The notes beneath the pieces were generated by a model. It saw only the letters and a list, made by a program, of their open reading frames with translations. It made no database searches and had not been told where the DNA came from. Of a stretch of 64,000 nt of DNA, positions 1 through 64,000 are shown in pieces. The stretch is from positions 830,796 to 894,795 of the forward strand of contig JAXGZJ010000001.1 in NCBI GenBank assembly GCA_040771805.1. Reading direction: 5' to 3'. Positions within the stretch are counted from its first letter, which is position 1. The number at the start of each line of letters is the position of its first letter. Position numbers and translations under genes: made by a program. This DNA is from Methanofastidiosum sp. Lineage in GTDB: Archaea > Methanobacteriota_B > Thermococci > Methanofastidiosales > Methanofastidiosaceae.

Positions 1-11
1 TTTTCATTGAC

Positions 12-983
12 ATGGGGATAAATTATTCATTATCTAGGTATATAAAAGAAAAAATAATTATTCCTTTGGAAAAAATATCCAAGCATGCAGAAGAAGTTGG
101 TAAAGGTAATTTTAATATTAAAGTAGGTTTTGATGGTGAGGATGAAATAGCAATTCTTTCAAGACAAATGGATGAAATGGCTGAAAAATTAAAGAGAACT
201 TCTATGATTAGAGAGAACTTCAATAAAGCATTACAAATTGAGGTACAAAAAACAACAGAAAAACTTCAGGAAGCTTATGATCAGCTAAAAGATTCCGATA
301 AAGCAAAGAAAGACTTTATCGATGCAATAGCTCACGAACTATACAACCCATTAGCAATTATTAGCTTGAGTAATGAATATATTCAGTTAGATTCAATTGA
401 TCCCCATAACAAAAAAATGATTACTTCAATTCAAAGAAACATAAAACGATTAATCTATTTAGTTAAGGAAATTGAAGATTTTATAACAATAGATTTTCAA
501 GATCAAAAAATCAACATGGAAAAATTTAACCTTAAAGAAATGATAAATATTGTTACTCAGGATTTTAGTATTTTAGCTAGTAAAAAAAACATAGAATTAT
601 CCTTTACTTCAATCGGCCAAGATTTTTATTTAGAAGGAGACAAAAGCAAACTCACTAAAGTTTTTGTTAATTTAATCGAAAATGCGATTACTTTTTCAAA
701 TGAAGATGGAAAAATAAATATTACTATAGATGATAGGAAAGAAAATATTGAAGTAAAAATAGAAGATAATGGAATTGGAATAAGAAAAAAAGACATTAAA
801 TATATTTTTGAAAAATTCTATAGGGCAGAAGTTGATGATGTTATGAGACAAGGCATAGGTCTTGGACTTCCAATTGCAAGAAGTATTGTAACTAATCATG
901 ATGGAATAATTAATGTTAAATCCGAATATGGCAAAGGAAGCGTTTTTACAGTAATATTACCAAAAAAACATGTAGTATTATAA
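12..983 (+). CDS. Sensor histidine kinase, C-terminal part (HAMP-like linker, HisKA, HATPase_c); probably 5'-truncated by the window edge
   Basis: Phospho-acceptor motif AIAHELYNPL; ATP-binding motifs NLIENAITFS, DNGIGI, GLGLPIARSIV...GKGSVFTV; reading frame stays open to position 3. Confidence 0.8.
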   Translation: MGINYSLSRYIKEKIIIPLEKISKHAEEVGKGNFNIKVGFDGEDEIAILSRQMDEMAEKLKRTSMIRENFNKALQIEVQKTTEKLQEAYDQLKDSDKAKKDFIDAIAHELYNPLAIISLSNEYIQLDSIDPHNKKMITSIQRNIKRLIYLVKEIEDFITIDFQDQKINMEKFNLKEMINIVTQDFSILASKKNIELSFTSIGQDFYLEGDKSKLTKVFVNLIENAITFSNEDGKINITIDDRKENIEVKIEDNGIGIRKKDIKYIFEKFYRAEVDDVMRQGIGLGLPIARSIVTNHDGIINVKSEYGKGSVFTVILPKKHVVL

Positions 984-1170
984 CTTTTATAAAAACACAT
1001 CTGAAATAAGGAAAATAAAGTGGAAGTTACTGGTGCAAAACAAATTTTCATAAAATATAAAGAGTAAAATTTCTGTAAAAAAAACAACATCATATAAATA
1101 TCTCCAAATGAGTTGTATAAGATAAATTAATTATGGAAATGAAGGTATGGAATCAATATATATAATTCCA

Positions 1171-1890
1171 TTAATTCTTTAAAAAATCTTGGACCATATT
1201 TACAGTTTCTTTATATCCCTCGATCGGTATTTCTGCTATACTACCAATCTCTCCTTCAATTTTTAAAACTCCATGTATACCACAAAACATTCCTTCAGAA
1301 ACTTGTCCATAAAATTCTCGCGGAGGTAGTATAGAGACTGCGACAATATCCCCAGTTTTAACTGACATATCATTTGTTAAGACTGTGATTGCTCTTTTAA
1401 TATCCACATTACATACAAGAAGAGAATCTGAAATCTTCGAAACTGAAAGGATCTTTCCAACAATTGTGTCCACTCCATATCTATTGTCCTGTTTGATCCT
1501 TTTATCAAGAAAATATAATGTATTCATAGCAAAAATAATTTTAGCTATTCCCATTTTAGTAGATGTTTTATTTTCTTTTTTAGCATTAGAAAGAAAAGTG
1601 GTACTCCAGTTTTCTCCAAGCGCAGATTGAAGATTTTTTATTTTATCTTTAAGCGGAGAAGTCATTTCACCAATATTTTCTTTTTCAGCGTATGAAAATT
1701 TAATTGCCATAATATCTGATTTCATTAAATCAGAGAATTGTAATGCTTCTTTCTTTTTCCAAATTCCTTCAAATCTACTACTCTCAATAGTCTTCTTGAG
1801 TAGTTCTAAAGCTTTTTCAGCAACAAGTATATTTATGTTATTTTGAGTATCCATATTACTCACTGCAGGTATATATTCCATTTTTAGCAT
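1171..1890 (-). CDS. tRNA-binding (OB-fold, CsaA/Trbp111-like) domain protein
   Basis: C-terminal GKILSVSKI...LLVCNVD...VAVSILPP...SEGMFCG resembles the tRNA_bind domain of MetRS C-termini and CsaA. Confidence 0.5.
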   Translation of the reverse strand: MLKMEYIPAVSNMDTQNNINILVAEKALELLKKTIESSRFEGIWKKKEALQFSDLMKSDIMAIKFSYAEKENIGEMTSPLKDKIKNLQSALGENWSTTFLSNAKKENKTSTKMGIAKIIFAMNTLYFLDKRIKQDNRYGVDTIVGKILSVSKISDSLLVCNVDIKRAITVLTNDMSVKTGDIVAVSILPPREFYGQVSEGMFCGIHGVLKIEGEIGSIAEIPIEGYKETVNMVQDFLKN

Positions 1891-1961
1891 ATAACATATA
1901 TAAGGATACGTTATGATAATTCAATATTAAATCCATTTCAACATAATTAACTAAATCTAGC

Positions 1962-3077
1962 CTAGTAGTATTTAGTATTTTTAAACATATAAAAACTTGC
2001 TATTTTGGCTAGATAATAATTATTAAAAATCTTAAAATAAAGATTTCTGCTTTTTTTTGAATTATATAACTCAGGCAATAGTAAAAGATTCAAATTACCA
2101 ATATAATTTTCTCCCAATTTACCTTCATCTGTATAATCTTTTAATATTGCGTTTGCTGCTATTTCTGCACTTTTATGTGCATAATATATTCCCTCTCCAG
2201 TAATAGAATTGACAAATCCTGCTGCGTCTCCAACTAAAATTGTTTTTTTATAAATCGGCTTTTCAATATAATTTCCAAAAGGTATTGGATGACCTCTAAT
2301 TTTTTTGATAATAGAGTCTATAGTTTTTTTATCAAATCCTAACGAAATTAAGAAATCAATAAACATGTCATTAATACTATCATTGTTTATGTCTTTTAGT
2401 AAACCCCCAATGCCAATTATAGATTTATCCATATTAGGGAATATCCACGCATATCCATTTTTTATATACCCAAAATACAAATATATAATATTCTTTTCGA
2501 TGGGCAATTTTTTTTTGTCTATAGAAATCTCAAGCGTGATACCAAGATTATTTCTCCAAATATCCTTACAAATAATTCCATTGTTTTCAAATTCCTTCCT
2601 TACAATACTATTAGCACCATCAGCACCTACAATATATTTAGAAATTATTTTATTTCCTTTTGAAGTAAATAAAAAATTGGAATCCAAATCGACTTTTTTT
2701 ACAGTTTCATCCTGAATAAAAGTAGCACCTGAAGAAATAGCTTTATCTAGTAAGAAATTATCATAAACAGTTCTCTCAACAAAATATGTTGGGGTTTTGG
2801 AGTAATACTTCGCTAAAGTTTTTTCCCTAAACATAACTTGAAACATATTTGAAGAAAAATTTATTATTTTTTTGTTTAAGGATTCTTCAGTTTCATCGAA
2901 AATTTTTTCTAGCAATCTCACTGATTTTGAGGATAGAAGGCCACCACATAACTTATCTCTTGGAAAAGAGGATTTATCTATTATTATAACATTTAGTCCA
3001 AGTTTAGCTAAAACATATGCTGCAGTTGAACCTGCAGGGCCCGCACCAACGATCGCAACATCGGATTCATAATTCAT
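1962..3077 (-). CDS. Geranylgeranyl reductase family FAD-dependent oxidoreductase (archaeal lipid saturation)
   Basis: N-terminal Rossmann VAIVGAGPAGSTAAY...IIDK and PRDKLCGG motif typical of the GGR/FixC family. Confidence 0.8.
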   Translation of the reverse strand: MNYESDVAIVGAGPAGSTAAYVLAKLGLNVIIIDKSSFPRDKLCGGLLSSKSVRLLEKIFDETEESLNKKIINFSSNMFQVMFREKTLAKYYSKTPTYFVERTVYDNFLLDKAISSGATFIQDETVKKVDLDSNFLFTSKGNKIISKYIVGADGANSIVRKEFENNGIICKDIWRNNLGITLEISIDKKKLPIEKNIIYLYFGYIKNGYAWIFPNMDKSIIGIGGLLKDINNDSINDMFIDFLISLGFDKKTIDSIIKKIRGHPIPFGNYIEKPIYKKTILVGDAAGFVNSITGEGIYYAHKSAEIAANAILKDYTDEGKLGENYIGNLNLLLLPELYNSKKSRNLYFKIFNNYYLAKIASFYMFKNTKYY

Positions 3078-3130
3078 TTGATCATCTTTATAAACTGCGA
3101 GTAGAATTTGAATACTATCATTTTTGGTAC

Positions 3131-3880
3131 CTAACTAAAAATATTATCCTTTTTCAATCCCTTTTCCACTTCTTTGTATATTTTCTTCAATATTTCAATC
3201 CTATTTTTAGATTCCAATATACTCCTACCAACAACTATGATAGAGGCCCCATTAACAATTGCTTCTTCTGGCGTACATACTCTTTTTTGATCAGAAAATT
3301 TATCGTCTCTCAACCTAACACCAGGAGTAACATATAGAATTTTTCTATTAATATATGGTCTTAGAACATTAATATCTTTTGGAGAGCAAATTACTCCATC
3401 ACATCCGTTTTCTGAAGCTATTTTTGCATAGCTGACAAGAGCTGCGTCAAAAGATTTATCAATAAGTATGTCTTTAAGGGAATTCCTATCGTGGCTTGTG
3501 AGTATTGTTACTCCTAAAATCATTGGCCTTATTTTTCCATATTTAATGACACCATCATTTACCCCTCTAACGGCTGCTTGAATCATTTCACTTCCACCCA
3601 TTGAATGAATGGTGAACATTTTAATATTATGTTTAACTAACGCTTTTGAAGCATTTTTAACTGTATTTGGGATGTCATGAAATTTAAGATCTAAAAAAAC
3701 ATCTCTTTCAAAACTTTGTGGAATTTTAATCGAAGAAGTCCCTTCGGAAACAAATAACTCCTTTCCAATCTTATATGTTCCGACATATTCATAACTTTCT
3801 TTAATTATTTCTTTAGCTAAGGCTAACGAATCAACATCAAGCGCTAAACAAATCCTCTTTCGGACATCTTCTTTATTCAT
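3131..3880 (-). CDS. pyrF: Orotidine 5'-phosphate decarboxylase
   Basis: ICLALDVD and DLKFHDIPNT (DxKxxD) active-site motifs. Track ORF runs to 3925, but the internal Met (MNKEDV...) at 3880 reduces overlap with pyrE to 8 nt. Confidence 0.75.
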   Translation of the reverse strand: MNKEDVRKRICLALDVDSLALAKEIIKESYEYVGTYKIGKELFVSEGTSSIKIPQSFERDVFLDLKFHDIPNTVKNASKALVKHNIKMFTIHSMGGSEMIQAAVRGVNDGVIKYGKIRPMILGVTILTSHDRNSLKDILIDKSFDAALVSYAKIASENGCDGVICSPKDINVLRPYINRKILYVTPGVRLRDDKFSDQKRVCTPEEAIVNGASIIVVGRSILESKNRIEILKKIYKEVEKGLKKDNIFS

Positions 3881-4484
3881 GTCTTTTCCATTCCCATGGA
3901 TTCTTTCTCCATAATTCAATTTCACCCTTGGTATCGCCTAAACTATCGGATGCATGCTCAAGCAATCCCTCAAGTGTTAAAAGACTTTGAAATGGAACAT
4001 TTAGTTTCTGAAACATTTCTACAGACTCAGGAAATTGGTATGAGAATATTGAAAGCGCATTAAGAGAGTTGGCAGAAGATTCTTTTAGTAAATTGATTGC
4101 CCTTCCAATTGAACTACCAGTTGAAACAACGTCTTCAATAATGAGAATATTATCCCTAACATCAATATCTCCTTCGATGCTCTGTTTTTTCCCATAGCCC
4201 TTACTAGAGGATCTAACATATCCAAAAGGGAGATCGAGCCTATCAGAAAGCCATGCCCCCCATGATATCCCTCCTGTAGCAACTCCTAGTATACATTCAA
4301 TTCCCATATTGCTAATTTTTTCTAGAAATCCAAAAAGAATTATCTTCCTTTCTTTTGGGTAAGAGATCAATCTCCTCGTATCACAGTAAATTGGACTTTT
4401 TATTCCCGATGCGAAAGTGAATGGATCATTTGTGTTTATCTGAAAGCTTTTAGTTGAAAGAAGTACGTCGTAGAGCTTATTCAC
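3873..4484 (-). CDS. pyrE: Orotate phosphoribosyltransferase
   Basis: PRPP-binding motif ILIIEDVVSTGSS; size and operon position between pyrD and pyrF. Confidence 0.85.
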   Translation of the reverse strand: MNKLYDVLLSTKSFQINTNDPFTFASGIKSPIYCDTRRLISYPKERKIILFGFLEKISNMGIECILGVATGGISWGAWLSDRLDLPFGYVRSSSKGYGKKQSIEGDIDVRDNILIIEDVVSTGSSIGRAINLLKESSANSLNALSIFSYQFPESVEMFQKLNVPFQSLLTLEGLLEHASDSLGDTKGEIELWRKNPWEWKRHE

Positions 4485-5413
4485 TCTATCACCTTTAATT
4501 TCCCCCTAAAGTCATCTAAAGTGGTGTAGCCTTTTTTTCCCATTATTTGGCAAAGTTCTTTTGATATTCGTTCAAATATGGGGGGCCCTTCCTGGGAAAA
4601 CGAAGTTCCAAGTTGAAGTAAAGTTGCTCCAGAGAGAATAAATTCAAATGCATCAATCCCTGTATATATTCCACCCACACCTACAATTTTAATTTTTTTA
4701 TTCAATAGCTCGTGAAACTTCCGGACATTTGCTAAAGCCGTTGGCTTAATATATTTACCACCAAGTCCACCAAAACCACCTTTTGGCTTTATTACAACTT
4801 TTTCACTATTCCAATCTATAAAAAGGGCGTTACCAATAGAATTTATACTAACAATAAATGAGATTTTTGTATTATTAAGAATAGTTGCCATTTCTTCAAA
4901 ATGGATAAAATCAAAATACGGAGGCAATTTCACGCCCCATGGCTTTTCAGAAACATCACCTACAACATTCATTATCTCTTCTGACATTTCAAAATCATAT
5001 CCTATCTGAGGTTTCCCAACAACATTTGGGCAGGATAAATTAATTTCCAAAATATCTACGTTTGAAGAATTAAATGCTTCTACTATTTTTTTATACTCCT
5101 CACTAGCCACTCCTGCTATGCTTGCTATTAACGGCTTACCGTAGGACTTTAACTTTGGGACTATCTCGTTATAGTATTTGTAGCCAAGATTTGGCAAACC
5201 CATTGAATTTATTGAGCCCCACTCGATATCCATATATCTTGGAGAGGGATTACCTTCCCTTGCTTCAATTGTACATGACTTCATTACAACTCCTCCTGCT
5301 GCAGAAATTGCAATATCCACCAGTTCATCTAAAGTAGTATCCAAAGGCCCTGATGCATTCATTATGCAACTGTCAAAATGTATTCCTGAAAGATTTGCCG
5401 AAATATCTACCAT
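4481..5413 (-). CDS. pyrD: Dihydroorotate dehydrogenase, catalytic subunit (class 1)
   Basis: CIMNASGP, NLSCPN, GGLGGKYIKPTALANV and VGVGGI motifs of the class 1 DHODH TIM barrel; no pyrK seen adjacent. Confidence 0.85.
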   Translation of the reverse strand: MVDISANLSGIHFDSCIMNASGPLDTTLDELVDIAISAAGGVVMKSCTIEAREGNPSPRYMDIEWGSINSMGLPNLGYKYYNEIVPKLKSYGKPLIASIAGVASEEYKKIVEAFNSSNVDILEINLSCPNVVGKPQIGYDFEMSEEIMNVVGDVSEKPWGVKLPPYFDFIHFEEMATILNNTKISFIVSINSIGNALFIDWNSEKVVIKPKGGFGGLGGKYIKPTALANVRKFHELLNKKIKIVGVGGIYTGIDAFEFILSGATLLQLGTSFSQEGPPIFERISKELCQIMGKKGYTTLDDFRGKLKVIE

Positions 5414-5414
5414 T

Positions 5415-6323
5415 TTATTTCATTCCTAATATTTTTTTTGGATTAGTTATAGCCATCGTTTTTAATGCCTTTTCTGAGATGCCTTCTTTATTTAACAAGT
5501 TCATATATGTTTCAAGACATTCACTTGATGAAGGATTTTTTATTTGGCCTGCGTCAGAAGAGATTATGCAGTGTTCATAGCCTACCTCTTCAATATCTTT
5601 TTTTATTGTTTTAAGAGGATAGTCTTCTGGATGATCTCTATCTAGCCACATAACATAACAGTGCTCAATATAAGCTCCTTTTAATGCAAGTTCTTTTTGA
5701 ATTTCAATTGGCATATTGATATCTCTTTGCATTGGGTGAGTAACGATTGTGGGAATGCCCATTTTTAAAGCCTCTTTTGCTAGAACATAGCTTTCTTGCC
5801 ATGAAAGGTGTCCTGTTGCTAGAATACAATTATTTTCTTTTATTGCTTTAAGAACTCTAATACACTTTTCAAATAATTTAGAATTCCAATCTGTAACTTT
5901 TATGGCTTTAAGTTCAGATTTTAGTCTTGGCTTGAATTTTGGATCTCTTACCCACTCTGGGGGTATTTCATACTGACTATGATTTTTCAACAAATGATTT
6001 TCTGCATGTATTGTGGGAAACCACACTATTATTGGTGCACCTTTTGACATTGTTGCTGAAGCATATATTGCACTTGGATTAAATCCTCCCATGAAATAGT
6101 TTAAAGTAATTGAACCTATTAAAAAAGGAAATTCTGATTTTTTTTCAATTGTATTTATTGCGGATATTGTTGGAAATGCATGAGATTTTAATGCTATTCC
6201 AGTAATTTTTCCTTTTTCATTTTTCAAAAGGCTTTCAACTGTATCCTTTCTTGGAAGAATATCTGGGCCTATATGATAATGCATATCTATTGCATCTTTT
6301 ACTATTGAAGGAATTCCGGACAT
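5415..6323 (-). CDS. Metal-dependent TIM-barrel hydrolase (Amidohydro_2-like)
   Basis: N-terminal DMHYH metal-binding motif and C-terminal IISSDAG aspartate motif; stop overlaps the start of the upstream gene. Confidence 0.5.
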   Translation of the reverse strand: MSGIPSIVKDAIDMHYHIGPDILPRKDTVESLLKNEKGKITGIALKSHAFPTISAINTIEKKSEFPFLIGSITLNYFMGGFNPSAIYASATMSKGAPIIVWFPTIHAENHLLKNHSQYEIPPEWVRDPKFKPRLKSELKAIKVTDWNSKLFEKCIRVLKAIKENNCILATGHLSWQESYVLAKEALKMGIPTIVTHPMQRDINMPIEIQKELALKGAYIEHCYVMWLDRDHPEDYPLKTIKKDIEEVGYEHCIISSDAGQIKNPSSSECLETYMNLLNKEGISEKALKTMAITNPKKILGMK

Positions 6324-7564
6324 TAATTACCCCTCCTCTGAAGTTTATTCTCATCTAAAGACATAATATTTCCATTTTTTATTACACAAGGAATGATTTC
6401 ATCACTATTTAAGATATCAAGTTTTGACATAGCATCTGTAATTATTATATCCGCCTGTTTTCCTTCTTCTATTCCGTAATTTAATCCTAAAAGTTTTGCA
6501 CCATTTGTCGTTGCCATGGAAATAGCTCCGTCTATATACTCTCTTGTAGTCATCCTTGTTGCAGATATTAGCATATGAAGCTCACGTATCATGCTGCAGT
6601 TTCCAAATGGATAAAAGATGTCTCGTATATTGTCAGTCCCTATCGCGATGTTAATTCCATTGTCAAATAACTCTGTAACTCTGGTAATACTATTTGAAGG
6701 TCTCATCCAAAGGTCATTTATTTCTACAAACCTTGTAATCATGTTTGCACTTGGAGTCACTATGACGTTAATTCTTAATGATTTCATTTGTTCGATTATT
6801 TTTTTTGCTTTTTCTGTCGGCATTCTTGAAAGTGCTATTGCATGTGTTACAGTTACTCTGCCCTCATAATTTTCTTCCTTTGTCTTTTTTAGTACCTCGG
6901 GTAATATCGCTAGCCTAGGATCATTTGTTTCATCTACTTGGATGTCAAGCGCTTTATTGTACTGCTTTGCTAGTTCAAAAAGTATTTCAAGGTGTTTTTT
7001 TTCATTTCCTTTCTCTTCTACAAGTGGAAGCCCACCTACCACATCAGCACCTAGTTCGATTGCCTTTTCCATCAAATCTCTTTTTGCCTCGTCTACCACA
7101 CCTTCTTGTGGAAAAGCTGCTATTTCAATGTGAACCCTATCTTTATACTTTTCTTTTATACTTAGAAGTGATTTTATTGGTATTATTCCAGCCGTTGGAT
7201 CTACATCAACTTGAGTTCTTATTGCAGTTATACCTTTCGAAAGCATCCTTTCTATTGTATTAGTTGCCCTTTTTTCTATATCGCTCTTTGAGTAAGAACT
7301 TTTCAATTTTTTTAATAAAATCCTATTTTCTTCAAGAGATTTACCAAGATGATCTTCTGTCATTTTATCTAGAAGATTTGATTTATCGAGGTGGCTGTGG
7401 GAATTTACAAATCCACTTAAAACATAATGCTTGTTTGCATCTATGTTTTTGTTTCCACTTTTTAACTTACCTATCTTTTCAATTATTCCATTATTAATAC
7501 CAATATCAGTAATTGTAGTATCAGTTATTCTTGCATTTTTAATAACAAGATTAAATTCGCTCAA
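6323..7564 (-). CDS. Amidohydrolase, cytosine deaminase/chlorohydrolase-like
   Basis: FVNSHSHLD HxH metal site near N-terminus, IGTDN and conserved His further on; motif looks more CodA-like than dihydroorotase-like. Confidence 0.6.
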   Translation of the reverse strand: MSEFNLVIKNARITDTTITDIGINNGIIEKIGKLKSGNKNIDANKHYVLSGFVNSHSHLDKSNLLDKMTEDHLGKSLEENRILLKKLKSSYSKSDIEKRATNTIERMLSKGITAIRTQVDVDPTAGIIPIKSLLSIKEKYKDRVHIEIAAFPQEGVVDEAKRDLMEKAIELGADVVGGLPLVEEKGNEKKHLEILFELAKQYNKALDIQVDETNDPRLAILPEVLKKTKEENYEGRVTVTHAIALSRMPTEKAKKIIEQMKSLRINVIVTPSANMITRFVEINDLWMRPSNSITRVTELFDNGINIAIGTDNIRDIFYPFGNCSMIRELHMLISATRMTTREYIDGAISMATTNGAKLLGLNYGIEEGKQADIIITDAMSKLDILNSDEIIPCVIKNGNIMSLDENKLQRRGN

Positions 7565-7913
7565 ATTAAGTCCTCCTTTTACAAAGGAGGGAATAAGAAG
7601 AACTGTTATAAATTTTTTTATTTTTTACAGTCATTCCTATTAGAACCTTTCTTAATCAATCCAAAAATCATATATAAAGTTTTAGGTTTTGAATATTTTA
7701 TTATAGGATTGTTATTTAATTACGTGAGAAATACATTTAGAGATTTAGAAATCACATTATCTCTTTTGTAAGTTATGTCATTAGAGACTGCACGTTCTTT
7801 TAGACATACCTAGAAGGTTTAAGAACAATATTTATAAATCGAACATATATTTAGTAGTATTTGCGGATCAAAATCAATAACGATTTTTTGTTTTTTATAA
7901 TAAAGTTTGTGGG

Positions 7914-8834
7914 CTACTCACCGTTCATTTTTGAAATAGCCATCTCAAGATTATTATTTAATAATTCAATAGTGCCTTTTCTATAAGACAACTTTAAATC
8001 AGTTTCAGAGGATATTGTTTGGCATTTGCTTTTATAATCCATGCAATTAGAACAAATGTATTTTAATGCAACAATCTGCTTATAATTGGCTTCTCTTAGC
8101 AAATATTTTGTCATTTCTACAGCATCAAAATTTTCAATCCCTAATTTATCTCCAATTTCTTTCAGACGATTTTCTCCTATAGTCTCTATTTTTCTTTTAC
8201 TAAAAAGGCCCCAATGATTGGCGAAACCTGGAGTTAAAAAAAATGTACCTGGCTCTTTTGTTAATATTTCTATATAATTAGCTTTACTTCCTAAAAGAGC
8301 ACAAACACAATCATCAACTATTTCTTTATTTTCATCTTTTAAAATTCCAAAAGGTAATTTAATACGACTCTCTCTCAACATTTCCTCCAGATTGTTCAGC
8401 GAATTGCCGCATAATCCATAATAAATCAAAAGATAATCAGAATGTTTCTGTAACTCTATACAAGCACTCAAGACTTCTTCTTTTAATTCTCTTGGATCAT
8501 AATGGAGGAATAACGGCAAAATATATACTATGATTTCCAGTTCCTCTTCTCTTTTAAGATATCTTGGGGCAAATAATTCCCTAGCTATCCTTATTTTTTC
8601 ATAAGGAAAATTACTTCTAATAATATCCTCAAAATACTTTGAAGATTCTGTTTTTACGATAATTATTTTGTCTATTTCTGAGTGTTGCTTTATGACAAAT
8701 AGAAGTTCATCTTCAAATACTTCACAACAAACAATGCCAATTCGTTTGGAATTTTTTCCATTACTGTTCGATTCTAGAATCATATTACTAATCCCTTTAT
8801 TGTATTTATAATGATTAGATTTTATTAAATACAA
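7914..8834 (-). CDS. Cys-rich conserved hypothetical protein (possibly DUF1638-like)
   Basis: Long ORF with YGLCGN and CSNCMDYKSKC motifs; family assignment from memory only. Confidence 0.4.
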   Translation of the reverse strand: MYLIKSNHYKYNKGISNMILESNSNGKNSKRIGIVCCEVFEDELLFVIKQHSEIDKIIIVKTESSKYFEDIIRSNFPYEKIRIARELFAPRYLKREEELEIIVYILPLFLHYDPRELKEEVLSACIELQKHSDYLLIYYGLCGNSLNNLEEMLRESRIKLPFGILKDENKEIVDDCVCALLGSKANYIEILTKEPGTFFLTPGFANHWGLFSKRKIETIGENRLKEIGDKLGIENFDAVEMTKYLLREANYKQIVALKYICSNCMDYKSKCQTISSETDLKLSYRKGTIELLNNNLEMAISKMNGE

Positions 8835-8929
8835 GATAATGGCTACTGTTTTTATTATAATTTTTTTGATAGTTCGAAATATTTTTCTTATTTTCGAAGA
8901 TATATATTTTTGTATTAAGATCTAATCTA

Positions 8930-10501
8930 TTATACTAAATTATTTTTATTAACAATATTTTCAATATATTCTAATGTTACTTTCCTCACATAATCCTTTA
9001 ATATCGGAACAAATCTTATTGTTCCTGCACCTGGATGCCCCCCACCTTGGACTTCTTCTAAATATGCGCCTTTCAGCTGCCTTATTATATCATTAAGATT
9101 AAATCCAACATCTATTGCCTTATTTGTCGCACGAATCACAATATAGTCTTCTGCCATACCCAAACTAATCATGACTTTTTCATTTTCATTTATTTTGTTA
9201 TCAAAAATATGCATGTTATGTATGAATCCTAAAGTTCTACCAGGAGAAGGGAATTCCCCTCTGAAGATTAATTTATCGATATCTACCAAAATAATATCAA
9301 AATTATTTGCAAGGCTCTTCATTTCAAGATATTTTTTTATCAATGCCCATTGAGAGATTCTCTTTTTGTTTATTTCCTCTAATACGTAGTTTACAATTAA
9401 ATTTCCTCTATCCATATCGCCTATCTTCATTATATCTTCAATATAATTTTTTATACTAAATCTTCCAATATAGTAAGATTCGTGATCTAGAACTAGTTTT
9501 ATCTTTTCAAGCTCTTCTCTTTTGAAAGGAGAAATCTCGAGATATTGTTCCATTTCTTTACCTTTTGATTTATCTCCTATTCCTGCAAGAGCTGGTATAT
9601 GAATGCCATAGCTATCTATTTCAGAATCAATCATCCTCGAAAGTTCATAGGCTAGCATCCCCGTACAAAGATTAGAATCACCAGAATAAATATATGGATT
9701 TATGTGGAATGAAACATATTTATCAATTATGTATTCGCCATTATCGTTAATAGTGGGAGGGTGATGATCTATCACTCCAATTTCGAAATCATATGCTTTA
9801 GCCCTTAAAATTCCCCGTAAATCGCTGTCAGTGCTTCCATTATCAGCAATTATCAGTAATGGCTTTTTTTTAGAGAAGGAAAAATAAAGATCGATGTCTT
9901 TTAATGAATCTTCAAGATCGTAGTAAGGTGCTGCGCAAGGTTTTCTAAATACTTTGCACTCCTTCTTCTTTTCCTCATCTGCATAAGAGCTAATTGCTTT
10001 TTCAAGTATAACACCAGCAGATATACCATCACAATCATTGTGATGTCTAATTATGATCATTCTTTCCTGCAACACGGATTTCTTAATAGTTGTTAGTGCT
10101 GATAAAAATTGTCCTTCCATCTTTTTATAAATCTCAGATTTAACTAGGAAATCAGAAGCTTCTCTTTTAATTTTATCCAAAAACATATTTTCAATATTTT
10201 GTTTAATTAGATTCAATTCACTTTCATTGAGCCTTTCATATTTATTTATTTGTAACTCAATATTTTCTCGCCTAGTTGATAACACCCCATGAAATCTAAC
10301 ATAGTCTCCAATTTTTATGGCATAGAACTCTTCCTTTGGATTGAATATAACTGCTCTAATTTCACTACCATCGTTTACTCTAAAAACAAGCGGGCCACTT
10401 GTTTTGTAAATGTCTGTAATTTTTCCTTCAATGATTACAGATGTCCCTTCCATGTCAAAAGATATCTCGCTTATTTTTGTAGAATTGTTCTTAAGAGCCA
10501 T
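8930..10501 (-). CDS. DHH-family phosphoesterase with N-terminal OB-fold (archaeal RecJ/GAN-like nuclease)
   Basis: N-terminal OB-like segment, DHH motif region IIRHHNDCDGISAG, DHHA1-like C-terminus with GGGHPGAG. Confidence 0.65.
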   Translation of the reverse strand: MALKNNSTKISEISFDMEGTSVIIEGKITDIYKTSGPLVFRVNDGSEIRAVIFNPKEEFYAIKIGDYVRFHGVLSTRRENIELQINKYERLNESELNLIKQNIENMFLDKIKREASDFLVKSEIYKKMEGQFLSALTTIKKSVLQERMIIIRHHNDCDGISAGVILEKAISSYADEEKKKECKVFRKPCAAPYYDLEDSLKDIDLYFSFSKKKPLLIIADNGSTDSDLRGILRAKAYDFEIGVIDHHPPTINDNGEYIIDKYVSFHINPYIYSGDSNLCTGMLAYELSRMIDSEIDSYGIHIPALAGIGDKSKGKEMEQYLEISPFKREELEKIKLVLDHESYYIGRFSIKNYIEDIMKIGDMDRGNLIVNYVLEEINKKRISQWALIKKYLEMKSLANNFDIILVDIDKLIFRGEFPSPGRTLGFIHNMHIFDNKINENEKVMISLGMAEDYIVIRATNKAIDVGFNLNDIIRQLKGAYLEEVQGGGHPGAGTIRFVPILKDYVRKVTLEYIENIVNKNNLV

Positions 10502-10554
10502 AAATCAAAAGGATAATTAAAGTTTATAAATGAAACTACAATAGATTATAATTA

Positions 10555-11649
10555 ATGGAGTTATGTGAATTCATTGAAGGTAAAGCTACAATAAAGGTAC
10601 CAAAATTTGAAAAAGTCACGGCTAGAACACCAGTTTTTTATAATCCTAAAATGGTTTTTTCAAGAGATATTTCTATTTCAGTCTTGAATACACTAAAGCT
10701 AAAAGAATCAGAAAAAGTAATTGATGGACTTTCTGGTTCAGGCATTAGAGGGATAAGATATATTCTTGAGTCAAACTCAGACGTTTACTTTAATGATCAT
10801 AATCCTATAGCGACAAAACTAATCGAAAAGAATCTTAAGTTAAATTCTCTTGAGGCCACTGTAACAAAATCAGATTTTAATCATGTTCATGGAAAATTTG
10901 GAGTTGTAGATATAGATCCATTTGGGTCTCCTGTGAGATTTCTAGACGGCGCATTTAGAATATTAAAAAATGATTCTTACTTATTCTTGACTGCAACTGA
11001 TACTTCTGCATTGACCGGTGCCCATATATACTCTTGCAGAAGAAAGTATGATTCAAAACCACTAAACTGTAGCTTTACACATGAACTTGCTGTTAGAATA
11101 TTAATAGGAAAAGTTGTCAGAAATGCAGCAAAATATAATTTAGCAGTAAGACCAATATTATCCTATACAAAGGAGCACTTTATAAGGGCTTATTTTGAAG
11201 TGAAGCGTGGCAAAGAAAAGACAAATAAAACGCTTAACAATATTGGATTTGCATTAAAGTGCAAATGTGGATTTAGGGAAACCTCTAATTTTTTCATTCC
11301 AGTTTGTCCAAATTGCTCTGAGAAGGTATTGTTCTCACACCCTATATGGGTATCAAATATTAAAGACAGTGGATTTGTTAAAAAGTGTGTGAAAGAGTAC
11401 GAATCAGAAAATTTTTTAAGCGATAAACCTCTAAATCTGCTGAAAACTATCGAGGGTGAAATTGATGTACCCCTGTTTTATGATATCCACGAACTTTCTC
11501 ATATTTACAAAATCAAAATTCCAAAAACAGAAGAAATTATTAAGGAATTAAAAGAGTTGGGTTTTGATGCATCAGCTACTCATTTCTCTCCCGTGTCCGT
11601 TAAAACTAATGCCGATATTAATAATGTTTTGAGGTGTCTATATGAATAA
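10555..11649 (+). CDS. trm1: tRNA (guanine26-N2)-dimethyltransferase
   Basis: VFYNPKM...RD, SGSGIRGIRY and DIDPFGSP motifs characteristic of Trm1; C-terminal Cys cluster. Confidence 0.85.
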   Translation: MELCEFIEGKATIKVPKFEKVTARTPVFYNPKMVFSRDISISVLNTLKLKESEKVIDGLSGSGIRGIRYILESNSDVYFNDHNPIATKLIEKNLKLNSLEATVTKSDFNHVHGKFGVVDIDPFGSPVRFLDGAFRILKNDSYLFLTATDTSALTGAHIYSCRRKYDSKPLNCSFTHELAVRILIGKVVRNAAKYNLAVRPILSYTKEHFIRAYFEVKRGKEKTNKTLNNIGFALKCKCGFRETSNFFIPVCPNCSEKVLFSHPIWVSNIKDSGFVKKCVKEYESENFLSDKPLNLLKTIEGEIDVPLFYDIHELSHIYKIKIPKTEEIIKELKELGFDASATHFSPVSVKTNADINNVLRCLYE

Positions 11650-12196
11650 AATTAATTTTGGAAGGTTGTTAATTATTATTTCAATAATTGGATTGATATT
11701 CTCTATTTCAATGTCCTCTTTGATACTGATTAATCTAAATGATGTCTATGAAAAAAGTGTTCCTATTTTTGATAAAATAGATATTATAAAAGCTCATGTA
11801 GATAATTTTGATGAAAATTTAGAGGAATTCAATCATCACCTAAAAGATGTTAATACAAAAGATTATATGCATAAGCTAACTAATATGAGGTCATTAATTA
11901 TTACTTTAAACTCCTTTGGACTTGGCAGCTTAGTTTCTGGAATAAATGAAGATATATCCAGATTAGAGGATGTATTAAATAATTTAGAAAAGCTAAAACT
12001 TAATCTAGATTCTGCTAGAAACGATTTTTCACAAATTAAGACATCACTTATAGAGTACGATGCTGTCAAAAAAAACATAATTGATTTTATAAGAACCCTT
12101 AGGATTTATGTTACCGGAATGATGATTTATTTGATTACCTTAAATGGATTATTGCTATATGTGGGATATTACTTTTTTTTAAAATCAAAAGAATAA
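11642..12196 (+). CDS. Hypothetical membrane protein (N- and C-terminal TM helices, central coiled coil)
   Basis: Hydrophobic N- and C-termini; start overlaps trm1 stop (translational coupling). Confidence 0.45.
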   Translation: MNKINFGRLLIIISIIGLIFSISMSSLILINLNDVYEKSVPIFDKIDIIKAHVDNFDENLEEFNHHLKDVNTKDYMHKLTNMRSLIITLNSFGLGSLVSGINEDISRLEDVLNNLEKLKLNLDSARNDFSQIKTSLIEYDAVKKNIIDFIRTLRIYVTGMMIYLITLNGLLLYVGYYFFLKSKE

Positions 12197-12197
12197 A

Positions 12198-12701
12198 CTA
12201 TAAAAATTTTTCAAATCTGTCTTTCTTTGCCTTGCATATAGGACATATTTCTGGCGGTCCATCCCTAGCACACAAATACCCACAAACTTTACATCGCCAA
12301 ATTGGATATTTTAGGGAAGATGTGATTTCGATCTTACTTTCTTTTTGTTTTATTTTTTCTTTCTCCGTGAGTCTTCTATCAGGGATAGAAACTAGTTCCT
12401 TTTTACCGTTGAGAACATCTTGAGAAACATATAATGCACAATAGCAAGTTCCATATTCTTCTAAATCAGAATCCCTGTAATCACAAGGGCAAATTATATC
12501 TAGATCTTCATCCTTTACTCCGCTAGAGATTCTGCATGGGCATGCTTGGTAGCTATATCTGTCCTGATTTACTAAGAGTCCCTTAACAAGTTTTTTAGTA
12601 AAATTTGTGTCAGGATTTAATTGATACCCTCCGGCTTCCGCATCTTTTTTTAATTTTTCATAAAATTTATTAATTCTATCTTCAGGCATATCCTCATACA
12701 T
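12198..12701 (-). CDS. Ferredoxin:thioredoxin reductase-like catalytic protein fused to a C-terminal rubredoxin domain (FDR-type disulfide reductase)
   Basis: CPC...CPC...CYC cluster (ACPCRISS, ICPCDYR, CYCAL) like the FTR catalytic subunit, plus CKVCGY...CPIC rubredoxin-like knuckles. Confidence 0.6.
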   Translation of the reverse strand: MYEDMPEDRINKFYEKLKKDAEAGGYQLNPDTNFTKKLVKGLLVNQDRYSYQACPCRISSGVKDEDLDIICPCDYRDSDLEEYGTCYCALYVSQDVLNGKKELVSIPDRRLTEKEKIKQKESKIEITSSLKYPIWRCKVCGYLCARDGPPEICPICKAKKDRFEKFL

Positions 12702-12985
12702 TAAGATAAAGCCTCCTTTATTTCAGTCGCTTTGAATCCGACAATAGTTTTGTCATTATTAATCACTAATGTAGGAAAAGAGCAATTTTTATTATATTTT
12801 CTCACTTCATCTATGGCATATTGCTTTGTGTCCCCTTGCAATAGGTCTACATAAATAAACTTGAATTCAATTCCTAATTCTTTTAGAAGATCTTTTGTTT
12901 TTTCACACCAAGCACAAGTGCTAAGTGCATATAATTTTATATCTCCTTTATTTTTTCCTTTGACAAGTTCAAAAATAAGTTCCAT
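12701..12985 (-). CDS. Glutaredoxin/thioredoxin-like small redox protein
   Basis: CAWC CxxC motif in a ~90-aa protein; stop/start overlap with the downstream FTR-like gene. Confidence 0.6.
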   Translation of the reverse strand: MELIFELVKGKNKGDIKLYALSTCAWCEKTKDLLKELGIEFKFIYVDLLQGDTKQYAIDEVRKYNKNCSFPTLVINNDKTIVGFKATEIKEALS

Positions 12986-13065
12986 TTTCTAACCTCTTAT
13001 ATATGAAACAATAATAACTTATAATATTTAAAGCATATCATTATTTATTATTAGTTGAAGCATGC

Positions 13066-14196
13066 TCAATTTTCATTGTAGGGTCCTAAAAAAATTCTGA
13101 GATTTTTAAGTGATTTAATTTTATCTTCATTACCAATCTTAGCCTCTTTTATGGCGTTAGACAATATTTCTGCAGCATCATTCATACCTTTTCTGTTAAC
13201 TGGTCTTGGTACACCATCTTTACCGCCAAAAGCAAATGAATATTTTACAGGATCCTTCCAAGACAAGGCAGCTCCGTAAATAAGTTCAGATATTAATGCT
13301 AATCCCTTAATTGTAGATCGCCCCACACCCTTAAAAGCAAGAATGTCTTCAAAGTTATTTAAATCTGCTTCATAAATATCCCTTAAGATATTCCAGTTTA
13401 CTCTTTTTGGTAAAACAGCCACGTCAAAATTATGACTAGTATTTATAATATTTGATTCATCAATAAAAGACATGAGGGAGGTCTGATTAATATCAGTTAA
13501 CGATTCTATCAATCTTTGAACTCTACTAGGCCCTTCCTTAAGGATATCAGGTATTATATCTCTTGCTTCAGCACTATCTTTAGAAGTAAGATCTAATGTT
13601 TTTATTTTGATTATATCAGAAACAATACCCGTATGAGGCTCTTCAATGTAATTGCCAATTCTATTTGACCAATGATATCTTCTTGCGTAACCTCCCTCTA
13701 CGTTTAATCCTTGCTGCACTACGCTCCATCCGCCCTTGTCAGAAAAAATCGTAACATGATGATACAAATCAAATCCATCTTGGATTGCTGCACTATCAAT
13801 TTTTGCAGTGATTTTGCTTGTGTATTGCAATTCCTTTATTTTTTTGTCAGATAATCCAAATTGAGATCCGATCATTTCAATATCTAGGAGAGTATTTTTT
13901 GAATTTTTTCCTTTACCTCCTGCAAATCCAATCCCAAATTCTTCAGGATCAATAGAACTTTTTAAAACTCCAGTAAGGACTGTTGTAGTCCCAGAAGAAT
14001 GCCAGTCAAATGCTAGCACACATGACAGCGCTTGAAAAAAGAAAGGGTCTGATAACCTTTCCAATAATCCTTCTGTTCCGTATTCGTAAATAAGAATTTC
14101 TAGTATGGGCTTTGACAATTTTTTCATTCTTTTTAGGAGCCAGTAGGGCGCTTTACCACCATGTAAAGGAAGATCCATAGATCCAGAGTGTCGCAT
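13066..14196 (-). CDS. Conserved hypothetical protein with C-terminal helix-hairpin-helix (possibly DUF763)
   Basis: LPLHGGKAPYWL N-terminal motif; HhH-like LAFKGVGRSTIKGLALI near C-terminus. Confidence 0.4.
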   Translation of the reverse strand: MRHSGSMDLPLHGGKAPYWLLKRMKKLSKPILEILIYEYGTEGLLERLSDPFFFQALSCVLAFDWHSSGTTTVLTGVLKSSIDPEEFGIGFAGGKGKNSKNTLLDIEMIGSQFGLSDKKIKELQYTSKITAKIDSAAIQDGFDLYHHVTIFSDKGGWSVVQQGLNVEGGYARRYHWSNRIGNYIEEPHTGIVSDIIKIKTLDLTSKDSAEARDIIPDILKEGPSRVQRLIESLTDINQTSLMSFIDESNIINTSHNFDVAVLPKRVNWNILRDIYEADLNNFEDILAFKGVGRSTIKGLALISELIYGAALSWKDPVKYSFAFGGKDGVPRPVNRKGMNDAAEILSNAIKEAKIGNEDKIKSLKNLRIFLGPYNEN

Positions 14197-14291
14197 GTTT
14201 TGTAATTAATTTTTATTTAAATAAGGTTTTAGGTGATATTTGTATTTTTAATTTAAGAAAAAATAATTCAGTTTCTACTAAATAATTAATC

Positions 14292-15332
14292 TTAGATAGC
14301 AAGAACTTTGATTTCTCTTGAAATAACATCAATTGGATTCTCGAATTTAGAGAGTATTTTCTTGTTATTATCATGGTAGATGTCTAAATTTTTATCCTTT
14401 TCTATAAATCTGGTAATTTTTTCCGGATCCAATAGGTGAATTTTAAGCCCCTGTTCAATCATTTTCTTCGTAACTGCCAAAAGTTTCTCTGGATAAGTTG
14501 TAAGGGCGGGTGTATTTAAGGCAACTGCTTCCCTATTCATACTCCCGCCAGCACTTATAACAAGGTCAGAATATTTCATAAGACTTAAGGCATCAACAGA
14601 TTCTGAGGGGATAATAACATTATCATAGTCAAACACAGACTTCTGTTCTTCAAATCTTGGAAATACTACAAACTGGTAATCTTTTAGAAACTTTGTTTTT
14701 TCAAGTATTGCCTTAATTATCGTTTTGTCTTTATTGCCATTATAATAATTTGCTTTTACAGGTTCTGGCCTCATGACAATTGTCAATTTGTCTTCTGAAA
14801 GGCCTAATTGCGAAATAAAAGAATCATCGTATTTAAAATCACTAACATTTGCAATTTCACAAAATCCGTTAAAACGAGTTACTTGACTTTCATGCACACC
14901 ATATTTTGTTATTTCTTCAAGGGGTATAGCATCTGGTGCAATTACCTTTGAAGATAACGGAAGCATAAGCTTGTTTTGGGCAATTGCAGTTTCATTGTCA
15001 AGTATGCAAATTGAGGGGATCCCAAGGCCATAAGATACTCTAGCCCCTTCAACTGAATGTTTATATATTGTCAAATCAATATCTTCACTATTGATTATTT
15101 CAGAAAGCTCAAGAATTCTTTTTGAACTTTCTATAAGTTTTGATTTTTTACAGAATCCACCATGTTTACCTACTACAGTGTGTTTTATGCCATGGAGGTC
15201 CAATAAAGAGGATAATCCATCAAAATCCCTGGAAGTGACAAAAGTTTCATATCCTTTTGACTCTAAGCTCTTTATAATTCCCTTAAAAAAATTAACATGC
15301 GGGGTATTTGATATGTCTATCCATACTTTCAT
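14292..15332 (-). CDS. Conserved archaeal hypothetical protein (DUF354-like, glycosyltransferase/epimerase-like fold)
   Basis: MKVWIDISNTPHVNFF...TSRDFDGL...GKHGG N-terminal pattern. Confidence 0.45.
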   Translation of the reverse strand: MKVWIDISNTPHVNFFKGIIKSLESKGYETFVTSRDFDGLSSLLDLHGIKHTVVGKHGGFCKKSKLIESSKRILELSEIINSEDIDLTIYKHSVEGARVSYGLGIPSICILDNETAIAQNKLMLPLSSKVIAPDAIPLEEITKYGVHESQVTRFNGFCEIANVSDFKYDDSFISQLGLSEDKLTIVMRPEPVKANYYNGNKDKTIIKAILEKTKFLKDYQFVVFPRFEEQKSVFDYDNVIIPSESVDALSLMKYSDLVISAGGSMNREAVALNTPALTTYPEKLLAVTKKMIEQGLKIHLLDPEKITRFIEKDKNLDIYHDNNKKILSKFENPIDVISREIKVLAI

Positions 15333-15515
15333 CTTTATCGAACTTCAATTCTTTTAATATGTATTTTAAAGTTTCGGGTATAATTGTTTCATCATGAAAT
15401 AAAATAAGTTTAAATTACCCTCTAAATTGATATTAAGATATTAAAACAACTTATAACAATTCCAAAGGCTCAATTATAGTATATTTAGTCATAAATAGCT
15501 TAATAACTTGTTATT

Positions 15516-15788
15516 TTACCCACCATGCGCTGTAGCAAGTATTTTTAAAATTTCACCACTTTCGATTTTATCCTCTATTGAGGTTAACATTCTATCTCCA
15601 ACCATTACAAGCATATATTCATTTATTTTATCATTGTGGATGGCGGAATTCATAAATTCTTTGTTGTATTTATTTGAGATATATTCGATTACTTCTTTGA
15701 AAGACATACTATTACAAGGTATGTCAATTTCATTTACCCCAAGAATATCTCTATATTCAGCATATATTTTTACTTTTATCATAGACAC
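15516..15788 (-). CDS. MoaD/ThiS-like small protein ending in Gly-Gly (candidate SAMP or sulfur carrier)
   Basis: 90 aa, beta-grasp size, C-terminal ...TAHGG followed directly by stop. Confidence 0.55.
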   Translation of the reverse strand: MSMIKVKIYAEYRDILGVNEIDIPCNSMSFKEVIEYISNKYNKEFMNSAIHNDKINEYMLVMVGDRMLTSIEDKIESGEILKILATAHGG

Positions 15789-15940
15789 CTATAAAAAGAG
15801 TAAATTACAATCTTTTTAAATGTTTTGAAATTTTTTATACTAGACACTTCGGATTATCAATTACTTATAGTTTTTGTATTATATGCTTCTTTCAAACGCC
15901 TTTAAAAAATTTAAAAATTATCACCTCAAAAACTTTTTAA

Positions 15941-16795
15941 ATGTATATGCTGTTATATACATTGGTGATATCAATGGTATTTTGTACAAGTTGTGGCTCT
16001 CAAAATCCCGATGGCAGTAAATTCTGTACGGGATGCGGTGCAAAATTTGGTGAAGGAAGTACAACAAATCCAGGATCCTCTGCTACTGGGGGTCAGGGGT
16101 ATGATTTTGAAATTAAAGATAAACCTGTGTTTAGTATTTTAAATGTTAATCTTAAGAGCGGGCAATCTATTGTAGCCGAAGCAGGGGCAATGGTAAGCAT
16201 GACCCCAAATGTAAGCCTTAAAACTGAAATGAAAGGGGGGCTAGGGGGGGCTTTAAAAAGAGGTGTCTTGGGAGGAGAATCTATATTTATGAACACATTC
16301 ACAAGCAATGGTCCAGGAAGTATAAGCTTTGCCCCAGGATATCCAGGAGATATAACCCATATAAAAATGAAAGGAGAAACATGGTTTCTAGAGAGAGGGG
16401 CTTATATGTGCTCTTCACCTGAAGTAGTCATAGATACTAAATTTCAAGGACTTAAGGGACTAGTTTCTGGAGAAGGTTTATTCTTCCTAAAGGCTGATGG
16501 TTTTGGAGATTTATTTATTACTAACTATGGCTCCATCATTAAAAGAGAACTAAAAGGCGAATCGTTTAAAGTGGACACTGGTCACCTTGTTGCTTTTTCA
16601 AGTGGCATTACATATAATATTGAAAAAGTAGGTGGATGGAAATCTACACTTCTAAGCGGAGAAGGATTAATAGCAAATGTTTCTGGCACTGGAACACTAT
16701 ACATACAGACAAGATGTGCCCAAGCACTTGCACAATGGCTTGTACCATTTATGCCATCGGGTGGTGCAGGAGGAAGTGGATTTAAGATAGGATAA
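15941..16795 (+). CDS. AIM24/TIGR00266-family protein with N-terminal zinc ribbon
   Basis: CTSCGSQNPDGSKFCTGCG zinc ribbon, then AIM24-like beta-rich core (SIVAEAGAMVSM, GEGLFFLKADGFGDLF). Confidence 0.55.
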   Translation: MYMLLYTLVISMVFCTSCGSQNPDGSKFCTGCGAKFGEGSTTNPGSSATGGQGYDFEIKDKPVFSILNVNLKSGQSIVAEAGAMVSMTPNVSLKTEMKGGLGGALKRGVLGGESIFMNTFTSNGPGSISFAPGYPGDITHIKMKGETWFLERGAYMCSSPEVVIDTKFQGLKGLVSGEGLFFLKADGFGDLFITNYGSIIKRELKGESFKVDTGHLVAFSSGITYNIEKVGGWKSTLLSGEGLIANVSGTGTLYIQTRCAQALAQWLVPFMPSGGAGGSGFKIG

Positions 16796-16813
16796 AGTTA
16801 TAGTTAATAATTT

Positions 16814-17128
16814 TTATTCTTTTTTTTCTATTAAGTCAATTTTTATGGGCTTCTTTACTGCAAATCCTGCCTCGGCTTCACATGCTTTTAATATTGCGCA
16901 TGGAACTGGACAGACAGCATGCAAAATATCTGCATTTTGGTAAACCGGATTAATTGGTATCTTCTTGAACACGACATCTTTATCTAATGTTTCAATATCT
17001 TCTGCAAATTTTTCAATTAATTTGCATTTGGTGTCTATTTCAACTTTAAATCCGAGTCCCTTCCTTTTCACTTTTACTTTACTAATAAATCCACAAGCGC
17101 CTGAATCAACTAATGCTTCAATCATTTC
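16814..17128 (-). CDS. Small Cys-rich hypothetical protein immediately downstream of XPB
   Basis: ORF with SGACGF and CPVPCAILKAC motifs; start set at internal Met so that it abuts the XPB stop. Confidence 0.35.
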   Translation of the reverse strand, partial: EMIEALVDSGACGFISKVKVKRKGLGFKVEIDTKCKLIEKFAEDIETLDKDVVFKKIPINPVYQNADILHAVCPVPCAILKACEAEAGFAVKKPIKIDLIEKKE

Positions 17129-18821
17129 AATCACATGTTTTAAGTATACTATCAATATTATGATCATCAACTATGACATATTTATAGCCTTGTTCTGTCA
17201 AAAATATTTGTCTGTTAGAAGAATATTCCTGATCTCTTGTATCTTTTGTAACTATTGAATAAAATTTTGCAGATGAACCGTCTTTTTTAGGTCTGAGTAT
17301 TCTACCCAATCTCTGCGCTTCCTCTTGTCTAGATCCAAAAGTACCAGAGACTTGTATTGCTACATTTGCATCAGGTAAATCAATAGCAAAGTTAGCTACT
17401 TTAGATACAACTAAAATATTTATATTACCTTTTCTAAAATCAGAATAAATCCTTTCTCTATCTTTATTGGGAATTTTTCCAGTTATTAATGGAGCTTTAA
17501 GAAATTCTGCAATTTTTTCTAGCTGTTCTATATACATACCAATTATTAAAATTCTGTCATTTTTATGGTGTTCAATTATTTTCTTTACTATGTCGTATTT
17601 AAACGGATTTTCAGCAGCTATTCTATATTTATTTCTGTCATCTGAAGTTGCATATACTATTCTTGATTTTTCAGGCATATGGGCCCTAATTTCATAGCAT
17701 ATTGCCTCTGCGATCCATCCTTGTTGCTCAAGATTTTTCCAAGGCATATCAAATTTCTTAGGCCCAATAAGGCTAAAGACATCCTTTTCTCTTCCATCTT
17801 CTCTTACAAGAGTAGCCGTTAATCCAAGTCTTCTCTTTGACTGTATATGGGCCGTTACTTGAAATACTGGAGCAGGAAGTAAATGAACTTCATCATAGAT
17901 TATTAGTCCCCAGTTTTTCTTATCAAAAATATTGAAATGGGTAAATTCTTCATCTTTTTTGCTTCTATATGTTAGAATCTGATATGTGGTTACAGTAATT
18001 TCTCTTATTTCTTTTACCTCTCCAGAATACTCACCTATTTTATCGGGAGTTATATCTGTTTTATCCAAAATTTCATCTATCCACTGTCTAACCGCAATGA
18101 CATTTGGACATGTAATTAAGGTATTAGTCTTTACTTTTGACATCACTCCCATACCAATTACAGTTTTTCCTGCACCACATGGGAGAACGATTGTTCCACT
18201 ACCTCCTTCTACTCCTCCCCCTTTATAGAAAACATTTACCGCATCTTCTTGGTATTTCCTAAGATGAAAATCTGTTCCACTTTTAGTAGTTTTTAAGAGA
18301 TTAATCTCTAAATAATCTCCTTCTTCATACCCTGCAAGATCAAGTGCAGGCCATCCAATTTTAATTAAATCTTGTTTTAAAAATCCTCTACTGTTAATAT
18401 CTACTTTAATAGTGTGAATATCAATTGAATCTAAAATATATCGTTTAATACGCTCGTTATTTTGGATTTCTTTGATTAAAATGTCATCTTGTGAAAAAAG
18501 AACTAGATCCCCGTTTACCTTCTTTAAGGATAATCTTCCAAATCTAGACATTATGTCTTTAATGTCAGTAATAACATTTGAGGGAATGTCATATCTAGAA
18601 TATTTAAAAAGGATGTTAATAACTTCTTCACTTGTCAATCCTGCAGCTGCAGCATTCCAAAGCGAAAGATCTGAAAGCCTATATGTGTGGATATGCTCTG
18701 GGCTTTTCTCAAGTTCTGAAAATCTTGAGATGTCATCTCTTGCATCTTCGTACAAGGGATTTGCAACTTCAAGGAACATTGATCTATCTCCTTGTACAAT
18801 TAAAGGTTTAGGTGCTTCCAT
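17127..18821 (-). CDS. xpb: XPB/Rad25-type SF2 DNA helicase (nucleotide excision repair)
   Basis: Walker A LPCGAGKT, DEAH-like IIYDEVHLLPA, motif VI QRLGRILR. Confidence 0.85.
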   Translation of the reverse strand: MEAPKPLIVQGDRSMFLEVANPLYEDARDDISRFSELEKSPEHIHTYRLSDLSLWNAAAAGLTSEEVINILFKYSRYDIPSNVITDIKDIMSRFGRLSLKKVNGDLVLFSQDDILIKEIQNNERIKRYILDSIDIHTIKVDINSRGFLKQDLIKIGWPALDLAGYEEGDYLEINLLKTTKSGTDFHLRKYQEDAVNVFYKGGGVEGGSGTIVLPCGAGKTVIGMGVMSKVKTNTLITCPNVIAVRQWIDEILDKTDITPDKIGEYSGEVKEIREITVTTYQILTYRSKKDEEFTHFNIFDKKNWGLIIYDEVHLLPAPVFQVTAHIQSKRRLGLTATLVREDGREKDVFSLIGPKKFDMPWKNLEQQGWIAEAICYEIRAHMPEKSRIVYATSDDRNKYRIAAENPFKYDIVKKIIEHHKNDRILIIGMYIEQLEKIAEFLKAPLITGKIPNKDRERIYSDFRKGNINILVVSKVANFAIDLPDANVAIQVSGTFGSRQEEAQRLGRILRPKKDGSSAKFYSIVTKDTRDQEYSSNRQIFLTEQGYKYVIVDDHNIDSILKTCD

Positions 18822-18908
18822 TAAAAATCACCATAATTATAATATTTAATTTAATATAGTTTTTATAAAATTCTTCAGTTAGCATTTAAAGGTTTTGGGT
18901 ACAATAAT

Positions 18909-19301
18909 TTATTTTGTCGTGAGATAAACGAGTATTAACAAAGCTAATGTTGTGAATAGGTCTGGGAGTATTATAAATGGTCCAAGACCACTTGATCTAA
19001 ATCCGCATACCGCTTGTAATATGGGGCTCGAAGTTAAAATGTTAATGAGAAATGCAAAAGAGAATATAGTTAAGCCTAATGAAAATGGAGATTTAGTTTT
19101 TCTATATATTTTTGCATAAAGAACAAACACCGCTAGGATTAATCCAATATTTATTAGAGAAATAGCATATTTTAGTTGGAATATATATCCCCTTTCCCAA
19201 ACACCACAAACTGGATATTCGCAAACTCCATTTTGAATTAATCTATTTGGAGTTAATCCTATGCCGGATAATCCTAAATATTTACTTACTTTTAAACTCA
19301 T
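18909..19301 (-). CDS. Hypothetical integral membrane protein
   Basis: Three to four hydrophobic segments; overlaps the upstream wHTH gene by 20 nt. Confidence 0.4.
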   Translation of the reverse strand: MSLKVSKYLGLSGIGLTPNRLIQNGVCEYPVCGVWERGYIFQLKYAISLINIGLILAVFVLYAKIYRKTKSPFSLGLTIFSFAFLINILTSSPILQAVCGFRSSGLGPFIILPDLFTTLALLILVYLTTK

Positions 19302-19593
19302 TAGTATCTAACCCCATATTTTTACAAATCTCATTAAAGTCATTAATGTTCCTATCAAGTAACTCTGAAGGGAAATAGGTCTTCCCGTATTTATCTCCAA
19401 CTGAAGATAAAAGACCATTTTTTTCCAATATGTTTAAATGATGCTGGACAGTTTTATATTCTATACCCGTTGCTAATGATATCCTGTTAGCATTTGAAGG
19501 ATTTGATATTACGTACTTTAATATTAAAGCCCTATTGACTCCACCTCTTGAGCCTGCTATTAGCCAAAGGAGTATTTTTTTATCTCTATCCAT
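19282..19593 (-). CDS. Winged helix-turn-helix transcriptional regulator (ArsR/MarR-like)
   Basis: ISLATGIEYKTVQHHLNILEKNGLL helix-turn-helix plus wing in a ~100-aa protein. Confidence 0.55.
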   Translation of the reverse strand: MDRDKKILLWLIAGSRGGVNRALILKYVISNPSNANRISLATGIEYKTVQHHLNILEKNGLLSSVGDKYGKTYFPSELLDRNINDFNEICKNMGLDTNEFKSK

Positions 19594-19814
19594 TTAACTC
19601 TAGTATGCTCATTTTTTTTGTTTTATATGCTTATTCTTCTTGGCTTATCTACCGAATCTCAAAAAAAATATTAAAAAAGCATATTAAAAAGATTTACCAA
19701 AATTAATACCAAGTTTTTCCCAAATTGCAATTAAAGGTAAATATGAATCATTTTATTAAAACTTTGAATTTAAATTGTTCTTACTTTGCAAAGATCTTAT
19801 TTCCATAAAGAATC

Positions 19815-20174
19815 TTAGAAGTATCCAACTCCCTCAATAGTAAGAGATATGAATTTGTATTCCTTACCTATATCTTTTAAAAGAGAGAGTAATGCCATAT
19901 GTTCTTTCCCAGTGCCTGAAATTAGATTAACATAAATTTCGTCACCGATATCTTTTGGGAGCCTATCCCTAATAGCATTTTTTATATTCTCAATTGGCAT
20001 AGAAGGATTTACTACTATCCAATCTACGTCTTTAGTAGGATTAAATTTTTCTCGTCCAAATTCATTAGTTACAATAATAATTTTATCCCAGTCTTCAGAT
20101 ATTAATCTTCCAACATGTCCCCAAGTTCCCTTGCCTGTTGATATTAAAGCGATGAGAGTTTTCATTAAATCCAT
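19815..20174 (-). CDS. Hypothetical protein
   Basis: ORF only; no recognised motif; overlaps the end of the upstream aminotransferase gene by 10 nt. Confidence 0.35.
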   Translation of the reverse strand: MDLMKTLIALISTGKGTWGHVGRLISEDWDKIIIVTNEFGREKFNPTKDVDWIVVNPSMPIENIKNAIRDRLPKDIGDEIYVNLISGTGKEHMALLSLLKDIGKEYKFISLTIEGVGYF

Positions 20175-21370
20175 CTCCTAATAACTTCGGACAATCTTTT
20201 GACCCCCATATTTATCTCTTCATCTTTTGGGAAGGAGAAATTCAATCTCATCGTATTCCTTCCTAGACTTTCTTCTATATAGAAAGCGCTTCCAATAACA
20301 TAAGCAACATTTGAATTAATTGCGTCTGTAAACATTTCTTTTGTGTCCATATATTCTGGAAGAATTATCCAATTGAACATTCCTCCCTGGGGTCGTGTCC
20401 ATTTACATTCTTTTGGCATGTATTCCTCCAAGGAGGATAACATTACGTCTCTTTTGTTTTTATAGAAATTTAATATTTTTACTAGATGTTTTTCTAAGTA
20501 ATTATGGCAATATACTGCAGCTATCCTCTGACCAAAAGTATTGGTATGTAAATCAACTGCTTGTTTTGCAATTACCATTTTTTTCATCAATTCTCCATTT
20601 CCCACTGCCCACGCTATCCTAAATCCGGGGGCAAGTATTTTAGAGAAAGTACCTAAGTAGATGACGCGTCCATCTGTATCGTATGACTTTATAGCTTTGA
20701 GATGTTCTCCTTCATACCTAAGCTCTCCATACGGATTGTCTTCTATTACGACAAGATCATAGTTATTAGCTATCCTAATTATTTCTTTTCTTCTTTTTTC
20801 ACTTGTTGTAATCCCAGTAGGATTATGGAAGTTAGGAACTAAATAAAGTATTTTGGGCTTCTTTCCATCTTCCCTTAAAGTTTCAATAGTTTCAACTAAC
20901 AAATCTGTTCTTATGCCCTGATCGTCAGAAGGAATATCTACAAAATTACATAAATATGATCTAAATGCACTCAAGGCTCCAAGGTAACTTGGAGCTTCTA
21001 CTAATACCACATCTCCAGGATTGATTAATATTTTGGATATTAGATCTAATCCTTGTTGTGATCCGTGAGTAATTAGAATATCGTCTTGAGTACATATGAT
21101 ACCGTATTTACACATCATCTCGGCAATATATTGTCTTAGCTCTGGATCACCTTCTGTAAGTCCATACTGTAAACCATTGTTATTTGAATTTAAAACATCA
21201 TTTGTAATTTTTTTAATCTCTTCCAAGGGAAATGTTTGGGGATTTGGAAGACCGCCTGCTAGAGAGATTATCCCAGGTTTTTGGGTGAGCTTAAGAATTT
21301 CTCTAATCTCTGATGCTTTTACTCTCTTTGCAGTTTCTGAAAATAATGAATCATCCATATAAATCAACAT
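20165..21370 (-). CDS. PLP-dependent aminotransferase, class I/II fold
   Basis: LAGGLPNPQTFP N-terminal motif and SFSKILAPGFRIAW PLP-lysine motif. Confidence 0.75.
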   Translation of the reverse strand: MLIYMDDSLFSETAKRVKASEIREILKLTQKPGIISLAGGLPNPQTFPLEEIKKITNDVLNSNNNGLQYGLTEGDPELRQYIAEMMCKYGIICTQDDILITHGSQQGLDLISKILINPGDVVLVEAPSYLGALSAFRSYLCNFVDIPSDDQGIRTDLLVETIETLREDGKKPKILYLVPNFHNPTGITTSEKRRKEIIRIANNYDLVVIEDNPYGELRYEGEHLKAIKSYDTDGRVIYLGTFSKILAPGFRIAWAVGNGELMKKMVIAKQAVDLHTNTFGQRIAAVYCHNYLEKHLVKILNFYKNKRDVMLSSLEEYMPKECKWTRPQGGMFNWIILPEYMDTKEMFTDAINSNVAYVIGSAFYIEESLGRNTMRLNFSFPKDEEINMGVKRLSEVIRRWI

Positions 21371-21383
21371 AAAGAAAAATTTA

Positions 21384-22397
21384 TTATAATTTAAATAACT
21401 TTCTTTTATTTATAGATTTTTTTAAGATACCTTCCATGAGACCTTTTAACAACCCTAAGATTATAGGCCCGTAGAGTAGACCCAATGCTCCAAACATATA
21501 TGCTCCGCCTAAGAAACTTACCAAAACAATGAAAGGATGTAATTGTGCTTTGTTTCCACCAAGTTTTGGAAAGATATAAAAATTATACAATATAAAAAGA
21601 AATATTACTCCATAAGTTAAAATAATCAAGCCTCTAATCATGTCGCCAACTAAGAGATAGTAAAATCCGACTGGAACGAATACTGTCCATGGGCCCACAA
21701 CAGGTAATAATGCAGCCAATCCTGTTAATAGGCCTAAAAGGAATGAATATGGAACTCTAACTAACAAAAAACCAATTGTTGCAAGAAGAGAAATAATCAT
21801 TGCGCTCATTACATTTGCATATATTAAACCGTTTATTACGGTCTTGGTAGGGCCAAGTATGTCAATCATCTCTTTTCGATAAACATCTGGTATAATTTTC
21901 TCAAAATATCCTTCCACTTTCTCCCTTTCACTTAGGAAATAAAAAAGAGAAAGGAATAACACCACTACATTCATCAATGTAAGAGGAAGTTCTCCCAAAA
22001 TACTGGAAAAAAAATCCGAAATGTTGATTATCTGAGGAAATGTTTCAGAAATTACTCCGTAGAAAGGGCTAGCTTTGACATCTAATCCCAAGAAATCAAA
22101 TATCGTAGTGATATTCTCTTTTTTTAGTATTTGTGTGACATAATTAAGCTGCTCAACAGCTTTGTAGAATCCATATAGTATGGTAATGAGAAACGGGGCA
22201 GATATAAAAAGAGTCGTAAGCGCAGCCGATAAACCTCTTCTGTTTAGCTTACTATTAATGTAGTTGTAAACAGGAAAAAATGCATAAGAGAATATTAATC
22301 CGCCTAATATGCCTGAAATAATTGGGTAGACTAGGTATATACCGAGTATCAACACAAGGGAAACAAATGTTAATTTAATTATAGCAACTCTATCCAT
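21384..22397 (-). CDS. AI-2E/PerM-family membrane transporter (UPF0118)
   Basis: Multi-pass membrane protein with LLPVVGPWTVFVPVGFY-type C-terminal region typical of PerM. Confidence 0.65.
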   Translation of the reverse strand: MDRVAIIKLTFVSLVLILGIYLVYPIISGILGGLIFSYAFFPVYNYINSKLNRRGLSAALTTLFISAPFLITILYGFYKAVEQLNYVTQILKKENITTIFDFLGLDVKASPFYGVISETFPQIINISDFFSSILGELPLTLMNVVVLFLSLFYFLSEREKVEGYFEKIIPDVYRKEMIDILGPTKTVINGLIYANVMSAMIISLLATIGFLLVRVPYSFLLGLLTGLAALLPVVGPWTVFVPVGFYYLLVGDMIRGLIILTYGVIFLFILYNFYIFPKLGGNKAQLHPFIVLVSFLGGAYMFGALGLLYGPIILGLLKGLMEGILKKSINKRKLFKL

Positions 22398-22435
22398 AAC
22401 TATCCTACTTGTTTTCTTTTTTAAAACTTAGCCAA

Positions 22436-23068
22436 TCAAGAAACTTTATTAGATTTTTTATCTTTGATCATTTTAAGCCTATACTTATTTTCTCGTTCTA
22501 GTTCTTCCAATCTAAAATCAATAAACTTCTTTTCTGATTCTAATTTAGGTATAATTTTTGATTCTAGTGCATTAACTCTTCTTTTTGTTATTTCAATATC
22601 CTTTAGAAGTTTTTTAAGAGTTGATTCTGCTTCAACAGCCTTTATTATATATTTGAGAACTTTCTCATATTCTTCTATAGTTTCATCAATCTTTGAAGAA
22701 GTGGATAAAATACTATATCCCCTCTCACTTATTCCTGTTTTAAATGATACATTAGATATTTGGGGAACTTTAACGCCCATGATATTTTTACTATCTAATT
22801 GAAATTCAGGATTACCTTTTTTTATTAATGCACATGAAGATACAGCTAAATTGCCCTCAAAGGCAATTGTCATCCCTAAGTATTTTTTTGCTACTTCGTA
22901 GCTCTCTTCAAGTGTTTCTTGAGCTTCTTTTGCATCTTTTACAAAGCCAAAAAGATTAAATATTAAACCATCCCGTTTTTTCTTTAAAATAACATAACCT
23001 GTTTTAGAAAGTTTAATTTTTTTTCGGAGCTTGATCAACTCTGACCTAGTAGGCTTTATTTTGGGCAT
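22436..23068 (-). CDS. atpD: A-type ATP synthase subunit D
   Basis: [33 protein letters not shown] matches the conserved subunit D N-terminus; last gene of atpHIKECFABD. Confidence 0.85.
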
Positions 23069-24437
23069 CTCTAAAACTCCCGATATATTTTTCAATTAAC
23101 TCATCACTTACTCTGAGCAATTTTTCTTCAGGGAGTTTAGATAATATCCTCCATCCAATATCTAAGGTAGTTTGTATCTCCCTATTTTCATTAGATTTTT
23201 GTGCAATGTAATTCTTTTCAAAATCATCGGCAAAATCTAAAAATAATTTGTCTGATTTTGAAAGGGATTCTTTACCTACAATTGAAACAATTCCTCTTAG
23301 ATCTTTCCCTTCTGCATATGCGGCATACAACTGATCCGACACAGACTTATGATCCTCTCTAGTCTTACCTTTTCCAATACCTTTACTCATCAATCTTGAG
23401 AGGGATGGGAGTACATCAATTGGAGGGTATATCCCTTTTCTTTGGAGATCTCTAGAAACAATAATTTGTCCTTCTGTAATATAGCCTGATAAATCCGGTA
23501 TGGGGTGGGTGATATCATCACCGGGCATTGTTAGAATTGGAACTTGAGTAACTGAGCCATTTTTACCCTCAATTTTGCCAGCCCTTTCATAAATTGAGGC
23601 AAGATCTGTATACATATAACCAGGATAACCCCTTCTTCCAGGAACTTCTTCTCTTGCAGATCCTATTTCTCTCAAAGCTTCGCAGTAATTTGTCATATCA
23701 GTCATTATTACTAACACGTGCATGTTATAATTAAACGCAAAAAATTCAGCTGTTGTCAATGCAATTCTAGGTACAATTATCCTTTCAATTGACGGATCTG
23801 AAGCAAGATTTAAAAAAACTATGCCTCTTTCTAATGCACCCGTTTTTTCAAAGTCACTGATAAAATACTTTGCTTCTTCTTCAGTTATTCCCATTGCAAC
23901 AAAAATAACTACAAAGCTCTCTGTACAATCCAAAACTGTAGCTTGTCTTGCTATTTGTAATGCAAGTTCATTATGAGGTAATCCTGATCCAGAAAATATT
24001 GGTAATTTTTGCCCTCTGATTAAAGAATTCATTCCATCTATGGCGGATACTCCAGTCTGAATGAATTCTTGTGGCGGAGATCTTTTATAAGGATTGATAG
24101 GGAGTCCATTGATATCTAATCTAGCTTCTGGTACTACTTTTGGGCCCCCATCTAAAGGATCCCCTGAGCCAGAAAACACTCTACCCAGCATGTCATAAGA
24201 AACAGGAAATTTTAACACATCACCATAAAATTTCACATATGCATTTTTATCTATGTTTCTAGTTCCTTCAAAAATTTGAACAACAACTTTATTTTCAGAT
24301 GTTTCTAACACTTGGCCTCTTTTAATACTCCCATCTGAAAGGGTGATTTTAACAAATTCTCCATATCCTATATTTTTAACACGTTCCAAGAAAATTAAAG
24401 GCCCTTTTACTGAAGTAATTGTCTTATATTCTTTCAA
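23046..24437 (-). CDS. atpB: A-type ATP synthase subunit B
   Basis: Non-catalytic nucleotide-binding subunit; [10 protein letters not shown]-loop-like region, typical length 463 aa. Confidence 0.9.
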
Positions 24438-24444
24438 AAAATCT

Positions 24445-26205
24445 TCACTCTCCTAGAAGTGCTTTAAACTCTTTAGACATTGTTTCATTTATCAAACCTA
24501 TTTTTCTCTCGAAATCTTTTCTATATCGCACTTTAGACAACTCTGCTCGAGATTCAAGTTTTAGTAATTTGTCAATTTCAATTCCACTTTTAATTGCATT
24601 GTTGCCTAATCGAGAAAATCTAATAATTGCGTTTAAAAGTGAAAATTGCCTCTTTAAAGAATGAAATTCATCGACTTCATGATAAGAATCTTGTTGCAAA
24701 AATATTTCTCGTAACATTCTAGCGACATCTAATATGAACTGTTGGTCCGAGGGGAGTGCATCTGCACCTACAAGCTGCACGATTTCCTGTAGTTCAGCTT
24801 CTTTTTGTAATATTTTCATTGCTTCAGTTCTAGTTCTATCCCAATCAATAGAGATTTTACTCTCAAACCACTCTTTTAGTGAGTCATAGTAAAGTGAATA
24901 AGATTCAAGCCAGTTTATTGAGGGGAAATGTCTTTTTTGAGAAAGATTTGAATCTAGGGCCCAAAATGTTTTAGTAATTCTAAGTGTATTTTGAACTACC
25001 GGTTCGGAGAAATCTCCTCCTGGAGGGGAAACTGCGCCTATGATAGTTACCGAACCTATCTTCCCCCCTAATGTGACAACTATACCGGCTCTCTCATAAA
25101 AACTAGATAGCCTAGAAGATAGATATGCAGGATACCCTTCTTCACCTGGCATCTCCTCCAATCTTGAAGAAATCTCTCTCATGGCTTCTGCCCATCTAGA
25201 TGTTGAGTCTGCCATAAGTGCAACATCATACCCCATATCTCGATAGTATTCGGCAATTGTAATTCCTGTATAGATTGAAGCTTCTCTTGCTGCTACTGGC
25301 ATATTTGAAGTATTAGCTATCAGAACAGTTCTATCCATAAGGGGGCTGCCTGTTACAGGGTCTACTAGTTTAGGGAACTCTGTAAGAACATCAATCATTT
25401 CGTTTCCCCTTTCCCCACACCCAATATAAACAACTACTTTAGTATCGCTCCATTTAGCTAGTTGCTGTTGTATTACGGTCTTACCGCTTCCAAATGGCCC
25501 TGGAATAGCTGCAGTCCCGCCCTTTGCTAGGGGAAACAAAACATCCATAATTCTCTTGCCTGTAACTAAAGGAGCATTTGGGATCATTTTATCTTTGAAG
25601 GGTCTTGGAACTTTAACAGGCCACCTTTGATACATTTTAATAACTGTGCCATTATCCAACCTACACAATATATCTTCAGCAGTATATTTTCCTTGTTCAA
25701 CGATGTCAATAATTTCTCCTTGAATATTTGGAGGTGACATTATGAAGTGTTTTGTATGTTCATTCTCATTTACATACCCAATTGATTCGCCCAAATTTAT
25801 TCTATTTCCTTTTTTCTTTAACGGAAAGAATTCCCATTTCTTTTCTCGATCAATTCCCGGTACTTCAGCTCCTCTTTTAATAAATTCTCCCATTTGTTCA
25901 GAAAGTTTAGGCAATGGCCTCTGAACTCCGTCATATATTGAACCAAGTAATCCGGGTCCTAACTCTACAGATAAAGGCATACCTGTTGTAATTACTTCAT
26001 CCCCAGGTTTTAATAATGAAGTATCCTCATATACCTGAATAATTGTCTTATCATGATCAATTTCTATTACCTCACCAAATAATCCTTTGTTACCTACTCG
26101 GACTAATTCGTTTATTTTAGCATCAACATTTGTTGCTACGACTACCGGTCCGGAGACTCTATACACTGTACCTTTACTTCCCAAATTAATTACCCCAGAG
26201 GTCAA
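24445..26205 (-). CDS. atpA: A-type ATP synthase catalytic subunit A
   Basis: Walker A GPFGSGKT; 586 aa, no intein insertion. Confidence 0.9.
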
Positions 26206-26488
26206 CTCCGATTATATGCTTAATTTTATCTCTTAAAATATCGCTCAGTTTTAATCCTAAAACAATTACTGCCGGTTTTACAGATGTGTCGACTCTTAAT
26301 TTAGCTTTATTTGAAAGAGTGTTGTAATATTCAGGCTGGATTATTATTATCCCCACATCTTTATCTTTAAACATATCGTTAAGATAATCTTCAAATTGTC
26401 TACCATCTATAATCCTTTTATTTTTTCTTATGCCCAATAGTTTGAATCCTGTCACAAAATCTTCATCCCCAATTACTCCAAATTCCAT
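26186..26488 (-). CDS. atpF: A-type ATP synthase subunit F
   Basis: ~100-aa protein in the conserved position between atpC and atpA. Confidence 0.75.
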   Translation of the reverse strand: MEFGVIGDEDFVTGFKLLGIRKNKRIIDGRQFEDYLNDMFKDKDVGIIIIQPEYYNTLSNKAKLRVDTSVKPAVIVLGLKLSDILRDKIKHIIGVDLWGN

Positions 26489-27525
26489 CAGATCACCAAA
26501 CTATTTTCGATTATTTTTTTTTCTAGATTAGAAGCTTTACCTCTAGATATTTTTCTTAGATTATCAACTTCTATTTTTTTGGAAATGATATAATGGAGAA
26601 CAGGCATTATGTTAAAGGAATCGCCAATAAAGTATTCTTTTGCACATTTCATCAGGTATTTCTCTAAATATTCCTCCAAATAAAATAAAGTAGTTTCATG
26701 TAAATGCTTTTCTATTATTGATCCATATGGAGTCATTTTAACTTTCTTTAAAAAATCCTCTTCATTTGATCTTAAGAGTGATGATAATTCTTTAACATTA
26801 AAAAATAATCCTCCCTCTATTGTATTTTTCTTCTCTTCTTCAATGCCAAATCCATATCTTTTCATCCTTAAGATATTTTTTATGTTTGTTATATCAATTT
26901 CAGTTTTTATAAACTTAATAAAAATAGATTTTTTTTCATTCCTAAATTTTTCAAGAATATTTTTGTAATATTCCTTGAAGAGTTCCGATTCCAAATCAGC
27001 TATTTCTTTATTTTCATCAATAAATTCAAATCTTTCTATTTTTTTTAATTTCTTGATTACCTCCCCATAAGTAGATGTTTTAACTAGAGATTGAATAAAA
27101 TTAAATGGCATCTCCCCTATTGGAATAAGTGTTTTTTCAATCTCGTATTCAGAGGAGTTAGAATACTTTCCCCTTAAAACAGCTATAATGTTATGGATAT
27201 CCCATTTACTAAATATTGCAAAAGCATATTTTGAAGCTGCTTTACCCCCCATTTTAATTAGCTTATTGTAAGTATTTCCCAAATTATAATTAATCGAGTA
27301 TTCTATTAGTTCTACGCCTTTGTAATTCCCTGATAAAGATTCAATCTCATATTTATAATTTCCTTCCCCTAAAAATCTAGCTATCTGAGAAATTTCCATA
27401 TTTAGGAGTTTGAAATAGGTATTCTCTTTATATAATTTGCTTTGCATAGCCCTTACTCTAGTATTAAGATAACTGTAGTTTGTTTCTTCAAAATAGGGAC
27501 TAGAGATGGATACACTTGAACCCAT
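26488..27525 (-). CDS. atpC: A-type ATP synthase subunit C
   Basis: ~345-aa helical protein in the conserved position between atpE and atpF. Confidence 0.75.
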   Translation of the reverse strand: MGSSVSISSPYFEETNYSYLNTRVRAMQSKLYKENTYFKLLNMEISQIARFLGEGNYKYEIESLSGNYKGVELIEYSINYNLGNTYNKLIKMGGKAASKYAFAIFSKWDIHNIIAVLRGKYSNSSEYEIEKTLIPIGEMPFNFIQSLVKTSTYGEVIKKLKKIERFEFIDENKEIADLESELFKEYYKNILEKFRNEKKSIFIKFIKTEIDITNIKNILRMKRYGFGIEEEKKNTIEGGLFFNVKELSSLLRSNEEDFLKKVKMTPYGSIIEKHLHETTLFYLEEYLEKYLMKCAKEYFIGDSFNIMPVLHYIISKKIEVDNLRKISRGKASNLEKKIIENSLVI

Positions 27526-28078
27526 ATTCTACCTCGCTAAAGGAAATATCCCTGATTTCTTTCAAATTGTTTTCAAACACATGGCGTAAAATCGTTTCAA
27601 AGGTGAAATCTTCTTTAATTTTTCCTGTAGCATCTTCAGCCAAAATTCCTCCTACGGCATTAACATTTCCACGGTACCTTTTCCCTATCTGTTCCCGAAT
27701 ATAATTTTCATCTTTTTTATTTGAAAAAATATATTCAAGATCCATCGAAAGAAGTAATTTTTTTAAGATAGCCTCTTTTTGACTTTGATCAATGTTTTCG
27801 AGTCTATTTTTAGCCTCAAGAAAGATTTCTCCGAGTACGTCGTATTCCATTTTTAATCTCTTTCTTTTAATTTCAAGATTAGTTTTGGAAGCTTCAGTTT
27901 TAGCAAGTAAAGAAATTTTTTCTTTTAGAGTTTCCTGTTTTTTTAGTTTTAGATTATTTATGGCAATATCAATCTCTTTTAATTTTATTGCTTTTTTTTC
28001 TTCTACTTCATTATCATAGTCTCTAGCTATTTTTTTGGCATCTTCAATTATGTTTTTTGTTATCGTACTTACGTTCAT
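27500..28078 (-). CDS. atpE: A-type ATP synthase subunit E
   Basis: ~190-aa coiled-coil-rich protein at the conserved operon position. Confidence 0.75.
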   Translation of the reverse strand: MNVSTITKNIIEDAKKIARDYDNEVEEKKAIKLKEIDIAINNLKLKKQETLKEKISLLAKTEASKTNLEIKRKRLKMEYDVLGEIFLEAKNRLENIDQSQKEAILKKLLLSMDLEYIFSNKKDENYIREQIGKRYRGNVNAVGGILAEDATGKIKEDFTFETILRHVFENNLKEIRDISFSEVEYGFKCIHL

Positions 28079-28087
28079 TTGATCATC

Positions 28088-28330
28088 CTAAAGAAGTTGC
28101 GGTAACACCACAAAAAGAAGGACTAATGATACAGTAAGTCCGAAGATAACTATTGTTTCTGGAATTACAGTAAGAACTAATCCCTTACTAAAAAGCTCTT
28201 CTTTTTCAGTAATCGCTCCTACTGCAGCAGAACCTATGTGTTTTTCTGCCCATGCTGCTGCAAATCCTGTTGCTATAACTGAAATGACAGAGCTTAATAC
28301 AACTATTGCAATTATTAATTGTTCCATCAA
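28088..28330 (-). CDS. atpK: A-type ATP synthase subunit K (proteolipid/c subunit)
   Basis: 80-aa two-helix hairpin with the conserved ion-binding Glu (VIPETIVIFGL). Confidence 0.85.
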   Translation of the reverse strand: MMEQLIIAIVVLSSVISVIATGFAAAWAEKHIGSAAVGAITEKEELFSKGLVLTVIPETIVIFGLTVSLVLLFVVLPQLL

Positions 28331-28344
28331 ATCACCTCATCTTA

Positions 28345-29979
28345 TTATGTTCCAAATGGTTTATATTTTACGCCTCCACCTTCATAGAATTTTGTGAAAA
28401 ATTCAACATAATGCAATCTCAAGGCATGCAGGAAACTAGCAATGATTCCAAGTAATATATTCCCCATATGACCTCCAATCAATACAATATAACCTAATAA
28501 TATAAAAACACCACCTTTGGGAAAAATTACTTTTGTAACAATACTATTTATTACAATAGCTATCCCTACTGAAGAAAGACCAATAGCCATAAGTCTTAGA
28601 TAAGACAAAATATTACTCATTAAACTAAATATATGTATTAATCCTATAAATCCTTCTCCGATGATTAGTAGAATAATCGAAGTTAAAAAAAGACTAATTC
28701 CGATGTAGAAAAATGGTCCAGACATATAAATATTAATTGTAAGGAAAATTATTGAAAATATTAGCATAATCCATGAACCTTTTTCTAGTATGGCTTTTTT
28801 CAAGTTATGATTGCGATAGTGATTAATAAATCCAAATGATAGGCCTAAAAGAATGTGGAAAATACCAATGGCCATTGAAAGAATCATTATCGGCATAAAA
28901 TCAGTAATTCTGTTTAAAACAGGCATTTGAAGGCCAAATATTTTATCAATTCCTAGAAAATGGAAGATACCAAATCCAAAAAATTCTCCATAAATAATCC
29001 CAAATATGATTGTATATAAGCTTGAATATTCCAAAATACCAAGGATCATCCCCCAACCCTCAGTTTTAAATTTAGTTTTCATAAATAAAGATGTAAAAAA
29101 TATTGTCAATCCGTACCCAATATCCCCTAACATTATTCCATAAAATAATGGGAAAGTAATAAAAATTGCAAACGTAGGATCAATCTCTTTAGTTTTAGGG
29201 TATTCAAACAATTCAAGTAGTAATTCGAATGGCTTTATTGGAATCGGGTGCTTAAATTCAATAGGCACATCTTCATTATGACTAAATTTGACTTTATCAA
29301 TTGTGACTCTATTATTAAATTTTTTCTTGAGGATACTTTTGATATCTTGGTATTTGTTTTCAGGTATCCAGCCTTCAATAAGGAAAGTATTCTTAGTAGT
29401 TGTAAATCTTAATGGGGCTTCCATTTTTTCTATTTCATTTGATAAAAAATCTTCATATTGTAATAGATGAATTGATTCTTGCTCAATTATAGCATCCATC
29501 TGATCTTTTAATTCAGTCCTATATGCTTCAAGCTGCGATTTGGAAGAAATTAGATTATTAACCGAAGAAATTATTTTTTTTTCGATGCCTATGCCTTTTA
29601 ACTCTCCAATTGATTCAATATTTTCAATCTCTTTAAGCACTGAGTCTATTTTACCAATTTTTTCTGAATATCCTTTAATAATATTTTCAGTTTCAAAAAC
29701 TTCTTTTTCAAGATTTCTTGAAACTTCACTTTTAGTATAAGTTGCCTTAATATTCCCTAATCCATTATCAAACTTATGTAACAAAGACCTAATTGAAATT
29801 AATAATTCTGAAAAAATTGCAACTTCACCTAAAGATTTTCCAACTTCAAATGTCTCATCGTGCTCTTTAAAGTCTATAATATGAATTATTTTTAAAGAAT
29901 GAAGGATATCAATAGTTTCCTTCATATTATCTTTAGTTCCGACTAATACGATTTTAGTCATTCTTACGTTAGAGTTCAT
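28345..29979 (-). CDS. atpI: A-type ATP synthase subunit I (a-subunit homologue)
   Basis: Hydrophilic N-terminal half and multi-TM C-terminal half; 544 aa. Confidence 0.85.
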   Translation of the reverse strand: MNSNVRMTKIVLVGTKDNMKETIDILHSLKIIHIIDFKEHDETFEVGKSLGEVAIFSELLISIRSLLHKFDNGLGNIKATYTKSEVSRNLEKEVFETENIIKGYSEKIGKIDSVLKEIENIESIGELKGIGIEKKIISSVNNLISSKSQLEAYRTELKDQMDAIIEQESIHLLQYEDFLSNEIEKMEAPLRFTTTKNTFLIEGWIPENKYQDIKSILKKKFNNRVTIDKVKFSHNEDVPIEFKHPIPIKPFELLLELFEYPKTKEIDPTFAIFITFPLFYGIMLGDIGYGLTIFFTSLFMKTKFKTEGWGMILGILEYSSLYTIIFGIIYGEFFGFGIFHFLGIDKIFGLQMPVLNRITDFMPIMILSMAIGIFHILLGLSFGFINHYRNHNLKKAILEKGSWIMLIFSIIFLTINIYMSGPFFYIGISLFLTSIILLIIGEGFIGLIHIFSLMSNILSYLRLMAIGLSSVGIAIVINSIVTKVIFPKGGVFILLGYIVLIGGHMGNILLGIIASFLHALRLHYVEFFTKFYEGGGVKYKPFGT

Positions 29980-30328
29980 CTATGTACCTCATGAATTTAG
30001 TAAGAATAGCTTCAATTGCTTTATCTTTTTTTCTTAAAGCTTGATCTCTAACTTTTTCAATTTCTCGCACACCTTCCGAGATAGATCTTTGTTTTTCCAT
30101 ATATATCTTATCAATTTCTAATTTTTGCTGTTTATCAATGTCTAAATCAAGTTCATGTTTCCTTTTTTCAAGTATTTTTTCAAACTCCAAATCCAATTCA
30201 GCTAAACGGATTTTACGATTCTCTTCAGCTTCCGCTATGATTTTTTTTGCAGTATCTTCTGCCTTTTTTATTTCTAAGAGTATCTCTGATTTTTCCATAA
30301 AAATGCAGCCAATTATCGACTTAGTCAA
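29969..30328 (-). CDS. atpH: A-type ATP synthase subunit H
   Basis: Small charged coiled-coil protein at the head of the operon; true start may be the internal Met at 30298. Confidence 0.65.
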   Translation of the reverse strand: MTKSIIGCIFMEKSEILLEIKKAEDTAKKIIAEAEENRKIRLAELDLEFEKILEKRKHELDLDIDKQQKLEIDKIYMEKQRSISEGVREIEKVRDQALRKKDKAIEAILTKFMRYIDEL

Positions 30329-30420
30329 GAAAAAATCATTTATATATTTTTGGATAACACTTAAGCCCTATACTTCAAAACAGTTATTATGTATGGGCTC
30401 ATTGATATCTTAATTTCGAG

Positions 30421-30975
30421 TTACACCAAACCTTCATCAATTAAGGATTTTTTGACTCGCTCTATTGCCTTAATAACATCTTCCTCTGATTTAGCTCCGG
30501 TACATACAACTTTGCCACTTCCAAATAGAAGTAATACTACTTTTGGCTCTTTTAATCTATAGATTAAACCCGGGAATTGTTCAGGTTCGTATTCGCAATT
30601 TGGGAGAGTCAGGATAATATCATCAAGATTTAATTTCATTTCTAAGTCGCCAGATGCAACGATATTTTGCACTACTATATCTGGCTCTTTCTCCATCGGA
30701 GTGCCGTAATCTTTCAAAATTTCGATTATTTTAAATATTGCCCTTCTAGATTCTTCAGGGGATTTGGCTCCAGTGCACACAAGTTTCCCACTTCCAAAAA
30801 CTAAGGTGGCAGTCTTTGGTTCATCAAGTCTTATTACCATTCCTGGGAACTGTTCTGGCTCATACTCAATGTTATCTAAAGAGCTAGCGGCTTTAACAAG
30901 ATCGACTCTATTAAATAGATTAGCAGAAGTAACAACATTTTGAACCGTCATTTTATATTTACCTAATTTAGACAA
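30421..30975 (-). CDS. tbp: TATA-box-binding protein
   Basis: Two direct repeats (LVFGSGKLVCTGAKS and LLFGSGKVVCTGAKS) with EYEPEQFPG in each half. Confidence 0.9.
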   Translation of the reverse strand: MSKLGKYKMTVQNVVTSANLFNRVDLVKAASSLDNIEYEPEQFPGMVIRLDEPKTATLVFGSGKLVCTGAKSPEESRRAIFKIIEILKDYGTPMEKEPDIVVQNIVASGDLEMKLNLDDIILTLPNCEYEPEQFPGLIYRLKEPKVVLLLFGSGKVVCTGAKSEEDVIKAIERVKKSLIDEGLV

Positions 30976-31090
30976 AAGATACCTCCGATATTACTATATA
31001 ACTTATAAGGAGTAATTTATAAATGTATTTATAAAAGTTATGTAATAGGGCATTTCAATCAATTGAAGAAATAATTTGAAAAAATTAAAA

Positions 31091-31615
31091 TCAAGTAATG
31101 AAATTGAAATATTTATTTACCCTTTTTTCAACTAGAAATGCCATAATAATTTTTATAATATCGCCAGGAATAAAGGGAACTCCTCCTACGAAAATGGCTT
31201 TACTTATTTCTATGTTTGTAATAAATGAAAGCCACAATATTCCAACTATATATATTGGAGCTATTGAAAATAAGAAACTAGAAAAACGGAGCTTGTCATT
31301 GTTTATTTTTTCATAGAAAAATCCGGTCATATATGCCCCGAATACAAATCCAATAAGAAATCCACCTGTTGGGCCTAATAGTATCCCGACTCCACCTGTG
31401 AAGTTATGAAAAATCGGGGCCCCCATTGCGCCAATTCCAATATATATTATTTGACTTAAAGCACCTAATCTTTTACCGAGAATTGCGCCTGAAAGCAAAA
31501 CAAAAAATACTTGTAATGTTAAAGGGACGGGGTAAAATGGAATTGAAATAAAACCTCCAACTGCGGTAAGTGCTGCAAACAATGCGACAAAAGAGATTTC
31601 TTTAGATTTTTTCAT
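31091..31615 (-). CDS. bioY: BioY-family biotin transporter S component
   Basis: PVPLTLQVFFVLLSGAILG ... LLGPTGGFLIGF motifs. Confidence 0.7.
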   Translation of the reverse strand: MKKSKEISFVALFAALTAVGGFISIPFYPVPLTLQVFFVLLSGAILGKRLGALSQIIYIGIGAMGAPIFHNFTGGVGILLGPTGGFLIGFVFGAYMTGFFYEKINNDKLRFSSFLFSIAPIYIVGILWLSFITNIEISKAIFVGGVPFIPGDIIKIIMAFLVEKRVNKYFNFIT

Positions 31616-31662
31616 TGATTCACCAATTGTAAACTAAATAATGATTTAAGTTTACAATCTAT

Positions 31663-33321
31663 TTAAAAAGTTTTCTCTTGTGATTCATAAATCTCATATG
31701 CTCTAGAAATTGTATCCGAGTCATAGGCATCTTTATCATCTCTTATTCTTATAACTCTCGGAAATCTCAATGCAAATCCACTTTCATATTTAGGTGAATG
31801 CTGTATTTCATCATAAAGAACTTCAACTACAATCTTGGGCATTAGAGTCACGACTTTACCTTTTTCTTCTAGGATTAGTGGAGTAAGTTGTTCTGTAAGT
31901 TCATTGAATAACTCGTCTGAGAGACCTGTTGCTACTTTCCCAATTGGCAAAAAGTTACCCTCTTCATTTCTAATACCTAGGAGGAGAGAAGAAAGCCATT
32001 TTTTTCTTCGACCTTCCCCCCACTCAGCCCCTATCACAACTAAATCTAAAGTTTCTAAGGTACGTTTAATCTTTAGCCATTTTTTACCTCTTGCTCCTGG
32101 CTGATATTGGGATGAATAATCCTTAATGATAATACCTTCATGACCGTCTTTTACGGATTTATCATAGAACTCTTTTATCTCAAAAGGATCTTTAGACACT
32201 ATATTCTCTGCAATTTTTACGATTTCGGATTCTTTAATTGAAGAAATCAAAGTATTTCTTCTCTCTTTTAAAGGTAAATCAATTAGAGATCTATTTTCCA
32301 CTAGGAGACAATCAAAAAGAAACAACTTTAAAGGTATTTTTTCTGAAAGTTCAGAAATCTGGTGTTTTCTTCTAAGTCTTCTTAAAACGTATTGAAAAGG
32401 CGCTATTTTTCCGTCCTTATATGCGACCACTTCACCTTCACAAATGATGGTTTCAGGAAGTATTGTTATTTTGAGTTCAGAAAATACCTCGGGCAAAGCT
32501 TGGGTAATATTTTCTAGACGTCTAGAGAATATTTTAATATTTTCCCCAGATTTATGTACTTGAATCCTTGCCCCATCATATTTAACTTCCATTTCTGGTT
32601 CATCAATATCATTCAATGCCAAATCAATAGATCCTGCTATTTGTGCAAGCATAGGCTTTAACGGTCGTCCTACAGTTACATTTAATTTTGATAATTCGCT
32701 TATTCCCCTCCTTGAATAAAGAGCAATTAATCCCAAATCATTTGTTAAAAGATATGCCTTTTCAACATCTTTTCTGGGAATATCGGAGAATTTGGATATT
32801 GCATCTAAGATTATACCTTCAGCTGCACCAGTCCTCATTTGTTCAAGAATTATTCTGGACAAATATCTGGCTTCAATTGGGGAAGCTGCCGAAAAAAGTT
32901 TAGAAAGATATTTAATTTTCTTGTCTTGGGAGCCTTTTCCACTGTAAGAAGATACCTTTTCAAAAAGATCCATTAAATATGTTATTTCAATATTTGCATC
33001 AAAAAAAGTCTGTTGTTTTTTTTGCTCTATTGCACTCTCAATACCTTCACCAAAATCTCCTGAAGAATGCACAAGTTCTTCAACTTTTTTTTCAGTTATT
33101 CCTGTTATCTTAGACACCACTTTCAATAAGAGTTTTGGGCCTATACCAAGTTCTTTTTCTGTCCATTTGGGGAAAACATATCCTGCCAACAAACCAGTTA
33201 TAAAAGGTAAAATTTCATCAGGAACAACTAAAAGGAAATCTGATAAGATGTCTCTCTTTTCAAGCTTAGAGGAAGTTGAAGTTAATTTTTCATAAATATC
33301 GACAAGCTCTCTGTAGAGCAT
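31663..33321 (-). CDS. lig: ATP-dependent DNA ligase
   Basis: Adenylation motif I EVKYDGARIQV (KxDG), motif EGIIIKD, 552 aa. Confidence 0.9.
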   Translation of the reverse strand: MLYRELVDIYEKLTSTSSKLEKRDILSDFLLVVPDEILPFITGLLAGYVFPKWTEKELGIGPKLLLKVVSKITGITEKKVEELVHSSGDFGEGIESAIEQKKQQTFFDANIEITYLMDLFEKVSSYSGKGSQDKKIKYLSKLFSAASPIEARYLSRIILEQMRTGAAEGIILDAISKFSDIPRKDVEKAYLLTNDLGLIALYSRRGISELSKLNVTVGRPLKPMLAQIAGSIDLALNDIDEPEMEVKYDGARIQVHKSGENIKIFSRRLENITQALPEVFSELKITILPETIICEGEVVAYKDGKIAPFQYVLRRLRRKHQISELSEKIPLKLFLFDCLLVENRSLIDLPLKERRNTLISSIKESEIVKIAENIVSKDPFEIKEFYDKSVKDGHEGIIIKDYSSQYQPGARGKKWLKIKRTLETLDLVVIGAEWGEGRRKKWLSSLLLGIRNEEGNFLPIGKVATGLSDELFNELTEQLTPLILEEKGKVVTLMPKIVVEVLYDEIQHSPKYESGFALRFPRVIRIRDDKDAYDSDTISRAYEIYESQEKTF

Positions 33322-34059
33322 TTAATAACCTCTATAATTAAGATATGAAACTGTTAACAGTATGGAGATATACGATGCAAACACCATTTCTAATATTGGA
33401 AGCCCATATATAATAAAGCTTCCTAATATTTCGGCTGAAAAAAGAAAATATAATCCAAGCGAAGTGATTATTGGTATTGCCACTATTAAAATGAAAGAGA
33501 AGATAAACAAAACAAACGATGGAAAAGTATAATGTAAAGATAATATTAAACTATTTTTTATGGCTTTAAATGGGGATAGATTATCTATTATTATTGAAGG
33601 GGAGACAAATACCAAAAAAGGTGCCAAGAAAAATCCCATTAGTATGAGTAAGGGATGGACAGCATAGAATAAGATCCCTGTTATAAATATAATCAAAGCC
33701 ATGATGTTTACTAATAAGACGTTAATAATCTTAGAATACGCCTCTCGAATTGAATTAACATAATTCTTTTTACCAATAGTTGCAAAATCTCTCAATAAAA
33801 TAGAAGAAAGATTAAATGAAAATATCATCAGGATAGAATATAACAATAGTGTAGATAATATAAATATTAACCATCTATATACAAACGACAGTATAGCGTC
33901 ACCTGTTTGAAATAAAATCATATTTGTACCCAAATACTGAAAAAGATACGAAGTGATTAGAATATAAAATATTGTAGGGAATAAGAAGGGAGATAATATT
34001 AACGGATGAATGCTTTGGCGTGAAACTGTAAAGATTTCACCTAAGGATAGTTTGGGCAT
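33322..34059 (-). CDS. Hypothetical polytopic membrane protein
   Basis: Six or more hydrophobic helices; start abuts the ligase stop. Confidence 0.4.
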   Translation of the reverse strand: MPKLSLGEIFTVSRQSIHPLILSPFLFPTIFYILITSYLFQYLGTNMILFQTGDAILSFVYRWLIFILSTLLLYSILMIFSFNLSSILLRDFATIGKKNYVNSIREAYSKIINVLLVNIMALIIFITGILFYAVHPLLILMGFFLAPFLVFVSPSIIIDNLSPFKAIKNSLILSLHYTFPSFVLFIFSFILIVAIPIITSLGLYFLFSAEILGSFIIYGLPILEMVFASYISILLTVSYLNYRGY

Positions 34060-34096
34060 AATGAAACAGTAAAAGAATGATTAAAAAATGTTTTGG

Positions 34097-36208
34097 TTAC
34101 TTAAGGAGTAAGAAAAATAGGAGTAATACTATCAAAAGTAAAAATCCTATGAGAATTCCTCCATAGAGAAGTATGTTGTTAAGAGAATTAATTCCGTTTG
34201 AAGATTCAATTAGCTGATTGCATTTGGCGATATAATCCTCAGATGCTGCAACTTTTTTCAAATCGCCCAAATTATTGAATTCTGCACTTGCTTTTTGAAA
34301 ATAAGATTTTGCATTATGAAATTCTCCAGAAGAAAAGTATTTCTTCCCTATTTCAAAATATTCTAAGGCCTTTTTATGATTTTCAATTTTTAGCATATTG
34401 TTCTGGATCAAGGAGATTTTTCGGCTATCCCCTAATTTTTCGTATATATCTATAGCATTGTTATAGGCTGAATAGGCCTTATCGTAATTTTCCTCTGATA
34501 AATATTTATTAGCTTCGTCTAGATAATTCTGGGCACTAACATAAATAGTAGCTTTTCCAATCATCTCTTCGGCTTTTAACGCCCTGTCAAAATCTTTTTT
34601 ATTCATTGATGCTTGCTTTGATTCCTCAAAATATAGAATAGATTTTTGGTATTCCCCCATATCAAAATAGTATTGGCCAATTTCATACGAAGATCCGGTA
34701 TTTAAAAATAGTTCACATTTTTTGATGTAATCATCAGCTTCTAACATCCTATTAGTATTCCTATCTTTTTTATACTCTTCTCTTGCCACTTTAAAGTATA
34801 CAAGGGCGTTCCTATAGTTCTGCTTATTGAAGGAATCCATAGCTTGGGTGAAATATATGTCCCCTTTATTTGCACCCATCATATTCTCATAACAAGAAAT
34901 GACATTACTATAACTAACTAAAACTAAATCAAGCTTTCCATTATGATCCATATCTTTAATGGTAACATATTCAGTCATATGATTTTCATTGGATTGCCAT
35001 AGTAGATGGCCTAATCCATCTAAAAGGAATATTTCCCCATATGCTTTGTTAGACTTGTATGTTGTAGAAGAGCCTGCAACAATTTCACCATATCCATCTT
35101 CATTAAGATCGGATGAATGAACATTAGATATGGCCTTGCCTAAGTTACTTTCCCATATCCTGGCGCCAGTTTTATCCAGAACATATACCTTTTCACCTGC
35201 TGCAATAACTTCAAGATTTTCATCTCCTATAATATTTGCGACAATTAGATCAGAGCCCTGCTTTATCGGATATGACCACAAAAGACTAAGAGTGCCCCCT
35301 TCCTTCGTATGGAAACAATAAACATACTTTTCAGATAATGCAAGAATCTCTATTTTTTCATCACCCACTTGGTATTCGTTCCCATTATCAAGATTAGTTG
35401 CTATAATCTTTTTAATAGGCATGCCAGTACCGGTATTATAAGAATGAGTCTTATCCCATTTGTCTGTTGAAGTGTTATAATCGTAAACAGAAATATTTCC
35501 TTCACCTGAGATAGTTTCTCCTCCTGTGATTATCTCTTTTTCAATATCAGAATCTAGATTTGCAGAAGTGATATAATTTAAGGGTTTTGATGGTTTTGCA
35601 ATTGTAGAGAAAATATAATCATATCCATCATAACGAATCATGCTCGCGTTGACACCAGCTAAAATGGCGACCTCTTTACCATCTCCAAATATGTCTGCAG
35701 ATTTTATTTCGCTAACAGGCACTGATTTGAAATATTTTTTACCCATACCTTGTTCAGAAAGTATGTAAAAATGTGACTCAGTTAATAATAAGATATCTTT
35801 CTGTCCATTTCCATTAAAATCGATTCCATATGCATCTTTTGGATAAAATTTTGCCTTATCTACATTTGGAGGATTTAATAGGGAATCCCTTATTGAATCC
35901 ATTGTATCATCAGCATTGCCTATCTCTTTTTTCCAAAGTATTTCACCATTATAGTTTAAAAGGTAGACATATCCATTTTCATATGATTCTCCTCTTTTAA
36001 AGCCAGTTGTAACTAAAAGTTTGCCAACGGAGTCATGTGAATAGTCTATTAGCCGCATTGACATTACCATGTCTCCTTTTGGCTTGTTGGAAAACTTCAA
36101 AGACATTTCATTTGCAGAAACAATTGACAGAAATAACAACAGAATAATGAATATAGGAACGATTTTTGATTTTTGAATATTTATAAATCTCATTTTAACA
36201 ATATTCAT
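34097..36208 (-). CDS. Secreted/surface protein: signal peptide, beta-propeller (FG-GAP/VCBS-like repeats), TPR repeats, C-terminal TM anchor
   Basis: N-terminal hydrophobic signal, repeated D-x-[DN]-x-DG-like motifs (FGDGKEV, DLNEDGYGEI, DMDHNGKLD), TPR-like Y/A-rich repeats, C-terminal GGILIGFLLLIVLLLFFLLLK. Confidence 0.5.
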   Translation of the reverse strand: MNIVKMRFINIQKSKIVPIFIILLLFLSIVSANEMSLKFSNKPKGDMVMSMRLIDYSHDSVGKLLVTTGFKRGESYENGYVYLLNYNGEILWKKEIGNADDTMDSIRDSLLNPPNVDKAKFYPKDAYGIDFNGNGQKDILLLTESHFYILSEQGMGKKYFKSVPVSEIKSADIFGDGKEVAILAGVNASMIRYDGYDYIFSTIAKPSKPLNYITSANLDSDIEKEIITGGETISGEGNISVYDYNTSTDKWDKTHSYNTGTGMPIKKIIATNLDNGNEYQVGDEKIEILALSEKYVYCFHTKEGGTLSLLWSYPIKQGSDLIVANIIGDENLEVIAAGEKVYVLDKTGARIWESNLGKAISNVHSSDLNEDGYGEIVAGSSTTYKSNKAYGEIFLLDGLGHLLWQSNENHMTEYVTIKDMDHNGKLDLVLVSYSNVISCYENMMGANKGDIYFTQAMDSFNKQNYRNALVYFKVAREEYKKDRNTNRMLEADDYIKKCELFLNTGSSYEIGQYYFDMGEYQKSILYFEESKQASMNKKDFDRALKAEEMIGKATIYVSAQNYLDEANKYLSEENYDKAYSAYNNAIDIYEKLGDSRKISLIQNNMLKIENHKKALEYFEIGKKYFSSGEFHNAKSYFQKASAEFNNLGDLKKVAASEDYIAKCNQLIESSNGINSLNNILLYGGILIGFLLLIVLLLFFLLLK

Positions 36209-36377
36209 ATCTCAATGCCCTCTATTTTTTATATAATGATTAAATTAAGTGCCAATATTATTAATTATTATTGCTATACTAATATATAAAGTTATCGTTA
36301 TAAAGAATAAACAATGTAAGAATAAAAAATAGCTATTGTTAAACAATAATAAAAAAAGAATGTCTTAATATATAGTC

Positions 36378-37928
36378 TTAAAAAGGTACTTTCAGATTAT
36401 ACTTCTTTCTATTTTCTATTTTCTTTTTGCTCCTGTTCTTCTTAATCTTTGAAAGTTTTTTTACTATTTCTAAATCAAGAGGGATCTTATCTTCCTTGCC
36501 TATCTCTATGTAACCTTCATTAGCCGCAGCTTCGAATACCTTTTTGCCTATTTCAGTTCGCACTATAACAGTATTCCATCCTTCTGGAGCCCCAATTGAT
36601 CCAATTGAAATGTCAGAAAGTTCGGAAGTAAAGTCAGGGCAAATTGAACAACTCTCTTGCTCATATTCCCTTACTACATCTATAGGTATTTTTTGGATAT
36701 CCCCAGAAACTGAATAAATAGTGTAATTGCCTGCACCTATATCAATTTTGTACGTATCTTCGGCTCTTATTTCCCCTAACTCTTCCATCATTTTTATCAT
36801 TGCATTGTATCTAAAATTATGGGTACAAAATAATCCAATTCTAAGAGAAATTTTATCAACTACACTTCTAAGGGATAGGGGGTATATTTCAAGTTTCCTA
36901 ATTGCTTGGTGGACACATGGGAGTCCAACTATAGCTATGTTTTTAAGATAGTTAGAAGTTGCTGCATCTTTAAGTAAATTTAATGTTGGGCAAAGATTGT
37001 ATGTTGTCCCAGTTGTTTGGAGTAGTTCATCATAGTTTGTTACTATGGCAGATCTTGCAAGCCAGTATTTTTCTTTATCCTTGCTGCCTGTTAAAATACC
37101 ATCAATTATTCTTGAATCAAGGCAGTAATTCATAAGTGCAGTTGTAGCCCCGCCACCTTGTGCGCGTTTTAATATTTCCTGATTAACAGCTCGAACTGTA
37201 TATACTGAAATATATTTTCCAAGATATTCGTCTGTAGATGTGCTTTCTCCTTTAAAGATAGTTTCATTTATGTAATCTAGAGGCATATAGCTTCTTGGAC
37301 ACTGGAATCTACATTCTCCACATTTTACACATATTTCGTCTCTTAAGACAGGTTTACCTTCTATGTCAGATAATGCAAGTGTAGGACATACAGCTGCGCA
37401 AAGCCCACATGAGATACATAAAGCCCTTTGTGTTATGTATCTAACATTCACTTCTGAATTTTCCTCAATGTTAGTAAATGCTTGAAGGTACAACTCATCT
37501 TTTTTCAAGAAAGCATCAAAGAATTTTTCAATGATCTCAGGGCTTGGAGGGCATCCTGGTATTGCATAGTCTACTTTTATTATTTCACTAACTGGTAAAA
37601 ATGCATCAGTCTCCGGCATAGGCATTTGATTCCCTGCAGAATGTACTAATATTCCTGTAGTTACGGCACATGCCCCTAGGGCTGCAACTTTCTTTGATTT
37701 CTGTCTAATCTCTGTTACAAGCTTCATGTGTCCCTTTTCAATAGTTCCTACTGCTCCTTCAAATACCGCCAAATCTAATTCCTCTGGGATTTCTCTAGCA
37801 TCCATTACCAAAGGATAATATTTTACATCATAATCATTAAGAAATGAAATGATATTGCCCGTGTCCAAATGAGATAAAAGGCATCCGGTGCACGAAGCTA
37901 ACTGAAACACCCCAATTTTTGGTTTCAT
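36378..37928 (-). CDS. frhGB: Fused [NiFe]-hydrogenase small subunit (FrhG-like) and F420-binding beta subunit (FrhB-like)
   Basis: N-terminal small-subunit motif ASCTGC...PGCPP, two ferredoxin motifs (CISCGLCAAVCP, CVKCGECRFQCP), then FrhB-like QGGGATTALM...GLPCVHQA...CSICPDF. Confidence 0.7.
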   Translation of the reverse strand: MKPKIGVFQLASCTGCLLSHLDTGNIISFLNDYDVKYYPLVMDAREIPEELDLAVFEGAVGTIEKGHMKLVTEIRQKSKKVAALGACAVTTGILVHSAGNQMPMPETDAFLPVSEIIKVDYAIPGCPPSPEIIEKFFDAFLKKDELYLQAFTNIEENSEVNVRYITQRALCISCGLCAAVCPTLALSDIEGKPVLRDEICVKCGECRFQCPRSYMPLDYINETIFKGESTSTDEYLGKYISVYTVRAVNQEILKRAQGGGATTALMNYCLDSRIIDGILTGSKDKEKYWLARSAIVTNYDELLQTTGTTYNLCPTLNLLKDAATSNYLKNIAIVGLPCVHQAIRKLEIYPLSLRSVVDKISLRIGLFCTHNFRYNAMIKMMEELGEIRAEDTYKIDIGAGNYTIYSVSGDIQKIPIDVVREYEQESCSICPDFTSELSDISIGSIGAPEGWNTVIVRTEIGKKVFEAAANEGYIEIGKEDKIPLDLEIVKKLSKIKKNRSKKKIENRKKYNLKVPF

Positions 37929-38401
37929 TGTGAATCCTCCATAAAAGAAATAACAATTTTTTGGACTTTATTAATGGCATCCATAACGTTTTGGCTCATT
38001 TTAAGTTTCATATTGTCGGGATTGACATCTCCTTGAACTAATATTAGCTTAACATTAGAAGAAAAATTATTTATTTCGTGAGAAATAGCCATGCCATGTG
38101 ATGATTTAATGAAGTCTTCATAAGCTATATTTTTTCCATCCAATACCAATACATCTCCAAGCTTTCCTTTAAAATCCCCACAGTCAATTATGTATAGATT
38201 CTTAATTTTATGTTTCGAGTTATTAATAAGATTTAAAAAAGGAGATATTCCAGAGCCACAATCAATTACTGCAAGATTATTGTATTTAGTCTCAATTTTT
38301 TCATCTTTTAGCTTTCTAATAAATTCTGGCCCAAACCCATCATCACCAAAAAGGGGATTACCACACCCCAAGATAAGATTCTCTTTTGTTAGGTACTTCA
38401 T
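37925..38401 (-). CDS. frhD: Hydrogenase maturation endopeptidase (FrhD/HycI-like)
   Basis: ILGCGNPLFGDDGFG motif; internal Met start at 38401 chosen over the track start at 38467. Confidence 0.65.
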   Translation of the reverse strand: MKYLTKENLILGCGNPLFGDDGFGPEFIRKLKDEKIETKYNNLAVIDCGSGISPFLNLINNSKHKIKNLYIIDCGDFKGKLGDVLVLDGKNIAYEDFIKSSHGMAISHEINNFSSNVKLILVQGDVNPDNMKLKMSQNVMDAINKVQKIVISFMEDSQ

Positions 38402-39633
38402 TATAAGTACCTCCTTTCGATAATCTTGCCTTCTATATCTTTGACAACTATACAATGAGTTGCACAATCAAGGCAAGGATCAAAAGATCTCATTATGACT
38501 TCAGCATACTCTTGTGGTGAACCTTCTATAGTCTTTCCTATTGTTGGTATATTCCATGTTGTTGGCGATATTATTTTATAGTCTTTCATAATCCCATTCT
38601 GATCTGTTTTTGCCATATGAATTAACGTACCTCTTGGTGCTTCATAGACGCCTATGCCTTCCCCTTCCTTAACATTTATGTGTTCAGGTTTTGTCTTGCC
38701 ATTAACATCTAGCTGATCAAGTAATTCCTCAGCCCTATACACCATGACTAACATCTCCCTAGCCCTAGCAACATTGATATATAATGCAGAGTCCCCGGAA
38801 AATCTTTTGAATTTAATGAATCTTGCTCTTGGGCCAGTTTCAACTGTTTCTCCATAGTATAGTGGTATCATTGTATTGGTAGTTCTACCTTCTTCGTCTT
38901 TTCCATAAAATCTAGATGGAATTACCTCTCTGATTGCCTCAATATTAATTTCTTTTCTATCGCCATAGGTCATATGGGTGGCGAGAATACTTGAGTTAGA
39001 GGTTCCTATATTATTTGGAAGATTTTCGAGTTTCTTCTCTATTGATTCTATAATCAAATCTTTTTGCAAATGTGCATTTTTCTCATATTTTCTAACAAGC
39101 CTATACAAGCTTGCAGCCGCTCTTTTGCTAATGTTAGTACGAAATCCCCCAACACAATAATTAGAAGGATGTATCGCTTCTCCACCTACAATATCTTTCA
39201 TTTTTTGTCCAATTCTTCGTAATTCTTGGATTCTTTCAATTGATTCGTTTTTTATTTTTTCATCATCAACTATATCGTTAAGAATAAGAAACTGATGAAG
39301 CGCATGGTCTTGCATTTTACTTGCTAAACCTAAAATCTCTCTCAATATCAAGGCGTCTTCAGGTATTTCCAGATCAAAAGCACCCTCAATCGCCTGACAT
39401 GACGCTTCTGCATGGGATATTGGACATAATCCACATATTCTCATTGAAGCTCTAGGGGTAAATTCATAAGTTCTTCCCAAGGTCAATGACTCGAAACTTC
39501 GTACCATTGTTGTCGATATGTAATATGCCCTCTCAACTATCCCTTCGTCATCTACATGAAGAACTAATTTCGCATGTCCCTCGTGCCTAGTTGTTGGATT
39601 AAGGATTACAGTTCGTTCCCCTGTGCTTTCCAT
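38401..39633 (-). CDS. frhA: [NiFe]-hydrogenase large subunit (group 3, FrhA-like)
   Basis: N-terminal RICGLCPISH and C-terminal DPCLDCATH Ni-Fe ligand motifs. Confidence 0.8.
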   Translation of the reverse strand: MESTGERTVILNPTTRHEGHAKLVLHVDDEGIVERAYYISTTMVRSFESLTLGRTYEFTPRASMRICGLCPISHAEASCQAIEGAFDLEIPEDALILREILGLASKMQDHALHQFLILNDIVDDEKIKNESIERIQELRRIGQKMKDIVGGEAIHPSNYCVGGFRTNISKRAAASLYRLVRKYEKNAHLQKDLIIESIEKKLENLPNNIGTSNSSILATHMTYGDRKEINIEAIREVIPSRFYGKDEEGRTTNTMIPLYYGETVETGPRARFIKFKRFSGDSALYINVARAREMLVMVYRAEELLDQLDVNGKTKPEHINVKEGEGIGVYEAPRGTLIHMAKTDQNGIMKDYKIISPTTWNIPTIGKTIEGSPQEYAEVIMRSFDPCLDCATHCIVVKDIEGKIIERRYL

Positions 39634-39738
39634 ACTATTCCTCCATAAAATATATTCAATAATATATCCATTTAAACATTGCGGTAATAAAAAATAAAAT
39701 TTCTGTAAGATATGATAAAAATAGTAATAGTTGGAATG

Positions 39739-41121
39739 TTATTTATTATCTATTGTTGATTTTAAGAAATTTTTTAATTGGGTATAATCATTTTCTATTT
39801 TTACTGGACAGCCGTGTCTTCTATCAACATCTTTCATTGACGCTGGAAGTTCAGGTTCAAATCCTAAAAGTGAATTGATCTCTTCAGGGAACTTTGCAGG
39901 GTGTGCTGTTTCTAAAGAAACACATAGTGGGAAATCTCCGCTATCTCGGTGAAATGCTTCAAGTCCAGCCCAACCAACAGCCCCATGAGGCTCTAGGATT
40001 ACACCATACTTATCATAAACATTTTTTATTGTTTCCCTTGTCTTTTGATTTGAAATGCTAACTGAAAAAATATTAGTTTTCATTTTTTTTATGTCCGGAT
40101 ATTTCAAAACTCTCCCCGATTTATCAATAGTTCCACCATATAAGTCAAAAAATCTAGCCAAATTTGAAGGATGACCGACATTCATTGCACTTGAAATACA
40201 TGCTTTAGAAGGAGAAAGTTTTTGATATACTCCTTGATCTAAATATTTAGGAAATTCGTCATTTTCATTTACAGCCATTATGAGTTTGTGAATAGGCAGG
40301 CCCATTCTTCTTCCAAATTCACATCCTAGAGAATTGCCAAAGTTACCGGATGGAACAGATATTAAAATTTTTTCCCCTTCTTCTGATTTCTCAAGATATG
40401 CATAAAAATAATAGATGATTTGAGGGAGAATTCTACCAATATTGATAGAATTTGCAGATGTCAAGTTCAAACACTCTAAATCTTTGTCTTGAAATGCTAT
40501 CTTTACAAGATTCTGACAATCATCAAATTTACCGTTAACAGCAAGAGCTGTGATATTTCCCCCTATTGTATCAAGTTGTTTTTTCTGTCTACCTGATACT
40601 TCACCTTCAGGGTATAATATAAATACATTAATTCCACTAACTCCTTTGAATGCTTCTCCAACAGCACTACCTGTATCCCCCGAAGTTGCAACCAATATAT
40701 TCAATTGTTTGTTTTCATCTTTAAGGGCCCCCATTAGACGAGCCATCATTCTTGCTGCAAAATCTTTAAATGATGCAGTTGGCCCCTGATCAAGTCTCAA
40801 TAAATATTTTCTGTCATGTACCTTCTCAATTGGAACTTTGAAGTTATATGCTTCCTTACATATACTAAGTAAATAATCAGAATCTATATCTGCATAAAGA
40901 AATTTTTCCAATACAGTATGGGCAATTTCAAAGTATCTCTTTCCCCTTAGATCCTCAATTTCCCCTCTTGAAAAATTAGGCATTCTCTCAGGCATAAATA
41001 GCCCTGCGTCTGGCGCTTGTCCCATCATGAGGGCATCTTTAAAACTGACAAGGTCTTTAAATGGGGTAAATCCAGCTTCGTTGATATTTCTATTGGTACT
41101 GTAGTAACTAATCCCGCCCAT
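39739..41121 (-). CDS. thrC: Threonine synthase
   Basis: PLP-lysine motif TASFKDFAAR; glycine-rich SGDTGSAVG; 460 aa. Confidence 0.85.
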   Translation of the reverse strand: MGGISYYSTNRNINEAGFTPFKDLVSFKDALMMGQAPDAGLFMPERMPNFSRGEIEDLRGKRYFEIAHTVLEKFLYADIDSDYLLSICKEAYNFKVPIEKVHDRKYLLRLDQGPTASFKDFAARMMARLMGALKDENKQLNILVATSGDTGSAVGEAFKGVSGINVFILYPEGEVSGRQKKQLDTIGGNITALAVNGKFDDCQNLVKIAFQDKDLECLNLTSANSINIGRILPQIIYYFYAYLEKSEEGEKILISVPSGNFGNSLGCEFGRRMGLPIHKLIMAVNENDEFPKYLDQGVYQKLSPSKACISSAMNVGHPSNLARFFDLYGGTIDKSGRVLKYPDIKKMKTNIFSVSISNQKTRETIKNVYDKYGVILEPHGAVGWAGLEAFHRDSGDFPLCVSLETAHPAKFPEEINSLLGFEPELPASMKDVDRRHGCPVKIENDYTQLKNFLKSTIDNK

Positions 41122-41344
41122 GAACTATGCATTTATGTTGTAATTTATAAACTTTGTTAAAACGTATGCTTTATTGTATAATTTATATTGAAATGATGGT
41201 ATCTCTGAGATCCTTATACTAAGATCATAGTATTCTGCATTATTCTAGAATTAGAAGAATCATTAAAACTATTTTTTTTAAGTATTTTAAACAAAGTATG
41301 TCCAAACTCAGAAAAATAGATTGGGCATTAGTTTGTAAAAAGAG

Positions 41345-41419
41345 TGCCGCGGGCCGGATTTGAACCAGCGGAATACCAGATCTTCAGTCTGGCGCCCTCC
41401 CAGGCTAGGCGACCGCGGC
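41345..41419 (-). tRNA. tRNA-Phe (anticodon GAA); CCA not encoded
   Basis: Hand-folded cloverleaf: 7-bp acceptor stem GCCGCGG/CCGCGGC, D-stem GCCT/GGGC, anticodon stem CCAGA/TCTGG with loop CTGAAGA, T-stem GCTGG/CCGGC with loop TTCAAAT. Confidence 0.85.
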
Positions 41420-41607
41420 TTAGCTAATAAAAAGTGAATCTTTTGGATAATATATAAACTTTTCCCATAATATTATTTTGCAGTATAATCCTATCCAAGT
41501 GATGCTTATTCCTAATTTGCACTAAGCATTGTATGAGATTTAATCTTTATCGTCAAAGTATGCAGCAAGTTAAATATGCACATATTAGCTTTGATATTTC
41601 AAGCAAC

Positions 41608-42381
41608 TCAAGAAATAGATGGAACTATAACTTTCATGTCTAAAATTGATTCTATTGAACATATATCCCCATATAATAATTTTAGTATGTCGTTATCCAT
41701 TACTTCTTTTGCATTCCCATATCCAATCAGAGCTCCTTTGTCAATAAAAGCCACAGTATCACAAAACCATGATACATAGTTTGGATCATGTGTACAGACC
41801 ACTACAGTTTTACCTTTAGATGTCAATAGCTTTAGAGTTTTCCAGATATTTATTTGATTTCTAAAATCAAGGGCCGAAGTAGGCTCATCTAGCAACATTA
41901 TAGGGGTGTTTTGTGCAAACGATCTAGCTAAAAGAACCAACTGTCGCTGTCCTCCGCTTAGCTCAGTGTAATACCTATCGGCAATATTAGTTATGCCGAT
42001 AGTATTCATTGAGTATTCTGTAAAGTCTAAATCAATTTTTGAAGGATTAAAAAATCCTCCTAGATGTGGAGTTCGTCCCATCAAAACTATTTCTCTTACT
42101 TTAAATGGAAAAGGCGGCTTATGTTCCTGTGGCACATAAGAAATAATTTTAGCCAATTCTTTGGGATTAAAATTATTCAGTACTTCTCCATTTATCAGTA
42201 TATTTCCATCATTAGTTTTATTGAGGCCAGCTAAACATTTGAGCAAGGTAGACTTACCAGAACCGTTAGGACCAAATAGGGCGCATAATTTTCCCTTTTC
42301 TAAATTAAATGTGATATCCTTTAATACTTTCAAAGTTCCGTAATTAAAGGATAAATTATTTATTTTAATCATTTCTATCAC
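41608..42381 (-). CDS. ABC transporter ATP-binding protein (FepC/BtuD-type)
   Basis: Walker A GPNGSGKST, signature LSGGQRQ, Walker B MLLDEPTS. Confidence 0.85.
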   Translation of the reverse strand: MIEMIKINNLSFNYGTLKVLKDITFNLEKGKLCALFGPNGSGKSTLLKCLAGLNKTNDGNILINGEVLNNFNPKELAKIISYVPQEHKPPFPFKVREIVLMGRTPHLGGFFNPSKIDLDFTEYSMNTIGITNIADRYYTELSGGQRQLVLLARSFAQNTPIMLLDEPTSALDFRNQINIWKTLKLLTSKGKTVVVCTHDPNYVSWFCDTVAFIDKGALIGYGNAKEVMDNDILKLLYGDICSIESILDMKVIVPSIS

Positions 42382-43394
42382 CCAAAGTAAAGATTTCTAT
42401 TTTTTCTAACTAGAATAATCAAATATGGTGCGGCAATTACTGAAGTCAAAATACTGATAGGAATCTCACCAAAAGTTAAAGTTCTGGCTAAAGTATCACA
42501 TATCACTAAAAATAATCCTCCCATTATAGCGGAAGCAGGTATCAAATAACGATGATCTGGGCCGATTGTCATTCTTGCCATATGAGGAATAACTAGTCCC
42601 ACCCAAGCAATTATCCCAACAGTTCCAATAGCTATTGAAGTAATAAACGTAGACAGTACTATGCTTACAGCCTTTACCTTTTTGACGGATACTCCCAGAG
42701 ACTGAGCTTCCTGATCTCCCATTGTCAGCACATTTAACTTCCAAGCGAGACTCCACAATAGAATAAAGGATATAGTTATTAAAACAGAAAGTAGTCCGAC
42801 ATCACCCCACTTCGCAGTATAAAATCCACCCATCAACCAAAATACCAAATCACGTAACTCTCTAAAACCTGCGGTCATTTTTAAATATGAAAGGCCTGCA
42901 GAAAATATAGCACTCACAATTATTCCAGAGAGTATAAGATTAATCAACGGCGTTTCCTTTTTAACTGTGGCAAGAGAATATGCAAAAATCATCGCAATCA
43001 TCCCGAACACAAATGAAGTTAGTTGCATGGATAAAAAGCTTAAATGAAGAACAATTGATATTGCAGCCCCAAATGCAGCAGCGGAAGATACGCCCAAAAG
43101 GTATGGCTCCACAAGAGGATTTCTGAATACTCCTTGATAAGTTGTTCCTGCAGTTGCTAGTGCTACGCCAACAATGACGGATAAGAAGATTCTAGGAAGC
43201 CTTATCTGCCACACAACAATCTCATTGTCTAACGATGGAACTGTTCCTATTCCTATTTTATAGATAATTGCTTGAAATACATCTAATATGGGAATGTTAA
43301 AAGATCCTCGAGTTACGGCTACAACCATCCCTAATATAAGAAAAATTAAAGAGGTAATTAGGAATGTGCTTTTTGTCTTGTTATCTGAAATCAT
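42378..43394 (-). CDS. ABC transporter permease (FecCD/BtuC family)
   Basis: ~10-TM permease with FecCD-like glycine-rich helices; overlaps the ATPase gene start. Confidence 0.85.
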   Translation of the reverse strand: MISDNKTKSTFLITSLIFLILGMVVAVTRGSFNIPILDVFQAIIYKIGIGTVPSLDNEIVVWQIRLPRIFLSVIVGVALATAGTTYQGVFRNPLVEPYLLGVSSAAAFGAAISIVLHLSFLSMQLTSFVFGMIAMIFAYSLATVKKETPLINLILSGIIVSAIFSAGLSYLKMTAGFRELRDLVFWLMGGFYTAKWGDVGLLSVLITISFILLWSLAWKLNVLTMGDQEAQSLGVSVKKVKAVSIVLSTFITSIAIGTVGIIAWVGLVIPHMARMTIGPDHRYLIPASAIMGGLFLVICDTLARTLTFGEIPISILTSVIAAPYLIILVRKNRNLYFG

Positions 43395-43406
43395 TCAATA
43401 CCTCCT

Positions 43407-44252
43407 CTATTCCACATGCTGCCATTTAATTTGGACATAAACTGTATCATCATCCCATATGTATTTTCCATTTGATTTATTGAATTTTGTTTCTATATAC
43501 TCAGCAAGATATTTGTCATTTTTAGAATCAGATATTCTTAGACGGAGTTTTAAGTCAGATATTGCTTGATCAATGCTATCATATATTTTTGGAAATGATG
43601 TACCCTTTAGCACAGTAATATTTGGAGATCTTCCCATATCATAGAGAACATTATAAATAACATTACATTTAGGTGAGGGTGTATAGTTGCTGCCATATAT
43701 TTTTTGATACAAATCCATGTACAACTTCTCCCAAGAAGTGACCCCAGAAAACCAATACAGGATAACTTCTTTATTGGAGCAATCTTCCATTTTAAGTAAT
43801 GACTCCTTAATATTTTGCATAAGAAGAGAATAAGAAGCTATAACAATGTCATGTTTTTCTATTTTAGCTGTGTCAAAATTCTCCCATTTCGATTGAAAGA
43901 TTTCGATGTTTGTCAATCTTTCTTCTACGATATGTTTTTTTAGAAGATCAATCATTGATTGAGAGGGCTCAACAACAGTTACCTTCTTCACATATCTTGC
44001 TAAAGGAACTGCTAATACCCCCGGGCCAGCGCCTATATCAAGCACAGAGTAATTTTTATCAAAATTAAGTTCTTTTGCCCTTTTTTCCCCATCTTCCTTT
44101 ATTAATTTTGAGTTATCGTATGCTTCAGCACGTCTTTTATCATTATAATAATTCCTTTCATTTTCATTTTCTGGAAAAGAAAAATTGATTGTTTTATTCC
44201 AAATGGAATTCCAATCAATATAGTTTGACAAAGTTCCCCGATTAAAAGTCAT
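43407..44252 (-). CDS. Class I SAM-dependent methyltransferase embedded in the ABC importer operon
   Basis: SAM-binding motif I VLDIGAGPGVLAVPLA; sits between the binding-protein and permease genes. Confidence 0.65.
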   Translation of the reverse strand: MTFNRGTLSNYIDWNSIWNKTINFSFPENENERNYYNDKRRAEAYDNSKLIKEDGEKRAKELNFDKNYSVLDIGAGPGVLAVPLARYVKKVTVVEPSQSMIDLLKKHIVEERLTNIEIFQSKWENFDTAKIEKHDIVIASYSLLMQNIKESLLKMEDCSNKEVILYWFSGVTSWEKLYMDLYQKIYGSNYTPSPKCNVIYNVLYDMGRSPNITVLKGTSFPKIYDSIDQAISDLKLRLRISDSKNDKYLAEYIETKFNKSNGKYIWDDDTVYVQIKWQHVE

Positions 44253-45393
44253 TTGAGTCCATCCAGTCTAAAAGTTGAATTTCCTTTAGTCTCTGTGCTT
44301 GATTATCGTTTAATCCATAGAGCTCTTTGTGGTAGTCATTAACCCATTTGTTAACCTTTATATCACTGAATTTTTCAGGATATACAGTTTTTGCAGATAT
44401 AAGTAATATTGTAGGATAGTCAAGTTTAAAGTCTCCCCACCAAGTCAAAAGGCCAAAAGAACCTATTCTTCTATTTTTTACAGCGTTGACATTCTGCAAT
44501 GGTTTATATTTAGGGGCTGTACTTAATATGTTGATATCAGGCAATATAGAGTTGGTAGCAAGTATGATCACATCTGGATTCATGGTAATTATCTGCTCTG
44601 CTGACATTAATTGTGATTTGGATTCCCCATATACATTTTTTATGTTGCATATTTCTTCTGCAAACTTTGCGTCTCCGTAATTCTTACCCCAAACGGCACC
44701 TATACTATCATCTGTTTTCAGTCCAATATACATCACAGATGGCTTTTCAGAATCTTTGATGTCCTTAGTTCTATTATATACCATGTCCACATATTTCTTA
44801 GTAATGTCATGTATTTCTTTGGCACGTTTTTCCTTATTAAATACTTTTCCTAATATTATAATTCCTTCATATTGGGTATTCATTGTAGGATTGCTATACG
44901 CTCCGGGGGTATTAATTACTACAATGGGTATTTTAAGTTCATTTTCAATTCTATCCATTGCTTCTTTAGTTATTTCATTGTCTTTAATATATTCTGAGTT
45001 TGCCCAAAGGACTAAATCAGGTTTTACAGATATTAGAGTTTCAAAATTGAACCCCCCAAAGGTATAGCCTACATTTGGAAGCTCTATTATCTTAGGAAAT
45101 AGATATAAACTGTCCCTATCTTCTGCTTTTTCATTTTCTGAAGATAACATTCCACCACTTGCAACTATTTTATCTTGGACGCCCAAAGCAACTATGTTTT
45201 GTGTTATGAAGCCTTTATCAACAATAACAACTCTTTGAGGGTCAGAGGGAATCGTCACCGTCACTCCTCTCATATCAACTATTTCTTTCATGGCAATCTT
45301 CTGTGGTGAACTGGTATTTTGTACACATCCTAAAAAACTAAATGTTAAAAATAAAATCACCATAGTAATCAAAATATTATTTTTGTTTTTCAT
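44242..45393 (-). CDS. ABC transporter substrate-binding protein (cluster A-II/BtuF/FepB-like, probable lipoprotein)
   Basis: Signal peptide with lipobox-like FSFLGC; periplasmic binding protein 2-like. Confidence 0.75.
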   Translation of the reverse strand: MKNKNNILITMVILFLTFSFLGCVQNTSSPQKIAMKEIVDMRGVTVTIPSDPQRVVIVDKGFITQNIVALGVQDKIVASGGMLSSENEKAEDRDSLYLFPKIIELPNVGYTFGGFNFETLISVKPDLVLWANSEYIKDNEITKEAMDRIENELKIPIVVINTPGAYSNPTMNTQYEGIIILGKVFNKEKRAKEIHDITKKYVDMVYNRTKDIKDSEKPSVMYIGLKTDDSIGAVWGKNYGDAKFAEEICNIKNVYGESKSQLMSAEQIITMNPDVIILATNSILPDINILSTAPKYKPLQNVNAVKNRRIGSFGLLTWWGDFKLDYPTILLISAKTVYPEKFSDIKVNKWVNDYHKELYGLNDNQAQRLKEIQLLDWMDSNDF

Positions 45394-45520
45394 AGAATCT
45401 CCTTAATTTTTAGTGTTATTATAGTAGCACTAATTTAGAAAACGTGTTATTAATTATTTATAAAGTTTATGGTTTAATATATAGTTAAAGGACTATTTAC
45501 TCATCGAAATATTTATATAC

Positions 45521-45541
45521 TTGGATGGTGACGCCATCCAT
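45521..45541. promoter_or_regulatory. Palindromic candidate operator, copy 1 (TTGGATGGTGACGCCATCCAT)
   Basis: 19 of 21 positions identical to the perfect palindrome at 54857..54877; preceded by TATA-like ATTTATATAC and followed directly by the ATG at 45542. Confidence 0.45.
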
Positions 45542-45685
45542 ATGAACAATAAATGTATTATCTGTAAGTGTGAATTAAATAAGAGGACTTATATTATCTG
45601 CGAAGATTGTTTTGAAAAATGCATCTCTCAATTGGAATTAACTGATTTTCACAAAAATAGAGAGGCTATCTTTATTATGGATTAG
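45542..45685 (+). CDS. Small zinc-ribbon protein, 47 aa (not in ORF track)
   Basis: ATG...TAG ORF encoding MNNKCIICKCELNKRTYIICEDCFEKC... with CxxCKC-x9-CxxC; promoter-like TATA and palindrome just upstream. Confidence 0.35.
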   Translation: MNNKCIICKCELNKRTYIICEDCFEKCISQLELTDFHKNREAIFIMD

Positions 45686-45771
45686 GATGATAAAAGTAAT
45701 ATAAACAATGAAAAAGTTAATAAATAAACTATAATTCTTACCACAATGCAAAACACAAGAGGTAATTACCA

Positions 45772-45906
45772 TTGAAGAATGAAATCACGATAAATTTTCC
45801 AAAGGACATCAGAGAGTACTGCCCAAAATGTAAGTGTTACCTATATCCTGTAAAAGATCATATTTGCTACTTCTGCAAAAGTAAAACTATTCCCCATAAA
45901 GAATAA
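45772..45906 (+). CDS. Small zinc-ribbon protein paralog, ~44 aa (TTG start; not in ORF track)
   Basis: ORF encoding (M)KNEITINFPKDIREYCPKCKCYLYPVKDHICYFCKSK... with the same CxxCKC-x9-CxxC spacing; AGAGGT SD-like element 8 nt upstream. Confidence 0.3.
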   Translation: MKNEITINFPKDIREYCPKCKCYLYPVKDHICYFCKSKTIPHKE

Positions 45907-45912
45907 AAATAA

Positions 45913-46473
45913 TTAAGAATTTTTAAAAGAATTCTCTTCAAATTCCTTATGAATTTGCTGCATCCATTCAGGTATAGATATTTTGTCCTCAGGGTAAAAG
46001 TTTCTAACATACGGTTTGATATCAACTACAGGACTACCATCGACCGCATCCAGCCCCGTAACCTCTAAAACATTCCCTCTTATACCATGCAAACGGACAA
46101 CAGTCATAAGTATAGGATTTGGTCTTGCAGGGCTACATGTGGCAAATATACCTACCTTTGAAAAACATTCTCTTCCCATAGGATGTACTTTTGTCAAAGA
46201 TCGACTTTGCTCTGGAACTTTATGGGCCCAGTATAAAATTATAAGATGGGAATATTTTTCAACCCCTTCAAGGATATCTATGATATCATTATCAATAATA
46301 ATTTCTGATATTTCCTCATTGATTTGACGAATTTGTTTCATATTGGCTTTGTTCTGTTCCTTCATCTTTATTCCCTCATTTCCGGCAACAAGGGAGGGTT
46401 CATTATTGTTATTTCTTACAATACCAATCGGCCTTACTATCAAATTTCCTGCATTTTTATTATCTTTAATCAT
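45913..46473 (-). CDS. TsaA/YaeB (TrmO-like) family protein
   Basis: VRPIGIVRN N-terminus and RPNPILMTVV...VTGLDAVDGSPVVDIKPY core motifs. Confidence 0.6.
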   Translation of the reverse strand: MIKDNKNAGNLIVRPIGIVRNNNNEPSLVAGNEGIKMKEQNKANMKQIRQINEEISEIIIDNDIIDILEGVEKYSHLIILYWAHKVPEQSRSLTKVHPMGRECFSKVGIFATCSPARPNPILMTVVRLHGIRGNVLEVTGLDAVDGSPVVDIKPYVRNFYPEDKISIPEWMQQIHKEFEENSFKNS

Positions 46474-46513
46474 GTTTCAACCTTCTAACTCTATAGATAG
46501 ATTTTTATCAAAG

Positions 46514-47611
46514 TTATCTTATTCTTATTCCGTCCCCAGTTAATTTATTATATCTGCTCTTTGAACAAGGATAGCAATAATTTCCTCCGTTGCTTTTAGA
46601 TATCCTTGTAGCCATTACGTTTTCCTTACAACAATCACATAAAATGCTATCATATATTGGGGCATATTCTGGGATATCTGCCTTCACTTTTTTTATTGAA
46701 AAAAGGCTATCAAAGTCCATTTTAAGCATGTTAAACGAGACCTCTTTTCCATATTGTTTAAATAAAGAATAATCTTCTTCGTTTCCAGCCCTATCTCTTA
46801 CTACTTTATTAAATAATTCAAAATACTCAGGAAAGTTTTTTTCAAGACCATTTCTGTAATCAGGATTAACAGAAACTCTTATCCCATTGCCATCTCTTCT
46901 AGATAGTGTTACGGCATTTTTTCCAAAATCCCGATAAATAAGGGCATTATTTCCAAATGTACATCCAGTAACATATTGGACGCCATCTGACATGCAATTA
47001 TTTGCTTCAACAATAGCGATTACTTCTTCCATCCCATCTGAAATTTCTTTGATTTCATTCATCAGATAAGCGCTTGCCCTAACTCCAAGGGATAATCCCG
47101 GGCAATAGTGGCCATGAATTGTTCCTGCCGTAATGAGTAGTTTTTCTAAATCATTCTCAGCAATGTACCTAGTTATTTCTGATCTTGGATTGTTTTTTAG
47201 GTAGCTTAGATTTTCAGCTTCTTGACCCTTTTCATCAAGAAAAGCAGAGTACGGTTTTATATCAATAACAGGTGTTCCATCGATTGCGTCAAGTCCCTTT
47301 ACTAGAAGCTCGTTACCTTTTCTTTCCAATAGCTCTACCGTAGTTAGGCCTATATTTGTCGGCCTTCGTGGGCTTCTAGAAGCAAAAACACCTTTTACTT
47401 CGCCCCCATACCTAGGGCCAATAAGTTCAAAATCTTTAGAAAGATGAAAAACAAACATTACCTGGAGATATCTGCTCTCCTCTATCTTATATAGTCCATC
47501 TTCAAAATCTTTGTCTACTATGATTGTACTCTCTGTCTTTCTTAATATATTTGGGTCTACTTGCTCCCTAAAATTATTTTTTACTGTTCCTATCTTTTTA
47601 ATATGCTCCAT
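46514..47611 (-). CDS. Fusion protein: N-terminal TsaA/YaeB-like domain, FmdE-like domain, C-terminal zinc ribbon
   Basis: RRPTNIGLTTV...KGLDAIDGTPVIDIKPY (TsaA-like); HGHYCPGLSLGVRA (FmdE-like); CDCC...CYPC C-terminal cluster; start uncertain (track start 47680). Confidence 0.6.
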   Translation of the reverse strand: MEHIKKIGTVKNNFREQVDPNILRKTESTIIVDKDFEDGLYKIEESRYLQVMFVFHLSKDFELIGPRYGGEVKGVFASRSPRRPTNIGLTTVELLERKGNELLVKGLDAIDGTPVIDIKPYSAFLDEKGQEAENLSYLKNNPRSEITRYIAENDLEKLLITAGTIHGHYCPGLSLGVRASAYLMNEIKEISDGMEEVIAIVEANNCMSDGVQYVTGCTFGNNALIYRDFGKNAVTLSRRDGNGIRVSVNPDYRNGLEKNFPEYFELFNKVVRDRAGNEEDYSLFKQYGKEVSFNMLKMDFDSLFSIKKVKADIPEYAPIYDSILCDCCKENVMATRISKSNGGNYCYPCSKSRYNKLTGDGIRIR

Positions 47612-48374
47612 TATTTTTCCTCCCCACTGGAATAACAAACGGGTAGCCATCGTGCTCCTTAATATAGACATCCACACCATATACTTCTTTAATTAATTTT
47701 GGAGTAATTATATCGTGGCCTCCAACTGAATCAATCATTCCCCCTTTTAAAAAGATGAATTTGTCTGAAAATCTTAGGGCGGAATTAATATCATGCATTG
47801 TCATTATAACTGATACATCATGTCCATCCACAATTTCTGATAAGAGGTACAGTATTTCCTGCTGATTTTTAAGATCTAGACTTGATGTAGGTTCATCCAA
47901 TAATAGTATTTTTGGCTCTTGAACTATTGCTCTGGCTATTCCGACTTTTTGTAATTCTCCACCACTTAACTCATCTAAATACCTTAAAGAGAGATCTTCC
48001 ATGTTTAATTTTTTCATGGCAGAGTTAACTAATGAAATATCCTTGTTAGATACATCCCACTTTATATGGGGTTTCCTACCAAGTAAGATGGCATCAAATA
48101 CAGTTATCCTTACAGTTTCGTTTCTTTGTGGAACATAACCTAACTTCTTTGCTATTTCTATTCTTTTAATATTCATAATATCTTGATTCTCTACCAGTAT
48201 ACTTCCACCTTGTGGCCTTAGAATTCTATTTATGCATTTGAGAAGTGTAGTTTTGCCCACGCCATTTGGGCCTAATATACTTAAAATTTCATTCGACTCT
48301 AAATTAAAGTCTATTTGATTGAATATTTCTTTATTTTTATAACTAAATTTTAAATTAGATATTTCAAGCATCAT
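47598..48374 (-). CDS. ABC transporter ATP-binding protein (FepC/BtuD-type), second system
   Basis: Walker A GPNGVGKTT, signature LSGGELQ, Walker B LLLDEPTS. Confidence 0.85.
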   Translation of the reverse strand: MMLEISNLKFSYKNKEIFNQIDFNLESNEILSILGPNGVGKTTLLKCINRILRPQGGSILVENQDIMNIKRIEIAKKLGYVPQRNETVRITVFDAILLGRKPHIKWDVSNKDISLVNSAMKKLNMEDLSLRYLDELSGGELQKVGIARAIVQEPKILLLDEPTSSLDLKNQQEILYLLSEIVDGHDVSVIMTMHDINSALRFSDKFIFLKGGMIDSVGGHDIITPKLIKEVYGVDVYIKEHDGYPFVIPVGRKNNGAY

Positions 48375-49441
48375 CTTCTTCCTCCTTTTATCAATAGGAA
48401 GATAAAAATTGGTGCACCCATAAATGCTGTTAAAATTGCTACAGGTAAAACATGTGGGGCAACTATCAATCTGGCTGCAGTATCAGAAAGTGACAATAGT
48501 ATACCTCCCATTAGGATAGACCCTGGTATTAGAAAACGATTGTCGTCACCGATTAAGATTCTTACTATATGCGGACATACAAGCCCTACAAATCCAATAA
48601 CACCAAGGAAAGCTACAATAACTGCAGTAACAAGAGAGGAAACAATCATCCCTATTAGGCGAATTCTTGTGACATCTACGCCTAAACCTAAAGCAGTGTC
48701 ATCACCTGCGTCAATTGCATTATAGTTCCATCTATTTATGAAAAAGTATATTGCGGCCAATATTACTACAATTGATATTATGCTTAATTCTCGCCAATCG
48801 GCTCTTGCAACATCACCAAAAGACCAAAAAACAACAGCTGCTAACTGCACATCATCGGCAAAGAATTGAAGAAACATTGTTCCTGCTGTAAATAGGGACG
48901 ATAAAGCTACTCCTGCTAAGATCATTACTTCAGGTGAAGCTTTTTTCATATGGGCTATTCCCAATATGAACGCAGTTGCAAGTAGACAAAAGATAAATGC
49001 AACTATAGTTGTGGTATATGGATTATTGATTACTATGGCATCCATAGCTCTACTACGCATAGTTCCTGTACCCAAAATCATCACAGAAAATGCTGCACCA
49101 AATGCCCCGGCGTTAGAAATTCCTAGGGTAAATGGAGATGCCAATGGATTCCTTAAAATCGATTGCATTGCAACACCCGCAACACCGAGTCCAATCCCAG
49201 CAGCTACTCCCGTTAAAGCCTGAGGTAAACGAATATTCCATATAATTGTATGCCAAGTACTAGACTGGGCATTACCAATTAAAACTTTAAAAACCTCAGG
49301 TAATGGTATGTTTACTGCCCCCACAGAGACAGAAAATGCAATTGAAAATATTAAGAATAATAAACTACCAATTAAAAAAATCATTTTTTTCCATACATAA
49401 TTAAGATATCCTTCTGGCAATTCCGATTCATTTAAGTGCAT
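48371..49441 (-). CDS. ABC transporter permease (FecCD/BtuC family), second system
   Basis: Polytopic FecCD-like permease; overlaps the ATPase gene start. Confidence 0.85.
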   Translation of the reverse strand: MHLNESELPEGYLNYVWKKMIFLIGSLLFLIFSIAFSVSVGAVNIPLPEVFKVLIGNAQSSTWHTIIWNIRLPQALTGVAAGIGLGVAGVAMQSILRNPLASPFTLGISNAGAFGAAFSVMILGTGTMRSRAMDAIVINNPYTTTIVAFIFCLLATAFILGIAHMKKASPEVMILAGVALSSLFTAGTMFLQFFADDVQLAAVVFWSFGDVARADWRELSIISIVVILAAIYFFINRWNYNAIDAGDDTALGLGVDVTRIRLIGMIVSSLVTAVIVAFLGVIGFVGLVCPHIVRILIGDDNRFLIPGSILMGGILLSLSDTAARLIVAPHVLPVAILTAFMGAPIFIFLLIKGGRR

Positions 49442-49470
49442 CTTATTCCTCCCTTTGTAAAAAAATAAAA

Positions 49471-49491
49471 ATGTCTAGGTTTACTAGACAT
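49471..49491 (-). terminator. Intra-operon hairpin followed by a U-tract, between binding-protein and permease genes
   Basis: ATGTCTAG-GTTTA-CTAGACAT (8-bp stem) followed on the coding strand by TTTTATTTTTTT, then the GGAGG RBS of the permease. Confidence 0.35.
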
Positions 49492-50591
49492 CATATATCT
49501 AATTTTTTAAAGCCTATATTATTGAACTCAGAGTTTAATTCACTAAACACAGCTTTACCAAATAAAAATGTATAAATTTCGTCTGCTTTTTTAACTGGAT
49601 CTATATCTGAGAATTTTTCTGGATAAATAACTTTTCCGACGAAGTAAGCATCAGCTAAAACTGATCCTTGATTTGCATTATACCAATTATAGGGTATCAC
49701 TGCGTAGACTTCTCCAGATTTTACGGCACTTAATTTTTTATATGCTGAGTCCTTTTTCAATTCATCAATTGCTGTATCTGTTTCTAATTGTATTGTAGCA
49801 ATATCAACAAATAGTATGTCCGGATCCCACTCTACTATCTTTTCTTTAGCAACTTCTGTTCCTTGGCTCCCCAATGCTGAAGCAACGTTATTTGCATTTA
49901 CAAAGATAAATGGGGGGTAACCTGGCTCTGTTGAATGTAAACCGTGTGGGCCTGCCCTCGCCACTCCACCAATGTATACTGATTTTCTCTGGGATTCAGG
50001 TACATCCTTTGTCCTGTTGTTTAAATCTTCAATCCCCTTATCAAAGAAGGATATTACTTCTTCTACTCTAGCTTCTTTGTTCATTACTTTTGCCATAATT
50101 CGCCAGGTTTTATACATTTCACTCCTATTTTTACCAAGATCTCCATAGTTTAATGCAACTACTGGAATTCCAGTTTTAGTTTGAAGTTTATCGGCATCTT
50201 CAATTGTTGTTTGAACTTTGAATATTATTTGGGGATTCAAAGCAATTATTTTTTCGGGATCGTCTTTTCCACGAAACTCTCCAAATATTGGGTAGTCTCT
50301 AAATTGTCTATTTGCAATTGCATATGGTCTTGCATCAAACTTAGAAGTTCCTTTTTCAATGTCATCTACACCGACTATTTTATCGTGAGCTTGTAGATAA
50401 GTTAGGTACCTTAGGCACCCTGAACCTGAACAAATTACTTTAGTTGGATTTACAGGTACAGTTACTTCTCGTCCGAGCGAATCGGTTATTTTCATTGTTT
50501 TTTGTGAAGTATCCGTTGTGTTGCTAGTGCATCCTGCTGACAAAAACATTGCAGCTACTAACACTGCAATAATAAAAATATTTGCACACAT
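49491..50591 (-). CDS. ABC transporter substrate-binding protein (BtuF/FepB-like lipoprotein), second system
   Basis: Start placed at internal Met (MCANIFIIAVLVAAMFLSAGC, lipobox-like); track ORF extends to 50729. Confidence 0.7.
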   Translation of the reverse strand: MCANIFIIAVLVAAMFLSAGCTSNTTDTSQKTMKITDSLGREVTVPVNPTKVICSGSGCLRYLTYLQAHDKIVGVDDIEKGTSKFDARPYAIANRQFRDYPIFGEFRGKDDPEKIIALNPQIIFKVQTTIEDADKLQTKTGIPVVALNYGDLGKNRSEMYKTWRIMAKVMNKEARVEEVISFFDKGIEDLNNRTKDVPESQRKSVYIGGVARAGPHGLHSTEPGYPPFIFVNANNVASALGSQGTEVAKEKIVEWDPDILFVDIATIQLETDTAIDELKKDSAYKKLSAVKSGEVYAVIPYNWYNANQGSVLADAYFVGKVIYPEKFSDIDPVKKADEIYTFLFGKAVFSELNSEFNNIGFKKLDI

Positions 50592-50939
50592 TTTTTTATT
50601 TTTGATAAAAACACCTCCGCCAAATAGAATAAGTATTCTATTTATAAGTATTACGTTTTTTTGATACGTGCTACTATTTTTATAAAATCTATCTTTAATA
50701 ACACTTGATAAATTTTTCAATTGCAGCATTGATTCTGTTTCTAGCTTTACTTGATATACTAATTGTCAAAATTCTTTGTAAAATCTAAGTTATTTTCCTT
50801 CTCTATTTCTGAGTAAGGAGGATATAATTAATCAATGCAGTTATAGTCTTTTTCTATAAATATATGCTTTGTTGAATAATTCCAAACAAACGACAATTAT
50901 CTCTAACTTGCCCTTTCTTTACCTTTAGCTTTACACTAG

Positions 50940-51720
50940 CTGTTGCAGTTGGTCATCAGCAGAAATTCATCATCACTTCCTTTTGTGCCATGTCAAATCG
51001 TTTGGCGGTAGTTCCTTCGCCAAATGAGCGCTTGACCGCAGAGAAATATGATTCTATGCGCCACCGCTTGTCATATTCGTATTTCTCTTTCCATGAAATC
51101 TAGCCAATCTTTTTCACTTCCCACATTGACTTAGCACGCAGAGGCGACCTAAGGGGCGTGTTGAGACATTTTTTTGTATCTTTATTATTGAACTGCATTC
51201 TTTTTAGCGGCAATATCAACCATGTTTCTTGTGTCGTAGGCTCCGTCTGCTATAAGAACTTTGAAAGCTACCCCATCAGCTAAAAAATGCTCATTTAGCT
51301 ATCGTGGGCATCTCTATCTGTAACAACTATACCGATTAGTTTTCCTGTCTTAGCGTCGATGGCAGCATGCGCCTTTAGGTAGTTCTTATTTTTCCCGTAG
51401 AGGTAGTTTATCCAGCTCCCGGCATCAGTCATCTTAAATCCGGTGCTGTCGCTTACCACAGTAAGCTCTGAAACATCTTCTATCACCTCAAGCTCAAATT
51501 TCATCTGAAGTATTCTCCGTCAGATGGTGGCGTAGTCTGCCGACTTGATCTTAGGTGAATACTTGGATATAGCTTGAAGAAAGCCTTTGGTCTACCTACA
51601 CCTTAGCCCGCAGACTGTCCTTACAGTTGTTACAAATCTGATGAAAGATTCCTGGTAGGGGATATGATCTTCTGACCTTATCATTGTTCATTAGAGCTAG
51701 CTCTTTGTTCAATATATCGT
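50940..51720 (-). mobile_element. Remnant of an IS4/IS5-family insertion sequence; ends not defined
   Basis: GC-rich patch in an AT-rich background; transposase motifs found in three different frames. Confidence 0.5.
50956..51692 (-). pseudogene. IS5-like DDE transposase, disrupted by frameshifts and stops
   Basis: Reverse-strand translations give AIDAKTGKLIGIVVTDRDAHD, KVLIADGAYDT and YDKRWRIESYFSAVKRSFGE in different frames. Confidence 0.55.
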
Positions 51721-51744
51721 TTAAAAAATCAAAAGATTGATAAA

Positions 51745-53061
51745 CTACCACAATGACTTGCTTAGTATTTCTCTACTGTTAATAACTCTGCATTCTATAA
51801 CAAGGGAAGTTTCATTGACAAATGATTTTATTCGTTTTTCAGTATGTCCTACCATCCCTCCGCTTGTAAGGATAAGGCATTGTTTTCCAGACAATGAAGT
51901 CAAAATAGATTTATCAATAACGTTGGAAGTTACATCAAGGCTAATATTGTCCTTGCTACAAATAGATTTGCTTTTAGAGCCCATTGCTCCCACATATTGG
52001 ATCTTATATTCACCGATAATATTCTGGACTTCTTGAAAGTCATAAAAATCAGTATTATAGATATATATTCTTCCAATATTCTGATGATTGTGGAACTCAA
52101 TAATTGCATTGTTATCTTGGGACTTATAAAAAACAGTTCCCTTCTTAAAGTAGTGATCATTTGGAACATCGTTAAACTCAACTAGATCCCCAACTTTTTT
52201 GTCTGAAGAAATCTTCCTCCACTTTAAATTAGAAGGTTTTAAGAAACCGACTAATTCCAAAAGATTTTTCGGAGTTTTGCCGTCTGTGGCTAAATTTCTA
52301 TTTACAAGTTCATTATATATCTGAATTATAAGGGGAGTTTTAAGATGTGTTTTTTTAATTAGTTCCTTTTCTTTAAACAGCGTATCTGGAGTTCCCTGGC
52401 CAACTATCTTTCCGTCAGCCATTAAATAAACGTAATCAGACCATTGATAAGCCAGCTCGATATCATGGGTAGAAATTATTATTGTTTTGCCGTAGCTATT
52501 GAGCTCATTTAGTATGTCCATAACTTCATTGGCGCCTCTAGGGTCAAGATTAGACAGTGGCTCGTCCAAAACGATGATGTCAGGTTCCATTACAAGTATG
52601 CCTGCTATTGCAGCTCTTTTCTTTTGGCCACCACTTAAATGATGAGGGGATTTTTCTTTTATATGGAGGAGATCAACATAATCCAAAGCCAATTCAGTGT
52701 ACTTTTTAACCTTATCTTCATCCCATCCAAGATTCATAGGGCCAAACGCCACGTCCTGATAGAGAGTTGGTGCAAAAAGTTGATCATCCGGATTTTGGAA
52801 TACCATCCCAACTCTTTTTCTGATTTCAACTAGATTTTTACTGCTATATTTCATTTTTTCTCCATTAAATATAATCTCTCCTTCAGTTGGGGCATGAATC
52901 CCATTAAACATTAAAAAAAGAGTGGATTTTCCAGCTCCGTTTGGGCCTACAAAGGATATTTTTTTACCTGCCTCTATTCTGATATTTACCCCCTTGAGGG
53001 CCTCAAACCCATCTCCATAAGTATATCTGACGTTTTTAGCTACAATGATAGGATTAGTCAT
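51745..53061 (-). CDS. cbiO: Cobalt ECF transporter ATPase CbiO with a ~150-aa C-terminal extension
   Basis: Walker A GPNGAGKST, signature LSGGQKKR, Walker B IVLDEPLS; 438 aa, longer than a typical CbiO/EcfA. Confidence 0.85.
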   Translation of the reverse strand: MTNPIIVAKNVRYTYGDGFEALKGVNIRIEAGKKISFVGPNGAGKSTLFLMFNGIHAPTEGEIIFNGEKMKYSSKNLVEIRKRVGMVFQNPDDQLFAPTLYQDVAFGPMNLGWDEDKVKKYTELALDYVDLLHIKEKSPHHLSGGQKKRAAIAGILVMEPDIIVLDEPLSNLDPRGANEVMDILNELNSYGKTIIISTHDIELAYQWSDYVYLMADGKIVGQGTPDTLFKEKELIKKTHLKTPLIIQIYNELVNRNLATDGKTPKNLLELVGFLKPSNLKWRKISSDKKVGDLVEFNDVPNDHYFKKGTVFYKSQDNNAIIEFHNHQNIGRIYIYNTDFYDFQEVQNIIGEYKIQYVGAMGSKSKSICSKDNISLDVTSNVIDKSILTSLSGKQCLILTSGGMVGHTEKRIKSFVNETSLVIECRVINSREILSKSLW

Positions 53062-53849
53062 AAAATCACTCCAATTCCCACATTTCTCGTAGTATATGTT
53101 AAGATTATTATAAATAAAAGATACAATATTGACACCACTGCTTCTCTCAAAGATATAGGTTTGGTGTCTTTAAAAATAGATATTTTTCCATCATAGCATC
53201 TTGAATTCATGGCAATGTAAAGCTTTTCCCCTTGATCCCAAGTCCGTATAAATAATGTGCTTGCAAGTATGGCAAGAGAATGCATCCAATTCTTAAAAGA
53301 GATGTATCCCATTCTCATATTTTGAGCATCTTCCATTTTCATTGCCAAATCCAAGAATACAAATATATACCTATATATCAGCATGGATAATTCAATAAAT
53401 ATTTCAGGTAATTTTAACTCTTTTAAAACATAAAATAGATGTGTTACAGGTGTAGACAGGGATAAGAAGTAAAGGCAACTCAGTCCAGAAATTGAGCGTG
53501 AAAAAACAAGGACCGCCATATTCAGCCCCCCCATAGTTATTGATAATTTATAATTAAAGATATTAAATGAAATAATATCGGGGCCTGTTCCAAAAAAGAA
53601 TAATATAATTAAAATTCCAAATATCAAAAAAGTACCTGGTATTAATAATAACTTAAGATAAATTTTGACAGGTACTTTATTGAGATATATAATCGCTAAA
53701 CCAAAAAAAAGTGAAATAATAATAGGAGTAACTGGTGATGTGGACATTACCCCTATTATCATAGAAGACAAGGCCAGCAATACTTTAAGCTCAGCATTTT
53801 TGTATCTAAGTGGGCTAATTATGGCATAGTCTTCTAATATCGTATGCAC
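53058..53849 (-). CDS. cbiQ: Cobalt ECF transporter T component CbiQ
   Basis: Polytopic membrane protein between cbiN and cbiO; overlaps cbiO start. Confidence 0.8.
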   Translation of the reverse strand: MHTILEDYAIISPLRYKNAELKVLLALSSMIIGVMSTSPVTPIIISLFFGLAIIYLNKVPVKIYLKLLLIPGTFLIFGILIILFFFGTGPDIISFNIFNYKLSITMGGLNMAVLVFSRSISGLSCLYFLSLSTPVTHLFYVLKELKLPEIFIELSMLIYRYIFVFLDLAMKMEDAQNMRMGYISFKNWMHSLAILASTLFIRTWDQGEKLYIAMNSRCYDGKISIFKDTKPISLREAVVSILYLLFIIILTYTTRNVGIGVIL

Positions 53850-53873
53850 AGATTGTACACCTTAATGCCATTT

Positions 53874-54143
53874 TTATTGTTTGCCTTTGTAAAATCCTAG
53901 GAAATACCCTATTATTAGTCCACCTATGGCTGCCTGGAGACTAAAGAATAAACTTTCAATCTCTCCGCTTGGCGGTTCCCATAAAGGTTGTACTATAGGT
54001 TCAAATTCTGGATTTAACTCAGCAATTACATCCCCAGCCTCATCGTCAGCTCCGCCCCATTCAAAACTGCCGGTTGAAGATACAACTACAAATGCAACTG
54101 CAAATATTAGGATTGAGATAATTGCTATTATTTCTCCTTTCAT
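53874..54143 (-). CDS. cbiN: Cobalt transport protein CbiN
   Basis: 89 aa, two TM helices flanking an acidic loop. Confidence 0.8.
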   Translation of the reverse strand: MKGEIIAIISILIFAVAFVVVSSTGSFEWGGADDEAGDVIAELNPEFEPIVQPLWEPPSGEIESLFFSLQAAIGGLIIGYFLGFYKGKQ

Positions 54144-54841
54144 GCTTTTGCACCTCTGCCTAATACTTCTTTTACTGTTTCTTTTGGCATTACCTTCATC
54201 TTTACGAGTATATCTGATCTAACCTGTAAAACATACTTTAAAAGTAGTGCAGTGAGAACACCTTCCATTAAAGCAAGTGGTACTTGTGTAACGGCAAATA
54301 CTGTGGCGAAAGAAGCAAATGAAGTCATGAATCCACCTTCTGCAGCAGGAAATGCCAAGGCGAGTTGAATTGAGGTCATTACATACGTAAACCAGTCAGC
54401 AAATGTTGCAGCAAAAAAAGCGGCTATGTAAAAGTTGATTTTGACCTTCATTAGTGCTTTATAGATAATATATCCAAATATAGGGCCAACTATACCCATC
54501 GAAAATGTGTTTGCCCCGAGTGTTGTAAATCCTCCATGAGCCAAAAATAATGCTTGGTATATCAAAGATATGAAAGACAAGACCGCAGTTACGAATGGAC
54601 CAAAAATAATTGCTCCTAGTGCTGTTCCTGTAGGGTGTGAACAACTGCCAGTGACCGAGGGTAGTTTCAGCGAAGATAAGACAAATATGTAAGCACCTGC
54701 TACAGCCAATAGTGGCAATATTTCTCTGTTTTGCTTGACTAACTTATTGATTTGATAGATTCCATATATTATAAATGGAACTGCCAAAACAAACCAAATA
54801 ATCCACCAAGGAGATGGTAGAAATCCTTCCATTATATGCAT
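54140..54841 (-). CDS. cbiM: Cobalt ECF transporter S component CbiM
   Basis: N-terminal MHIMEGFLP typical of CbiM; polytopic; overlaps cbiN start. Confidence 0.85.
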   Translation of the reverse strand: MHIMEGFLPSPWWIIWFVLAVPFIIYGIYQINKLVKQNREILPLLAVAGAYIFVLSSLKLPSVTGSCSHPTGTALGAIIFGPFVTAVLSFISLIYQALFLAHGGFTTLGANTFSMGIVGPIFGYIIYKALMKVKINFYIAAFFAATFADWFTYVMTSIQLALAFPAAEGGFMTSFASFATVFAVTQVPLALMEGVLTALLLKYVLQVRSDILVKMKVMPKETVKEVLGRGAKA

Positions 54842-54856
54842 TTATTTTCCTCCTTT

Positions 54857-54877
54857 ATGGATGGTGACACCATCCAT
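54857..54877. promoter_or_regulatory. Perfect 21-bp palindrome (10-bp arms, 1-nt centre) over the predicted cbiMNQO transcription start: candidate operator
   Basis: ATGGATGGTG-A-CACCATCCAT lies 16-36 nt upstream of the cbiM ATG, between an AT-rich TATA-like element and the GGAGG RBS. Confidence 0.5.
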
Positions 54878-54934
54878 TAACAAATAACAACATTTTTTAT
54901 TTATAAATATATTGGTTATTGGTAAGAATTCATT

Positions 54935-55684
54935 TTATAAACAAAGATTATTTAATCTGTCTATTATCTTTGATTTTTCTGAATATATGGCACCGTAATA
55001 TATCTTGGGTCTTTCAATCAATATCACTTTAATGCCATCTTCAATTGCAGCTTCAATTTTGTTTCTAGTCCCGCCCTCTTCTCCGCCATCTTTAGTTACC
55101 ACAAATTCAATGTCAAATTGCCTGTAAATTTCTCTGTTAAACTCTTTAAAAAAAGGTCCTTGAATAGCAATTATATTTTTAGGGGAAAATCCAAGTTTTT
55201 CACATTTTTCCAAAACGACTGACGAAGGTAAAACCCTTACAAAAAGTCTATTTATACCAAGTTTAGAAAATACTTCAAGATTATTGCTTCCAATTGTAAG
55301 CATTATATTGCCAGTCGTATCCTTTAACACCTCTGCAGCCTCATTATAACTTTTTACTCTCACTACTCCACTAATCTCAGTTTCTAATCTCTCATATCTA
55401 AGATAAGGGATGTTTTTATCCTTGGCCACCTTAATTGCAGTTCTTGATATATTCTCTGCATATGGATGGCTCGCATCAACAATGCATTTGATATTATTGT
55501 GCTCAATTACACCAATCATATCATTATAGTCCTTTTTTCCATAAATAACAGTTAAATTTGGGTGTTCTCCCAATAGATCTTTACCATACTTTGTAGCGGT
55601 ACTGGCAAGTACCTTAAAATTGCTGTTTAGGATATCTTTAGCTAAATCCCTTCCATCCTTTGTCCCGCCTATTAAAAGAATCAT
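54935..55684 (-). CDS. cbiJ: Cobalt-precorrin-6A reductase
   Basis: N-terminal ILLIGGTKDGRDLA typical of CbiJ/CobK. Confidence 0.7.
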   Translation of the reverse strand: MILLIGGTKDGRDLAKDILNSNFKVLASTATKYGKDLLGEHPNLTVIYGKKDYNDMIGVIEHNNIKCIVDASHPYAENISRTAIKVAKDKNIPYLRYERLETEISGVVRVKSYNEAAEVLKDTTGNIMLTIGSNNLEVFSKLGINRLFVRVLPSSVVLEKCEKLGFSPKNIIAIQGPFFKEFNREIYRQFDIEFVVTKDGGEEGGTRNKIEAAIEDGIKVILIERPKIYYGAIYSEKSKIIDRLNNLCL

Positions 55685-56415
55685 ATGTTATATCCTCTTG
55701 GGGTTATCATGAAATTATCCTTTACATATGTTCTGGAGTTTCCTATAATTATCAGTGTGCTCATGTCAATTTCATGTTCAAGCATTTCATTGATGTCTGT
55801 GATAATAACTTTTTGACCATCTCTCATTGCATTTTTAACTATCCCCACGGGAGTATTAAGATCCTTATAGGACAATAGAATTTCTCTCGTCTTGAATATC
55901 TGCTCTCTTCTTCCTTTGCTTTTTGGATTATAGATGCAGATGACAAAATCACCTTTTCCAGCACAATGGATTCGATTTTCTATTATCTCCCATGGAATTA
56001 AAAGGTCGCTGAGGCTAATCACAACATGATCTTCCGTAATTGGTGAACCCAATAACGATGCTGCAGCGAGATAAGATGTAACTCCCGGAACTACCTCAAC
56101 ATAAATCTCTTCTTTTGTTTTTGTAATAAGCTCAAGTAGTATTCCAGCCATCCCATAAATGCCGGGGTCACCACTACTTATTAAAGAAACTACTTTTCCC
56201 TCTTTTGCATAATCAATACACTGATTACATCTTTCTACTTCCTTAGTCATCCCAGAAGAAATATATTCTTTTTCTGGGAAAAAAGGTTTGATTAATTTTA
56301 TATAACTCGAATAACCAACTATAATATCAGAATCTTTTAAGGAATTCTTGGCTCTTGTGGTGAGGTAGTCATAATCACCTGGCCCTATCCCAACAACAAA
56401 TATTTTACCTTTCAT
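55681..56415 (-). CDS. cbiH: Cobalt-precorrin-3B C17-methyltransferase
   Basis: Tetrapyrrole methylase fold, VVGIGPGD and ADIIVGYSSYI motifs. Confidence 0.75.
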   Translation of the reverse strand: MKGKIFVVGIGPGDYDYLTTRAKNSLKDSDIIVGYSSYIKLIKPFFPEKEYISSGMTKEVERCNQCIDYAKEGKVVSLISSGDPGIYGMAGILLELITKTKEEIYVEVVPGVTSYLAAASLLGSPITEDHVVISLSDLLIPWEIIENRIHCAGKGDFVICIYNPKSKGRREQIFKTREILLSYKDLNTPVGIVKNAMRDGQKVIITDINEMLEHEIDMSTLIIIGNSRTYVKDNFMITPRGYNI

Positions 56416-57437
56416 ATTTCCCCCCAGATAGCTATTGTTATGCCATCATAAGATTTCTTTTTTGAGATAAATCTGCCTTTCTTACTAGAAGACAGGTACG
56501 CCACGGGTTCACAAACTGCCCCAACGCCAATCGATTTTTTAACAAAATCCGACTTTTCAAACTTATCTTCTATTTTTAAGATATCTTCTTTTTTGATATA
56601 TTCTAAAGACAAGTTAAAATATTTAACAGCATCGGATAGACCTTTATCTTCTTTTTTAATATCTATAGTTGCAATTTTTTTAATGCTTCTCGGGTCAATA
56701 TTGTTAGCTTCTAATTCATTTTTTATTGCAGAAATAATACTTTCGGCCAATATGCCTTTCTTTGCACCAAGCCCCAATACTATGTTTTTTGGAACTAATC
56801 TAACGTGTGGTTTTGGCACACTTATGATTTTATTTGAAACAATTATAATTCCAGAGTATTCATCTATTTCTTCCAAGTTATTGATTTTTTTGATATTATC
56901 AGGAATAGAGAAATTAATTGGTATCTCTGTAAAAATTCCAATCTTATAACCGTTTACAATATTAGAAGTGATCTCTTTGGCAGTGTTCATGTTATCAATT
57001 TCACAGCCCAAGAGCATTGCAAGATTATCAACTGCCATGGATCCAATTACATCGGAGGCTGTTGTGATTACAGGTTCAGAACCTATTTTTTCTGAGAGAA
57101 GTCTTGCGGCATCATTGGCCCCGCCCAGATGCCCAGACAATAAGCTTATGACATATTTTCCTTTTTCATCCATGACTAGGATTCCTGGATCTTGAGTTTT
57201 ATTAATAATTAGATTAGCTATTGAACGAACCACTATACCTGATGCCATGATAAAAACTAGGATATCATATTCATGAAATATTTTAGAAATAAACTCATTA
57301 AAATTGCTGCCTGTTGGCCTTGATTGATCTGAACTCCATTTGGGATTACTATAAAGGTCAACATTATCAATTACACTTTTTATTTTTAAACCAAGTTCAA
57401 GAGCTCCTTTTGTCAGAGTAATGACTGCCCATCTCAC
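56412..57437 (-). CDS. cbiG: Cobalt-precorrin-5A hydrolase
   Basis: Size and position between cbiF and cbiH in a tightly overlapping cbi operon; assignment is by context. Confidence 0.65.
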   Translation of the reverse strand: MRWAVITLTKGALELGLKIKSVIDNVDLYSNPKWSSDQSRPTGSNFNEFISKIFHEYDILVFIMASGIVVRSIANLIINKTQDPGILVMDEKGKYVISLLSGHLGGANDAARLLSEKIGSEPVITTASDVIGSMAVDNLAMLLGCEIDNMNTAKEITSNIVNGYKIGIFTEIPINFSIPDNIKKINNLEEIDEYSGIIIVSNKIISVPKPHVRLVPKNIVLGLGAKKGILAESIISAIKNELEANNIDPRSIKKIATIDIKKEDKGLSDAVKYFNLSLEYIKKEDILKIEDKFEKSDFVKKSIGVGAVCEPVAYLSSSKKGRFISKKKSYDGITIAIWGEI

Positions 57438-58193
57438 TTAAGTAGCACCCCTATATTCGTGGCTAAAGGATTTATCATAGAGTTTTGACCTTTCATAATC
57501 GGAAGATAAAAAGTCTCCAACTAGTATAATTGCAGTCTTCTTAATCCCGGCTTTTTTTACAATGCCAACAATATTCCCCAGAGTCCCTCCCAGAATTTTT
57601 TGATCCTTCCATGTGGCTTTGTAAACAACTGCAACGGGGGTTGAACCATCATAATTTTTTAAAAGTTTTTTTACAACATCTTCAATCATAGAAACTGATA
57701 AAAATATTGCCATTGATGCCCTATGTGAAGATAGTTTTTCTAAGTCTTCCTTCTCAGGAACCTCTGTTCTCCCACTTATTCGGGTACAGATAATGGTCTG
57801 TGAAACATTTGGTAAAGTAAATTCCTTTTTCAAAACTGCGGCTGCTGCAACAAATGAACTTACACCAGGTATAACTTCATATTCAATCCCATCTTCCTCT
57901 AAAAGGTCCATCTGCTCCTTTATTGCACCATATATACTTGGGTCTCCCGTGTGAACCCTTGCAACTACTTTACCCTCTAAGACATTTTTTTTGATGACGT
58001 CTATAATTTCTTCAAGATTCATCATTGCACTATCATAGACTAAAGAATCAGACTTCCTACTGCTAAGTATTTCTTTATTCACTAAAGACCCGGCATATAT
58101 AATAACGTCGGCACTATCTATTATCTTTTTACCTTTTATAGTTATTAGGTCAGGGTCTCCTGGGCCAGCACCAATAAAAAATACTTTAGTCAA
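57438..58193 (-). CDS. cbiF: Cobalt-precorrin-4 C11-methyltransferase
   Basis: FIGAGPGDPDLITIKG and IIYAGSLV motifs. Confidence 0.8.
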   Translation of the reverse strand: MTKVFFIGAGPGDPDLITIKGKKIIDSADVIIYAGSLVNKEILSSRKSDSLVYDSAMMNLEEIIDVIKKNVLEGKVVARVHTGDPSIYGAIKEQMDLLEEDGIEYEVIPGVSSFVAAAAVLKKEFTLPNVSQTIICTRISGRTEVPEKEDLEKLSSHRASMAIFLSVSMIEDVVKKLLKNYDGSTPVAVVYKATWKDQKILGGTLGNIVGIVKKAGIKKTAIILVGDFLSSDYERSKLYDKSFSHEYRGAT

Positions 58194-58896
58194 TAAATCC
58201 CTTCTTTTTTATTATGATTGAAGATAAGTAGGGTATATCGTTTTTGATATCCCCCAATTTATTAGAAATCTTTTCTTCCTTTGTCCCTATTTTTTGGGCA
58301 AGTATAAAATTTCCAGTTAAGTTTAGTGATTCTATAATTTCAGCTATTAAAACAGAATTAGCGGATGGTTTCATAAGCACAATATTATCAAAATCCTTAA
58401 TAGAGTTAAAAATAAAACCTGAAGATTCTTTTGTAACAGGTATTATTGCTATTGTCTCGTTACCGGAGGCAAGTGGCGTATTGATTCTACTACAAATTGC
58501 GCAGAAAGAAGTTATCCCCGGTATAGTTTCAATTTCTATATCCCTTTTTTTCAAATATTCAAGCATATAAGAATAAGTGCTATAGATTGTAGGGTCCCCC
58601 AGCGTTATAAATGCAAGAATTTTTCCTTTATTAATTTCAGATTCAATTATATTTGCATTTTTTTCCCAAATTGATTTTAATTTGTCCTCTTCGTAACTCA
58701 TAGGAAAAGTAAGGTAGATTATTTCGACGTCGTCCCTTAGATATTTCTTCGCAATCTCATACGCAACACTGCCCTTGTTCTTTGAAGATTCTGGAGAAAT
58801 TACGGCACCAACAGTTTTTAGTGTATTTACAGCCTTTATCGTAATAAGATCAGGGTCTCCAGGGCCTACACCAATACCATATAATTTTCCTTTCAT
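58186..58896 (-). CDS. cbiL: Cobalt-precorrin-2 C20-methyltransferase
   Basis: LYGIGVGPGDPDLITIKA N-terminal motif. Confidence 0.75.
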   Translation of the reverse strand: MKGKLYGIGVGPGDPDLITIKAVNTLKTVGAVISPESSKNKGSVAYEIAKKYLRDDVEIIYLTFPMSYEEDKLKSIWEKNANIIESEINKGKILAFITLGDPTIYSTYSYMLEYLKKRDIEIETIPGITSFCAICSRINTPLASGNETIAIIPVTKESSGFIFNSIKDFDNIVLMKPSANSVLIAEIIESLNLTGNFILAQKIGTKEEKISNKLGDIKNDIPYLSSIIIKKKGFID

Positions 58897-58897
58897 T

Positions 58898-59494
58898 TTA
58901 TTTCCTCGTTGCAGAGATTATGAAAATTGGATTTCTGCTTTCCATCATGGTAAGTTTCCCAATGTTTTTTCCTTTAGATACAAAAACATGACATATTTCA
59001 ATATCTTCATAGTCCCCATTCCTAATAAGTTCAAGCGATTGAGAAAGAGTTTCGAGGGTTATTGCTAGTATCACCAAACGACCTTCTGATTTTAAATTAA
59101 GGTGAAGCCAGTCAAATATCTCATTTAACTTTCCGCCACTCCCCCCTATCAATGCCCTGTCTATGCTTGGAACGGTGGACAAGCTATCGGGTGCTACCCC
59201 TTGTATAATAGTAATGTTCTTTATTCCAAAGTAATTTACATTTTTTTCAATTGTACCTATTCTTTCTTTTTTCATCTCAATGGAATATACCAATCCCTTA
59301 TTTGAAATTAGTGCTGCCTCAATCGAAATTGAACCTGTGCCGGCCCCTATGTCTAGAATATTACTATCCTCTTTAAGTCTTAATTTTGATAGTGCCAATA
59401 CCCTGATTTCTTCCTTTGTTATTGGTGAGTTATCACTAGAAAAATTTTCATCTGGGATACCTGCTGTTCGGAAGTTCCAATTAAACGCCATCAA
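58898..59494 (-). CDS. cbiT: Cobalt-precorrin-6B C15-methyltransferase (decarboxylating)
   Basis: Class I SAM motif ILDIGAGTGSISIEAA in a ~200-aa protein. Confidence 0.75.
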   Translation of the reverse strand: MMAFNWNFRTAGIPDENFSSDNSPITKEEIRVLALSKLRLKEDSNILDIGAGTGSISIEAALISNKGLVYSIEMKKERIGTIEKNVNYFGIKNITIIQGVAPDSLSTVPSIDRALIGGSGGKLNEIFDWLHLNLKSEGRLVILAITLETLSQSLELIRNGDYEDIEICHVFVSKGKNIGKLTMMESRNPIFIISATRK

Positions 59495-60107
59495 TTATCA
59501 CCATTGCACTTAACCCATCACTTGTAATTTTTGAAATATCAATAACTGTACCAACAATGATTTTCTCATTTTCATAGGAAAGATCTTGACCTAAATATAT
59601 TGTTTTTTCTTTAATGCCTGCATCAAGTAATATTTGGGCCACTATTTCAGGTTTCATCTTGTTATCCATTAGAACTCCAACTTTCCTATTTTTTTTAACT
59701 ATATCTACTATATCAACGTCCCTACCATGAAGACTACAAAAAAACGAATCATTCCAGGATTCACCTATTTTGGAGAATAGATACTGGATAGAAGATATAC
59801 CGGGGATTACATCAAGCATTTCTTTACCAAAATATCTTTTTAGATACTCCAACATCCCATAAAATCCTGGATCGCCTGAGAGTATTACAACTAATTTTTT
59901 ATCAATGTAATTTTTCTTTATGAATTCAATGACATCGTTCAAATTATTTTTTATGATGAAGATTTCTTTTCCTTTGATGTCAATTGAATCCAAAATTCTT
60001 TTTCCACCAACTACGATATCTGCTTCTTTGATTTTTTTCATTGCTATGGGGATAATATAATCAATATTTCCAGGCCCGCCCCCAACAACATATATTTTAT
60101 TCATCAT
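59481..60107 (-). CDS. cbiE: Cobalt-precorrin-7 C5-methyltransferase
   Basis: YVVGGGPGNIDYI tetrapyrrole methylase motif; ~208 aa. Confidence 0.75.
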   Translation of the reverse strand: MMNKIYVVGGGPGNIDYIIPIAMKKIKEADIVVGGKRILDSIDIKGKEIFIIKNNLNDVIEFIKKNYIDKKLVVILSGDPGFYGMLEYLKRYFGKEMLDVIPGISSIQYLFSKIGESWNDSFFCSLHGRDVDIVDIVKKNRKVGVLMDNKMKPEIVAQILLDAGIKEKTIYLGQDLSYENEKIIVGTVIDISKITSDGLSAMVIIDGV

Positions 60108-61219
60108 ACCACTTTGAACCCTTCTATCATGTTTTCTGCATTTTTACTCATACCCAGCAAACCGTGTTTTAAGGAATATATGACGCAACTAACTTCAATT
60201 TTATTTTGTGTACGTTTAGTGCATCTTTCTGATATCTTCTCGGCCAGTATATTGAAAACATCTTTTAATCCATCCTTTAATATGTAATCAACTGCCTCTT
60301 CGGTAGTGTTACTCTCCATGATTTCTTTAATTAATCTTGTGTCACATTTAATTAAGGCACAATTTGCAGCAAGTGTTTCCATCCTCGAATCAGTTATTTT
60401 GCTGTGTGTGTTAAAGGAGCCTGATGCCACCTTTACAAGTTTACCAATATGCCCCACTAAGAGGATTTTTTCAATACCAAATTCACAAGCTTTGTCCAGC
60501 ATGTCTCCAACAAAGTTACTTATTTTTACAGAAGGTATTTTATCGAGATTTAGCTCTTTCTTTAGAAAATTAATACCATAATTTCCTGGGACAAATATAA
60601 TATTTTTTTCTCCTTCCTCTTTTAGGATGGATATTTCAAGTATAATAGCTTCCTTCAGTGCCTCTTCTGACATTGGCTCTACTATCCCTGAGGTGCCAAT
60701 AATAGATATACCACCAACTATCCCAAGATCCGGATTAAATGTTTTTTTTGAAACTTCTTCACCCTTTGGGACAAATATTTCTATCTTAATCCCACAATCG
60801 TTAGGTAATATCTCTGAGACTGATTCACGAATCATTTTTAACGGCACAGGATTTATTGCATAACTACCAACAGGTATTGAAAGGCCTTTTTTAGTTACTT
60901 TTCCAACTCCTTTTCCACCTGTAATTGTAATCCCATTTTCAGCTTTTTTGACTCTCGCGCATATTTCTAATCTATTTGTAACATCAGGGTCATCACCTGC
61001 ATCTTTAATAACGCAGCAGGCCACTGAATCTTTTTCTATGATAATATTATGCAGATCTAGAGATAAATCCCATCCTTTTGGAGTTACAATTGAAACTTGA
61101 TTAATCTTCTTGTTACTAAATAGCATAAAAGCTGCCGCTTTTGATGCTGCAGCCGCACATGTGCCAGTAGTATAACCATATCTTAATTTCTTACCGTTCT
61201 TTATAATAAACTTTTCCAT
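60104..61219 (-). CDS. cbiD: Cobalt-precorrin-5B C1-methyltransferase
   Basis: LRYGYTTGTCAAAASKAA N-terminal motif characteristic of CbiD. Confidence 0.8.
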   Translation of the reverse strand: MEKFIIKNGKKLRYGYTTGTCAAAASKAAAFMLFSNKKINQVSIVTPKGWDLSLDLHNIIIEKDSVACCVIKDAGDDPDVTNRLEICARVKKAENGITITGGKGVGKVTKKGLSIPVGSYAINPVPLKMIRESVSEILPNDCGIKIEIFVPKGEEVSKKTFNPDLGIVGGISIIGTSGIVEPMSEEALKEAIILEISILKEEGEKNIIFVPGNYGINFLKKELNLDKIPSVKISNFVGDMLDKACEFGIEKILLVGHIGKLVKVASGSFNTHSKITDSRMETLAANCALIKCDTRLIKEIMESNTTEEAVDYILKDGLKDVFNILAEKISERCTKRTQNKIEVSCVIYSLKHGLLGMSKNAENMIEGFKVV

Positions 61220-61232
61220 AGGAATACCTGGA

Positions 61233-61865
61233 TTACTCTATCATGTAAAGCAAGGCATTAATTATTGCTGCTCCAACTGTGCTTCCACCTTTACGACCAA
61301 GAGTTGTTATATATGGAACTTTAGTTTTAATCAAAGCTTCTTTTGACTCCGCTGCACCAACAAAACCAACTGGTACCCCGACGATAAGGTCGGGGAATAA
61401 TTTCTTTGAATTAATTGCATCGATAAGTGTAAAAAGAGCCGTGGGTGCATTTCCATTTACAAATATCTTTATCTTATCGTTGAGTATTGCCTTTTCCATT
61501 GCTGCCATAGATCTAGTTACGCCTTTTGATCTTGATTCTTCAATAACGTCATCATCACTTACGTAGCATAATACCTTGCCACCAAACTTTGAGAGAATTC
61601 TTTTGTTTATTCCTTCCGAAGCCATTTTTGTATCAGTATAAATATAAGATCCTTTTTTCAGAGATTCAATAGCATTGTCAATGGCCCCTTCGCTTATCTT
61701 AATAATACTTGCATACTCAAAGTCGGCCGTTGTATGTATGACTCTCTTTATAACTTTACCATGACTTTCTTCAAATTTAATATCTCCTAACTCTTTTGTA
61801 ATTATTTCAAAACTCTTTTTTTCAATTTTAACAGGATCCTTTTCAAATTCAATCATTTTGTTCAA
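61233..61865 (-). CDS. cbiC: Cobalt-precorrin-8 methylmutase
   Basis: ~210-aa protein of CbiC/CobH size with a conserved His-containing VIHTTADFEY segment. Confidence 0.75.
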   Translation of the reverse strand: MNKMIEFEKDPVKIEKKSFEIITKELGDIKFEESHGKVIKRVIHTTADFEYASIIKISEGAIDNAIESLKKGSYIYTDTKMASEGINKRILSKFGGKVLCYVSDDDVIEESRSKGVTRSMAAMEKAILNDKIKIFVNGNAPTALFTLIDAINSKKLFPDLIVGVPVGFVGAAESKEALIKTKVPYITTLGRKGGSTVGAAIINALLYMIE

Positions 61866-62752
61866 CTCAAGCCATTATTTAATATATCTTCAATCATTTT
61901 GTAATTAAGTTCTTTTTGTGATAAATATAAAAAGTTATCAATATTTTCAATCCAAATATTTCTGATATCCTCTGTATTACAGTTTATTTGTGAGGAAATA
62001 TTTTTCATACCCAGACTATCCTCTTCAGGGAACATAAAATTATGGTAAGACAACACGCCCAAGGTAGGCACCCTAGTTATTTTTTCAAGTTGGATTATTC
62101 CGCTTGCCAGTATGGAACGTTCTCCTCTAAATTTATTAATTATAAATCCTTTAACATATTTCTTATGTTCGGCGGGGAGAAGAGAAAAAGTTCCATACAA
62201 TCCGGCGAATACTCCACCGATATCTATATCGCCAACAATAATTACTGGGGATTTTGTGATTTCTGCTGTTTTCATATTAGCTATGTCATACTTGGAAATA
62301 TTAATCTCAACAGGTGAACCTGACCCCTCACAAATGACTATGTCATATTTTTTTGAAAGATTTAAGTAGCAGTCATGTATTTCCTTTAATAATTCCGCTC
62401 TAATGTTTTCCATTTCAGATTTCTTAAAATCCCCCAATGGTTTTCCTTTAAGAATAATCTGATATGAACTATTCCCCTTTGGCTTTAGTAGAATTGGATT
62501 CATATCATATTCAGGTTCTATGTTAGAAACCCATGCTTGGAAACTCTGGGATATGCTTATTTCATGGCCTTTATCTGTGATGAAGGAGTTTAGGGATAAA
62601 TTTTGAGCTTTGAATGGTGCAACTGAAAATCCTTTTTTATAAAAATACCTACATAATAAAGCTGTTAGAATACTTTTCCCAGCTCCTGATGTTGCTGCCT
62701 GGACCATTAAGGATAAGCTCATGGTGAATCCTCCAAGCCAATAATAGTGCAA
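61862..62752 (-). CDS. CobQ/CbiP-like ATPase-domain-only paralog (no glutamine amidotransferase domain)
   Basis: P-loop MVQAATSGAGKS, VAPFKAQNLSLNS and MNPILLKP motifs of the cobyric acid synthase N-domain; ORF ends before any GATase motifs. Confidence 0.6.
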   Translation of the reverse strand: MHYYWLGGFTMSLSLMVQAATSGAGKSILTALLCRYFYKKGFSVAPFKAQNLSLNSFITDKGHEISISQSFQAWVSNIEPEYDMNPILLKPKGNSSYQIILKGKPLGDFKKSEMENIRAELLKEIHDCYLNLSKKYDIVICEGSGSPVEINISKYDIANMKTAEITKSPVIIVGDIDIGGVFAGLYGTFSLLPAEHKKYVKGFIINKFRGERSILASGIIQLEKITRVPTLGVLSYHNFMFPEEDSLGMKNISSQINCNTEDIRNIWIENIDNFLYLSQKELNYKMIEDILNNGLS

Positions 62753-64000
62753 AGTTGATGCATATCTATATTTTCTTCAAAAGTTTTCGCTAGCTTCTCA
62801 AGGCTTAAATCTATTACATGATTATAGTCAAAGTATGTCTCTTTAGTTGTATCTATTTTCTTAGATATCAAACTTAAAAAATATTTTCTAAATGAAGGTA
62901 AATCAAATATGCCATGTATATATGTTCCCATTACTTTGAGATTAGTATCTATGCAACCTTCAAAATGTGTCCCGTTAACATCGTATATTTGAAAAATTGG
63001 TTTATTTCCATGTGTTATTGTTTTACCTGTATGGATTTCATAGCCTCGGACAAGGCCATCCCCTACTCTGTATTCTTCGAGGACTTTACCATTCACCTGT
63101 ACAGTTTTTTTATCATATAAGTCAAAGTAAGTAGAAACATCTAGAAGATCCAGGCCTTCGTACTCTGCTTCGCCTTCGCCTTCCATGCCTTTGTCAATAA
63201 TTTTTTTACCAAGCATTTGGTATCCGCCACATATTCCAATTATGGGGATAGAGCCTGACCTTTTTTTTATTGATTCAAAGAATCCTTTTTGTTTTAACCA
63301 TTTTAAATCTTCAACGGTATTTTTAGTTCCTGGGATAATAATTGCATCGACCTTCTTGACTTTTGTTGGATCATCAATAAAAATCACTGAAACATTTTTC
63401 TCTAAATCTAGTGCATCAAAATCTGTAAAATTAGATATCCTTGGAAGTTTGATTACACCTATTAAAATTTTTGAACTGTCCATCTCTTCTGACTTTATAA
63501 ACATTGAATCTTCCATTGGAAGATTAAGCTCTATATGTGGAACAATGCCCAAAACTGGGACACCGACTAATCTTTCAATTTCTTCTATTCCGTTATGAAG
63601 AGAAGATTTATCTCCCCTTAGATTATTTATTATTACTCCTTTGAACCGTTTCCTATCTTTATCATGAAGTAAGTTCAATGTTCCATAGATATATGCAAAA
63701 GATCCACCCCATTCTATATTGACAACTAATATACATGGAGCGTCTGCAATCTCCGCAGTTTTCATATTTGCTATTTCACTATCCCTTATGTTAATTTCTG
63801 TCGGACTTCCTGCTCCTTCGATTACAACGACATCATTTAATCTTCTAAGAAAATGGAGATTGCTCCTTACAATTTCAAGGCCTTTTGACCTTGTAAAGGA
63901 ATAATACTCTTCAACGTCCATATCTTTGTAAGGTTTCCCCTCAATTACAACTTGAGATACGTTGTCCTTTTTCGGTTTCAACAGGATAGGATTCATGTAT
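62719..64000 (-). CDS. cobQ: Cobyric acid synthase-like amidotransferase (CobQ/CbiP or CbiA family), 5'-truncated by the window edge
   Basis: MNPILLKP...VIEGAGSP ATPase-domain motifs plus C-terminal GATase motifs (PRISNFTDFD, GICGGYQMLG, H-containing YIHGIF); P-loop region lies beyond 64000. Confidence 0.7.
   Translation of the reverse strand, partial: YMNPILLKPKKDNVSQVVIEGKPYKDMDVEEYYSFTRSKGLEIVRSNLHFLRRLNDVVVIEGAGSPTEINIRDSEIANMKTAEIADAPCILVVNIEWGGSFAYIYGTLNLLHDKDRKRFKGVIINNLRGDKSSLHNGIEEIERLVGVPVLGIVPHIELNLPMEDSMFIKSEEMDSSKILIGVIKLPRISNFTDFDALDLEKNVSVIFIDDPTKVKKVDAIIIPGTKNTVEDLKWLKQKGFFESIKKRSGSIPIIGICGGYQMLGKKIIDKGMEGEGEAEYEGLDLLDVSTYFDLYDKKTVQVNGKVLEEYRVGDGLVRGYEIHTGKTITHGNKPIFQIYDVNGTHFEGCIDTNLKVMGTYIHGIFDLPSFRKYFLSLISKKIDTTKETYFDYNHVIDLSLEKLAKTFEENIDMHQLCTIIGLEDSP

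Follow-up and report, generated by a model that had tools for sequence, protein, structure and literature searches.

Evidence for a dead relic of a native IS5-family, IS903-group insertion sequence between cbiO and an importer operon in Methanofastidiosum sp.

Our analysis provides strong evidence that a GC-rich segment in the genome of Methanofastidiosum, an uncultured methanogenic archaeon, is the dead relic of a native insertion sequence (IS) of about 1.0 kb. The element very probably belongs to the IS903 group of the IS5 family, and what is left of it is almost certainly ordinary genomic debris in the spacer between cbiO, at the end of a cobalt-uptake operon, and the gene of an ABC importer's substrate-binding protein (SBP). 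The window, i.e. the whole stretch of 64,000 nucleotides that was analysed, matches a 318-kb metagenome contig (L008) at 100% identity; the closest relative with a name is L011, a MAG of Methanofastidiosum sp. Feature coordinates are collected in Table 1.

Table 1. The IS relic, its lesions and its neighbours, in window positions.
Feature	Position	Strand or frame	Remarks
Whole IS relic	50865..51736	-	872 bp, positions 128-1003 of the ~1003-bp intact element (blastn)
Right terminal inverted repeat (IRR)	50865..50881	-	TGCTTTGTTGAATAATT on the plus strand; outermost base 50865; sequence exactly as in the IRR of intact copies
Transposase coding remnant	50931..51736	-	codons 21-289 and TAA stop (50931-50933); start codon absent (tblastn, P0001)
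Truncation junction	51737..51744	-	8 nt, TTTATCAA in gene orientation, from the cbiO stop (51745-51747) to IS position 128
1-nt insertion (frameshift)	51659	-	IS position ~204
1-nt deletions, five	~51287, 51191, 51148, 50966, 50957	-	
In-frame stop, codon 68	51592..51594	-	CAG to TAG
In-frame stop, codon 92	51520-51522	-	TGG to TGA
In-frame stop, codon 167	51295-51297	-	GAA to TAA; unique to the window relic
In-frame stop, codon 233	51100-51102	-	CAA to TAG
Catalytic D1	51436-51450	frame -2	DSTGF
Catalytic D2	51233-51250	frame -1	ADGAYD
Catalytic E	~51052-51066	frame -2	RWRIE
Tract 1	51320..51441	-	A-type (active lineage) in B-type (defective subfamily) backbone; IS ~424-543
Tract 2	50865..51051	-	A-type; IS 815-1003 including IRR; small B-type patch at IS 901-908
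cbiO	51745..53061	-	438 aa, long form; last gene of cbiMNQO; Pfam ABC_tran; neighbours CbiQ, CbiN, CbiM, CbiJ
SBP gene (PF01497)	49491..50593	-	first gene of the SBP-FecCD-ABC importer operon
Orphan spacer	50678..50864	.	187 bp, AT-rich; from IRR to the conserved importer promoter block

The segment 50940-51720 has a GC content of 0.426, against a mean of 0.329 (sd 0.030) for all 781-bp intervals of the 64 kb. It lies at their 99.9th percentile and overlaps the GC maximum of the window, and the whole relic, at 0.41-0.43, is the highest in GC (window mean 0.33). The sole comparable peak, second-highest in the window (24650-25050, ~0.41), falls within a minus-strand gene (24445-26205) for the catalytic subunit of the A-type ATP synthase and reflects the composition usual for a conserved gene, so that the relic is the only non-genic GC peak of the window. 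An intact copy of the same IS (L001) has a GC content of 0.429, and every copy of the family is similar to the relic in this respect.

The stitched reverse-strand translation matches Pfam DDE_Tnp_1 (E=8e-18; 65 bits vs a cutoff of 23) and DDE_Tnp_1_5 (E=3e-12), as well as the NCBIfam model NF033579 'IS5 family transposase' (152 bits, where the curated cutoff is 140; the match spans profile positions 42-282 of 289). The nearest intact protein, P0001, has 289 aa and is 76% identical to the stitched query; its 90% cluster includes the NCBI entry 'IS5 family transposase [Methanofastidiosum sp.]' (HQF89379.1). When P0001 was mapped to the window by tblastn (E=1e-94), three segments were recovered in frames -1, -2 and -1, and in this alignment the catalytic motifs D, D and E are all present and in order. 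Frame -3 holds only a linker of about 14 codons (about 51149-51190).

The transposase ORF, uninterrupted in the IS5 family, is broken in the relic by six 1-nt indels and four in-frame stops, i.e. ten lesions in addition to the 5' truncation. Lost in the truncation are 127 bp at the left end, which contained the left inverted repeat (IRL), the start codon and 20 codons. Of the two inverted repeats of the family only IRR remains; intact relatives have both. Because a single end is left and the frame is broken by six indels and four stops, the relic is unable to code for a transposase or to be mobilised by one, and because IRL is absent it is to be regarded as the relic of an IS5 member rather than as a functional one. 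A search of the 64-kb window for the left repeat returned only matches with 2-3 mismatches, which is chance level (4 found vs 1.6 expected; 9 of 100 shuffles reached 4), and no second IS remnant was found there by tblastn with four IS proteins. The 9 nt beside IRR read TATATTTAT in gene orientation and have no partner at the truncated junction, the left end being deleted. No RNA family or tRNA was found in the region when the whole window was searched with Rfam at gathering thresholds and a tRNA scan, and blastn gave no plasmid match for it. The relic has the same orientation as the surrounding genes.

These results bear out most of what an earlier sequence-only reading had described at this place. 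The GC-richness it reported is confirmed by the interval statistics, and both strings it quoted were found (51058-51070 and 51137-51160). Profile matches, tblastn and neighbour annotation agree with an IS5-like transposase pseudogene on the minus strand between importer and cbiMNQO, and the indels, stops and missing start codon agree with its inactivation. The three DDE motif regions it named were recovered, but the catalytic motifs occupy two frames and not three. Its extent, 50940-51720, covers the coding remnant but leaves out the non-coding 3' part (50865-50932), in which the right inverted repeat lies; the search for terminal inverted repeats that it proposed yielded this right repeat and no left one in the window.

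A metagenome scan returned 40 loci with relatives of the element. Intact copies are mostly 1002-1003 bp long (991 bp in L040), contain one uninterrupted ORF of 289 aa and end in a 17-bp terminal repeat, TGCTTTGTTGMATAATT. The L001 element (502-1504) measures 1003 bp between the 17-bp terminal inverted repeats TGCTTTGTTGCATAATT and TGCTTTGTTGAATAATT, and its positions 629-1504 align to the relic with 85% DNA identity and 6 gaps (blastn); in L008, L042 and L043 the relic itself is 100% identical. Exact 9-bp target duplications flank the copies in L035 (GGAAATAAT), L036 (ACAAATATC), L040 (CATTTGTAT) and L047 (CACGGCCTC), and in L038 the duplication matches at 8 of 9 positions. According to PMC8431375, members of the IS903 sub-group measure 950-1150 bp, have inverted repeats, encode a DDE transposase and make a 9-bp direct repeat; the intact relatives show this length, the 9-bp duplication and relatedness to IS903 in both inverted repeat and transposase. 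Judged by sequence, the intact element is a predicted member of the IS5 family, IS903 group, native to Methanofastidiosum and uncharacterised until now; no paper on transposases in Methanofastidiosum was found in the library searched. The intact copies L001:502-1504 and L037:91-1093 have a common right flank (CCATATCAATC...) and different left flanks without a 9-bp duplication, a pattern that could stem from recombination between IS copies or from assembly chimeras.

Like IS903 and IS903B of Enterobacterales plasmids and Tn903, the element is about 1 kb long and has a single DDE transposase with an N-terminal DDE_Tnp_1_5 and a DDE_Tnp_1 match, and its intact relatives in Methanofastidiosum are flanked by a 9-bp target duplication. 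The inverted repeat of IS903B (GGCTTTGTTGAATAAATC, read from a Salmonella plasmid, L086) is identical to TGCTTTGTTGAATAATT of Methanofastidiosum at 15 of 17 positions. In contrast, IS903B measures 1057 bp from IR to IR (L086; length PMC8431375) and its annotated transposase CDS has 322 aa (L086 164-1132), compared with 1003 bp and 289 aa here. The transposase is also only about 28% identical (P0001 vs annotated IS903B transposases by tblastn: 28% over 93% of the length, E=4e-15; vs ISAba10: 30%), the host is archaeal, and the window copy is one-ended and multiply broken. The IS5 transposases of Methanofastidiosum MAGs (e.g. HQF89379.1) represent the same element: intact copies there have 92-99% protein identity to P0001, about 85% DNA identity to the window relic and the same inverted repeats. 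Unlike these copies, which are flanked by target duplications, the window copy is truncated, mosaic and apparently from a defective subfamily. The best match in the plasmid collection was an IS5-family element on the Sulfolobus islandicus plasmid pYN01 (WP_012717109.1; 36% identity over 90%), whose ends start with TGCTTTGT as in Methanofastidiosum, but it comes from another phylum, is much lower in identity, and its inverted repeats diverge beyond the first ~10 nt.

The same IS family also has MITE-like derivatives, IRL-IRR forms of 294-692 bp in related metagenome contigs. Such short pairs were seen in L046 and L048 (499 bp), L055 and L056 (500 bp), L057 (407 bp), L060 (383 bp), L062-L064 (294 bp) and L061 (692 bp); they are internally deleted, some lie on contigs of more than 100 kb, and two share one 366-kb contig. 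The window copy has no left inverted repeat and hence is not a MITE or another non-autonomous mobilisable derivative. The parallel lies in its subfamily, in which inactivating lesions are common to several loci, as in trans-mobilised elements.

Relics at two further insertion sites, L002/L044 and L049, share 91% identity with the window relic, and the flanks differ at all three sites. Window, L002 and L049 have in common the 1-nt insertion, the stops at codons 68 and 92 and the 1-nt deletion at 50966 (IS position 901); the deletion at 51287 (IS position 577) and the codon-233 stop are found in the window and L049 only. Because at least four lesions recur in relics at two other insertion sites, the sequences suggest that the copy that inserted here was already defective, and that the subfamily may stem from one broken progenitor mobilised in trans. 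The lesions could also have spread by gene conversion among relics, without descent from such a progenitor. At the L002 site (L002:4642-5606 and 5797-6586) a full-length, two-ended B-type relic lies beside two phage-integrase-family gene fragments, on a Methanofastidiosum contig and downstream of a shikimate/aromatic amino-acid operon; this site may be a decayed integrated element.

The relic is also a mosaic. Tract 1 comprises 14 consecutive A-type informative sites, and its run of identity extends over 122 nt (to L001) or 133 nt (to L035), compared with a maximum of 83 in 5000 shuffles. It is not intrinsically invariant, since the intact copies L038 and L040 differ from L001 within it. The informative sites of tract 2 follow the pattern AAAAABAAAAAAAA. 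The two tracts suggest recombination or gene conversion between IS copies; the mosaic could alternatively have arisen before insertion, given that no relative's contig reaches tract 1. Four assemblies end inside the relic (L009 and L010 at 51318, L088 at ~51454, L011 at 51573), three of them (L009, L010 and L088) at or near the edges of tract 1. These ends are repeat-induced contig breaks, which fragment Methanofastidiosum MAGs at this locus. A more far-reaching scenario, in which a trans-mobilised defective subfamily supplied the copy, the one-ended copy keeps converting with active copies, and the relic hitch-hikes between lineages on the cbiMNQO tract, is offered tentatively, as we consider it somewhat less probable than its negation.

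Across close Methanofastidiosum relatives the gene order at this locus is constant (cbiJ-M-N-Q-O, then SBP-FecCD-ABC-TrmO/FmdE-TrmO), and the spacer occurs in three states. In state A (L079-L083; CbiO 88% identical to the window) it is empty and 138 bp long. In state B (L075, L084 and L085; CbiO 93%) it holds an ORF of 238 aa on the opposite strand. In state C (window, L008, L088 and L011; CbiO 100%, 100%, 98% and 96%) it holds the truncated IS relic. The spacer between cbiO and the importer is a local indel hot spot. In L011 and L088 the truncation junction is identical to that of the window, so that insertion and truncation predate the split of these lineages. Identity between window and L011 is 91.5% in the part of the relic that L011 has and 97.4% in cbiO; a relic diverging faster than cbiO is the pattern expected for unconstrained DNA, and the relic appears to be neutral. 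Blastn and tblastx searches with the orphan spacer, run against every retrieved locus and the remainder of the window, matched it only at the same locus in L008, L042 and L043; relatives in states A and B have nothing that corresponds to it.

Several further observations concern the neighbours of the relic. The SBP gene probably starts with the ATG at 50593, which opens a signal-peptide-like sequence (MCANIFII...). Just upstream of a TATA-like CTTATAAATAG, before this gene, lies an operator-like inverted repeat, GTGTTACG-N11-CGTAACAC (L079:8396-8422; L085:2531-2557; L078:4854-4880; window 50648-50674), which is free of mismatches in relatives with state A or B, has a single mismatch in the distant L078 and is degenerate in the window (GTAGCACG-N11-CGTAATAC in gene orientation). 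The 238-aa ORF of state B (L085:1771-2487, minus strand; L084:8362-9078; L075:95-811) has no counterpart in the window and gave no Pfam or NCBIfam family. Inspection by eye suggests a membrane protein that has several transmembrane passes and a His-rich loop (about HVEEHEHDGHKHEHK), and from its position the ORF might encode a metal transporter. CbiO has a C-terminal extension of about 160 aa, and its identity drops abruptly from 88% to ~52% outside Methanofastidiosum, where the next relatives are long-form proteins of Methanosarcinaceae. This hints at a cbiMNQO type shared with, or transferred between, the two groups; the Methanosarcinaceae cbiMNQO loci (L012-L015) are too distant to inform the history of the locus.

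Similarity along the locus changes in patches. Window and L079 are 94-100% identical (mostly at least 96%) over 43700-47900 and 83-94% from there to 59900, with a breakpoint from ~98% to ~87% at about 47.9-48.2 kb. Window and L011 are 93-99% identical over 51573-54800 and mostly 86-95% beyond, with a breakpoint from ~97% to ~87% at about 54.9-55.1 kb. Both breakpoints lie about 3 kb from the relic. Only the breakpoint between window and L085 coincides with the spacer, with 93-96% on the cbi side vs 77-86% on the importer side. Between L084 and L079, identity is 96.5-96.9% in cbiJ/cbiM and falls to 89-90% in cbiQ/cbiO. Taken from such alignments, the pattern suggests that homologous recombination between Methanofastidiosum lineages is frequent at the cbi-importer locus. 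Upstream of the importer, the distant relatives L077 and L078 carry another ECF module, a difference that is older than the IS.

The sequence-only reading had taken the GC content as a sign of fairly recent acquisition, and a recent horizontal arrival of a foreign element would indeed account for 0.41-0.43 over a background of 0.33 and for the empty site of the near-conspecific L079 (97-100% identical at 43700-47900). The tract of cbiMNQO and relic, at 93-99% between window and L011 compared with ~87% in adjacent cbi genes, also speaks for recent movement of some kind, and homologous recombination may have carried this tract, together with the relic, from one lineage to another. However, all copies of this IS have the same GC content (0.429), which is therefore uninformative on timing. 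The IS family is resident in Methanofastidiosum and not foreign, the copy has accumulated ten point lesions and a truncation, and the same truncated junction, identical in L011 and L088, is found in three lineages, the relic itself having diverged by 8.5%. We thus regard recent acquisition as improbable. Less probable still is that the relic is the scar of an IS-mediated rearrangement that joined cbiMNQO to the importer, a role close to the rearrangement boundary that had been suggested for it. In favour of such a scar, L077 and L078 (SBP 76-78%) have EcfT, a fused EcfAA' and an S component in place of cbiMNQO, the relic has lost one end, and similarity between window and L085 falls from 94% to ~82% exactly at the spacer. 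But cbiO and the importer are also adjacent, without any IS, in L079-L083 with their 138-bp spacer and in L075, L084 and L085, so that the adjacency predates the insertion or is independent of it and no rearrangement is marked here. Moreover, the 64-kb window holds no second IS copy or left end, and the similarity breakpoints with L079 and L011 lie at a distance from the relic. With gene order unchanged in relatives that have an empty spacer or a different insert, little is left of the suggested boundary.

A surviving function is equally hard to reconcile with the relic. Its homologous segments do lie in different frames, as in a transposase made by programmed ribosomal frameshifting in some IS5 groups (IS427, IS1031). 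Those groups have two overlapping ORFs and one frameshift site; here the lesions are multiple and scattered, with six separate indels, four stops, no start codon and no left inverted repeat, and intact relatives use one 289-aa ORF and thus represent a lineage without frameshifting. We consider this explanation to be practically without chance. Co-option of a fragment, either of a 69-aa ORF or of relic DNA serving as cbiO terminator, spacer or regulator-binding region, is very unlikely too. The ORF (51295-51504) is called as a gene in the JGI annotation and has a DDE_Tnp_1 match, the relic has been kept in three lineages, and an IS-internal T6 run lies about 20 nt past the cbiO stop, where empty-site relatives have a T7 run and alternative-insert relatives a T5 run. 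Against co-option, the relic diverges faster than cbiO (91.5% vs 97.4%) and close relatives manage without it; the 69-aa ORF overlaps for the most part with the converted tract, where lesions are absent, and this accounts for its open frame.

The history that we favour for this dead native relic is a simple one. A defective IS copy would have transposed, by the ordinary DDE mechanism, into the spacer between cbiO and the SBP gene. A later illegitimate deletion would have removed its left 127 bp and whatever host DNA lay between these and a point 8 nt from the cbiO stop, and two patches would subsequently have been overwritten by gene conversion from active copies. The truncation is probably not an adjacent deletion made by the transposase, since IS903-type adjacent deletions leave the element whole (PMC11708052). 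A microhomology origin of the junction was considered, as the sequence that follows cbiO in state B, TTTATTGATTTTTATTTAC, resembles the IS-internal TCTTTTGATTTTTTAAAC, and was set aside: the 8 extra nt are not expected from a simple microhomology crossover. Today the relic would be inert, neutral DNA, except that the T-rich IS-internal sequence beside cbiO, with T-runs at about 51722-51734, may act as its oligo-T terminator; a residual regulatory effect on the flanking operons may likewise persist.

Decayed IS copies are common, and this relic matters little in itself. It does explain why independent assemblies (L009, L010, L011 and L088) break just downstream of cbiO, and its proper annotation is that of a pseudogene or mobile-element remnant and not of a 69-aa 'gene'. 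The spacer states (empty, relic, 238-aa ORF), together with the shifting similarity along the locus, provide strain and lineage markers in Methanofastidiosum. The terminal repeat, near-identical to that of bacterial IS903 despite a transposase identity of 28%, points to conservation of end sequences across domains. If the tentative scenario given above is true, the locus would be a small natural record of IS-host dynamics, i.e. of trans-mobilisation, conversion and inter-lineage recombination, in an uncultured archaeal class.

Follow-up and report, generated by a model that had tools for sequence, protein, structure and literature searches.

What controls cobalt import in an uncultured, methyl-reducing methanogen, and what part is played by the perfect palindrome that lies in the promoter of its cbiMNQO operon? 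Cobamide production and use are extensive among archaea, and methyl-reducing methanogens, Methanofastidiosa among them, rely on methyltransferases that carry a corrinoid. To our knowledge, archaea lack B12 riboswitches, and we know of no characterized regulator of cobalt or B12 uptake from any archaeon. The window considered here, which is the whole 64,000-nucleotide stretch of Methanofastidiosum DNA, yielded only a tRNA-Phe when scanned along its full length against Rfam at the gathering thresholds, with no cobalamin riboswitch (RF00174). The initial annotation had proposed that a protein operator serves at cbiMNQO in place of the bacterial riboswitch. This putative assignment is supported by the riboswitch-free scan as well as by conservation among orthologues, by copies of the palindrome at related genes and by its geometry relative to the TATA box. 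The sequence comparisons described below make it likely that the palindrome is the operator of a dimeric repressor controlling the acquisition of both cobalt and corrinoids.

Anatomy and conservation of the cbiM palindrome

Positions 54857-54877 of the plus strand read ATGGATGGTGACACCATCCAT, that is ATGGATGGTG-A-CACCATCCAT, in which perfect 10-bp arms surround one central base. This 10-1-10 arrangement, assigned to neither strand as a putative operator, contains the core GGATGG-N5-CCATCC at 54859-54875. The initial annotation described both the palindrome and its place, 16-36 nt upstream of the cbiM start codon, exactly. The genes concerned all lie on the minus strand, where cbiF-G-H-J (58193..54935) is followed, after a gap of 93 bp, by cbiM (54841..54140) and then by cbiN, cbiQ and cbiO down to position 51745. 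The cbiMNQO operon (51745..54841), recognized through Pfam and NCBIfam, is the candidate regulated unit. Its first gene, cbiM (54140-54841), matches Pfam CbiM as well as NCBIfam TIGR00123 at 295.9 bits, above the cut-off, and the product thus scores as an equivalog of the cobalt S component by the NCBI threshold. The genes cbiN (53874-54143) and cbiQ (53058-53849) were assigned from the CbiN and CbiQ Pfam matches of an orthologous locus (L001), and cbiO (51745-53061) from a Pfam ABC_tran match. Since the CbiM of the window is 100% identical to that of Candidatus Methanofastidiosa, the rules of archaeal promoters apply.

Read in the orientation of the gene, the cbiM promoter consists of a TATA-like element, 22 nt, the palindrome, AAA, the ribosome-binding site GGAGG, 7 nt and the ATG at 54841. 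The TATA-box candidate, TTTATAAA (54900..54907, minus strand), is a reading of the sequence, and a TATA-like element is found at the same distance in the orthologous loci L001 and L020. From its position, the predicted transcription start is the first palindrome base or one close to it. The GGAGG (54849..54853, minus strand) begins 3 nt downstream of the palindrome. The order of TATA element, palindrome and GGAGG given by the initial annotation thus stands, with the correction that cbiM and the whole cbi cluster are encoded on the minus strand.

A lone palindrome of this kind carries little weight. The window has two perfect palindromes whose arms measure 10 bp or more and whose loop spans 0-5 nt, against a mean of 1.09 expected under a first-order Markov model of this AT-rich DNA. 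As about one such palindrome arises per window by chance, the case for an operator rests on recurrence and conservation. The particular sequence is rarer: none of 100 dinucleotide shuffles of the window produced a sequence within three mismatches of the 21-mer, and the exact core is expected 64000/4^12 = 0.004 times per window. The half-site TGGATGG/CCATCCA occurs 13 times in the window, including nine times outside both palindromes, and none of these nine isolated half-sites lies at an evident promoter, judged by coordinates. The sequence around one of them, at 15637, was inspected and places it inside a MoaD/ThiS-like open reading frame.

Far from being absent at orthologous cbiM promoters, the palindrome is kept in four loci whose CbiM is 98% identical (L001-L004) and in a different Methanofastidiosum species (L020). 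In both L001 and L020, 20 of the 21 positions are identical to those of the window, while identity in the intergenic DNA on either side is 78-90% across orthologous cbiM promoters. Between the window and L001, the central base is the sole difference within the 21-mer, set against 56/72 identical positions in the intergenic flanks and 278/300 in cbiM coding DNA; conservation in this pair is thus stronger in the palindrome than in the surrounding non-coding DNA. The positive loci all come from a single narrow lineage, and part of the conservation could be due to the short time since they separated, though the flanks have diverged. One further cbiM promoter (L005) carries a degraded palindrome, but the contig is covered only 1.3x and its genes are broken. 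The promoters of CbiM orthologues that come from GC-rich lineages and share 69% identity have no motif, which makes the element lineage-specific.

A second copy and the putative regulon

A near-identical copy, which the initial annotation had also reported, is present at 45521..45541 as TTGGATGGTGACGCCATCCAT, again assigned to neither strand. It differs from the first at two of 21 positions and retains the 17-bp core exactly (45523-45539). This second putative operator fills the gap between a TATA box, TTTATATA (45512..45519, plus strand), which ends 1 nt upstream of the 21-mer, and the ATG of a small open reading frame (ORF1), ending one base before that ATG. The position of the TATA box predicts a transcription start at or near the ATG, and therefore a leaderless mRNA. 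The block AGAAATATTTATATA at this promoter is conserved across species, and the layout of TATA box, palindrome and ATG recurs in about 15 further contigs. Another conserved block, upstream of the ORF1 promoter, was considered as a regulatory feature and discarded, since it proved to be the promoter from which a tRNA-Phe gene is divergently transcribed.

ORF1 (45542..45685, plus strand) encodes an unannotated 47-aa Cys4 zinc-ribbon protein (CxxC...CxxC), which is conserved in 11 loci with the pattern M[DNS]NKCIIC...C.[ED]C[YF]E and is the target most consistently linked to the motif. A homologue search retrieved a single database protein (P0121), because such small open reading frames are rarely called. 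ORF2 (45772..45906, plus strand), predicted to be co-transcribed with ORF1, starts with TTG and encodes a 44-aa zinc-ribbon protein (CPKC...CxFC). In other species a 39-aa open reading frame lies between the two, which is degenerate in the window. Judged from their sequences, ORF1 and ORF2 are real, conserved genes. Pfam assigned no family to ORF1, the middle frame or ORF2, and a permissive scan of the same three gave sub-threshold matches to generic zinc ribbons only; an AbrB/SpoVT-like motif suspected in ORF2 found no support in that permissive scan. Single-sequence AlphaFold models reached a mean pLDDT of 57 (ORF1) and 60 (ORF2), too poor for structural comparison.

Further copies were sought in one genome per species with the query TGGATGGYGNCRCCATCCA, which matched at least 119 stretches. 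Most of the matches listed are in GC-rich bacteria and often inside genes (NifU-like genes, for instance), as chance predicts. Also among the matches listed are L020, L026, L077, L105 and L109, all from Methanofastidiosum or Methanofastidiosales and all at promoters. The contig L105 is labelled 'Thermococci archaeon', and the Methanofastidiosales are placed beside the Thermococci. A metagenome scan returned 111 stretches, 24 of them low in GC, and 16 of these 24 proved to be ORF1-type sites (13), cbiM sites (two) or a new context (one). The matches in L172 and L208 are unrelated hairpins. In these scans, the matches from low-GC archaea alone were informative.

The new context comes from L205, where two sites share a divergent intergenic region: one precedes a gene for a CbiQ-family ECF T unit and the other a gene for a secreted, S-layer-like DUF4430 protein. 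A relaxed-core scan of all low-GC loci brought up this divergent pair three more times (L136, L152 and L163), within flanking DNA that was not chosen for containing it, and no copies with one mismatch appeared in the 264 kb covered.

Since most of these sites had been found by pattern, loci were also fetched by protein similarity. The DUF4430 protein has 25 homologues only, all of them Methanofastidiosa-like, and the unbiased test set comprised seven loci whose DUF4430 proteins are 56-81% identical, one with a GC content of 44%, amounting to 101 kb. The exact core is present at 14/14 divergent promoters, both promoters of each locus. Altogether the 101 kb contain 16 exact cores, where about 0.006 would be expected, and every one of them lies within a promoter. 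An ORF1-type site is present wherever that region was included, exact in L246 and L247 and with one mismatch in L241. Rather than being scattered over many unrelated loci, the other copies in this lineage thus stand at promoters of functionally related genes. On this sequence evidence, the motif recurs at several related transcription units that form a putative regulon.

Four promoter classes carry the core GGATGG-N5-CCATCC in Methanofastidiosum-like contigs, namely those of cbiMNQO, an ECF T-AA'-S operon, the DUF4430 gene and ORF1-ORF2. Their arrangement is displayed in L136, where ORF1, the middle frame and ORF2 converge with the ECF S-AA'-T operon, which in turn diverges from the DUF4430 gene and a gene for a surface protein of about 970 aa. 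The ECF T unit is of the CbiQ family. The closest solved relative of the S unit is 6FNP chain A (E = 1.4e-9), which is the vitamin-B12 transporter ECF-CbrT (PMC5997447); in NCBIfam the S unit has only a sub-threshold match to the folT family. DUF4430 is the C-terminal domain of transcobalamins (PMC4350170), and the DUF4430 protein itself matches transcobalamin-1 weakly and non-significantly. The ECF operon is probably a corrinoid importer, and the putative regulon is very probably a cobalt and corrinoid acquisition set made up of CbiMNQO, the CbrT-like ECF transporter, the DUF4430 surface protein with its partner of about 970 aa, and ORF1-ORF2. The promoter of the cbi biosynthesis operon, just beyond the window (L238), is without the motif even at three mismatches, and this indicates that the element governs acquisition and not synthesis. 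At the same edge of the window, the open reading frame at 62719-63996 represents just the C-terminal portion of a 609-aa gene, the remainder of which lies beyond that edge.

Mode of action, effector and candidate regulators

Among 25 sites aligned in gene orientation, GGATGG and CCATCC are invariant and the adjacent T and A nearly constant; this invariance holds partly by construction, as most sites were found by pattern, which the loci chosen by protein similarity mitigate. The five central nucleotides vary, with A, C or T at the center. The half-sites, (T)GGATGG and CCATCC(A), are separated by a 5-base spacer, and their centers lie about 11 bp, or approximately one helical turn, apart. Invariant half-sites around a variable center are the signature of two half-sites contacted by protein.

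The positions of the sites fall into two classes. At ORF1, ecfT and most DUF4430 promoters, the palindrome follows the TATA-like element by 0-2 nt and would occupy about -22 to -2. At cbiM in all three lineages, and at the DUF4430 promoters of L205 and L242, it follows by 17-22 nt, at about -2 to +20. All of the approximately 40 sites either come after the TATA box and before the start codon or cover the transcription start, with both TATA boxes and starts predicted from sequence. Archaeal factors bound at or after the TATA box block the recruitment of TFB and RNA polymerase, while activators bind upstream of BRE/TATA. It is from sites at or after the TATA box, or over the predicted start, that we infer a repressor. 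A homodimeric transcription factor would bind the two half-sites of the palindrome and, once bound, would block TFB/RNA-polymerase recruitment. With enough cobamide or Co2+ in the cell, this repressor would occupy its sites and shut off uptake. The effector may well be a corrinoid (cobamide); Co2+ in the same role is possible, if doubtful.

The window itself contains no convincing regulator gene. In related loci, the DUF4430 operon is followed directly, on its own strand, by a gene for a protein of 200 aa that pairs a PH0730-like/CggR-like winged helix with DUF4443 (L244:7825-8424). This gene is syntenic in all six of the loci with this region visible; in the window it was not found. The protein is a full-length homologue of Pyrococcus horikoshii PH0730 (PDB 2p8t, E = 4.3e-14), a family listed just as a winged helix-turn-helix (wHTH) family (PMC6316755). 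The candidate thus combines a wHTH with a second domain and adjoins the transporter genes that it would putatively control. Its own promoter, which is conserved among the relatives, has no motif, a PadR-family gene is equally syntenic with the regulated cluster, and the loci are all close relatives. For these reasons the assignment is a lead: synteny makes the PH0730-like wHTH/DUF4443 protein the best candidate for the regulator, tentatively so. It is a more speculative suggestion that this protein and the motif together form an archaeal protein counterpart of the B12 riboswitch, with DUF4443 sensing corrinoid or cobalt and the dimer repressing uptake. In a more unusual variant, the zinc-ribbon proteins of ORF1 and ORF2 would themselves be the sensor or a co-regulator.

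Alternatively, the regulator that acts at this same operator could have Co2+ (or Ni2+) as its effector in place of a corrinoid, and would then be a metal sensor of the classical kind. The CbiMNQO system imports metal, the motif-free promoter of the cbi biosynthesis operon is what would be expected if metal acquisition alone were controlled, and the tiny Cys4 proteins that are the other consistent targets could bind metal. An ArsR/SmtB-like gene is also present in the window, at 19282-19593; it was rejected as the regulator, given its distance of 26-35 kb to the sites, an NCBIfam score under the cut-off and the lack of any motif in its vicinity. Against a metal sensor, most sites precede the CbrT-like ECF transporter or the transcobalamin-like DUF4430 protein, which points to corrinoid uptake. 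The 5-nt spacer, moreover, is unlike that of NikR-type operators, in which 11-16 nt lie between the half-sites, as in GTATGA-N16-TCATAC. An operator of the NikR type thus fits neither this spacer nor the half-site sequence, which is unrelated. Among the approximately 30 window proteins scanned, none showed NikR domains (RHH with NikR_C). Overall, a classical metal sensor appears unlikely, though it deserves serious consideration.

An element acting at the level of RNA is improbable. The palindrome would in this case form a 5'-terminal stem-loop, or open a leader reading frame from the ATG that it contains (MDG[VD]TIH...), or both, and thereby control stability or translation. If transcribed, it could indeed fold into a hairpin of 7-9 bp at about -12 kcal/mol, with z scores of about -2.3 to -2.8, and at cbiM-type promoters the predicted start coincides with its first base. 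At ORF1, ecfT and most DUF4430 promoters, however, the palindrome follows the TATA box by only 0-2 nt and so lies upstream of the predicted start. The stem is constant and shows no covariation, and inner changes are uncompensated, as in GCG-A-CAC. The hairpin excludes the ribosome-binding site, and as a terminator it also fails, for the stem is followed by AAAGGAGG, without a T-run, and a terminator scan made no call. With regard to the reading frame, in every promoter class the frame that opens at the palindrome ATG is either in phase and continuous with the real start or ends there, exactly (TAAATG) or with an overlap (ATGA), but the ORF1 sites of the window, L136 and L152 have TTG in place of this ATG. 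This regularity of phase can be explained by selection that keeps an unavoidable, transcribed ATG harmless. The Met-His N-terminus of CbiM is a required metal ligand, and an in-frame extension of CbiM is therefore unlikely to be functional. A 245-aa database model of CbiM (P0002), which starts within the operator, probably has a mis-called start.

Still less probable is that the sites bind a transcriptional activator or a specialized initiation factor. The direction of regulation is read from position, which leaves some room for such a factor, but the characterized archaeal activators bind upstream of BRE/TATA and the approximately 40 sites here all come after the TATA box. Finally, the view of the palindrome as a chance occurrence, a dispersed repeat or a mobile-element remnant with no regulatory role is effectively refuted: one perfect palindrome with 10-bp arms is to be expected in a window of this composition, and the same 19-mer occurs in many unrelated bacterial genomes, mostly within genes, but recurrence and conservation are confined to promoters of related genes, at 16 cores per 101 kb where 0.006 are expected, and the promoter classes share the 17-21-bp core alone, with no common flanking repeat structure.

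Relation to known regulatory systems

The likely operator of a dimeric repressor described here is sharply defined, its putative regulon is compact and coherent, and concrete candidates for the regulator are at hand. The leading candidate family is uncharacterized yet has a solved structure (PDB 2p8t), so that the question of the regulator is now directly testable, and the interest of the system would be higher if the PH0730/DUF4443 family proved to be a corrinoid sensor. Additionally, an unannotated, conserved zinc-ribbon operon is flagged as a putative part of cobalt and corrinoid homeostasis. Small zinc-finger proteins are known from other archaea, such as Brz of Halobacterium and the CPxCG micro-proteins of Haloferax. 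The products of ORF1 and ORF2 resemble these as small zinc proteins (Cys4, 44-47 aa), and ORF2 contains CPxC; they differ in belonging to no detectable sequence family, and their structure models are too poor to compare.

The idea of a protein operator replacing the B12 riboswitch in archaea is itself older. Rodionov and colleagues reportedly proposed in 2003, before any Methanofastidiosa genome, a 'CBL-box' as a candidate binding site for a hypothetical B12 regulator in archaea. The palindrome, which has the concept in common with it, may correspond to this idea. No description of the motif, the regulon or a cognate factor was found in the literature searched.

In its architecture, the element is closest to operators of the Thermococcales glycolytic type. 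The Thermococcales glycolytic motif (TGM), TATCAC-N5-GTGATA, is bound by TrmBL1/Tgr, and similar operators are those of Phr, MDR1 and NrpR. Like the palindrome of Methanofastidiosum, the TrmBL1 motif is a 6-5-6 inverted repeat. It lies at or downstream of the TATA box, where it brings about repression by keeping polymerase from being recruited, and the palindrome has the same place relative to its predicted TATA box. The half-site sequence and the regulon differ, and the neighborhood of the sites studied here showed no TrmB-family gene.

In function, the nearest parallel is the bacterial regulon of the cobalamin riboswitch (RF00174), which embraces the same set of functions, namely cobalt uptake by cbiMNQO and corrinoid uptake by genes of the ECF-CbrT and DUF4430 types. 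The presumed logic is also alike, in that acquisition is turned off once the cofactor is sufficient. The cobalamin riboswitch is a structured leader RNA of about 200 nt, whereas the element here is a DNA palindrome of 17-21 bp at the promoter, and, unlike typical bacterial B12 regulons, the putative archaeal regulon leaves out the promoter of cbi biosynthesis. In this archaeon, the putative repressor would take the place that B12 riboswitches have in bacteria.

The probable operator palindrome and the start of CbiM

The 21-nt probable operator palindrome, with its GGATGG-N5-CCATCC core, carries an ATG of its own, and the reading frame that opens at this codon always behaves in one of a few ways. 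Either it shares its phase with the true start, or it meets a stop codon exactly there (TAAATG) or overlapping it (ATGA), as seen in the window (54857-54841) and in five Methanofastidiosum-like loci (L001, L020, L136, L152 and L205). In the window, the frame reads MDGVTIHKGGK before its stop. The 245-residue database model of CbiM (P0002) arises from gene callers that begin at the palindrome ATG, and its start is probably mis-called.

The same 19-mer also occurs in two unrelated low-GC organisms, where it forms the top of longer hairpins. At one locus (L172, 426-445) it lies inside an inverted repeat with arms of ~33 bp, and at the other (L208, 13140-13158) it is flanked by an A-run and a T-run, resembling a bidirectional terminator. 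These hairpins are unrelated to the archaeal operator.

A second perfect palindrome with 10-bp arms, AAATAGAATAAGTATTCTATTT, is situated at 50622-50643, immediately preceded by a TATA box (CTTATAAA) and about 30-50 nt 5' of the likely true start of a BtuF-like gene, whose product would begin MCANIF with a lipoprotein signal. This palindrome is partially conserved in one relative (L246; GAATACCTATTC) and degenerate in another (L241), and may serve as the operator for a different regulator.

The zinc-ribbon operon and its surroundings

Downstream of the probable operator copy at 45521-45541 is an unannotated operon of tiny Cys4 zinc-ribbon proteins. ORF1 (45542-45685, + strand) encodes 47 residues with the pattern M[DNS]NKCIIC...C.[ED]C[YF]E, and ORF2 (45772-45906, + strand) encodes a 44-residue zinc-ribbon (CPKC...CxFC) from a TTG start. 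The operon is also found at nine retrieved loci (L026, L105, L109, L129, L136, L139, L152, L167 and L168), and Pfam holds no family for its proteins. Most species keep a middle ORF of 39 residues (MLRIEI...VVIIEE), the stop of which is overlapped by the TTG of ORF2; the L152 lineage, like the window, has this middle ORF in degenerate form.

In most relatives a tRNA-Phe(GAA) gene is divergent from the ORF1 promoter at a distance of ~110 nt. In the window (41344-45520), a 4-kb cluster is inserted between this tRNA (41344-41419) and the promoter, comprising an ABC ATPase (41608-42381), a FecCD permease (42378-43394), a methyltransferase (43407-44252) and a Peripla_BP_2 protein (44242-45393).

A possible rearrangement and conserved neighbours

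In the stretch beyond ORF2 (45913-51750), a Peripla_BP_2-FecCD-ATPase operon is co-transcribed with a TrmO_N protein (45913-46473) and a TrmO_N+FmdE fusion (46514-47680). In L241 and L246 this block follows the ECF transporter operon. The window lacks the ECF/DUF4430 part, and what lies between the block and cbiO there is the remnant of a DDE transposase (about 51295-51750), suggesting an IS-mediated rearrangement.

The PH0730-like wHTH+DUF4443 gene, proposed earlier as a candidate regulator, is a conserved neighbour of the regulated cluster in L243-L247 and has a separate conserved promoter (CAAACAAAAGTAATATATATTAACA). It is followed by a PadR-family gene divergent from a 62-63-residue ORF. 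These conserved neighbours are seen, for example, in L244 (7825-8427 and 9911-10517); the PadR-family gene is absent from the retrieved part of L243.

The far end of the cbi cluster and the CbiO C-terminus

The ORF at 62719-63996 is only the C-terminal piece of a 609-residue gene extending past the window end (window 62719-64000; 6672-8501 in L238). In the product of this gene, a CobQ/CbiA-type amidotransferase is fused to a "zf-like" domain rich in cysteine (PF04071). Further on lies the beginning of the cbi operon, where cbiA is the first gene and is divergent from cobA/BtuR-cobT.

The cbiO gene (51745-53061) encodes 438 residues, with the ABC domain ending near residue 210; the C-terminal ~200 residues matched no Pfam family. 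A GC-rich orthologue (L006) is similarly sized at 437 residues. This C-terminal portion may be a regulatory (trans-inhibition) domain.

Follow-up and report, generated by a model that had tools for sequence, protein, structure and literature searches.

Cobyric acid synthase, CobQ/CbiP (EC 6.3.5.10; TIGR00313, NF001989), is canonically one polypeptide of ~500 aa with a BioD-like synthetase domain and a GATase_3 glutaminase domain, a plan shared with CfbB and with CbiA/CobB, which acts on the a and c carboxylates, unlike CobQ. According to Williams et al. 2007, as cited in PMC7242693, the canonical enzyme amidates four carboxylates sequentially and dissociatively. Amidotransferases can also be divided between chains. 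In the accounts given in PMC3267633 and PMC5871853, lipid II isoglutaminyl synthase, MurT-GatD, is a split amidotransferase in which the CobQ-type GATase_3 protein GatD is separate and its gene adjoins that of the ATP-dependent ligase that it serves. In HisH/HisF and PdxT/PdxS the glutaminase and the synthase sit on separate chains and ammonia is passed between the subunits. BioD is a ureido-ring-closing homodimer with the substrate site located between its subunits (PMC8659263), and it has neither a glutaminase partner nor a C-terminal tail. The annotation 'CobQ' is also borne by a protein of ~264 aa from Aeromonas hydrophila, AhCobQ, which has an ATPase-type domain only (PMC11856932).

The locus described here lies in a 64-kb window, by which the whole stretch of DNA analysed is meant, and contains two CobQ paralogues, a long one, Z, and directly after it a short one, S, whereas CobQ/CbiP is a single polypeptide. 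CobQ/CbiP is the ancestor type of both, and both share with it the BioD-like synthetase domain, the P-loop, the PFK.QN..LNS, NPxLLKP and EGxGSxxEIN motifs, the C-terminal tail and the setting in a cob operon. Z alone has the GATase_3 domain, including its Cys and His. It departs from CobQ/CbiP by carrying an additional Cys-rich domain at its N-terminus and, as far as this lineage is concerned, by its altered GDIxRGGVFA and NKFRGD loops. The arrangement is also unlike that of MurT-GatD, where a free-standing glutaminase serves a Mur-type ligase, since here the free-standing protein is a synthetase and the glutaminase is fused to a second, paralogous synthetase; nor do the glutaminases of HisH/HisF and PdxT/PdxS carry a fused paralogue of the synthase that they serve. 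BioD has the P-loop, an E-G-x-G-G motif and the closest solved fold in common with S, at 16-18% identity. AhCobQ resembles S in its annotation and its single ATPase-type domain, but it is ParA/Soj-like (AAA_31), shares the P-loop fold alone with S and has its deacetylase activity in an unrelated C-terminal segment (PMC11856932); an identity of S as an AhCobQ-like lysine deacetylase was rejected on account of this ParA-like nature. No published description of an archaeal CobQ that is split or truncated was found in a literature search.

The longest open reading frame for S (61862-62752) starts at a TTG and encodes 296 aa, the length given in the preliminary description. However, S almost certainly starts at the ATG at 62722 and encodes 286 aa, since its homologues begin there, this codon overlaps the Z stop codon in an ATGA and a GGAGG lies upstream (Table 1). 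The translational coupling with cbiC that had been suggested does not hold, as the ATG of cbiC, at 61856, lies 5 nt past the TGA of S (61862-61864) with no overlap, and the overlapping neighbour is the upstream gene Z. The same spacing is too short to hold a frameshifted remnant of the GATase domain downstream of S. The operon reads cbiA-Z-S-cbiC-cbiD-cbiE-cbiT-cbiL-cbiF-cbiG-cbiH-cbiJ, followed by cbiMNQO, with cbiA directly upstream of Z in this organism. CobQ homologues other than Z and S were absent from the window, and an Rfam scan of it returned one tRNA only and no riboswitch.

Table 1. Positions in the window of S, Z, cbiC and the sequence elements discussed in the text.
Feature	Position	Strand	Description
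S	61862..62722	minus	CobQ paralogue without GATase; 286 aa; BioD-like synthetase domain and C-terminal two-helix tail
S P-loop AATSGAGKS, residues 9-17	62672..62698	minus	G15 and K16 100% conserved in 106 S sequences
S motif GDIDIGGVFA, residues 164-173	62204..62233	minus	canonical CobQ GDIxRGGVFA loop
S motif NKFRGE, residues 196-201	62120..62137	minus	end of strand 190-198
S tail, residues 252-286	61865..61969	minus	homologous to the very C-terminal end of full-length CobQ
Z 3' part, residues 184-609 of 609	62719..64000	minus	synthetase remainder, GATase_3, C-terminal tail
Z motif VNIEWGGSFA, residues 276-285	63694..63723	minus	remodelled; in place of canonical GDIxRGGVFA
Z motif NNLRGD, residues 308-313	63610..63627	minus	remodelled; in place of canonical NKFRGD
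Z Cys440 in GICGGYQ	63229..63231	minus	glutaminase nucleophile; invariant in Z and canonical CobQ
Z His545 in YIHGIFD	62914..62916	minus	glutaminase His; invariant in Z and canonical CobQ
ATGA overlap	62719..62722	minus	Z stop codon 62719-62721, S start codon 62720-62722
GGAGG	62730..62734	minus	Shine-Dalgarno-like; 7 nt 5' of S start, within the end of Z
cbiC	61233..61856	minus	207 aa; PF02570 at 4e-76; next gene of the operon

The S reading frame scores above the cut-off of both equivalog HMMs for cobyric acid synthase, but matches only their synthetase half: NF001989 gives 328.1 bits (cut-off 273) over positions 2-262 of a 480-position model, and TIGR00313 gives 313.1 bits (cut-off 309.9) over positions 1-264 of 477. 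Pfam matches are limited to PF01656 and PF13500, both nucleotide-binding families, with no PF07685 GATase_3 match, and the GxCGGxQ motif is also absent, in agreement with the earlier statement that the short protein ends without a glutaminase domain. The CbiA/CobB models stay below their cut-offs (NF002204, 24.2 bits against 254; TIGR00379, 15.9 bits against 261), so that the comparison of CobQ with CbiA assigns S to the former, at 328 bits on the CobQ model versus 24 on the CobB model. The BioD model TIGR00347 likewise gives 21.9 bits, under its cut-off of 83.3, while the structure predicted for S with AF2 (pLDDT 88.1) has BioD as its nearest solved fold (1dbs, E 1.7e-9); the relation of S to BioD is one of fold only. 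SRP54/FtsY were also among the fold matches. A PDB sequence search with the S profile gave no match at E <= 0.01 and, at E <= 10, only P-loop and EGxGG fragments of BioD and no CobQ structure.

The motifs of the ATPase domain that had been pointed out in the short protein (AATSGAGKS, MNPILLKP, EGSGSP and DIANMKTAE) are all present, and the catalytic positions behind them are strongly conserved. Across 106 S sequences, the P-loop Lys K16, the Mg-binding Glu E132, N141, D146, N149, D165 and R199 are conserved at 99-100%, which bears out the active-site conservation left to be checked in the preliminary description, and the P-loop Lys, the Mg-binding Glu and the substrate-face motifs are kept invariant. 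Outside the P-loop, PFK.QN..LNS, NPxLLKP, GDIxRGGVFA and NKFRGD are conserved at the same level. In GDIDIGGVFA, which lies in the loop joining strand 160-165 to helix 171-181 of the AF2 secondary structure, G164, D165, G169, G170, F172 and A173 are conserved at 100% in S and at 99-100% in canonical CobQ; residue 168 is Ile in this organism and Arg or Lys across the S family. In NKFRGE, N196, R199 and G200 (100%) and F198 (99%) match canonical CobQ. The role of these two loops is judged here from their location at the C-terminal ends of beta-strands only. In a set of 80 canonical CobQ sequences, 78 synthetase positions reach a conservation of 95% or more; S retains 59 of these at 90% or more and loses 7, mostly by conservative changes (S/T, M/L, A/S, K/R).

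Following the synthetase domain, the tail of S is joined straight to the EDS linker, and in hhalign comparisons it matches canonical CobQ solely at the C-terminal end (443-464 of 464, E 4.6e-4) and Z solely at the C-terminal end (569-607 of 609, E 6.5e-5). It reads DIRNIWIENIDNF...LNYKMIEDI in the window, the family pattern being D-x-R-x-x-W-x-x-N-L-D ... L-D, with D252, R254, L261 and D262 conserved at 90% or more, and AF2 predicts two helices in it (253-268 and 274-283), as it does in the tail of Z (575-593 and 596-603). Since S has kept the C-terminal tail of CobQ, its glutaminase domain was lost through a clean internal excision that left the two-helix tail in place.

The part of Z within the window corresponds, by phmmer, to residues 184-609 and has the two domains that had been ascribed to the upstream paralogue, with PF07685 GATase_3 at 2e-53, NF001989 at 443.9 bits (model positions 72-479) and TIGR00313 at 410.8 bits. 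The full-length protein, of 609 aa, is given by a 99%-identical contig (L001, 6330-8159), and its P-loop and N-terminal PF04071 domain sit outside the window edge. In a protein 98% identical to Z (P0121), PF04071 covers residues 19-86; this Cys-rich domain has 8 Cys and 2 His that are invariant. Searched alone, it returned 31 small stand-alone proteins only and no functional lead, and literature searches by its identifier or domain name found nothing that deals with it. Z retains 26 of 30 canonical glutaminase positions, Cys440 and His545 included. Its P-loop is invariant, which suggests that ATP turnover by Z still occurs, and the Mg-binding Glu is also present. Z retains 55 of the 78 canonical synthetase positions and loses 12, and these losses are non-conservative and clustered in two loops. 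Thus, in Z of Methanofastidiosa and Methanomassiliicoccales, GDIxRGGVFA is changed to VNxEWGGAFAY and NKFRGD to NNMxGx, and the replacements are equally conserved: in 118 Z sequences, V276 (90%), N277 (100%) and W280 (96%) stand where canonical CobQ has G (99%), D (100%) and R (90%), and N309 (99%), Met or Leu at 310 (71% and 20%) and Arg, His or Cys at 311 (33%, 30% and 22%) stand where it has K (95%), F (99%) and R (100%). S and Z are 41% identical across their shared part, and this low identity between paralogues indicates that the duplication that gave rise to them is old.

The short form is widespread among relatives, whose survey had been proposed at the outset. The S family comprises at least 105 clusters of 276-297 aa with a common architecture and 45-57% mutual identity, from Methanofastidiosa, Methanomassiliicoccales and Asgard archaea; in a representative-library search it reduces to ~4 clusters at 50% identity, and the chief gain from that search was two independent GATase-less forms outside the S family, described below. 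S of the window belongs to this S-type family of GATase-less CobQ partners, defined here, by its length and tail and by its place downstream of Z. A genome-contig search with the S alignment retrieved mostly canonical bacterial CobQ, which was used as an outgroup, and S-type proteins only at L011, L012, L013 and L017. In the phylogeny, S and Z are each monophyletic and both fall inside an archaeal CobQ cluster.

The linkage of the two genes is strict. A GATase-bearing long gene lies directly upstream in 11/11 loci picked via S. Conversely, a Z-specific DNA pattern found 17 metagenome loci, of which 11 run beyond the Z stop codon, and an S-type ORF comes next on the same strand in all 11 of these informative loci. 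The order S after Z is therefore strict across 22 informative loci, which span lineages separated at phylum or class level, and the stop and start codons usually overlap as ATGA, the 4-nt overlap of the window recurring in L001, L002, L005, L009, L011 and L013. In Methanogranum, the Z-S pair is isolated from other cob genes. Moreover, distances among the S cores correlate with those among the Z cores (r = 0.88, a value reached in 0/2000 Mantel permutations), with S evolving somewhat faster (mean p-distance 0.44 versus 0.35 for Z). Z-S is a lineage-wide co-inherited module, as opposed to a local tandem duplication. The long partner in Wukongarchaeota keeps canonical loops (ADIERGGVFA, INKFRGN) and an S partner is present nonetheless, so that S is not merely a stand-in for a crippled Z synthetase.

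The favoured reading, with a probability of about 0.55, is that S and Z form a heteromeric, two-protein cobyric acid synthase with S as the small subunit, and archaea with both genes would probably make the B12 precursor cobyric acid by a two-protein enzyme where a single protein serves elsewhere. Of the possibilities raised in the preliminary description, the split amidase partner is thus the one now preferred, on the strength of the strict adjacency of S to a glutaminase-bearing paralogue, albeit as a candidate assignment. Like BioD and other SIMIBI NTPases, S and Z would associate by way of their BioD-like domains, and S would be the canonical synthetase protomer, which uses ATP to activate four carboxylates (b, d, e and g) on adenosylcobyrinic acid a,c-diamide. 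Ammonia would come from the sole glutaminase domain, that of Z, with free ammonia as a fallback, and the remodelled synthetase domain of Z could be the other half of the dimer and also provide a second, non-equivalent site. Against this reading count the Ile at residue 168 of S in this organism, the ATP turnover suggested for Z and the canonical loops of the long partner in Wukongarchaeota. The pattern seen in S and Z is one of complementary divergence following an archaeal cobQ duplication; the adjacency and co-divergence of the two genes would also fit two independent enzymes acting at one pathway step.

Two such enzymes would be found if S were a free-standing, ammonia-dependent cobyric acid synthetase that makes no contact with Z and neighbours it since both serve the same step, for example with S used under high-ammonia and Z under low-ammonia conditions. 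S keeps every canonical synthetase motif, free NH3 is accepted by many amidotransferase synthetase domains, and the sample sources, among them digester and gut metagenomes, place the hosts in anaerobic habitats rich in ammonia. A bacterial cob operon (L108/L111), with the order CobQ-N-DUF4299-cbiB, has a GATase-less CobQ as its sole visible CobQ and no Z-like partner within 20 kb; its DUF4299 protein had no match in NCBIfam or PDB. A further form is a CbiA::CobQ-N fusion (P0339) with one GATase_3 domain and two synthetase domains. The fusion and the bacterial operon also offer the two-protein reading precedents for a glutaminase that is shared, and CobQ has lost its glutaminase at least three times (archaeal S, bacterial CobQ-N near DUF4299 and the CbiA::CobQ-N fusion), a repeated loss that suggests ammonia supply in trans as a general option for the CobQ family. 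Nevertheless, were S and Z alternatives, occasional loss of one would be expected, whereas the order holds, usually with the overlap, in 22/22 informative loci, the Methanogranum pair is kept as an isolated two-gene unit and the synthetase loops of Z have diverged in a complementary fashion. An S independent of Z is thus considered unlikely, if still a serious candidate.

A variant of the two-protein enzyme, which seems decidedly doubtful, is an asymmetric Z-S heterodimer with two non-equivalent composite sites and one glutaminase, in which the b, d, e and g positions are split between the sites. Division of labour would then replace the ordered rebinding of the one-protein enzyme, and the Cys-rich PF04071 domain could add metal- or redox-dependent control on Z.

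S could also be a non-catalytic or regulatory protomer that binds ATP, dimerises with Z and builds or gates the active site of Z. SIMIBI NTPases are often nucleotide-dependent dimers with asymmetric partners, SRP54/FtsY being among the folds that S matches, and this role would be in line with the invariant P-loop and the glutaminase of Z and with the somewhat faster evolution of S. However, a mere scaffold would have no need of the canonical motifs that S conserves outside its P-loop, and it is Z, not S, that has lost the canonical loops, which makes a regulatory S improbable.

It is highly improbable, moreover, that S catalyses a different ligation, using the acyl-phosphate chemistry of CobQ on a corrinoid carboxylate but accepting another nucleophile in place of ammonia. 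It might, for instance, act together with CbiB and activate the f-propionate so that aminopropanol phosphate can attack it. A change of nucleophile predicts the loss of the ammonia-supplying domain, and a GATase-less CobQ adjoins cbiB or lies one gene off in three independent settings: the bacterial operon (L108/L111), L113, with the order S-cobD-cbiB, and L109, where CbiA::CobQ-N overlaps cbiB by 4 nt. The component that uses ATP in cobinamide-phosphate synthase is poorly defined. Yet most bacteria perform the CbiB step without such a protein, cobQ, cbiB and cobD are frequent neighbours in any case, the canonical substrate-face motifs are unchanged in S, which points to the same substrates, and the strict partner of S is Z, with cbiB not adjacent in this window or in M. 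luminyensis.

That S is a decaying duplicate, as the preliminary description had allowed, or a frameshift or misassembly artefact missing its glutaminase domain has in its favour just the first impression of a truncated paralogue beside a complete one and is rejected, as four independent assemblies all have the 286-aa gene intact (the window and L001-L003, the latter from three samples and with 6 synonymous and 3 non-synonymous differences relative to the window; strain-level pN/pS 0.13), the architecture is shared by the whole family with invariant catalytic residues, and the conserved tail comes immediately after the excision point with no remnant before cbiC.

Read as a two-protein enzyme, the Z-S pair would be a natural two-subunit CobQ, in which a canonical synthetase site lies apart from the glutaminase and a remodelled site, so that these functions could be separated experimentally. 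Separable subunits bear on how one site amidates four side chains in a fixed order. Fresquet and colleagues reportedly described, in 2007, a CbiP point mutant that randomises the order of amidation; the mutated residue, reportedly D146, may be the Asp of DIxNM.

S and Z are each annotated publicly as 'cobyric acid synthase', and S passes the curated cobQ cut-offs. With both genes named cobQ, pathway pipelines will count two CobQ genes or accept either as sufficient, a problem of annotation that affects Methanomassiliicoccales, Methanofastidiosa and Asgard archaea. Methanomassiliicoccales are methanogens of the gut and rumen and rely on corrinoid methyltransferases.

S, the short cobQ-like gene without a glutaminase (GATase) domain, encodes a genuine CobQ synthetase domain and evolves under purifying selection. 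All genes under discussion lie on the minus strand. The S reading frame scores above the cut-off of both NCBIfam equivalog models for cobyric acid synthase (NF001989, 328 bits; TIGR00313, 313 bits), with a match confined to the synthetase half (2-262 of 480 model positions and 1-264 of 477, respectively), and PF01656 and PF13500, both nucleotide-binding, are its sole Pfam families, in agreement with the preliminary description of a cobQ-like gene devoid of GATase. Its true start is most likely the ATG at 62722, which would give a protein of 286 aa, since homologues begin at the same point; a GGAGG motif lies 7 nt upstream of this codon. A frameshifted glutaminase remnant hidden downstream of S, which the preliminary description had contemplated, can be ruled out, because the cbiC start codon follows the S stop codon too closely to leave room for it. 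Moreover, three further samples each yielded a contig with an intact S (L001-L003); these differ from the window by six synonymous and three non-synonymous changes (pN/pS 0.13). Thus, the observation is real, and a decaying duplicate, one of the readings first suggested, is effectively excluded, as is an artefact.

Location of the genes, signals and domains discussed (window positions unless a database contig, L, is named)
Feature	Location	Strand	Details
S open reading frame	61862-62752	-	NCBIfam and Pfam matches
ATGA overlap	62719-62722	-	Z stop codon and S ATG, read from the sequence
S stop codon, TGA	61862-61864	-	read from the sequence
cbiC ATG	61856	-	next gene after S
PF04071 domain of Z	L001 6330-6660, just outside window edge 64000		Pfam match at residues 19-86 of P0121 (Z protein)
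Wukongarchaeota long partner	L006 4064-5995		643 aa, PF04071 and CobQ
Bacterial CobQ-N/DUF4299 locus	L111 9648-11461		same contig as L108
CbiA::CobQ-N fusion (P0339)	L109 54-2327; L110 721-2994
ABC ATPase after cbiM (54140-54841) and cbiQ (53058-53849)	51745-53061	-	438 aa
TrmO_N and FmdE protein	46514-47680	-	388 aa, domain matches
tRNA	41345-41419	-	only Rfam match in the window

The short form is a conserved family. More than 100 clusters of S proteins (276-297 aa, 45-57% identical to the window S) with the same architecture were retrieved in a search of 5.8 billion proteins; the sources, where named, are Methanomassiliicoccales (among them M. luminyensis and Methanomethylophilaceae), Methanofastidiosa, Hodarchaeota, and Wukongarchaeota. 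The motifs read earlier in the single sequence are upheld across the family, in which the P-loop Gly-Lys, PFK.xN.SLNS, MNPxLLKP, E-G-x-G, E139, N141, D146, N149, GDIxxGGVFA, G-T, N-x-F-R-G, and E-D-S are invariant or nearly so. Past the E-D-S linker, S retains a tail of about 50 residues with the conserved motif D-x-R-x-x-W-x-x-N-L-D ... L-D, whose profile, set against full-length profiles, aligns nowhere but at the very C-terminal end: positions 443-464 of 464 in canonical CobQ (E 4.6e-4) and 569-607 of 609 in Z, the long upstream gene (E 6.5e-5). The AlphaFold2 models, of high confidence (S, pLDDT 88.1 and pTM 0.88; Z, 88.7 and 0.90), both end in two helices (253-268 and 274-283 in S; 575-593 and 596-603 in Z), and the sole low-confidence stretch of the S model is the junction at 236-245. 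The glutaminase domain has therefore been cleanly excised from S and the C-terminal tail kept. Residue 168 of the window S (62219-62221, minus strand), in the GDIxRGGVFA loop, is Ile, a position occupied by Arg or Lys in the S family (88%), by Lys in the nearest relatives (57% identical), and by Arg in canonical CobQ (90%).

The upstream paralogue, 41% identical to S across about 190 residues, does possess both domains, as first described: the reading frame cut by the window edge contains the synthetase part and GATase_3 (PF07685, 2e-53). On L001, a contig 99% identical to the window that runs past this edge, Z is 609 aa long and consists of an N-terminal Cys-rich domain (PF04071, 'zf-like') and, after it, a complete CobQ. 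Eight Cys and two His of the N-terminal domain, which may bind a metal or an Fe-S cluster, are invariant in 45 aligned Z sequences; the same holds for the P-loop (G120 to K127), for Glu244, which binds Mg, and for Cys440 and His545 of the glutaminase. PF04071 also occurs in small stand-alone proteins (95-192 aa) of Methanomethylophilaceae, Methanolliviera, and Promethearchaeota, one of them named 'precorrin-3B C17-methyltransferase' by one source. A 98%-identical Z protein is labelled Candidatus Methanofastidiosa, and the window has a G+C content of 33%. The gene upstream of Z is cbiA, and S is followed by cbiC, D, E, T, L, F, G, H, and J, by cbiMNQO for cobalt transport, and by a BtuFCD-like transporter.

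The Z-S pair is obligate. In all loci reached through S (the window organism, M. luminyensis, Wukongarchaeota, Hodarchaeota, two Methanofastidiosa, Methanogranum, and four genome-scan loci), a long GATase-bearing gene is located directly upstream on the same strand, usually with a 4-nt overlap. An independent sample was obtained by scanning a metagenome collection with a DNA pattern encoding only the Z-specific loop VNIEWGGAFA, which yielded 17 loci; an S-type reading frame comes next in all 11 that extend past the Z stop. Pairwise distances of the S and Z cores are correlated across 11 distinct loci (r = 0.88, none of 2000 Mantel permutations as high). Thus, S always adjoins, and is usually translationally coupled with, the paralogue, which bears the pair's single glutaminase. 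In the complete genome of Methanogranum gryphiswaldense (CP076745), the pair (L009, 4187-6834) stands apart from other cob genes, flanked by DNA-repair and transport genes. Methanomethylophilaceae are thought to depend on corrinoid salvage.

S and Z have diverged in a complementary fashion in the Methanomassiliicoccales/Methanofastidiosa branch. In an alignment of 106 S, 118 Z, and 80 canonical CobQ sequences, 78 synthetase positions are at least 95% conserved in canonical CobQ; S keeps 59 of them (at least 90% conserved) and loses 7 (below 50%), mostly conservatively (S/T, M/L, A/S, K/R), whereas Z keeps 55 and loses 12, non-conservatively and clustered in two loops. The main changes of Z in and beside these loops are G164 to V (90% of Z), D165 to N (100%), R168 to W (96%), V171 to A or S, K197 to N (99%), F198 to M or L, and R199, which becomes variable; at the neighbouring residues C272 and Y286, Z has gained conservation. 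In the S model, both loops lie at the C-terminal ends of beta-strands 160-165 and 190-198, and such strand ends form the ligand-binding face in P-loop folds. Z keeps 26 of 30 glutaminase positions of canonical CobQ. Neighbour-joining recovers S and Z as two monophyletic groups, which lie together with the canonical CobQ from Methanosarcinales, Archaeoglobus, and Theionarchaea, the stem of Z being longer (0.159 versus 0.075 for S). The Wukongarchaeota long partner, nearest to the Z clade (464 bits versus 419 for the best canonical CobQ), retains the canonical loops ADIERGGVFA and INKFRGN despite having an S partner, and the identity between its synthetase domain and the S beside it is 53%, versus 41% in the window pair. 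The S partnership therefore either predates the remodelling of Z or is independent of it; that remodelling is a feature of the Methanomassiliicoccales/Methanofastidiosa branch, window included.

The solved fold nearest to S is that of BioD, a dimer with its substrate site between subunits (PMC8659263), and the fold class takes in heterodimeric NTPases, such as SRP54/FtsY. On these grounds, it is proposed that S and Z heterodimerize through their synthetase domains, S performing the acyl-phosphate chemistry on corrin side chains with ammonia supplied by the Z glutaminase, a model to which we assign a probability of roughly 0.55. Canonical CbiP carries out four amidations in a sequential and dissociative manner, according to Williams et al. 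2007 as cited in PMC7242693. The main rival, S as an independent ammonia-dependent enzyme, seems rather unlikely; a non-catalytic partner is more doubtful still, and a changed nucleophile, e.g., f-carboxylate activation for CbiB, is the least probable of the three. S resembles the synthetase half of CobQ, exceeds the HMM cut-offs, and bears the database name 'cobyric acid synthase', but it lacks a defining feature of the family, in that no glutaminase domain forms part of its chain. Conceptually, MurT-GatD comes closest, with a CobQ-type glutaminase that makes up a subunit of its own; in Z-S, the split is reversed, the glutaminase being still joined to its partner's paralogue. No paper on the Z-S pair, a PF04071-CobQ fusion, or a GATase-less CobQ was found in a literature search reaching few subscription journals, so this absence is not proof.

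A search among 1.84 billion cluster representatives brought out two more GATase-less CobQ forms, both with canonical-type tails and both independent losses of the glutaminase domain. The bacterial form, a 284-aa CobQ-N, is the first gene of an operon continuing with DUF4299, cbiB, cobD, cbiA, cbiC, cbiD, cbiE, and cbiT; within 20 kb there is no sign of a full-length cobQ, and a GATase-less CobQ can thus apparently also be the sole CobQ of an operon. The DUF4299 protein (PF14132, 309 aa), without a match in NCBIfam or PDB, could be the missing ammonia donor. In the second form, a 757-aa fusion (P0339), a complete CbiA (a,c-diamide synthase, 503 bits) is joined to a synthetase domain and tail of CobQ (414 bits); it was found as two sequence variants on three contigs and followed on L109 by cbiB with a 4-nt overlap. 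This fusion contains a single glutaminase domain for its two synthetase domains; with it and the Z-S pair, one GATase_3 beside two BioD-like synthetase domains is a recurring arrangement.

Elsewhere in the window, Rfam detected no cobalamin riboswitch ahead of the cob or transporter operons. ATPase-type matches of the ABC ATPase after cbiM and cbiQ end by residue ~200 (ABC_tran 22-169, AAA_21 to 203), leaving a C-terminal extension of ~230 aa in which Pfam finds nothing at E <= 1e-5. The TrmO_N/FmdE gene lies directly downstream of the BtuF/FecCD/ABC-type transporter operon (47598-50729), which itself follows the cob and cbiMNQO clusters.
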